NCBI RefSeq assembly: GCF_050280645.1
Contig: NZ_JBNNVR010000017.1
Location: 35,242-67,241 of the forward strand
Source of the DNA: Pseudomonas sp. NPDC089554
Lineage (GTDB): Bacteria > Pseudomonadota > Gammaproteobacteria > Pseudomonadales > Pseudomonadaceae
Reading direction: 5' to 3'
Length of the DNA stretch: 32,000 bases
The notes beneath the pieces were generated by a model. That model worked only from the letters and a program-made list of their open reading frames with translations, searched no databases and had not been told where the DNA came from. Made by a program: the position numbers and the translations under genes. Below are positions 1 to 32,000 of the stretch, piece after piece; the first letter of the stretch is position 1; every line of letters begins with the position of its first letter.

Positions 1-782
1 ACACCCTGGTGCTGGCCCATGGCGTGGCGGCCATCAGCCTGGTCAAGCACGACGACAAGCCCTTCACCGTGGTCGGCGTGCTGCAACGCACCGGCACCCC
101 GGTGGACCGCACCTTGCACATCAGTCTGGCCGGCATGGAGGCGATCCATGTCGACTGGCACAATGGCGTGCCCGCCCGCGGCGCGGGGCGCATCAGCGCC
201 GACCAGGCACGTGGCATGGACCTGCAACCAAGCGCCATCACCGCCGTTCTGCTCGGTTTGAACAGCAAGATCGCCACCTTCAGCCTGCAACGGGAAATCA
301 ACGAGTACCGCGGCGAGCCGCTGCTGGCGATTCTGCCGGGGGTGGCCCTGCAAGAGCTGTGGAGCCTGATGGGCACGGCGGAACAGGCGCTGTTCGTGGT
401 GTCGCTGTTCGTGGTGCTGACCGGGTTGATCGGCATGCTCACGGCGATTCTCACCAGCCTCAACGAACGCCGCCGGGAAATGGCCATTTTGCGGTCGGTC
501 GGCGCGCGTCCCTGGCATATCGCCGGGCTCCTGGTGCTCGAGGCCCTGGCGCTGGCGGTCAGCGGTATCGTTGCCGGCCTGGGCTTGCTGTATGCCGGTA
601 TCGCCCTGGCCCAGGGGTATGTGCAGGCCAACTATGGGCTATACCTGCCACTGGCGCTGCCCAGCGCGCACGAATGGACGCTGCTGGCTGTTATCCTCGG
701 CGCAGCACTGCTGATGGGCAGCGTGCCAGCGTGGCGCGCCTACCGACAGTCACTGGCCGACGGCCTGTCGATCCACCTTTGA
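1..782 (+). CDS. ABC transporter permease, FtsX/MacB-like (5' end outside the window)
   Basis: The frame-3 ORF is open to the window edge and ends at TGA 780-782. The C-terminal part has several hydrophobic helices and the 'LNERRREMAILRSVGARPWHI' stretch typical of FtsX-domain permeases. It is followed 3 nt later by a DUF3299-like gene. Confidence 0.8.
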   Translation, partial: TLVLAHGVAAISLVKHDDKPFTVVGVLQRTGTPVDRTLHISLAGMEAIHVDWHNGVPARGAGRISADQARGMDLQPSAITAVLLGLNSKIATFSLQREINEYRGEPLLAILPGVALQELWSLMGTAEQALFVVSLFVVLTGLIGMLTAILTSLNERRREMAILRSVGARPWHIAGLLVLEALALAVSGIVAGLGLLYAGIALAQGYVQANYGLYLPLALPSAHEWTLLAVILGAALLMGSVPAWRAYRQSLADGLSIHL

Positions 783-785
783 GAC

Positions 786-1361
786 GTGTCCATGTTCAGC
801 CAGCTTGAAAACACCACCGCGCCCTCGCAGAGGGCGCTGCAGATCCTCCTGTTGCTCCTGCTGGTGCTGATCATCCCGGCCTGGGCAGATGAACCTCGCG
901 AGCTGGATTGGCCAGCGCTGATTCCCGAAGGCGCGCCGGTGATCCCGCCGCAGCTGACGCCGCTGCACAACCTGTCGCAGATGGGCAGCTCGCTGAGTGA
1001 CGCCCTGGCCGCCGAGTCCGCCCCGGCCGCGCACCAGCCAGCGCTCGATGCCCCGGTGGTCAAGGCGCTGGACGGGCAGCAGGTCAAGCTGCCCGGCTAC
1101 ATCGTGCCGCTGGAGGTCAGCGAGGAAGGCCGCACCACCGAGTTCCTGCTGGTGCCTTACTACGGCGCCTGCATCCACGTGCCACCACCGCCGCCGAACC
1201 AGATCGTGCACATCGTCAGCGAGATGGGCGTGCGCGTCGAAGACCTCTACCAGCCCTACTGGATCGAAGGCCGCATGCAGGTCAAGGCCACCCGCAGCGA
1301 GCTGGCGGATGCCGGCTACCAGATGGAAGCCGAGAAAATCTACGCCTATGAGCTGCAGTAG
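786..1361 (+). CDS. DUF3299-like exported protein
   Basis: The start is GTG 786 or ATG 792. There is an N-terminal signal-like hydrophobic run (LLLLLLVLIIPAWA). The C-terminal 'LLVPYYGACIHVPPPPPNQIVHI' motif is one I recognise as DUF3299. It is coupled to the upstream permease. Confidence 0.6.
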   Translation: MSMFSQLENTTAPSQRALQILLLLLLVLIIPAWADEPRELDWPALIPEGAPVIPPQLTPLHNLSQMGSSLSDALAAESAPAAHQPALDAPVVKALDGQQVKLPGYIVPLEVSEEGRTTEFLLVPYYGACIHVPPPPPNQIVHIVSEMGVRVEDLYQPYWIEGRMQVKATRSELADAGYQMEAEKIYAYELQ

Positions 1362-1487
1362 GCGACGGGCGTTTTCTTGAGCCAGATCAATGCTTTCACC
1401 CCCGTGGCTTGAGCTGGGTCAAACCTTCCGTTTAAACGGTTGCGTACCATTGGACTACTCACTTACACACGTCCTTTGGGAGCTTCC

Positions 1488-2171
1488 ATGAACAAGACCT
1501 TGCTCAGCGCCTCACTCATTGCCCTTGCGCTGGCAGCCCCTGTCGCCCACGCCCACAAGGCGGGTGACTTCATCGTTCGCTCCGGCGCCATCACCACCGC
1601 GCCGAACGAAAACAGCGGCGACCTGCGGCTCGACGGCGCCAAGGCCTCGGGCACCAAGGCCACCCTGACCAGCGACACCCAGCTGGGCCTGACCTTCGCC
1701 TACATGCTCACCGACCACGTTGGTATCGAGCTGCTCGCCGCCACGCCGTTCAAGCACGAAGTAGGCGTGAAGGGCCTGGGCGCCGGCCTTGATGGCAAGC
1801 TGGCGGACGTCAAGCAACTGCCACCGACCCTGTCGCTGCAGTACTACCCGCTGGAGGCCGGCTCGAAGTTCCAGCCCTACGCCGGCGTCGGCATCAACTA
1901 CACCCTGTTCTTCGACGAAGACCTGACCGGCAACCGCAAGCAGCAAGGCTTCAGCAACATGAAGGTGCAGGACTCGATCGGCTTCGCCGGCCAGTTGGGC
2001 ATGGACTACATGATCACCGACAACCTGCTGGTGAACGCCGCGGTCTGGTACATGGACATCGACACCAAGGCCACCATCAACGGCCCGACCGCCCTGGGCG
2101 TGGGCAAGACCAAGGTCGACGTGGATGTGGACCCATGGGTCTACATGGTCGGAATCGGCTACAAGTTCTAA
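1488..2171 (+). CDS. oprG: OmpW-family outer membrane protein (OprG-like)
   Basis: ATG 1488 is preceded by GGGAG. The signal peptide is MNKTLLSASLIALALAAPVAHA. 'HKAGDFIVRSG', 'LPPTLSLQYYP' and the C-terminal 'DVDPWVYMVGIGYKF' match OprG/OmpW as I remember it. The C-terminal Phe is typical of a beta-barrel. Confidence 0.85.
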   Translation: MNKTLLSASLIALALAAPVAHAHKAGDFIVRSGAITTAPNENSGDLRLDGAKASGTKATLTSDTQLGLTFAYMLTDHVGIELLAATPFKHEVGVKGLGAGLDGKLADVKQLPPTLSLQYYPLEAGSKFQPYAGVGINYTLFFDEDLTGNRKQQGFSNMKVQDSIGFAGQLGMDYMITDNLLVNAAVWYMDIDTKATINGPTALGVGKTKVDVDVDPWVYMVGIGYKF

Positions 2172-2191
2172 GGGTTTCAGCCCACGGCTAC

Positions 2192-2227
2192 AAAAAAACC
2201 GCCGCTCTCACGAGCGGCGGTCTTTTT
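2192..2227. terminator. Bidirectional rho-independent terminator between convergent oprG and the epimerase gene
   Basis: A7, then a 10-bp stem accgccgctc / gagcggcggt (2198-2207 / 2212-2221) with loop tcac, then ctttttg. Confidence 0.7.
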
Positions 2228-2246
2228 GTGTAAGCACACCTGAAAA

Positions 2247-3179
2247 TCAGGCCTTGCCCAGCAACTTCGCCAGCCCCTCGACCATCGTGGTCGGCTCGGG
2301 GAAGTCGAAACGTGCCAGCAGGCGCGTGTTGTCCGCCCGCGAATGACGGATATCGCCCGAACGCGCCGGCCCATGGCTGACCGCTGGCAGGCTGCCGACC
2401 ACCTTGCCCAGCGCCGCCAGCAACTGGTTCAGCGAAGTGGCCTGGTTCAGGCCGATGTTCACCGCCCCTTCCTCCACCTGCGTCAATTCCAGTGCCTGCA
2501 CCATCACCTTGACCAGGTCGCCGACATAGATGAAGTCGCGGGTCTGCTCGCCATCGCCGAACAGCGTGATCGGCACGCCCTGGGTAGCACGCTCGCAGAA
2601 GATGCTGATCACCCCGGAGTACGGCGAGGAGGGGTCCTGGCGTGGGCCAAAGATGTTGAAGAAGCGAAACACTACCGGCTCCAGGCCATGCTGGCGGCGG
2701 TAGAAGTCCAGGTAATGCTCGCTGGCCAGCTTGTCGGACGCATAGGGGGTCAGCGGTGCCTTGGGCGTGTCCTCGGTAATCGAATGGCCTTCGCCATTGT
2801 TGCCGTACACCGCCGCGCTGGAGGCGTACAGCACCCGGCGCACTCCTTTCAGGCGCATGGCCTCGCACACATTGAGGGTGCCGATGAAGTTGCTCTGGTG
2901 GGTCTTCACCGGGTCCTCGACCGAAGCCTGCACCGAGGCGACCGCCGCCAGGTGCACCACCGCCGCACAACCCTCGACGGCGCGGGCGACCAGCGCCGCG
3001 TCGGCGACATCGCCTTCGATCAATTCCAAGCCCGGGTGGTCGAGGCGCAGGTTGCTGCGCTTGCCGGTGGAGAGGTCATCGAGCACGCGCACCGCGTAGC
3101 CTTTGTCGAGTAACGCATCGCACAGGTGGGAACCAATGAAGCCGGCGCCGCCGGTAATCAGGATGGGAGCATCAGCCAT
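2247..3179 (-). CDS. NAD-dependent epimerase/dehydratase (extended SDR, UDP-hexose 4-epimerase-like)
   Basis: The start is taken at ATG 3179 (MADAPILITGGAGFIGSHL, a Rossmann GxxGxxG). 'YASSAAVYG' and 'PYASDK' (YxxxK) are catalytic motifs. The longer ORF to 3299 is only an upstream extension overlapping the preceding gene. Confidence 0.85.
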   Translation of the reverse strand: MADAPILITGGAGFIGSHLCDALLDKGYAVRVLDDLSTGKRSNLRLDHPGLELIEGDVADAALVARAVEGCAAVVHLAAVASVQASVEDPVKTHQSNFIGTLNVCEAMRLKGVRRVLYASSAAVYGNNGEGHSITEDTPKAPLTPYASDKLASEHYLDFYRRQHGLEPVVFRFFNIFGPRQDPSSPYSGVISIFCERATQGVPITLFGDGEQTRDFIYVGDLVKVMVQALELTQVEEGAVNIGLNQATSLNQLLAALGKVVGSLPAVSHGPARSGDIRHSRADNTRLLARFDFPEPTTMVEGLAKLLGKA

Positions 3180-4056
3180 GGCGGTAGAACCGATCCAGTA
3201 GGGGTGGCAAGCCGGCACGCCAGGCGCGCGGCTTGATACCGAAGGTATGAAGGATTTTCTTGCAGGCCAGCACCGCGTGCTGCGGCTCTTCGCTGGCATC
3301 CGGGCGCGCAGCGTGGGCCTGGGCCGTGGGGGCCTGCACGGCCAGCTTGTGCCACTGGGCGGCCTCGGACAGGATCGCCTGCCCCAGCGCCAGCAGCGTA
3401 GTGGCCTCGTTGCCAGCGTAGTGGTAGGTGCCCCACAGCGGCGCCGTGCAGTCGAGCTGCTTGAGCACCGAGAGGATCACCCGCGCAGCGTCGTCCACCG
3501 GCGTCGGGTTGCCACGCCGATCGTCGGCCAGCAGCAGCTCGTGGGGCTGCTCGGCGCGGGTCAGGAAGCGCCCGAGCGCACCGTCGATGCTTTCATCGAG
3601 CAACCAGCCGAAACGCAGCAGCACATGGTGCGGGCAGGTGGCGCGCACGCTCTGTTCGATGCGCCACAGCGCCTGGCCACGCTGGCCGAGCGGCACCGGC
3701 TCGTCCTTCTCGCTGTAGGCCGTCGCCCGCGAGCCGTCGAACACCCGGTAGCTGGAGGGTTGCACGAGCGTGATCTGGTGGTGCTGGCACAATTCGGCGA
3801 GCCGTTCGACCGCGCGCTCTTGCTGGGCCAGGCGCGAATCGCTGACCGACTCGGCCTGGAACCAGTCGAAGTAATAAGCCAGGTTGACCAGGGCATCGGG
3901 CCGGTGTTCGTCGAGCAGCACCGTAAGGCTCGCCGCATCCCAGCCGTTTTCCGGCGGGCGTGGTGCCAGGAACGCAATGTCTTCCTCGGCCCCAAGACGA
4001 ATCAGCGCTTGCCCGAGGGCATTGCCACCACCCAACAGCATCAGGCGCATACGCAT
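3172..4056 (-). CDS. RmlD-like sugar-nucleotide reductase-related protein (SDR fold)
   Basis: The start is taken at ATG 4056 (MRMRLMLLGGGNALGQALIRLG, Rossmann-like). ATG 4050 is an alternative. It overlaps the downstream epimerase start by 8 nt, so the two form an operon. The family call comes from overall resemblance to dTDP-4-dehydrorhamnose-reductase-related proteins. The start is uncertain because there is no clear SD. Confidence 0.6.
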   Translation of the reverse strand: MRMRLMLLGGGNALGQALIRLGAEEDIAFLAPRPPENGWDAASLTVLLDEHRPDALVNLAYYFDWFQAESVSDSRLAQQERAVERLAELCQHHQITLVQPSSYRVFDGSRATAYSEKDEPVPLGQRGQALWRIEQSVRATCPHHVLLRFGWLLDESIDGALGRFLTRAEQPHELLLADDRRGNPTPVDDAARVILSVLKQLDCTAPLWGTYHYAGNEATTLLALGQAILSEAAQWHKLAVQAPTAQAHAARPDASEEPQHAVLACKKILHTFGIKPRAWRAGLPPLLDRFYRHG

Positions 4057-4240
4057 AGAGTCAGCAGGTCCGCTCAGATCAATTGAAGGAAAAAAGCCAT
4101 TTTGCGGTTTCCGCCCAGGGAAGTCCAACCTGGGGAGTTGGCGCGATGTCGCGTGCAACGCCGAGGCACTGTCGCTATCCTCGTCAGGCGGGGTGATGAC
4201 CTGGCCCCGGCCCTGAAATGGCTTTTTGCACAGAGGCGCA

Positions 4241-5086
4241 ATGGACTTCGCGAGCACCACTCCCCAGCGCAGCACCTGGCAGTACGACGAGCCAGCCCCG
4301 GGCACCGAACGCTTCGTCACCGAGCAGTTCTATGGCTACCAGCAACAGGCTCGGCTGCTGGTTCCGGATATCGAACGAGCTCCTCCGCTGTTCGTGGTCG
4401 GTGGTGCGCGCTCCGACTTCACCCGCCTCAACCCCTTGCTCTACCGCTTGCAGCAGCACGGCATCGGCTCGCTCTGCGCCAACCTGTCGGGGCACAGCCT
4501 GGCCAGCGAACCCGGTGCGCCAGCTGCAACGCTGGCCATCAACCGCGAGGAGGCCCTGCGCTTTCATCAACATGTCGCCTCGCGCTGCACCACCCTGGTC
4601 GGCCACAGCCTGGGGGGCGCCATTGCCCTGAAGCTGGCGGCGCAGTTGCCTGCGGTAGACACACTGGTGCTGATCTGCCCGGCGGTATACCCCGATGCCG
4701 CCCACGACCAACCCTTCGGCCCGGCCTTCACCCACGCGATCCGCAAGCCCTACGGTTTCCTCGAGTGCGACAGTTATGACTTCCTGCGTCAGTTCCCGGG
4801 GCGCGTGCTGCTGGTGGTCGGTGAATACGACGGGCTGAACTCCAAGGCCTACGGCCAAGGAGCGGGCACATCGGCAGGTACCCGCTGGCTGGCGGGCGTG
4901 CAGCGCTACAGCCCAATTCCCGAGGAGGTCACCCATGCGCTGCTGCGCTCGGTGCCCGCGCCGCATGTGGAATGCCTGATGCTGACCGACTGCGACCACG
5001 GCATTGCCGCGCACCTGCGCGATGCACCGGAAGTGGCGGACTTGGTGGCCGAGACAGTGGCGGGGTTCATTCTTGAGCAGCGCTGA
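4241..5086 (+). CDS. alpha/beta-fold hydrolase
   Basis: ATG 4241 is preferred, since the ORF track start at 4226 is TTG. There is a nucleophile elbow 'GHSLGG', a downstream 'VGEYD' and a late His ('DCDHG'), consistent with a Ser-Asp-His triad. Confidence 0.7.
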   Translation: MDFASTTPQRSTWQYDEPAPGTERFVTEQFYGYQQQARLLVPDIERAPPLFVVGGARSDFTRLNPLLYRLQQHGIGSLCANLSGHSLASEPGAPAATLAINREEALRFHQHVASRCTTLVGHSLGGAIALKLAAQLPAVDTLVLICPAVYPDAAHDQPFGPAFTHAIRKPYGFLECDSYDFLRQFPGRVLLVVGEYDGLNSKAYGQGAGTSAGTRWLAGVQRYSPIPEEVTHALLRSVPAPHVECLMLTDCDHGIAAHLRDAPEVADLVAETVAGFILEQR

Positions 5087-5100
5087 GCGGTGCCCGGTGG

Positions 5101-5913
5101 CTATTCGATCTCGAACAGACCGTTGCTCAGCGGCCCGACGCTCAGGCGTTCGCGCACGTCATCATCGATACGCGGGTCATCCGGGCGGTACAGCTTGACC
5201 TGGCGGTAGGCGTTGATGCGGTTGATTTCCTCGCCCAGGTATTCCCACACCACCCGGGTGCAGGCCGGGTTGCGCCGGTCGCCGCTGGAAACGCCGGTCT
5301 TCAGGCCGTTCAGGCGGCTGATGCAGCTCTTGAAGCTGGGGATGAGGATGGTCTGGCTCATCTCATTGAAGGTCAGCGACTCGTAGTCGATCAGGAACAC
5401 CCGGTCCTGCAACTGGAACGCCGCGCCCAGGTAGCGGCAACGCACTTCACCGTTCTGGCTGGTGGCGGTGCTGCGCTCCTGGCGTTCCTGGCGCTCGAAC
5501 AGGAAGCTGCCGCGTTCTTCCCACAGGTGCACCAGCGACACCAGGATCGACCCCGGCACCGACATGCAGTTGGAGTATTCGAAGTAGTACCCGCAGTAGC
5601 GCGACAGGTTGCCGGCCTGTGCATGCAGGGGCTTGAACAGTTCGCTGATCGGGTCGTCCTGGGTGTTGGCCAGCGCTGTCGGGTTGCGCGCGCCAATCAG
5701 ACGGGCGAACTGTTCCGGTGGTGCAACCAGCTCGAAATCCTCGACCCCGAAGAAGTCGCCGATGCGCTTGAGGTTATAGGTCGTCGGCCGACTCTGGCCG
5801 TTCAAGTAGCGGTTGAACTGCGCACGGTTGATCGACAGCTGCCGGCAAACCTCCGAGATAGAGCGGTAGTGACTGCAAGCGAGCTTGAGGTTGGCGGCGA
5901 AATGATCGGCCAT
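5101..5913 (-). CDS. XRE-family transcriptional regulator with an uncharacterised C-terminal domain
   Basis: ATG 5913 (MADHFAANLK...). The HTH 'SISEVCRQLSINRAQFNRYLNGQSRP' is XRE/Cro-like. It is divergent from the AGCS symporter gene. Confidence 0.75.
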   Translation of the reverse strand: MADHFAANLKLACSHYRSISEVCRQLSINRAQFNRYLNGQSRPTTYNLKRIGDFFGVEDFELVAPPEQFARLIGARNPTALANTQDDPISELFKPLHAQAGNLSRYCGYYFEYSNCMSVPGSILVSLVHLWEERGSFLFERQERQERSTATSQNGEVRCRYLGAAFQLQDRVFLIDYESLTFNEMSQTILIPSFKSCISRLNGLKTGVSSGDRRNPACTRVVWEYLGEEINRINAYRQVKLYRPDDPRIDDDVRERLSVGPLSNGLFEIE

Positions 5914-6093
5914 GAAAAAGCGTTCCGGATGATGCGGGTGACGCAATTCTAGCATCAAGTCGCACCAAAATAGAGCAAGGCGCGAAATTGTAACTATTGG
6001 TGTCATGGCCAACCATGCGCGCAAACGGCAGCGGTACGCCTGTATTACCGCTGGTCATTCCACGCGAAGAATAAGAATCGAGGTCATTTTCCA

Positions 6094-7536
6094 ATGCTCG
6101 AAGCCCTCAACGATTTCCTTTCCGGAAAACTGCTCATCGTGCTGATCGTCGGACTCGGCGGTTACTTCACCATCCGCTCGCGCTTCGTCCAGTTCCGCCA
6201 TTTCGGCCACATGTTCGGCGTTTTCAAGGAATCCCTTCGCGGCCAGGCGGGCCAGCTGAGCTCGTTCCAGGCCCTGATGCTGAGCCTGGCAGGCCGGGTT
6301 GGCGCCGGTAACATCGCCGGTGTCGGCATTGCCGTGACCCTCGGCGGCCCAGGTGCGGTGTTCTGGATGTGGGTCACCGCACTGGTGGGCATGTCCAGCA
6401 GCTTCTTCGAATGCACCCTGGCGCAGGTGTACAAGCGCGCCGATGGCGATGGCCTGTACCGCGGCGGCCCGGCGTACTACATCCAGCACGGCCTGAAGCT
6501 GAAAAGCATGGCGATCGTGTTCTCGATCCTGCTGCTGGTCACCTACGGCTTCGCCTTCATCGGCCTGCAGTCGTACACCGTGACCCACTCGCTGCAGAAC
6601 GCCTTCGCCTTCGACCCGAAACACACCGGTATCGTCCTGGCCGTGCTGCTGGCCATTACCTTCATTGGCGGCATCAAGCGCATCGCGGCGGTGTCCGACC
6701 TGCTGGTACCGGTCAAGACCCTGGCCTACATCGGCGTGACCCTGTACGTGATCGGCACCCAGATCGACCACGTGCCGGCCATGCTGGAGACCATCTTCAA
6801 GAGCGCCTTCGGCCTCGACCCAGCCTTCGCCGGCCTGCTCGGCAGCGCCATCGTCATGGGCGTGAAGCGGGGCGTGTTCGCCAACGAAGCGGGCCTGGGC
6901 AGTGCGCCGAACGTAGCCGCCGTGGCGGCGGTGAAGCACCCGGGCGCGCAAGGCGTGGTCCAGGCCTTCAGCGTGTTCCTCGACACCTTCGTGATCTGCA
7001 CCTGCACTGCGCTGCTGATTCTGTTGTCGGGCTTCTACACCCCGGGCTTCGAAGGTGACGGCATCGTCCTGACCCAGAACTCGCTGGCTGCCGTGGTCGG
7101 TGACTGGGGCCGCGTGTTCGTCAGCGTCGCACTGTCGCTGTTCGTCTTCACCTGCATCCTCTACAACTACTACCTGGGCGAGAACAGCCTGCAATTCATG
7201 ACCCGCAACCGCGCGGTGCTGATGACCTTCCGTGGCCTGGTACTGGCCCTGGTGGTGTGGGGCTCGATGCAAGACCTGTCGACTGTGTTCGCCTTCGCCG
7301 ACATCACCATGACGTGCCTGGCGTTCGTCAACCTGATCGCCCTGGCCCTGCTGTTCAACATCGGCCTGCGGGTGATGCGCGACTACGACCAGCAGCGCAA
7401 GGCCGGCATCAAGCAGCCGGTGTTCGACGCCAGCAAGTTCGCCGACCTGGACCTGGACCGCGCCGCCTGGCCGACCCCTGTTCAAGCTGAAACAGCCGCT
7501 GACAAAATGACTGGCGAACTCCAGCAGCAGCGCTGA
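6094..7536 (+). CDS. alanine/glycine:cation symporter (AGCS family)
   Basis: A 480-aa polytopic membrane protein. 'SSFQALMLSLAGRVGAGNIAGVGIAVTLGGPGAVFWMW' and 'VFANEAGLGSAP' are hallmark AGCS motifs. Confidence 0.9.
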   Translation: MLEALNDFLSGKLLIVLIVGLGGYFTIRSRFVQFRHFGHMFGVFKESLRGQAGQLSSFQALMLSLAGRVGAGNIAGVGIAVTLGGPGAVFWMWVTALVGMSSSFFECTLAQVYKRADGDGLYRGGPAYYIQHGLKLKSMAIVFSILLLVTYGFAFIGLQSYTVTHSLQNAFAFDPKHTGIVLAVLLAITFIGGIKRIAAVSDLLVPVKTLAYIGVTLYVIGTQIDHVPAMLETIFKSAFGLDPAFAGLLGSAIVMGVKRGVFANEAGLGSAPNVAAVAAVKHPGAQGVVQAFSVFLDTFVICTCTALLILLSGFYTPGFEGDGIVLTQNSLAAVVGDWGRVFVSVALSLFVFTCILYNYYLGENSLQFMTRNRAVLMTFRGLVLALVVWGSMQDLSTVFAFADITMTCLAFVNLIALALLFNIGLRVMRDYDQQRKAGIKQPVFDASKFADLDLDRAAWPTPVQAETAADKMTGELQQQR

Positions 7537-7608
7537 TACCCTGCCCCGTCCAGCCGCCCCGCTCGCGGGCGGCTGCCCCCTCCTCGCTCTTCGCAACGGA
7601 ACCTTCCC

Positions 7609-8598
7609 ATGGGTGCAGTGCAGAACCTTCTCGTCCTCTATACCGGCGGCACCATCGGCATGCTTGAGACCCCTTCGGGCCTGGCGCCGGCTGGCGGCTT
7701 CGACGCACGGATGCGTGAACACCTGGCCCAGCGCCCCGAGGCGCCGAAACTGCAATGGACCTTGCGTGAACTGAACCCCTTGCTCGACAGCGCCAACATG
7801 CAGCAAGCCAACTGGCTGGCCATGCGCGATGCCATCGTCGAAGCGGTGGAGCGTGACGGCCATGACGGCGTGCTGGTACTACACGGCACCGACACCCTGG
7901 CCTACAGCGCGGCGGCACTATCGTTCCTGCTGCTGGGCTTGCCGGTGCCGGTGCTGCTGACCGGTTCCATGTTGCCGGCCGGTGCCCCGGGCAGCGATGC
8001 CTGGGACAACCTCTGTGGTGCCCTGGCGCTGTTCGAAAGCGGCCTGCAAGCGGGTGTGCAGCTGTATTTCAATGGCCAACTGCTGCATGGCTGCCGCACC
8101 TCGAAGCTGCGCAGCGAGGCCTTCGACGCCTTCACCGCCCCGGCTCGCCACCGCGAAGGCGAGCACGCCAGCACGATTCCCGCCCACCTCGATTACCGCC
8201 AGCCACGCCAGCCGGTCGACCTGGCGGTGTTGCCGGTGTTCCCGGGCCTGGGTGCGGGGCATGTACGCGGGCTGCTGAGCACTGGCGTGCAGGGTCTGGT
8301 ACTGGAGTGCTATGGCAGCGGTACCGGCCCATCGGACGACCAGGCCCTGCTCGATGTGCTGCATGAGGCGCGTCTGCGTGGGGTGATGATCGTTGCGATC
8401 AGCCAGTGCCCGGAAGGCTCGGTGGTGTTCGACACCTATGCCGCGGGCAGCAAGCTGCGCGATACCGGGCTGGTCAGCGCCGGCGGTATGACCCGCGAGG
8501 CGGCGCTGGGCAAGCTGTTTGCGCTGCTGGGTGCGGGGCTCGAGGTGCAGGTGGCGGAGCATTGGTTCGCGCTGGACCTGTGTGGTGAGCGCGCCTAG
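7609..8598 (+). CDS. ansA: L-asparaginase, type I (cytoplasmic)
   Basis: 'VLYTGGTIGM' (Thr nucleophile motif) and 'LHGTDTLAYSAA' (second Thr motif). The length of about 330 aa is typical of AnsA. Confidence 0.85.
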   Translation: MGAVQNLLVLYTGGTIGMLETPSGLAPAGGFDARMREHLAQRPEAPKLQWTLRELNPLLDSANMQQANWLAMRDAIVEAVERDGHDGVLVLHGTDTLAYSAAALSFLLLGLPVPVLLTGSMLPAGAPGSDAWDNLCGALALFESGLQAGVQLYFNGQLLHGCRTSKLRSEAFDAFTAPARHREGEHASTIPAHLDYRQPRQPVDLAVLPVFPGLGAGHVRGLLSTGVQGLVLECYGSGTGPSDDQALLDVLHEARLRGVMIVAISQCPEGSVVFDTYAAGSKLRDTGLVSAGGMTREAALGKLFALLGAGLEVQVAEHWFALDLCGERA

Positions 8599-8616
8599 CG
8601 TTTCGCCAGTTAGTAC

Positions 8617-8687
8617 GCATTCGCGGGCAAGCCCGCTCCTACAGGCCGGCGCAATACCTGTAGAAGCGGGCTTTCCCGCGAATGCAT
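8617..8687. repeat. Inverted pair of P. putida-type REP elements
   Basis: gcattcgcgggcaagcccgctcctacagg ... cctgtagaagcgggctttcccgcgaatgc. The GCGGGCAAGCCCGCTCCTACAGG core is the species-specific REP consensus as I recall it. Confidence 0.8.
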
Positions 8688-8707
8688 TTGAAGGGTCACA
8701 ACGAAAT

Positions 8708-8803
8708 TGGCGGAAGGCAGCGGGAGTCGAACCTGCCCGGGAACGGCTGCCGTCCCCAACCGGGTTTGAAGCCCGGCCGCGCCACCGGGCGCGATTGCCT
8801 TCC
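8708..8803 (-). tRNA. selC: tRNA-Sec (anticodon UCA)
   Basis: The reverse complement reads GGAAGGCAAUCGCGCCCGGUGGCGCGGCCGGGCUUCAAACCCGGUUGGGGACGGCAGCCGUUCCCGGGCAGGUUCGACUCCCGCUGCCUUCCGCCA. It has an 8-bp acceptor stem (GGAAGGCA/UGCCUUCC), anticodon loop CUUCAAA, a long variable arm, an encoded CCA and a length of 96 nt. It closely resembles E. coli selC and lies 7 nt from the selB stop. Confidence 0.95.
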
Positions 8804-8809
8804 TTGAAC

Positions 8810-12266
<3,457 letters not shown>

Positions 12267-12298
12267 GCGACTCGGTATTGAAGTGTAGACGCCGCCCG

Positions 12299-13240
12299 TC
12301 ACCCCGGCGCCAGCAGCAGGTTCGGCGCCAGGCGCTGGAAGCCTTCGTCATCCAGGCGGATATCCAGTGCCAGGCTGGCCAGATCATCGGCCAGCGCGTC
12401 ACCGCCCGCGTCGTTCTCCAGGTAGCAATGCTTGAGGTAGGTGTTGCACCCCGGACAGCATTCGGCACGCAGCGGCGCCTTGCCCGGCGCATGGCGGTCG
12501 TCTTCCAGGCTGGTGTAGCGCAAATCCTTGCTCGACTCGCAGTACACGCACTTGACCCGCACCACGTGCCACTCGCAAGCGCACAACGAGCAGGCCAGGT
12601 AGCGCAGGCCGTTGTGCTTGCCGCGGTTGCGCACCAGCCCGGCCATGGCCGGCGAGCCGCAGGCAGGGCATTGGCCCAGGCTGCCCGCAGGCTTGAGCTC
12701 CGTCGCCGGTAGCGCCAGCAGCCAGCTGGACCAAGCCGCTTGCAGCGCCGCACCGATGAACGGCACCAGCGCCGGCGGCACAGCATCGTACTGCCCACCG
12801 AGCAAAGCGATGCCCCAGCCTTTGCGCTGGGTTTCATCACTCGCGCGCAACGCTCGCAGCGCTTCGGCCAAGGGCCCTGAAGCTGGAGCCTGGAGTTCGT
12901 CTATCAACGCCTGCAACCACACCAGCCAGGCCCCTTCGCGCACCAGGCTGTCGGCCGCCAGGGGTGGCAACCCGTGGTTCAGGCACAAGCGTTGACGCGC
13001 CTCGGCCACCGGTAGGTCGCTGGGTGGATGGTCCACCAGGCGCTGCTGAAGATGACAAAGCTGGGCGACCAGGCGCAGGTAGTCCCCCAGCGCATGGCCT
13101 TCGGCAAGCCGCTCCAGGCGCGCGGCGCGCAGTTCGAACAGGTTGGCGGGCGGCAGGTGCAGGAAAGGCGGCATCACCGCCGAGGCTTCGATCTGCCCAG
13201 GTTCGAGTATCGTGCTCAAGCGTTCATCCTTCTTTTCCAC
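12299..13240 (-). CDS. fdhE: formate dehydrogenase accessory protein FdhE
   Basis: There are four CxxC-type clusters (CPACGS, CSLCACEW, CVYCES, CPGCNTYLK) and an 'LGDYLRLVAQL' region as in FdhE. ATG 13240 overlaps fdoI by 17 nt. The alternative TTG 13219, preceded by AAGGA, would begin 4 nt downstream of the fdoI stop with no overlap. Confidence 0.85.
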   Translation of the reverse strand: MEKKDERLSTILEPGQIEASAVMPPFLHLPPANLFELRAARLERLAEGHALGDYLRLVAQLCHLQQRLVDHPPSDLPVAEARQRLCLNHGLPPLAADSLVREGAWLVWLQALIDELQAPASGPLAEALRALRASDETQRKGWGIALLGGQYDAVPPALVPFIGAALQAAWSSWLLALPATELKPAGSLGQCPACGSPAMAGLVRNRGKHNGLRYLACSLCACEWHVVRVKCVYCESSKDLRYTSLEDDRHAPGKAPLRAECCPGCNTYLKHCYLENDAGGDALADDLASLALDIRLDDEGFQRLAPNLLLAPG

Positions 13241-13880
13241 CGTGACGCGGCGGCGACTTGTCGCCGGTCACGTCGCGGTACCACAGTTCATGGTGCTTGC
13301 GTGCCCAGGCGCGGCTGACCCAGCCATGCAGCATGGCGCCGACCGAGCCCTTGATCCAGATGCCCGCATAGATGTGCACGATGATGCTCAGCACCAACAC
13401 GAAGGCCGCCAGCGCGTGCAGCAAGCTGGCCAGGCGAATGGCGCCGATGCCGAAGAACTCGCTGAAGTAGGCGCGCCAGATCACCACGCCACTCACCAGC
13501 AGCACCAGCATGCACAGCAGCAGGGTCCAGAACAGCAGCTTCTGCCCGGCGTTGTACTTGCCAATCGGCGGTACGCCCTCTTCTTCGTTGCGCATCACCC
13601 GGTCGACACGGCGTAGCCACAGGCGGTCGTTGGCGGTGATGAAGTTGGCGCGCCAGAAGCGCACCACCAGGCCGAGGAAGAACACGAACATCGCCACGCC
13701 CAGGAACGGGTGCAGGATGCGTGTCCACGGCCCACCGCCGAACAGGTGGCTCAGCCAGAACAGCGCCGGGTGGAAAAGCGCCAGCCCCGACAGCCCGGCC
13801 ATGAAGAACAGGATCGCGACGATCCAGTGGTTGGTCCGCTCGTTGGCGTTGTAGCGCAGGATGGGCTTGTTGTCTTTCAT
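13224..13880 (-). CDS. fdoI: formate dehydrogenase gamma subunit (cytochrome b556)
   Basis: 218 aa with four hydrophobic helices. '[18 protein letters not shown]' is the typical FdnI/FdoI N-terminus with a heme-ligand His. It has an ATGA overlap with the fdoH stop. Confidence 0.9.
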
Positions 13881-14827
13881 GGCCGCTGCTCCCCTTGCCC
13901 GCCGGGCTTGCCCGGGTCGTAGACGTGAACCGCCGGGTCCACCTGGTGCACGCTGGCATCGGTTGGCGCGGGGTGTTCATCCTCCTCCACCCGCTGCGGG
14001 CCGACCCGCACATAGTGGAAGAACCCAGCCAGCACCGCTGCGCCCATGGCCAGCAGCGCCAGCGGCTTGCTGATGCCCTTCCACAGCCCCACCAGCGGGC
14101 TGATCACCGGCTGGTCCGGCAGGCCGGCGTACAGGCGCGGGGTGTCGGCGTGGTGCAACACGTACATCACGTGGGTGCCGCCCACGCCGTCCGGGTCATA
14201 CAAACCCGCGTTCTCATAGCCACGGGACTTCAAGTCGACGATGCGTTCGTCGGCATGCACCTTCATCTCCTCCTTGCTGCCGAAGACGATGGCCCCGGTC
14301 GGGCAGGTCTTCACGCAGGCCGGCTCCAGGCCCACGGCCACGCGGTCGGAACACAGGCTGCACTTGTAGGCCTTGTGGTCTTTCTGCGAAATGCGCGGGA
14401 TGTTGAACGGGCAGCCGGTGATGCAGTAGCCACAGCCGATGCAGTGGTCCTGGTTGAAGTCGACGATGCCGTTGGCGTGCTTGATGATCGCGCCAGGGCT
14501 CGGGCAGGCCTTGAGGCAGCCGGGGTCGGCGCAGTGCATGCAGCCGTCCTTGCGGATCAGCCACTCGAGGTTGCCATCGTCGCGCTCATGCTCAGTGAAG
14601 CGCATCAGCGTCCAGGTGTCGGCGGTCAGGTCCTGGGGGTTGTCGTAGGTGCCGTGATTGTGGCCAACCTCGTCACGCAGTTCGTTCCACTCCGAACACG
14701 CCACCTGGCAGGCCTTGCAGCCGATGCACTTGGTGGTGTCGATCAGCTTGGCCACTTCCTGCTGCTGGCGTACCGAAGAGGGTACGGTCGTGGTGGCCGA
14801 GCGGGCGATGATATCTTGCTGGGCCAT
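13877..14827 (-). CDS. fdoH: formate dehydrogenase beta (Fe-S) subunit
   Basis: Four ferredoxin-type Cys clusters ([44 protein letters not shown]...CVKTCP) plus a C-terminal membrane anchor. It has a TGATG overlap with fdoG. Confidence 0.92.
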
Positions 14828-17800
14828 CAGACTTTCTCCACATTGACGAGGAACGACTTGGACTCCGGCGTCTGGGTGTTGCCATCACCGAGGAACGGCA
14901 CCAGGGTGTTGGTCAGGTAGCCATGCCGAGTAGAACCGGTGAAGCCCCAGTGCAACGGGATGCCGATCTGGTGGACGGTCTGGTTGTTGACCTGCAGCGG
15001 ACGAATCCGCTTGGTCACCACCGCCACCGCCTCGATAAACCCGCGCTTGCTCGACACCCTCACCCGGTCACCGGCCTTGATGCCCTTCTCGGCCGCCAGC
15101 ACCTCGCCGATCTCGACGAACTGCTCGGGCTGGATGATCGAGTTGAGCTGGCAGTGCTTGCTCCAGAAGTGGAAATGCTCGGTCAGGCGATAGCTGGTGG
15201 CCGCGTAGGGGAACTCCTCGTGCTTGCCGAGCGTGTCCCACACCGAGTCGAACACCCGACCGGCCGGGTTGCTGGTGGCCTTGGGGTTCTGCGGGTGCAG
15301 CGGGTTGACACCAATGGGCGTCTCGAACGGCTCGTAGTGCTCGGGGAACGGCCCTTCGGCCATCTTGTCGATGGCGAAGAAGCGCGCCACGCCCTCGGGG
15401 TTCATGATGAACGGGTTCATCCCCGCCTCCGGTGGCGAGTCAGCCTTGAAGTCCGGCACGTCGGTGCCACCCCAAGCCTTGCCGTTCCACCACACCAAGC
15501 GCTTTTTCTCCGGGTCCCAGGGCCTGCCCTGAGGGTCGCTGGAGGCGCGGTTGTAGAGGATGCGGCGGTTCGCCGGCCACGCCCAGGCCCAGTTCTGCAC
15601 TTGGTGCATGCCATAAGGGTCACTGTTGTCGCGCCGGGCCATCTGGTTGCCCTGCTCGGTCCAGCTGCCGCAGAAGATCCAGCAGCCCGAGGCGGTGCTG
15701 CCGTCGTCCTTGAGCTGGGCGAAGCCGGCCAGTTGCTGGCCGCTTTTGAGCGTGGCGCCGGTAGCGTCGGTGAGGTCACTGACCGCCCAGCCGTTCATCT
15801 CCTTGGCCAGCTCTTCCGGCGAGGGCTCTTCCGGCACCTTGTAGGGCCAACTGATGTTCATCATCGCGTCGGGGTACGCACCGCCCTCGGCCTTGTAACG
15901 CTCGCGTAGACGCAGGAACAGCTCGCTCATGATGTGCACATCAGTGCGCGTCTCGCCCGGGCCATCGGCGCCTTTCCAGTGCCATTGCAGCCAGCGGCTG
16001 CTGTTGACCAGCGAGCCGTCTTCCTCGGCAAAGCAGGTGGTGGGCAGGCGGATCACCTCGGTCTGGATGCTGCCGGTATCGACATCGTTGTAAGGCCCGG
16101 CGTTACGCCAGAACTCGGACGTTTCGGTGGCCAGCGGGTCCATGATGACCAGCCACTTGAGCTTGCCCAATGCAGCGGTGACGCGGTTCTTGTCCGGCAG
16201 CGCGGCGATCGGGTTGAAGCCCTGGCAGATATAGCCGTTGACCTTGCCCTGGCTCATCATCTCGAACATGCGCAGCACGTCGTAGGCCGGTACGTCGAGC
16301 TTGGGCAGCCAGTCATAGCCCCAGTTGTTCTCGGCGGTGGCCTTGGCGCCATACCAGGCCTTCATCAGGCTGACGTGGAACTTGCCGTAGTTCTGCCAGT
16401 ACGACAGCTGCCCTGGGCGCAGCGGCTTGGACGCGCGTTTGTCGACAAAGGCAGCATAGTCCTGCTCGGCATCGCCGCCCAAGGTGAGGTAGCCCGGCAG
16501 CGAGTTGGACAACAGCCCGAGGTCGGTCAGCCCCTGGATGTTGGAGTGGCCGCGCAAGGCGTTGACGCCACCGCCCGGCATGCCGACGTTACCCAGCAGC
16601 AACTGCACCATGGCCGCACTGCGGATGATCTGCGCGCCAATCGAGTGCTGTGTCCAGCCCAGCGCGTAGAGGATGGTCATGGTCTTGCCCGGCGCCGAGC
16701 AGGTGGCGATCTCTTCCCAGATCTTCATCATCTGGTCCTGAGGCATGCCACAGGTCATGCTCGCCAACTCAGGCGTGTAGCGGCTGTAGTGCTGTTTCAT
16801 CAGCTGGAACACGCAACGCGGGTGCTGCAGGGTCGGGTCGACCTGGGCGAAACCGTCCTCGCCAAGCTCGTAGCCCCAGCCGGACTTGTCCGCATAGACG
16901 CGCTTGGCCGCGTCATAGCCACTGAACAGGCCGTCTTCGAAGCCGTAGCTCTCTTTGACGATGAACGACACGTCGGTGTAGTTACGCACGTATTCGTGCT
17001 GAATCTTGTCGGTGCTCAGCAGGTAGTTGATCAACCCGCCCATGAAGGCGATGTCGCTACCGGTGCGGATCGGCGCGTAGTAGTCCGCCACCGAGGCGGT
17101 GCGGGTGAAACGTGGGTCGACCACGATCAGTCGCGCCTGGTTGTGCGCCTTGGCCTCGGTCACCCATTTGAAGCCACAGGGATGTGCCTCGGCTGCGTTG
17201 CCGCCCATTACCAGGACCAGGTTTGCGTTGGCGATATCAGACCAATGGTTGGTCATCGCACCACGGCCAAACGTCGGGGCAAGACTTGCCACCGTCGGGC
17301 CGTGTCAGACACGTGCCTGGTTATCGAACCCCAGCATGCCGAGAGAACGGACGACCTTGTGGGTCAGGTAGCCGGCTTCGCTGGATGCAGCAGACGCGGC
17401 GAGAAAGCCGGTGCTGACCCAACGGTTGACGGTCTGGCCCTGGGCGTTCTTCTCGATGAAGTTGGCGTCACGATCCTCTTTCATCAGCGTGGCAACGCGG
17501 TCAAGCGCTTCGTCCCAGCTGACGCGGACCCACTCCTTGCTGCCCGCCTTGCGTACCTCGGGGTACTTGAGGCGGCTGGGGCTGTGGATGAAGTCGAGCA
17601 GGCCCGCACCTTTCGGGCACAGCGTGCCGCGGTTGACCGGGTGGTCGGCGTCGCCCTCGATGTGGATGATGCTCTGCTTGACGTTTTTCCCGGCATCGCC
17701 CTGGCTGTACAGGATCAGGCCGCAGCCGACCGAACAGTAGGGGCAGGTGTTGCGGGCTTCTTTAGTGTGCGCCAGCTTGAAGTGGCGCACCTGCTCGGCG

Positions 17801-17895
17801 AACGCAGGTGTCGGGGCCATGCCCAACGCCGCGAGGCTCGAGCCTCCAAGGCCTATGGCAGCGGCCTTGAAGAACTGCCGACGGTTGAGATCCAT
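14827..17895 (-). CDS. fdoG: formate dehydrogenase alpha subunit, selenocysteine-containing (in-frame TGA at 17305-17307 read as Sec)
   Basis: ATG 17895 is preceded by AGGAG. There is a Tat signal [18 protein letters not shown]...AFA and an Fe-S motif CPYCSVGCG. Track ORFs 17305-17955 and 14827-17292 are in the same frame, and the junction reads ...[30 protein letters not shown]. That matches the E. coli FdnG/FdoG Sec site as I recall it. Sec is residue 197 from this start. Confidence 0.93.
17262..17304 (-). promoter_or_regulatory. SECIS element directing Sec insertion at the fdoG UGA
   Basis: Minus-strand RNA reads UGA-CACGGCC-CGA-CGG-U-GGCAA-GUC-UUGCC-CCG-ACGUUU-GGCCGUG. The lower stem is CACGGCC/GGCCGUG. 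The upper stem has a bulged U at +17, with G/U at +23/+24 of the apical loop, counting the U of UGA as +1. This is the geometry I recall for E. coli fdhF SECIS recognition by SelB. Confidence 0.8.
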
Positions 17896-18052
17896 CGTGC
17901 ACTCCTGATCAGGTGTGGGCGCACGGGACGTTGCCGGCGCCTCTCGGGACATCACGGTGGCGGTAGGTAGATACCGCCACCATTAAGCCTAGCCAAGAAT
18001 CCGGGAAGTGCGATGACGGGGGTCAACAGGGGAGCGAGGCCGATATTCAGGC

Positions 18053-18088
18053 AAAAAAAACCGCCACTGGCTCAGTGGCGGTTTTTTT
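18053..18088. terminator. Bidirectional rho-independent terminator-like hairpin at the core/island junction
   Basis: A8, then stem ccgccact / agtggcgg (loop ggctc), then T7. It lies upstream of fdoG and downstream of the minus-strand Abi gene. It marks the last GC-rich core-like sequence before the composition drops. Confidence 0.65.
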
Positions 18089-18194
18089 CACGGCAGCATC
18101 AGAACGGTTGTACTCACCAAAACATCGTAAACAACTCAGATTTCCTTTCGAATCAACGCCTTGGTGATGAGTCATGTGTCATCTGCCCAAGAAA

Positions 18195-18232
18195 TGTAAA
18201 CACAACCAAGATTTAAAGCTCTGTTGTTTACA
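18195..18232. repeat. Inverted repeat TGTAAACA-N22-TGTTTACA (left copy)
   Basis: gaaaTGTAAACAcaaccaagatttaaagctctgtTGTTTACAc. A further half-site-like cgtaaacaac lies near 18,126. It sits just downstream of the Abi gene. Confidence 0.6.
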
Positions 18233-18260
18233 CTTCTCCCCAGCCGGGCGCACTCCTAAG

Positions 18261-19178
18261 TCAGGACCAGAATGGCCGGATCTCCCAACCTGCCACCAGG
18301 CCTAGCTCGGCCGTGGTTCGGCCTGCTTTCCCTAAGCCGACCGTAGGCAGGGTCGACATCAACTGCTTGAACCGTACCTTCCAGTCGGAGGTGGGGTCGA
18401 TTTTTTCGAGCAAAGCCTGGACGACGACTGCTCGGGCAAAAATGCGCCCTCGATCATTGTGACTGGGAAACTCACCGGCAATAGCCTTGGCGTATTTCGG
18501 CGCATCTGCGGTGATCGATGCGTTCCACAGCCTGCCATGGTGGGCGCAGACATTTCGCAGGATGGTCAGGCTTTTCAGCCAAGTCACCAACACGGACTCG
18601 TCGTACCCGAATTTGGCCGCTACAGTTTTGCGATGATCCAGGTGCAGATCACTGAACAGGCGCGAAAGCTGGCCGATGGTCATCGCCTCGAGAACCGTCC
18701 ACACAGGCGGCAGGGCCGGCGTGTTGTAGTTATCGTAGTAATGCTTGATGGCCGCATTTTTTTCCGGAAGGCCCAGCACCTGTTTCATGACGTCGCGATG
18801 AGCTTTGCAATCCTTGAAGTGGATGGCGTCCATGTAGAAATGACTACCGCAGGTCTTGTCCAGAGCCAAGGTGTTGATGATCGCTGCACGGAACGCGACC
18901 TCAATGCGATCAATCGCATCCAAGAACACGAGGCGTAGCCGGCGATCGAAGTCATAAAGCTGTAGGATATCGTCGAACTGGACGGTGGCAAAGAACCGCT
19001 TTTGAGGGTCCTGCAGCGGCCGCATGTAGATCAGCAGGCGGTGATAGCCGATGAACTCTAGGGCGTGCAACGCTTTGTCTCGCTGTCCGCGGGTGCCTAA
19101 GCCTTTGAGTCTCAGGTGGCGCAGCAGAGCGTTGGGTGGCTTCGCAGGCTTGAGGAAATAGAGGGGTGCTTGCGGCAT
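18261..19178 (-). CDS. Abi_2-family (AbiD/AbiF-like) abortive-infection protein
   Basis: ATG 19178 (MPQAPLYFLKP...). 'GYHRLLIYMRP', 'LYDFDRRLRLVFLDAIDRIEVAFR', 'LPPVWTVLEAMTIGQLSRLF' and 'LRNVCAHHGRLWN' match the Abi_2 (PF07751-type) pattern as I recall it. Confidence 0.8.
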   Translation of the reverse strand: MPQAPLYFLKPAKPPNALLRHLRLKGLGTRGQRDKALHALEFIGYHRLLIYMRPLQDPQKRFFATVQFDDILQLYDFDRRLRLVFLDAIDRIEVAFRAAIINTLALDKTCGSHFYMDAIHFKDCKAHRDVMKQVLGLPEKNAAIKHYYDNYNTPALPPVWTVLEAMTIGQLSRLFSDLHLDHRKTVAAKFGYDESVLVTWLKSLTILRNVCAHHGRLWNASITADAPKYAKAIAGEFPSHNDRGRIFARAVVVQALLEKIDPTSDWKVRFKQLMSTLPTVGLGKAGRTTAELGLVAGWEIRPFWS

Positions 19179-19301
19179 GCCAAAGCATCCTGCGGGGGCA
19201 TGGGGCCAGAAATAACTAACCCCCTGGTGCGCAGTACGGGACAAGTCCCGCCCGAGGCGTGGGGGCTATTCTTGAGATCAATGCTAACACGTTCCTACTG
19301 G

Positions 19302-19319
19302 TTGATCAAATTTGATCAA
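19302..19319. promoter_or_regulatory. Perfect 18-bp palindrome TTGATCAAATTTGATCAA, a candidate operator upstream of the Abi gene
   Basis: The sequence equals its own reverse complement. It lies about 125 bp upstream of the Abi start codon in a 480-bp non-coding stretch and contains two GATC sites. Confidence 0.45.
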
Positions 19320-19496
19320 TCTGCCAGGCAAAACGAAGCCAAATCAACACGTTACCGCCTTCCAACCGGTGTTCATCGCTGTCATTGCAGATTCCAGCTG
19401 AACCGGTAGGGATCCATGAACGGTTCTATGCACGTTGATAGCGTAAACCTCAAATCAGGGTATTGGGTACGCATAAAGATCTCCAATCAGGGAAAG

Positions 19497-19533
19497 TGTA
19501 AACAAAATCCAGGCGACGGGCGAGCTGTTTACA
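19497..19533. repeat. Inverted repeat TGTAAACA-N21-TGTTTACA (right copy)
   Basis: gaaagTGTAAACAaaatccaggcgacgggcgagcTGTTTACAtt. It has the same architecture and the same GAAA(G)TGTAAACA arm as the copy at 18195-18232. The two copies bracket the Abi gene and its upstream region. Confidence 0.6.
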
Positions 19534-19659
19534 TTTTATTGATTCAACAACGGGTACCCACGTGCTCGTCACGACACTTCGTTGATCACCTAGATTGCCG
19601 ACACTCCGAGCACTCTACTAACAAGTCTTGCAGAAGAACATACACCGCAGACCAGAAAA

Positions 19660-20409
19660 TCAGTCGACCGGATAGATCATTTGATGAACAACCTCAAGAA
19701 ATGTAGTGTACCGCTCATCAAATGACGGAGAAACTTCAGAGGCGCTCTCCAAAATTCGCTCATGCTCATCTATAACCTTATTTAATCCAATGAGCGAAAA
19801 ACAGCTCTCCACATTCGCTTCAGCCAAAATAAATTTATGAGAACGATCAATATGCCTATCGAGACACCATTCAACACTCACCCCTTCTTCTTGGAGTGTT
19901 AAATAAACACTAGACTCTAACGCACTACCTAGAACATCATTGCCACAGCCGCACTGACATAACAATGGGCGGTATTCCTGACCGAAAGTTTTAGCCCTGA
20001 CAAACCCTATCTCTCGAAACAAACTTTGATGAACAGAAAAAGACACATCCATCATATTTTCGAAAATAGACAGCCCATCAAAAATCACATAATCAACCTC
20101 ATCCGCCTCTAAGCTTTCAGAAAGAGACACGCTTCCAGACGTTGAATAAAACCCAATAAACTTCTGAGCTCCATGCTGTATCAACCTATCTAGAACCGAG
20201 CACTCATCTCCAGCATAAACAGGGCGCTGAGCTCTAGAAAAATGCTTGCAACTAACTAGATAGGTTACATCGTCTAATTGAGCAATCAAATCCTTCCCTT
20301 GATCTGGCCCGACTGATGGAGGCTCTAGTACTGTGTAACCTTGACTGGCTAAATAATAGCTCGCAAAATATTCCCATTGGTGGGAACTAAGCTGATCGAA
20401 GATATGCAT
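19660..20409 (-). CDS. Hypothetical protein: N-terminal Mrr-like PD-(D/E)xK fold plus C-terminal CxCGCG cysteine-cluster domain (paralog B)
   Basis: ATG 20409 is preceded by GAGGAG and forms a TGATG overlap with the upstream paralog. 'WEYFASYYLASQGYTV...GPDQGKDLIA...YLVSCKH' has the layout of Mrr_cat-type restriction endonuclease domains. 'YRPLLCQCGCGNDVL' is shared with the upstream gene. The region is AT-rich. Confidence 0.7.
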   Translation of the reverse strand: MHIFDQLSSHQWEYFASYYLASQGYTVLEPPSVGPDQGKDLIAQLDDVTYLVSCKHFSRAQRPVYAGDECSVLDRLIQHGAQKFIGFYSTSGSVSLSESLEADEVDYVIFDGLSIFENMMDVSFSVHQSLFREIGFVRAKTFGQEYRPLLCQCGCGNDVLGSALESSVYLTLQEEGVSVEWCLDRHIDRSHKFILAEANVESCFSLIGLNKVIDEHERILESASEVSPSFDERYTTFLEVVHQMIYPVD

Positions 20410-21215
20410 CAAAACTCCTCAACCGAAAAAAAGAAGCCAGCATTGACAGATCGCATGCGCTGTAAAATTCTTGATACAAAAATTCGTTTATGACCGTGGT
20501 ATTCGCTCAAATCAAAATTTGGATTTTCACGCAGATAGTCCTTAAGCTGACCATTCCAGATATTGAACTGATCGGGGTGTAATATCTGATTAACCTCCAT
20601 CCAGCCACATGGAGTGTTATCCTCGCAAACTTTAAATATGTGGTCTTTTACACCATATATAAAGTATAGCTTATCTTTCGACAGATGAACAAAAGCCGCC
20701 GACCACCCTATTGAACGAGGCCCCTCCAAAATATCCTTGCCGCACCCACACATACAAAAAAGCGGCTTATACTCTACCTCACTCTCTTTATTCAAATAGT
20801 AATTCCAAGCCCAATTCCAACCATCCTCCCTACCACCAAAAAACTTATCGATGAAGCTAGAACTAGAATATGGCAGAAGCACTGATACCTGCACCCCACC
20901 AATTAACTCCACATGACAATTCAAAGTTTTGAGGCGCACCTGCAGGCTTGTCGTAAACTCCCCTGAATAAAAACCAATAAACCCCTCTGCATTGGCACGT
21001 CGCATACGCGAAGTTATATCCTTTTCGATGCTAGTACCGACAGCACCACCATTAATGTTGTGCCGTAGACTTACTAAAAATCTCTTTCCCTCCACGCTAA
21101 AGACATCAAAATCAGATACCCAATCACGATCCCATCCAGCCTGCTGAAGAAACTCTAAACCAAAATCCCGCCATTTTTCATCAGACCAATATTTTATTTC
21201 TTGTAGATAATTCAT
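20409..21215 (-). CDS. Hypothetical protein: degenerate Mrr-like fold plus CxCGCG cysteine-cluster domain (paralog A)
   Basis: ATG 21215 (MNYLQEIKYW...) is preceded by AAGGTG. It shares 'W..F....L...G', 'FLVSLRH' (versus 'YLVSCKH'), 'FIGFYS' and 'YKPLFCMCGCGKDIL' with the downstream gene. It is 268 aa. Confidence 0.7.
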   Translation of the reverse strand: MNYLQEIKYWSDEKWRDFGLEFLQQAGWDRDWVSDFDVFSVEGKRFLVSLRHNINGGAVGTSIEKDITSRMRRANAEGFIGFYSGEFTTSLQVRLKTLNCHVELIGGVQVSVLLPYSSSSFIDKFFGGREDGWNWAWNYYLNKESEVEYKPLFCMCGCGKDILEGPRSIGWSAAFVHLSKDKLYFIYGVKDHIFKVCEDNTPCGWMEVNQILHPDQFNIWNGQLKDYLRENPNFDLSEYHGHKRIFVSRILQRMRSVNAGFFFSVEEF

Positions 21216-21487
21216 CTCAGCACCTTTGTTAAAAACAATAATTCCACTCACTAGCAGAGGCACCACTCGAAACTAGAACAGCTGATCAGGCTCCTGATGT
21301 ACCGCTCACCCGCCATGCGCGTCGACTGAAGCCATGACTAAAAAGGACGGAGTTGGATACAATTACCAAGCTAATTTCCCTTACGGTAATAGGCTGGGCT
21401 ATAAAATCCGTCAGCATCGGTCTCAGCTTGATATGAATAAGTGTCGAAGAAACTAGGGGCTGTTCACTATGCCCACGCAGTTAATAC

Positions 21488-23257
21488 TTATGGAGTTTCC
21501 CAAAGCGCGTCAAGATTGACATCATCACTCGCGGGCCTATGTCCTTCCAGCAGTGGATCTACCTTCAGGATCATCGGCAAATCGAAGGCCGTTCCAGTGA
21601 GTACGCAGCATCCTTTGGCTAAGGTAGGTATCAACGATTTGGACGAGGTGTCCAATGTACTGATCGTATTATCGAGCAACATCAAGTCACGCTCATTGAC
21701 CAAACGATGAATGAAGAAATTGTGAATCTGAGAGACGATAGTGGGTGAAATGTCCGCAGGCCGTTGGCTGGAGAGCGTCAGGTACACACCATATTTTCGT
21801 CCTTCCTTGATGATTTCCTCAAACAGCTCCAACCGATAATCCTTCCAGATTTCATGCTCTCGAGTAGATTGTTCGGAGAGAATGTTATGTGCCTCATCAA
21901 TGATCAGGTGCAGGGTTTTCGTCGGAGGGCTGTTCAGCCCTTCCGCTTCCTTGTGGTTCACATAAAAACTCTTGGCAATAAGCATCGGTAGAATTTTCTT
22001 CACATCGTTCTTGCATTTTTTAAGCGAAATGACATGCAACAGATCAGGTGGCGGTGCGTCATCGACGATGTGCAGCACATTACGCAATCCCGATAGAGAA
22101 GATCTCGCCCTGGCCAATACGGGCTGGATATGCTCGTATTGCGCGTAGCCCATCACGACATCGTTGGAGAGCTGTAGATAACACCGCAAAAGTAGCTCAT
22201 CGAATTGATCCAGCGCCTCCAGCTTCACATGCTCAGCTAGGAACGGCTGTAAAAAGGCAGCAAATGCCTGCCCATCAGAATCGTAGTAATGGCCTTCCAG
22301 CGCTCTAAAATACTTATACTGTGCATGGTATTTGACCCCGGCCAAATGGTATTGAAGCGCTTCCGAGTCGACAATTCGGGCGACCTCGCGGGTCAGCTCC
22401 AGCGCTTCCGGTTTAGGCTCTGCGGCAGCAAATACCCGCTCAAAGGTTTTGACCAAGAAATGCGCGAGCGGAATGTCTTTAAACTTCTCCCGCCCCGATA
22501 GTACCCGCCGCAGAAACGGTGCCTGCGTGTTGGTGGTGGCCTGGAACAGCAGGCTGAGGGTTTCCGCGTCCCAGAAGTGAGCGCTTTCCAATGTGAATCT
22601 CTGCGCACCCTTCTTGGAATCTAGAATGGTCACCTTTTTATCTGCGGTCGCCAGGATCTGGCCACCCGTGTACTCACCATTGAAATCAATGATGACAAAC
22701 TGACTCTTGCCCTTTAACCCCTCAAGCTTTTCCCGAAACAACGTCGTATAGAGCTTGGCTAGGGTGTTCGACTTCCCACTGCCCGTGTTCCCAAAAATGC
22801 CCAGATGGCTGTTAAAGAGGCGCGTCCAGGGGAGACTGATGGGGACGTTTTCCTTGAGCATCGCACCGATGGTAAAGCTGGCCCCATCATTCACACCGTA
22901 GATCTTTCCGACCATTTCCTCACTGAGCAAGGAGGCGCGGTCCCGGATCATCGGCATGTACTTCACGCCCTCATAGAACTGATGATTGGCGACGTAACCG
23001 ATAGGCCTGACATCCACTTTCCTGACGTACACGGTGTTTTCGGCGGTTTCGTCCAGCTTTCGCTCATCCAGGTATTCGCCTTCGACCAGACAGACGATAT
23101 CGATAAATCCACGCTGGATCAGCAAGTGCTCCCGGATGGAGACCCCTCGGTACTTCACCCCATCGTGAAAGAGGGTCTCCTGGTTGGAGTCCTCGAATAT
23201 CCTGAGGGTGATCCTGACGCCGCTGACCGCGATAACCTCACCGACCGAGATAGCCAT
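21488..23257 (-). CDS. herA: HerA-like ATPase (DUF87/FtsK-HerA superfamily) of a SIR2-HerA defence system
   Basis: An N-terminal HAS-barrel-like 'ISVGEVIAVSGVRITLRI', Walker A 'GIFGNTGSGKSNT' (22769-22792) and Walker B 'LHLIIDEAHNIL'. It is 589 aa and forms a TGATG overlap with the upstream SIR2 gene. Confidence 0.85.
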   Translation of the reverse strand: MAISVGEVIAVSGVRITLRIFEDSNQETLFHDGVKYRGVSIREHLLIQRGFIDIVCLVEGEYLDERKLDETAENTVYVRKVDVRPIGYVANHQFYEGVKYMPMIRDRASLLSEEMVGKIYGVNDGASFTIGAMLKENVPISLPWTRLFNSHLGIFGNTGSGKSNTLAKLYTTLFREKLEGLKGKSQFVIIDFNGEYTGGQILATADKKVTILDSKKGAQRFTLESAHFWDAETLSLLFQATTNTQAPFLRRVLSGREKFKDIPLAHFLVKTFERVFAAAEPKPEALELTREVARIVDSEALQYHLAGVKYHAQYKYFRALEGHYYDSDGQAFAAFLQPFLAEHVKLEALDQFDELLLRCYLQLSNDVVMGYAQYEHIQPVLARARSSLSGLRNVLHIVDDAPPPDLLHVISLKKCKNDVKKILPMLIAKSFYVNHKEAEGLNSPPTKTLHLIIDEAHNILSEQSTREHEIWKDYRLELFEEIIKEGRKYGVYLTLSSQRPADISPTIVSQIHNFFIHRLVNERDLMLLDNTISTLDTSSKSLIPTLAKGCCVLTGTAFDLPMILKVDPLLEGHRPASDDVNLDALWETP

Positions 23258-24387
23258 CAGTGGGCCTCCCCAGGCTCGTAGGGCTGCGGGCTGAGCGAAA
23301 GGACATGCTTGTTGAAATGGGAAAAATTCAGGTTCGCCCCTTCGGGCGGGCCAATGACCTTCACGTTTCTCCAGGCGCCAAATTCGTCGCGCATTTTCCG
23401 CGCGCCCCCTTGGCTATAGGCACAAACAAACGTCTGGAGCTTGGGGTTTGACAGCGAGCGCTGGACAAGCTTGAGGATGTGCTCGTCCGCAAAGGAGAAT
23501 CCGAAAGTGATCAGGATCGAGTTAGGTCGCTCCAGCTCGTAGCTGAGCAGCCTGAGCATTTGATAGTAGTGCTCTTCAAAAACCGTCTCGTGAAACTTCC
23601 ATTTGGTAGGGTTAACGATGGGCAGCTTGTTATATTCGTACCAGAATTTTTCCATCTGATTAGGTGTAAGCTTCACCAACGGAACCTCGTCAGTGACACC
23701 ACCTTTGGTAACTAAGTACTTTGAAAACTCTGAAATCTTATTTTCGACATGCGGGGTGAGCATTTTTTTGAAATCATTCGTGTAGTTCACCTCAATCTTG
23801 TCACCACTCTTCGCCCAGTAGACCGAGCCATGCAGGTGAATAATGTTCAACTGCGGGACGCCGTAGGCAGCACGCTCGAACACCCCAGTCTGGCATTGAA
23901 AAGTGTTGAAATTCCTAGCGTGCAAATGCTTCTTGTAAAACCCTGACGTCCCATCGTTCACAACAAATTCGTGCACCCCTTTCACCAGTAAGCGATCAGC
24001 CGCGTGCGTCAGGCAGCCATCATAATTGGTGGTGAAGATGTTGATTTTGCGATTGGCATCCTTTCTTCGGTCTAGGAACCCCAATAACGTATGCAAAAGC
24101 ACTTCGTAGTGTTGAAGATTCTCCAGCCCCTCAGGCGTGGTAATCGCGGCCGGAGTAAAAGTCTGTACCGGGTGGATGCACGTGTTGTAGTAGTGCATGA
24201 ACAGCGCCGCGTTTTTTTCGGGGCGAAGTGCGTACTTGGTCGATAGGGTTTCAATCGTCTCCCAGTTGCCTTGCGCATCCCGAATCTGCAACCCCAGGGT
24301 GGGAAACAGATCCGCCGACGCACCCGAGCCGATCAGGATATTAACGTTTTTGTTGTAGATATCCAGTGCTTCTATGGGCTCAAACAT
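23257..24387 (-). CDS. SIR2-family (SIR2_2-like) NADase effector of a SIR2-HerA defence system
   Basis: ATG 24387 is preceded by AGGAGG. 'ILIGSGAS', 'FTTNYDG' and 'IIHLHGSVYW' are the three conserved SIR2_2 motifs, including the catalytic-region His. It is directly coupled to herA. Confidence 0.85.
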   Translation of the reverse strand: MFEPIEALDIYNKNVNILIGSGASADLFPTLGLQIRDAQGNWETIETLSTKYALRPEKNAALFMHYYNTCIHPVQTFTPAAITTPEGLENLQHYEVLLHTLLGFLDRRKDANRKINIFTTNYDGCLTHAADRLLVKGVHEFVVNDGTSGFYKKHLHARNFNTFQCQTGVFERAAYGVPQLNIIHLHGSVYWAKSGDKIEVNYTNDFKKMLTPHVENKISEFSKYLVTKGGVTDEVPLVKLTPNQMEKFWYEYNKLPIVNPTKWKFHETVFEEHYYQMLRLLSYELERPNSILITFGFSFADEHILKLVQRSLSNPKLQTFVCAYSQGGARKMRDEFGAWRNVKVIGPPEGANLNFSHFNKHVLSLSPQPYEPGEAH

Positions 24388-24752
24388 TCAACCTCCTGTC
24401 TCTAGGCCTATCGCCTTGTCCTGTACGGCGCCTTTCACGAGAGTTTTTCGATACGCCTGCCCAGCAAGCTACTGTTTTGCCACCATGGTGTCTACTCATG
24501 GCCTGTAGACTTTCTCATTGCACGACTCCCCCCGCACCCTTAGTAACCAGGCAGGCATATGACTACCTAGTCGAGTAAGGCTGAGACGGGCGGCGCTAGA
24601 CATTCTGGGGTCGTGCCGTTTCGGCAGTTGTCCAAACCTGGTGGAACACATCGTACTCCAGCAGTGCCAACCCAGCATGTCGATACCTGCCCAAACGGTT
24701 ACACTCGAATAGGGCAAGGTGCCATCAATCAGTTTTTGCTACGGATACCCGC

Positions 24753-27700
24753 ATGGATTACTCACGCATCAGGGGCATGGAATCAGGACAGCGCCTCGCT
24801 TTCGAAGAACTCATTTGCCAGCTGGCTCACCTTGACCGGCCAGCCGCTGACGCCGAATTCAGGCGAATTGAAGGTGCAGGGGGAGACGGCGGGATCGAGG
24901 CCTACTGGTTGCTCAAAGACACAAGCGAAATCGGCTACCAGGCGAAATACTATTTAAAGTCCAGCGAGATTGATTGGGCCAATATTGACGAGTCAGTTAA
25001 ACAAGCTCTCGCGACTCATCCTTCTCTGACAAAGTATGTTATTGCCATTCCATGCGACCTTACTGATAAGACAGGTCGAAAAGGCGGAGGCATGACCGGA
25101 TGGGAGCACTGGGCAACGCACAAGGCTAAGTGGGAAGGCCTTGTTCCTGCGGGAAAACAAGTAGAATTTGTTCCCTGGACAGCCTCCACCATCACTGAGC
25201 GGCTGATACGACCGAACGCTGAAGGGCTTCGTAATTTTTGGTTTGGCGATGTTGAGCTTTCGGAATGTTGGTTCAGAGAAAAGATTGAGCTGTCAGTTAA
25301 GTCTTTGGAAGAGCGCTATCATCCCGAGGATCACGTAGAAGTACGAATCGAAAAGCTATTCAGAGTAGCGCTTCATGATAAAGGCATAGCCTCTGAGATC
25401 CGGGATCAAATAGCCAAGCTCTGTGACGCGATTAGCCTGGAAAAGGTTGAGAAAACTCTAGGCGAAAAAGCAATCCCCATAACTAATATCATCCGCGACG
25501 CAGCTAAAATCCTAGAGAGATTAGCGCTAGACATAACAATAGACCCATGGCGCCCATGGCCTATTGCAGAATGCACAGAATCCGCCACTGAAATCAGTAA
25601 ACAACTGTCACAGTTGTGGTCTGCCAAGTGGGAAGCTGACGAAACCAGAGCAAAGCCCAAAAACGCGCATGACCAAGATTCGAACGACTTAGAATACAGA
25701 CTCGGCAGAATTGGCGGTGAAGCCGACTCTCTGCTCTCGTTACTTGGAAACCAGTATTTTGACGGAGAAAAATCACGAACTATCTTCTTATACGGCAGAG
25801 CGGGAACGGGCAAATCTCACCTATTGGGGAGTGTTGCGCAACGGGCCGTATCGGAGGGAAGAAGTGCAATATTGATCTTGGGGCAGCATCTTAGCAGTGG
25901 CAACCTCTGGAAACAGATCACGTCGAGGCTAGAGCTAGGCGATATCACCTCTGACGTCTTCCTTAAAACTCTAAGCGCTGCGTGCGAGGCTACTGGTAAA
26001 CGAGGCTTACTATTAGTCGACGCCATAAATGAAGGGGCTGGCCGGAGGCTCTGGAATGGTGAGCTGGCAGAGTTTATCACCAAAATTGAAAAGTACCGTA
26101 ACTTGGTACTGGTAATCAGCTGCCGAACTGAGTACACGAAGAATATAATCCCAGAGCCGGTGCTCGACAGGTTACCCTCATTTGAAGTCCGAGGTTTTGA
26201 GACGGCTGGCGAGCAAGCAAGGGCAGCCCGAATTTATCTTAGCAAGCGTGGAATATCTCAGCCAAACAGCCCCTGGCTATCTGAAGAATTTGTAAATCCG
26301 CTCTTTCTTAGAAGTGCATGTATCGCCCTTCAAAAAGACAAAAAAACTTCATTCCCACAAGGGCTAAATGGAACTAGAGACGTATTTATATTCTATCTAA
26401 AAAGCATCGCTAGAAATTTAGGGGTAGGCCAGGACGGCACCGATACTCTAGTACCGCCTACTATCCAAGCTCTGGGCGCAATAGCTTTGGACATGGCGGA
26501 CAAACGCCGTGACTACGTTCCTAAGAGCCAATCCATACAAATCGTAGGGCAGAGATTTGAGGGTCATCCTGCGCCAGCAGGCACAAACTGGCTTGAAGTG
26601 CTTCAGCGCAATGGATTGTTCAGGGTAGACCCAGGCCAAAAAAGTGACAATGGCAACCTATTTGATTACCCAGAAGACATCATCCGATTCAGCTTTCAGA
26701 GGTTGCAGGATCATCTGATGGCTGACGCCCTACTCAAAGAGGTTCAAGACCCGTCAAGAGCCCTTGAGAATGGCTGTCTCAGCTTTATTCATGATGGCGA
26801 GCAACTCGATTGGGAGTGGACTGGCCTGGTTGAAGCTCTTTCTATACAGCTGCCTGAGCGTTTTAACAGAGAACTACTAGATTTATTGCCTGGCGACATC
26901 AATACCTGGGCAAACGATTATGAAGTTCGCGAATCTTTTATTGAGAGCCTAAAGTGGCGCAACAGTAGTGCTTTCACGGAGCGAACCTTCGAAATATACG
27001 AAGCACTCCAGAACCATTTCAACAATTACTTCGACGTCATTATTCAACTCAGCACCATTCCCGACCACCCTTTTAACGCACTGTTCATTCATAAAAAGCT
27101 GCTCTGCATGAAGATGGCTGAGCGCGATTCATTCTGGACTCGCCAGATCAACGATCTCTCTCTCGACGAGGGAAGTATCTCCCGACGTTTGATTGATTGG
27201 AGCGCACTTGAACAAAGTGAGGATGCGGCCCCCGAGATTCAGTATCTCTGTGCTATTACCCTGACCTGGTTCACCTCTAGCACATGTAGGGAGCTTCGGG
27301 ACAAAGCAACGAAGGCACTCACCTCGTTGCTACGTCACAACCTGAGCCTCTACAAAGAACTGAGTGAGGCCTTCCAGACCGTTGATGACCTTTACATCGT
27401 TGAGCGCCTACACACCGCCGCTTACGGTGCCTGCTGTATAGACCCAAGCAAAGAACGATTGCCGATGTTCGCAGAGGTTGCCTACCGATCCGTGTTTGAT
27501 CGTGATGAGGTGCCCCTGTCAATACATCTTAGAGACTCAGCACTTGGAATTATCGAGCTTGCCAAATTCCACGAGTGCCTACCTGATAGCATCGACATCC
27601 AGCATGCCCGTCCGCCCTACCGGACGAAACCAATTCGACTCACTGTCACGGAAGAATCTCTCAAAAAAGTCGTCGAAAAGGCTGGTGATTCACAAATCAG

Positions 27701-29303
27701 TCGCTCCTGTACTGGATGGATTGGGGATTTCGCCAACTATGAGATTCAACCTCGGATCGGTTCATTCCTGAACATTTCGCTGAGGAAGCCTGAACCGCTT
27801 TCGGCGGATGAGTTGTATGAGCGTTTTGAAGAAGAGGTGATCAATCACTGCCAGGAGAGATCCGAGATTCTCCGTATGATGCACTCCTTCAGGGAAAATC
27901 CATTCAAGATGCTCCTAGGACATGAAGACACTGAAGAATCTGAAGAATCTGAAGAAAATAAGACATTATTCAAGCGGTCCGAAGCTCTACTTCTCTTACT
28001 GCTGAACCCGGCTGAGAAGCGGAGATACACCAAGGAATACAAGCCGCGCTTTGACGCCTCAACGGGTCGACACGACAGACAGCCACACGTAGACGTCAAA
28101 GCTGCTCAGTTCTGGGTCGCGAAACGGGCTTATGGTTATGGTTGGACAGCCGAGCGTTTCCCTCATGACCAAAGCTTCCGGCATCAACATGGCCGCGAGC
28201 GCCCCGCTGGTGAGCGAATAGGCAAGAAGTACCAGTGGCTAGCTCTCGACGAGCTTCTGTGCAGCCTTGCAGACAACAATTGGATGTCTGAGACGGCCTA
28301 CCATGGATCTCGTCAGTATTCAGGCCCGCTAGATATAGGGTTTCATCGAGACATCGATCCCACCATTTTGCTTCCGGACGAGGCTCGGCCCGCTCCAAAG
28401 CTCTCAATCCCCAAGCATGAAATCTCCATGAGGGATACATCTGAAGCCGAGCTGAGCAAATGGCCGTTCGAGGAAGACCCTTCTGTGAACATGAAGAATC
28501 TCACAGCCAGGGTGGATTCCGAAGGACGCAGATGGGTTGTTCTCAATGAGCATCGCTCTGTATCCGAATACTACAAGGACAAAGCTAAACGTGAGCACGG
28601 ACTCAGAAAACAGGAGTGGCGGTTCCTTCTGCCAATAATCGTGAGACAGAAAGATGAGAAAAGACTCATCGAATACCTGCTTGCCAAGCACGACATTGAG
28701 GTCAATGACTGGTCAACTCGGGGCTCCACCGGCTCCGCTTTCTTACTCGAGGCGCCGTGGCGTTCTGTGTGGGATCAGGAGCAGTGGTCGCTGATGGAGT
28801 TCCGCGACATCGGCGAGGTTGAGATCGCCTATCCCTGCTATCGGTATTACTGGGAGTCGCACTGTGACGCATCCCTGCCTGATGGAGCTGAAGCGTTGCT
28901 GCCGGCCCCTTGGCTAGCTCACCGGCTTGGCCTCAAAGTCGATGCTGACAATCCCAACGTCTATTTGGACAGCACAGGCACGCCTTGCTTCGTGAGCGGC
29001 AAAAGCCGAGATGATGGTTCGCACGCATTCATCGATGAAAAACTTTTCGACGCCTTCCTCAAAGAGGACGGCCTCTCCTGCGTCTGGGTGTTTGTAGCCG
29101 AACGAGGTGCTTGGCCCGGAGGTGGTAATTGGCACGCATCCTGGCGCCGCTCCGAAGGCTTTGTATGGCAGAAAAAGGGAAAACCTCAAATGCACCATTG
29201 GAACGACGATACCGACAAGGGTGAGTCGCGCGATTCATCAAGCCCCGGCCTCGTGCGGACTGTCAGCGCACCTATTGATGAACCCAACGACTGCAGATCA
29301 TAG
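24753..29303 (+). CDS. 1,516-aa protein: N-terminal Mrr-like nuclease motif, then a STAND/NACHT-like P-loop NTPase, then a long C-terminal region of about 1,050 aa (Avs/bNACHT-like candidate)
   Basis: A single uninterrupted ORF. 'GAGGDGGIEAYW...GYQAKYY' (D45...Q63-x-K65), Walker A 'LYGRAGTGKSH' (25794-25817), Walker B 'LLLVDAINEG' (26007-26036), then 'LVLVISCR'. There is no clear SD at ATG 24753, so the start could be ATG 24777. Confidence 0.8.
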   Translation: MDYSRIRGMESGQRLAFEELICQLAHLDRPAADAEFRRIEGAGGDGGIEAYWLLKDTSEIGYQAKYYLKSSEIDWANIDESVKQALATHPSLTKYVIAIPCDLTDKTGRKGGGMTGWEHWATHKAKWEGLVPAGKQVEFVPWTASTITERLIRPNAEGLRNFWFGDVELSECWFREKIELSVKSLEERYHPEDHVEVRIEKLFRVALHDKGIASEIRDQIAKLCDAISLEKVEKTLGEKAIPITNIIRDAAKILERLALDITIDPWRPWPIAECTESATEISKQLSQLWSAKWEADETRAKPKNAHDQDSNDLEYRLGRIGGEADSLLSLLGNQYFDGEKSRTIFLYGRAGTGKSHLLGSVAQRAVSEGRSAILILGQHLSSGNLWKQITSRLELGDITSDVFLKTLSAACEATGKRGLLLVDAINEGAGRRLWNGELAEFITKIEKYRNLVLVISCRTEYTKNIIPEPVLDRLPSFEVRGFETAGEQARAARIYLSKRGISQPNSPWLSEEFVNPLFLRSACIALQKDKKTSFPQGLNGTRDVFIFYLKSIARNLGVGQDGTDTLVPPTIQALGAIALDMADKRRDYVPKSQSIQIVGQRFEGHPAPAGTNWLEVLQRNGLFRVDPGQKSDNGNLFDYPEDIIRFSFQRLQDHLMADALLKEVQDPSRALENGCLSFIHDGEQLDWEWTGLVEALSIQLPERFNRELLDLLPGDINTWANDYEVRESFIESLKWRNSSAFTERTFEIYEALQNHFNNYFDVIIQLSTIPDHPFNALFIHKKLLCMKMAERDSFWTRQINDLSLDEGSISRRLIDWSALEQSEDAAPEIQYLCAITLTWFTSSTCRELRDKATKALTSLLRHNLSLYKELSEAFQTVDDLYIVERLHTAAYGACCIDPSKERLPMFAEVAYRSVFDRDEVPLSIHLRDSALGIIELAKFHECLPDSIDIQHARPPYRTKPIRLTVTEESLKKVVEKAGDSQISRSCTGWIGDFANYEIQPRIGSFLNISLRKPEPLSADELYERFEEEVINHCQERSEILRMMHSFRENPFKMLLGHEDTEESEESEENKTLFKRSEALLLLLLNPAEKRRYTKEYKPRFDASTGRHDRQPHVDVKAAQFWVAKRAYGYGWTAERFPHDQSFRHQHGRERPAGERIGKKYQWLALDELLCSLADNNWMSETAYHGSRQYSGPLDIGFHRDIDPTILLPDEARPAPKLSIPKHEISMRDTSEAELSKWPFEEDPSVNMKNLTARVDSEGRRWVVLNEHRSVSEYYKDKAKREHGLRKQEWRFLLPIIVRQKDEKRLIEYLLAKHDIEVNDWSTRGSTGSAFLLEAPWRSVWDQEQWSLMEFRDIGEVEIAYPCYRYYWESHCDASLPDGAEALLPAPWLAHRLGLKVDADNPNVYLDSTGTPCFVSGKSRDDGSHAFIDEKLFDAFLKEDGLSCVWVFVAERGAWPGGGNWHASWRRSEGFVWQKKGKPQMHHWNDDTDKGESRDSSSPGLVRTVSAPIDEPNDCRS

Positions 29304-29317
29304 GACGAGGAAAGCGC

Positions 29318-30838
29318 ATGTCGAAGAAGAAGAAAAAAACGCATCATAGCGGTCGAAACACAACGCCGCTTTCCGGGCATAAAAGGGTAGGCAAGGCGCT
29401 GGTGCCTCCATTCATGCAAATACCGGGCATCAGCTTCGCTTCATGGTCTAACGACCGACTACCAGAAATGCTCTGGGCTTGTCTCATCATCACTGTCGTC
29501 CCTCGAGAAACGGCTTTGGAGCTGTTCCGGAAGATCGCCTCAATTGGCGTGCGCTACCGAAGGCCACCAGAGGAGAACGGCAGCGGGTGGACACTCAGGC
29601 ACTCCGATCTCCAAAACCAACCCCGAGAGCTCGTAGAAGAAATTGTTGCCGTCGTGCGTCAGTCCCATACGGGTATACAGGCACTGCGCCCGTTACTCCT
29701 GCTTGAAGGCCTACCAGCACATCAGTGGTGGAAAGCTGCCTTAGCAGTTGAGCCTAACGAAAACGATTGGCAAACCCTCGGGAAAGCCGTGCAAACCACA
29801 TTCGAGCATCAATCGCAGGAAGCCACGGACGTCCGTTGGGTCAGCATACTTTTCAGAATGGCGCTGGGCGAAATCCACATGCCAGAGGAAGAGTGGTACG
29901 AGTTCACGGATTACCCCTACAGAGGGGATATGCGATCGGTTAGGCCGTCCATCCGCGCGATGGAAATGACCTTTGCCGACGCGGTTCTCCATCCATGGCC
30001 GAATCTATTTTGGGAGTACGTTCTGCAGCACACCACCTGCGTGGCTGCCCCACTCGACTCAAGAGAGGGCGAGTCCCATCCAGAGGACATTCAAAAGCAT
30101 CTCATTGTAGTCCGAGAGGCTCTACTCGAACACTGGTATAAATCTCTTAGCACCACTGGTCTAAATCCCAAACACGACGGCGTGTTCGGCTTCGGGTTCT
30201 ACGCACTGGCCTGCCTAGCCGAGATGAGCATGGGACCACTGAGTTCCGCGATCACTGGCCGACTACTGCTCCGCTCGCTCACAGAATGCCGGATATCCCT
30301 GGCCTACCTCGTTCGAAACGGCACCGACGAGATGTGGAAAAAGTTTCGCTCATACGGTGCCGGCCAGGCCAAGTTGGCACTGCTGAAGCACGAGGAAATG
30401 TCGGGCCAAAAGCCTCGGTTCGTTACCCAAGCAACGCTCGAGGCGCTGGCGAACGAAGACTATTTCCAGGAATACGTGGAAATTGACCTGGGCCACTGGT
30501 GCGGGAAAGACCTTCGACGGCTGGCGGAGGAGTCGGGCACGAAAGAGGACTATGACCGCTACTACGGCTGGGCCTCCGGATTTGTCCACGGCCAATGGGG
30601 AGCAATGCGGGACACCAACTTCACTCACTGCCTGAATCCTCTGCATCGCTTCCATCGCATCCCACTCCCTTTCCATCGCATGTTGGAGCCCACAACAGAC
30701 GACGCATTGCATCTGGTGAACTGCATACTTGATGACGTAAACACCACTTATCCAGGCTTAGACACTCGCTTCGTTCTTGCGGATGTACCAGCAGGAGACG
30801 AAGAAGAAAATCCAGAAGCTCCTGTGGCGCCAGCTTGA
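29318..30838 (+). CDS. 506-aa hypothetical protein, tightly linked partner of the giant NTPase
   Basis: ATG 29318 lies 14 nt after the upstream TAG and is preceded by GAGGAAAG. It has a Lys-rich N-terminus (MSKKKKKTHH). I can name no catalytic motif. The C-terminal helical region 'LLRSLTECRISLAYLV...YYGWASGFVHGQWGAM' vaguely recalls DUF5677-type domains, with low confidence. Confidence 0.75.
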   Translation: MSKKKKKTHHSGRNTTPLSGHKRVGKALVPPFMQIPGISFASWSNDRLPEMLWACLIITVVPRETALELFRKIASIGVRYRRPPEENGSGWTLRHSDLQNQPRELVEEIVAVVRQSHTGIQALRPLLLLEGLPAHQWWKAALAVEPNENDWQTLGKAVQTTFEHQSQEATDVRWVSILFRMALGEIHMPEEEWYEFTDYPYRGDMRSVRPSIRAMEMTFADAVLHPWPNLFWEYVLQHTTCVAAPLDSREGESHPEDIQKHLIVVREALLEHWYKSLSTTGLNPKHDGVFGFGFYALACLAEMSMGPLSSAITGRLLLRSLTECRISLAYLVRNGTDEMWKKFRSYGAGQAKLALLKHEEMSGQKPRFVTQATLEALANEDYFQEYVEIDLGHWCGKDLRRLAEESGTKEDYDRYYGWASGFVHGQWGAMRDTNFTHCLNPLHRFHRIPLPFHRMLEPTTDDALHLVNCILDDVNTTYPGLDTRFVLADVPAGDEEENPEAPVAPA

Positions 30839-31052
30839 GGCGAAGGGATGGACGACAATCGTGCACGCTTCCGTGTATGAAAGCAGTGCCTATTTGGCTA
30901 CTCATACGGGCAGGTAGCCGAACGCAACGGCTCCCTTCACCTCCGCCTGCAAATGTGTTCTGAACATGCCGCAGCTCCCGACAATGAACACTATAGATTG
31001 TAGTCCTAAAGTGCTCACGCAGGCTTCATCGTTCCTTTTGCGAGGCTGGCAA

Positions 31053-31346
31053 ATGGAACTGAAACAAGCATTCGGGCAGGCTCTTAAGCAGCTCAGAATG
31101 AGCCAAGGGCTCACTCAGGAGGATTTTTCCGACGTAAGCAGTAGAACCTATCTCAGCACGCTTGAACGAGGCCTGAAGAGCCCGACCCTCGATAAGCTTG
31201 ACGAGATTGCATATGTCATGGAGGTGCACCCCGTGTCGATCCTTGTCCACAGTTACTTGCTGCGCGATAGATCAATGACCATCGAGCAACTGTTCAAACG
31301 TGTTCAGGAAGAACATGCGGAGTCACAGCATCGAACTCGCCATTAA
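31053..31346 (+). CDS. Small XRE-family HTH regulator
   Basis: ATG 31053 is preceded by GAGG. 'FGQALKQLRMSQGLTQEDFSDVSSRTYLSTLERGLKSPTLDKL' is a canonical XRE/Cro HTH. Its last ~17 codons are encoded antisense to the integrase remnant. Confidence 0.75.
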   Translation: MELKQAFGQALKQLRMSQGLTQEDFSDVSSRTYLSTLERGLKSPTLDKLDEIAYVMEVHPVSILVHSYLLRDRSMTIEQLFKRVQEEHAESQHRTRH

Positions 31347-32000
31347 AGGCATTTCTAAGTTCGGCGAAAACAGCATTCACGGCACTGAGCGACAGGGGCG
31401 ACCCTGTGCCCATGGCGATGAACAGGAATGGGTGACGCCTTGCGCCTTCAGTGTTTCGGCGTGTATTCGTTATATATTCGTGCGTCAGCCTGCAAAGACC
31501 TGGGGATAACGGAATTTTTCTATCACGTGTCTTGACCAATGGCTGATCCTTTCGGGGATCCTCCGGATCGTCTGCCCGTCTGGCCACAATCAGCTCTTCC
31601 GACTGGAAGTTAATGTCGGGAATTTTTACATTTAAAAGTTCGCCACGACGTAGGCCAAGCTCGTAGAACCAGCGAACTAGGAGAGCATTTCGAATGCGTG
31701 TGCTCTTCCCCTTCCAAGGGTTGTCCGGTGATGTTGGCGACGTAACACTGAGAAGTCTCTCCACCACCTCTGGCTGAAGCCCTTCCCGCTGCCCAATAGT
31801 ATTTCTCCCTTTATGGCGCGGCAGTCGCGCGCCCAGCGCATCCTTGCAAGACGTCCACTCATTCCAAAGCCTCGCGCCCTCAGTTGCACCCGGGTGATAG
31901 CGAGCCATATGGTATCGCACGAGCCAATCAAGATAGTCCCGGATGACCCGAATTCGGTTAGCTGCGGTATGACCTGCCACCTCTGGTGGTGCAAGTTTTC
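31294..32000 (-). pseudogene. Tyrosine recombinase/integrase, C-terminally truncated (N-terminus continues beyond the window)
   Basis: The ORF is open to the window edge. Arg-I context 'ELGLRRGELLNVKIPDINF' is present. Box II begins 'TPHVL' but then reads 'PEHV*' instead of the expected 'RH...'. No HxxR arginine, second His or catalytic Tyr follows. It overlaps the converging XRE gene by 53 bp. Confidence 0.7.

Follow-up and report, generated by a model that had tools for sequence, protein, structure and literature searches.

A paralogous gene pair on a mobile 1.9-kb cassette may encode a two-subunit, zinc-containing Mrr-like nuclease

What do two short, AT-rich genes do in a defense island of Pseudomonas sp. 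NPDC089554, in which the first is annotated as a hypothetical protein and the second as a restriction endonuclease? Both lie on the minus strand of the 32,000-nucleotide stretch of DNA that was analyzed here (the window). Gene A (positions 20409-21215; WP_427664730.1) occupies an open reading frame at 20409-21266, has its ATG at 21215, and encodes a 268-amino-acid pseudo-nuclease paralogue. Gene B (19660-20409; WP_427664728.1) occupies an open reading frame at 19660-20412, has its ATG at 20409, and encodes a 249-amino-acid candidate catalytic subunit. The coupling junction between them (20407-20420, minus strand) reads GAGGAG-TTTT-GATG, in which GAGGAG (20420-20415) precedes the A stop codon TGA (20411-20409), and one base is common to that codon and the B start codon ATG (20409-20407). 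The initial annotation of this DNA had reported a TGATG overlap with GAGGAG before the B start, and the coordinates and the reading of the junction agree with it. It had also put the GC content of the pair at about 40%; the computed value is 41.7%, below both the 65.4% of positions 1-17900 and the 50.9% of the remaining island, in a genome with a core GC content of 65%. The pair sits, as first described, between an Abi gene and SIR2-HerA. AbiD (18261-19244) lies downstream, HerA (21488-23257) lies 272 bp upstream of A, where some 270 bp had been given, and SIR2 (23257-24387), Avs2 (24753-29303) and a DitA-like gene are further members of the island. Consensus scans for promoters and terminators, and Rfam, returned nothing exceeding background over positions 19000-21700.

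Adjacent genes on the same strand of one island could mean that the pair is an accessory of SIR2-HerA upstream or of AbiD downstream. SIR2-HerA, however, is already a complete two-gene system by PADLOC, and the GC content of the pair contrasts with roughly 49 to 55% for SIR2-HerA. Moreover, the DNA common to the window and a locus of P. koreensis (L025) is restricted to 1897 bp at 86.7% identity, with unrelated flanks, and corresponds to a minus-strand cassette (19565-21459) in which a 244-bp leader precedes genes A and B and a 95-bp trailer follows them. The cassette ends leave out both neighbors: 29 bp separate the end at 21459 from the herA stop codon, and about 320 bp separate the end at 19565 from abiD, which lies downstream. 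Finally, neither SIR2, HerA nor AbiD is found beside the pair at any of the other eight sites that we surveyed. An accessory role is very improbable, and the suggestion that the pair is independent of herA is borne out both by the end of the shared DNA before herA and by the absence of SIR2-HerA elsewhere; SIR2-HerA adjoins the pair in the window only.

The cassette shows signs of mobility. The leader is conserved despite different upstream neighbors, and the cassette has a GC content of about 39 to 42% in hosts of 58 to 65%. A search for terminal repeats of the cassette gave none that was convincing. A 19-nt direct repeat at 20143 and 20964 was rejected as a terminal repeat, as it is the GFIGFYS coding sequence of both paralogues. 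We conclude that the pair moves as a discrete 1.9-kb cassette. In Pseudomonas and Enterobacterales, it occupies islands, an integrative and conjugative element (ICE) and ordinary chromosomal positions.

The context survey covered nine distinct genomic sites, the window included, and A was followed directly by B at all nine. Seven further junctions that were read had an overlap of 1 or 4 nt or a gap of 1 to 3 nt, and a 9-nt gap separates the genes at the Enterobacter locus. The neighbors are diverse. The pair lies with PDC-S06 next to an integrase in Citrobacter; with Beta_protein, an M78 peptidase and a multiubiquitin/E2/E1-JAB operon in P. koreensis; with HsdR and an integrase in Pseudomonas IT-P253; as ICE cargo in Klebsiella; and inside an integrase island in P. 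aeruginosa. Two of the nine sites, those of Enterobacter and Pseudomonas L002, have no recognizable defense or mobile-element neighbors, and the Enterobacter copy is flanked by housekeeping genes. The initial annotation had put forward a survey of the co-occurrence of the pair and of its defense neighbors; at the nine sites, adjacency was invariable and known or candidate defense genes were frequent. A methyltransferase is not consistently adjacent over the nine sites, and the cassette comprises A and B only. The P. aeruginosa copies and the window copy are both near the fdh-sel locus, but a common integration site is unsupported because they lie on opposite sides of it. The pair is rare, being carried by only 3 of 185,579 species-representative genomes. 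In P. aeruginosa, it is present on more than 100 contigs. It is absent from 5,426 complete E. coli genomes, for which the Citrobacter copy served as the blastn query. The phages of IMG/VR and INPHARED yielded no member of the family, and the plasmids of PLSDB yielded only a single-gene relative from C. botulinum.

Sequence comparison confirmed full-length homology between A and B. BLASTP aligned them at 26% identity over 166 amino acids (E=2e-10), and hhalign aligned their family profiles over 249 columns (99.9% probability, E=3e-33). The motifs that had first been quoted as signs of paralogy are all present and are conserved across both families. Both genes are under purifying selection, with dN/dS values of 0.10 to 0.17 for A and 0.07 to 0.17 for B, and the A family has 51 invariant columns among sequences down to 45% identity. 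Over 13 pairs, pairwise divergence in A tracks that in B (r=0.965), and their subtrees mirror each other in a distance tree, the distances of which are saturated. Neighbor-joining trees recovered A and B as exclusive sisters in 0 of 100 replicates; against that result, the CxCGC knuckle, which is shared and derived, argues for sisterhood. The loss of catalytic residues from A, described below, might be taken to mean that A is a decaying, functionless duplicate of B. Decay is hardly credible, however, as the A reading frame is intact in every genome examined, the invariant columns, low dN/dS and co-divergence with B indicate constraint, and even the diverged A-type branches found in Enterobacter and Gibbsiella have stayed paired or intact.

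What the two proteins have in common at their N termini is most likely a nuclease fold. Residues 1 to 120 of B (20050-20409, minus strand) are predicted to be an Mrr_cat-type PD-(D/E)xK domain by Pfam, Foldseek and invariant columns. The initial annotation had likened B to Mrr_cat and proposed Pfam as the check, and B indeed scored above the PF04471 threshold (23.0 bits; cut-off, 21), with the match confined to residues 5 to 60. Residues 1 to 125 of A (20841-21215, minus strand) are predicted to be a degenerate version of the same Mrr-like domain by AlphaFold2 (AF2) topology, Foldseek and a table of motifs. In the AF2 models, the order of secondary structure is alpha-beta-beta-beta-alpha-beta, that of the PD-(D/E)xK core, in both A and B. 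The mean pLDDT was 82.8 for A and 70 for B, in which the N-terminal domain is good and the C-terminal half is poor (33 to 55 over residues 121 to 170). Foldseek against the PDB matched B to MspJI (3.4e-4), AF1548 (8.7e-4) and AspBHI (4.6e-3), and A to MspJI and AF1548 (E ~1e-2). Against BFVD, A matched viral models named "Restriction endonuclease" (E=1.6e-5 to 6e-4, about 120 to 135 columns, rmsd of 3.4 to 4.0). The matches of the N-terminal domain models also include Can2, Cdn1 and Avs4, the last of which is a structural match of the A model. The test of the PD-(D/E)xK fold that had been proposed came out in its favor for both N-terminal domains, in the modeled core as in the matches to MspJI, AspBHI, AF1548 and viral Mrr-like endonucleases, and the models support a restriction-endonuclease fold for each.

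The residues expected at an active site separate the two proteins. Invariant in B are E13, G34-x-D36-x-G38-x-D40, S53-C54-K55 and E69. In A, the Glu of helix 1 is substituted (WRDF), the GxDxGxD loop is absent, and S49-L-R51 stands where B has S-C-K. Across 30 A-family clusters the loop is likewise absent, and in place of the Lys stands R, N, Q or I, with K itself only rarely, such that the loss of the Lys and of the GxD loop first pointed out in this one copy proves general; by comparison of family motifs, A retains only the Ser among catalytic-type residues. Moreover, E13, D36, D40, K55 and E69 do not vary in sequences of the "active" type, which comprise B, the single-gene relatives and the family of about 300 amino acids, and A alone has lost them as a set, a pattern that would be expected of a real active site. 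For B, the initial annotation had recognized a D...xK arrangement. Its Asp and Lys are invariant, but the motif is refined to D-x12-S-x-K, without a (D/E/Q)xK. The middle position is Ser (S53) across the whole family, and as this position is otherwise acidic or Gln, the catalytic competence of B is not assured. E69, which opens the next helix, is a possible substitute.

Pfam scans of A found no match to Mrr_cat (PF04471), nor to HTH, RHH or AbrB domains. One NCBI homologue of A is labeled "DUF4338 domain-containing." We treat the label as unsupported by the proteins that were scanned: neither the window copy of A (E<=1) nor two divergent proteins of the A type, P0135 and P0136 (E<=0.01), gave a match to DUF4338.

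The pair might instead be a nuclease with a role other than defense, or a noncatalytic DNA-binding pair that serves the recombination, partition or regulation of mobile elements. The family-wide Ser in place of the usual acidic or Gln residue would fit such a role, as would the two sites without defense neighbors, and inactive restriction-endonuclease sensor domains are a described class, one of which (Pfam NA-iREase1) weakly matches three relatives. A noncatalytic pair is at odds, however, with the joint retention of five residues in the "active" type and their joint loss in A alone. Moreover, Cfr10I and NgoMIV are active enzymes with SxK sites, each completed by an acidic residue that a nearby helix contributes. 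Finally, neighborhoods rich in defense genes recur, which speaks against a nondefense role. On balance we think these alternatives unlikely, and a defensive nuclease with B as its catalytic subunit remains the preferred reading.

The C-terminal halves of both proteins are predicted to contain a zinc ribbon. In A, conservation over residues 149 to 268 (20412-20771, minus strand) points to a ribbon with C154-x-C156-G-C158, H/C192 and C203 as its positions, followed by an alpha/beta-helical module with the invariant motifs LHPDQF and QRxRxxNxGxF. In B, the predicted knuckle is C151-Q-C153-G-C155 (19945-19959, minus strand), with H186 as the likely fourth ligand; C151 and C155 are invariant, and the conservation of C153 and H186 reaches 90% or more. 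The Cys cluster behaves as one knuckle of a zinc ribbon would, in that the ligand shifts seen in the family compensate each other, and the pattern fits the earlier suggestion that the cluster may be a zinc-binding module. The C-terminal halves, ribbon included, had no match in Pfam, NCBIfam, PADLOC or PDB sequences, and Foldseek found none outside the N-terminal domain; the same searches recognized no modified-base reader of the SRA, winged-helix, SBD or DUF3578 type. A profile of the C-terminal module, run against 1.84 billion representative proteins, retrieved no more than 28 clusters. The module is also found fused to a PIN_8 nuclease domain (P0142), which fits a portable sensing or regulatory module that is mounted on interchangeable nuclease effectors.

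Single-gene relatives bear on whether the nuclease could be a toxin. The "restriction endonuclease" family of about 300 amino acids (for example, P0024, P0030 and P0049) is truly homologous, and further relatives of about 265 amino acids include P0018, P0138-P0151 and WP_172688036.1 of C. botulinum. Among members of the wider family, 24 of 31 match Mrr_cat at E<=0.1, with a best value of 2.8e-7; against PADLOC their matches are scattered and weak. Like B, the relatives have an N-terminal domain of the form WExF...GxDxGxD...VSCKH...GFxGFYST, and like the pair they continue into a zinc ribbon (CxxC...CxxC) and a helical tail. Unlike the pair, they have a classical Cys4 ribbon instead of CxCGC and consist of one gene with an active-type site, the neighboring genes of which vary or are absent. 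One partnerless relative with an active-type site lies at the end of a prophage, and the C. botulinum plasmid relative, also without a partner, lies beside genes for NERD and a Spaf_1101 ATPase.

A toxin-antitoxin or addiction module would have B as the toxin and A as an antitoxin derived from a paralogue; it would stabilize mobile elements, and phage defense would be a by-product of antitoxin loss. The putative inhibitor gene does come first, with overlapping stop and start codons as in type II toxin-antitoxin operons, A is without catalytic residues, and the cassette is carried by an ICE, integrase islands and IS-flanked sites. A, however, is a full-length paralogue of 268 amino acids, comparable in size to B and equally constrained, and has invariant zinc-ribbon and C-terminal motifs of its own but no recognizable DNA-binding antitoxin domain. 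Moreover, the Enterobacter copy resides amid housekeeping genes, without an evident mobile element. Finally, active-type single-gene relatives exist without a partner, and thus the nuclease needs no antidote and is not intrinsically lethal. We regard an addiction module as quite unlikely and return to a defensive heteromer.

How A and B might act together can be outlined. We infer, with somewhat more belief than doubt, that the pair is a stand-alone cassette for an obligate A-B heteromer, a zinc-containing nuclease of the Mrr/PD-(D/E)xK type whose substrate is invading DNA (phages, plasmids and ICEs) and whose phenotype is defense. B would provide the sole active site (E13, D40, S53-x-K55 and E69), as an SxK variant completed by an acidic residue from a nearby helix. 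A, which keeps the modeled nuclease fold along with the predicted zinc ribbon and C-terminal module, would pair with B via the homologous domains and, as a subunit for regulation or target recognition, permit B to cut. The initial annotation had likewise inferred one catalytic and one regulatory or sensor subunit, and all of its points that computation could address were borne out. Two genes may, in this way, hard-wire a division of labor that homo-oligomeric relatives reach with identical subunits. As no methyltransferase accompanies the cassette, the enzyme would have to leave self-DNA alone, either because it is specific or because it is held inactive. We slightly favor specificity for modified or otherwise foreign DNA, as in Type IV enzymes; alternatively, the enzyme may stay off until an infection signal arrives, as in abortive infection. 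A bolder proposal, which we hold only tentatively, is that the ribbon and C-terminal module together are an undescribed sensing domain, portable between effectors, that responds to phage proteins or else to DNA that is modified or foreign, and that sensing and cutting are split between A and B of the gammaproteobacterial pair in a new two-component defense system reminiscent of XPF-ERCC1.

Whether the pair belongs to a system that already has a name was asked of databases and the literature. The profiles of A and B matched no PDB chain at E<=1, and NCBIfam and PHROGs gave nothing above noise. Among the named systems of PADLOC-DB v2.0.0, PDC candidates included, no system model matched both proteins; A had no match at all, and B had weak matches in the N-terminal domain only, to Aga_REase-TIR (1.6e-6) and ZorD (0.028). 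A literature search that included accession numbers found no description of the family, and the papers on Avs8, END, KELShedu and Domainator do not contain it. The impression that the pair corresponds to no named system was therefore upheld in Pfam, NCBIfam, PADLOC v2, PHROGs and the literature.

The closest enzymes are the Type IV nucleases Mrr, MspJI and AspBHI (PF04471), which have the nuclease fold of B and of which MspJI and AspBHI are among its top structural matches. Like the pair, Type IV modification-dependent enzymes have no cognate methyltransferase and are located in defense islands. The motif spacing of Mrr (D...QxK) and MspJI is also that of B, with D, the next motif position 13 residues on, and then x-K. 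MspJI tetramers are reported to divide recognition and cleavage among identical subunits, and we propose the same logic for A and B. Unlike these enzymes, the pair has its nuclease domain at the N terminus, a zinc ribbon and a module unmatched in the domain libraries searched in place of an SRA or winged-helix reader, Ser for Gln/Glu, and two paralogous genes, one of them predicted to be catalytically dead. Cfr10I, NgoMIV and Bse634I offer a parallel for the active site, as their PD...S-x-K motif and recruited acidic residue resemble D40...S53-x-K55 and the invariant E69 of B, which may play the corresponding role. They are, however, homotetrameric Type IIF enzymes with cognate methyltransferases, unlike the pair, and comparison with B detected no sequence similarity.

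Other systems resemble the pair in design. The eukaryotic heterodimers XPF-ERCC1 and Mus81-Eme1 and the archaeal alpha2-beta2 tRNA-splicing endonuclease each replace an ancestral homo-oligomer with an active subunit and a dead paralogue. By homology and residue loss, A and B have the sequence prerequisites of such a heterodimer, but the likeness is one of analogy only: XPF-ERCC1 and Mus81-Eme1 belong to unrelated families, built from ERCC4 and HhH2 instead of Mrr_cat, a zinc ribbon and a new module, and all three enzymes act in repair or RNA processing, whereas the pair is a mobile bacterial cassette with a putative heterodimer. Shedu, KELShedu, END and the Mrr-type effector domains of Avs and of short-pAgo partners combine a PD-(D/E)xK-type nuclease with a sensing or regulatory part, as is proposed for the pair, and like the pair they are without a methyltransferase and occur in defense islands. 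Shedu, unlike the pair, uses DUF4263, and the CxCGC zinc ribbon and C-terminal module are found in none of these systems. KELShedu is a two-component system with a noncatalytic partner, but KELA is not a paralogue of KELB (PMC12577705). END nucleases combine a FokI-like domain with an inactive EndoIII domain (PMC12191111).

Why the pair matters depends on what it turns out to be. If it is an ordinary Type IV-like enzyme, its interest would be modest. If the proposal is confirmed, a compact, methyltransferase-free nuclease system of two genes and about 1.9 kb would join the defense repertoire of P. aeruginosa, Klebsiella, Citrobacter and Enterobacter, and a new zinc-binding accessory domain would be defined. 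The combination of an active nuclease and a dead paralogue is known mainly from eukaryotic repair nucleases, and the pair would provide a clean bacterial case, with single-gene relatives for comparison. Annotation would also improve, as A is now a "hypothetical protein" everywhere. Ultimately, the system would be relevant to the host range of phages used in P. aeruginosa therapy and might possibly yield a new nicking or modification-sensing enzyme.

Gene A (21215 to 20409, minus strand, 268 aa; WP_427664730.1) is annotated as "hypothetical protein" and gene B (20409 to 19660, minus strand, 249 aa; WP_427664728.1) as "restriction endonuclease." The two meet at a TGATG junction, where the TGA that ends A and the ATG that starts B have one base in common, and a GAGGAG sequence ends 5 nt upstream of the B start codon. 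The ATG start chosen for A agrees with the MNYL N terminus of all orthologues. ORF coordinates and junction sequence bear out the layout given in the initial annotation, and its estimate of roughly 40% GC was close, as the pair is 41.7% GC compared to 65.4% for the left-hand core genome and 50.9% for the remaining island.

The paralogy of A and B, first noticed as a set of shared motifs, extends past those motifs. In BLASTP, the two proteins share 26% of 166 aligned residues (E=2e-10), and alignment of the family profiles (30 A-type and 17 B-type clusters) covered 249 columns with 99.9% probability (E=3e-33). Thus, judged by profile alignment, the two families are homologous end to end. B scored above the Pfam Mrr_cat threshold (23.0 bits versus 21), and A had no match in Pfam, NCBIfam, PHROGs, or PADLOC. 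AlphaFold2 models of A (mean pLDDT, 82.8) and B (mean pLDDT, 70, with the N-domain confident) both have the alpha-beta-beta-beta-alpha-beta order of the restriction endonuclease core in their N-terminal halves. The Foldseek neighbors of B were the nuclease domains of MspJI (3.4e-4), AF1548 (8.7e-4), and AspBHI, with XisH, Can2, Cdn1, Card1, and Hjc as the next matches. A was weaker against the PDB (MspJI and AF1548 at about 1e-2), and its model clearly matched several predicted viral structures labeled "Restriction endonuclease" (1.6e-5 to 6e-4, 120-135 columns, rmsd 3.4-4.0). The PD-(D/E)xK fold proposed from the sequence therefore stands, given the predicted topology and the Mrr_cat, MspJI, and AF1548 matches, and the nuclease domain is an ordinary member of the Mrr_cat/PD-(D/E)xK superfamily.

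Residues of the catalytic type are kept in B and lost in A. Invariant in the B family are E13 (helix 1, WExF), G34-x-D36-x-G38-x-D40 before and into strand 2, S53-C54-K55 in strand 3, and E69 starting the next helix, and the B-type residues are also conserved in single-gene relatives, homologues without an A-B partner, and in a wider family of ~300 aa. The D-to-S spacing of B is 13 residues, equal to the D-to-Q spacing of Escherichia coli Mrr, and Ser replaces the usual Glu or Gln of the motif. In Cfr10I and NgoMIV, an SxK site completed by an acidic residue from a neighboring helix is known to be active. Catalysis by B is plausible but not certain, and we consider it fairly probable. In the A family, the helix-1 Glu has become R, K, H, I, or Y, no GxDxGxD loop is present, and the Lys position holds R, N, Q, I, or, in occasional cases, K. 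With Ser alone retained, A has the sequence of a pseudo-nuclease, and the degenerate site suspected in this one copy is a property of the whole family. A decaying copy is ruled out by the 51 invariant columns among A sequences down to 45% identity and by a dN/dS of 0.10-0.17, on par with that of B (0.07-0.17).

A was followed directly by B at 9/9 distinct genomic sites surveyed, the window included. Elsewhere, the pair lies beside IS66 in P. viridiflava, among hypothetical genes on a Pseudomonas contig, in integrase islands of P. aeruginosa and Citrobacter (in the latter adjoining the candidate defence ATPase PDC-S06), between T4SS genes of an ICE in Klebsiella, near HsdR and an integrase in Pseudomonas IT-P253, next to Beta_protein, M78 peptidase, and a multiubiquitin/E2/E1-JAB operon in P. 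koreensis, and between thiamine and amino-acid metabolism genes in Enterobacter. Eight junctions read directly overlap by 1 or 4 nt or are spaced by 1-3 nt, and the Enterobacter locus has a 9-nt gap. Pairwise divergence of A and B is correlated (r=0.965 across 13 pairs), and the branching orders of their subtrees match. By plain count, known or candidate defence genes adjoin the pair at 4/9 sites, and mobile-element hallmarks occur at 6/9. A putative defence role seems reasonably likely.

The P. koreensis locus shares with the window only positions 19565-21459 (1897 bp, 86.7% identity), and the flanks are unrelated. Besides both genes, the shared block takes in a 244-bp leader, which is conserved, and a trailer of 95 bp. 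Because it ends 29 bp before reaching the herA stop codon, the independence of the pair from SIR2-HerA, as first suspected, is settled; SIR2-HerA and AbiD lie beside it only in the window among the nine sites. The cassette is AT-rich in each host checked (41-44% GC in 1-kb windows in P. koreensis; 38.7% versus 59% in Enterobacter). It is rare, found in 3/185,579 species-representative genomes, and recurs among many P. aeruginosa isolates. Next to the P. koreensis cassette (locus L025, 362-2850 and 6992-8921), a multiubiquitin/Prok-E2_E gene and a ThiF-JAB gene make up a ubiquitin-like conjugation operon, and the Beta_protein and M78 peptidase genes are reminiscent of defence loci of the gop-beta-cII type. 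Three P. aeruginosa assemblies (L004-L006) have co-oriented genes of 426 and 367 aa just upstream, between an integrase and the pair; neither matched Pfam or PADLOC, and the two may constitute a further, uncharacterised cargo system of the island.

The right half of the window (18261-32000) is a defence island. Besides the pair, it encodes AbiD (18261-19244), HerA (21488-23257), SIR2 (23257-24387), Avs2 (24753-29303, 1516 aa), a DitA-like protein (29318-30838, PADLOC 2.3e-64), a small ORF read as HTH-like (30966-31346), and a minus-strand ORF read as integrase-like (31294-31980). The window contains two copies of a ~140-nt element that includes the inverted repeat TGTAAACA-N21/22-TGTTTACA (repeats at 18195-18232 and 19497-19533; none expected by chance), one just downstream of abiD and one just downstream of gene B, so that abiD is flanked by direct repeats. 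P. koreensis has a copy after gene B as well (L025, 11661-11698). The element could be a recombination/insertion site or REP-like element that marks the places where cassettes join the island. A perfect 16-bp inverted repeat with a 3-nt loop (AAAAAAACCGCCACTG/CAGTGGCGGTTTTTTT, 18054-18088) resembles a bidirectional terminator placed where core and island meet. Beyond it lies a formate-dehydrogenase-like large-subunit gene, recognized by eye from the translation and split into two ORFs (17305-17955 and 14827-17292); we read the split as a putative selenocysteine codon, and a tRNA-Sec gene is at 8708-8803 (minus strand). We note that in P. aeruginosa the pair is likewise within a few kilobases of selA, selB, and fdhE, but on the opposite side of the locus.

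Relatives of A and B fall into three groups. Deltaproteobacteria, Gemmatimonadota, and Bacteroidales contain single-gene proteins of ~300 aa whose site is of the active type and whose ribbon is Cys4; their partner genes vary or are absent. Single-gene proteins of ~265 aa combine an active-type N-domain with an A-like C terminus; one such gene lies at the end of a prophage, and another is carried by a C. botulinum plasmid, where NERD and Spaf_1101 ATPase genes are its neighbors. Members of the A and B clades themselves were found in Gammaproteobacteria only. The cassette might be read as a simple toxin-antitoxin module, but active-type homologues occur without a partner, and that reading is disfavored. 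Neighbor-joining bootstraps (100 replicates) supported monophyly of A (100), B (98), and A plus B plus singles (100), and A and B were exclusive sisters in 0/100 replicates. Despite that result, the CxCGC innovation common to A and B favors one duplication followed by asymmetric divergence, and their origin from a single tandem duplication is likely but unproven.

Single-gene relatives carry a classical zinc ribbon, CxxC...YGCKxC. In both A and B, the first knuckle is C-x-C-G-C and the first Cys of the second knuckle is missing; the second knuckle of A reads YG(L/V)Kx(C/H) followed by invariant C203, and that of B has an almost invariant His186. A ligand gained in one knuckle and lost in the other is the pattern expected of a conserved metal site, and the shift is also a derived character common to A and B. 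A 421-aa metagenomic protein (P0159), weakly matching Pfam DUF6527, consists of six repeats of YY-x-D-x-x-C-x-C-G-C-G...H with the same knuckle, and this knuckle may thus be a small zinc-binding unit of wider occurrence.

The ribbon is followed by an alpha/beta-helical region, with invariant LHPDQF and QRxRxxNxGxF in A, whose residues 150-250 are modeled confidently (pLDDT 80-93). The C-terminal half had no match in Pfam, PADLOC, NCBIfam, PDB sequences, or Foldseek, and an exhaustive profile search of 1.84 billion representative proteins returned just 28 clusters, almost all of them proteins of some 260-275 aa in which the position of the module is unchanged; in one 420-aa protein, it follows a PIN_8 nuclease domain (135 bits). 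The module is thus portable between nuclease effectors, which in turn hints at a role in sensing, regulation, or assembly; recognition of nucleic acid is a guess.

How A and B would act together can be proposed. The cassette is predicted to encode an obligate A-B heteromer, which we consider quite probable. B would cut nucleic acid, most likely DNA, and pseudo-nuclease A, which retains the fold, ribbon, and module, would pair with B via the homologous domains and supply regulation or target recognition. The cassette is without a methyltransferase, and two ways of sparing self-DNA are therefore proposed. In a Type IV-like scheme, the enzyme would be specific for modified or foreign DNA; in an abortive-infection-like scheme, it would stay inactive until triggered. 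The former is slightly favored because two Type IV enzymes, MspJI and AspBHI, rank among the closest structural relatives. Taken whole, the mechanism has somewhat better than an even chance of being right. The split into active and dead paralogues is an XPF-ERCC1-like design. In line with the initial annotation, no named counterpart was found in the libraries (including the 2023 release of PADLOC-DB) or papers searched, and a more recent name is possible, either for an SxK-type N-terminal nuclease with a CxCGC ribbon and C-terminal module or for the active/dead split or 1.9-kb mobile cassette. Ultimately, the A-B cassette makes a well-supported candidate system; its evolution has a neat twist, and its effector is of a type familiar to specialists.
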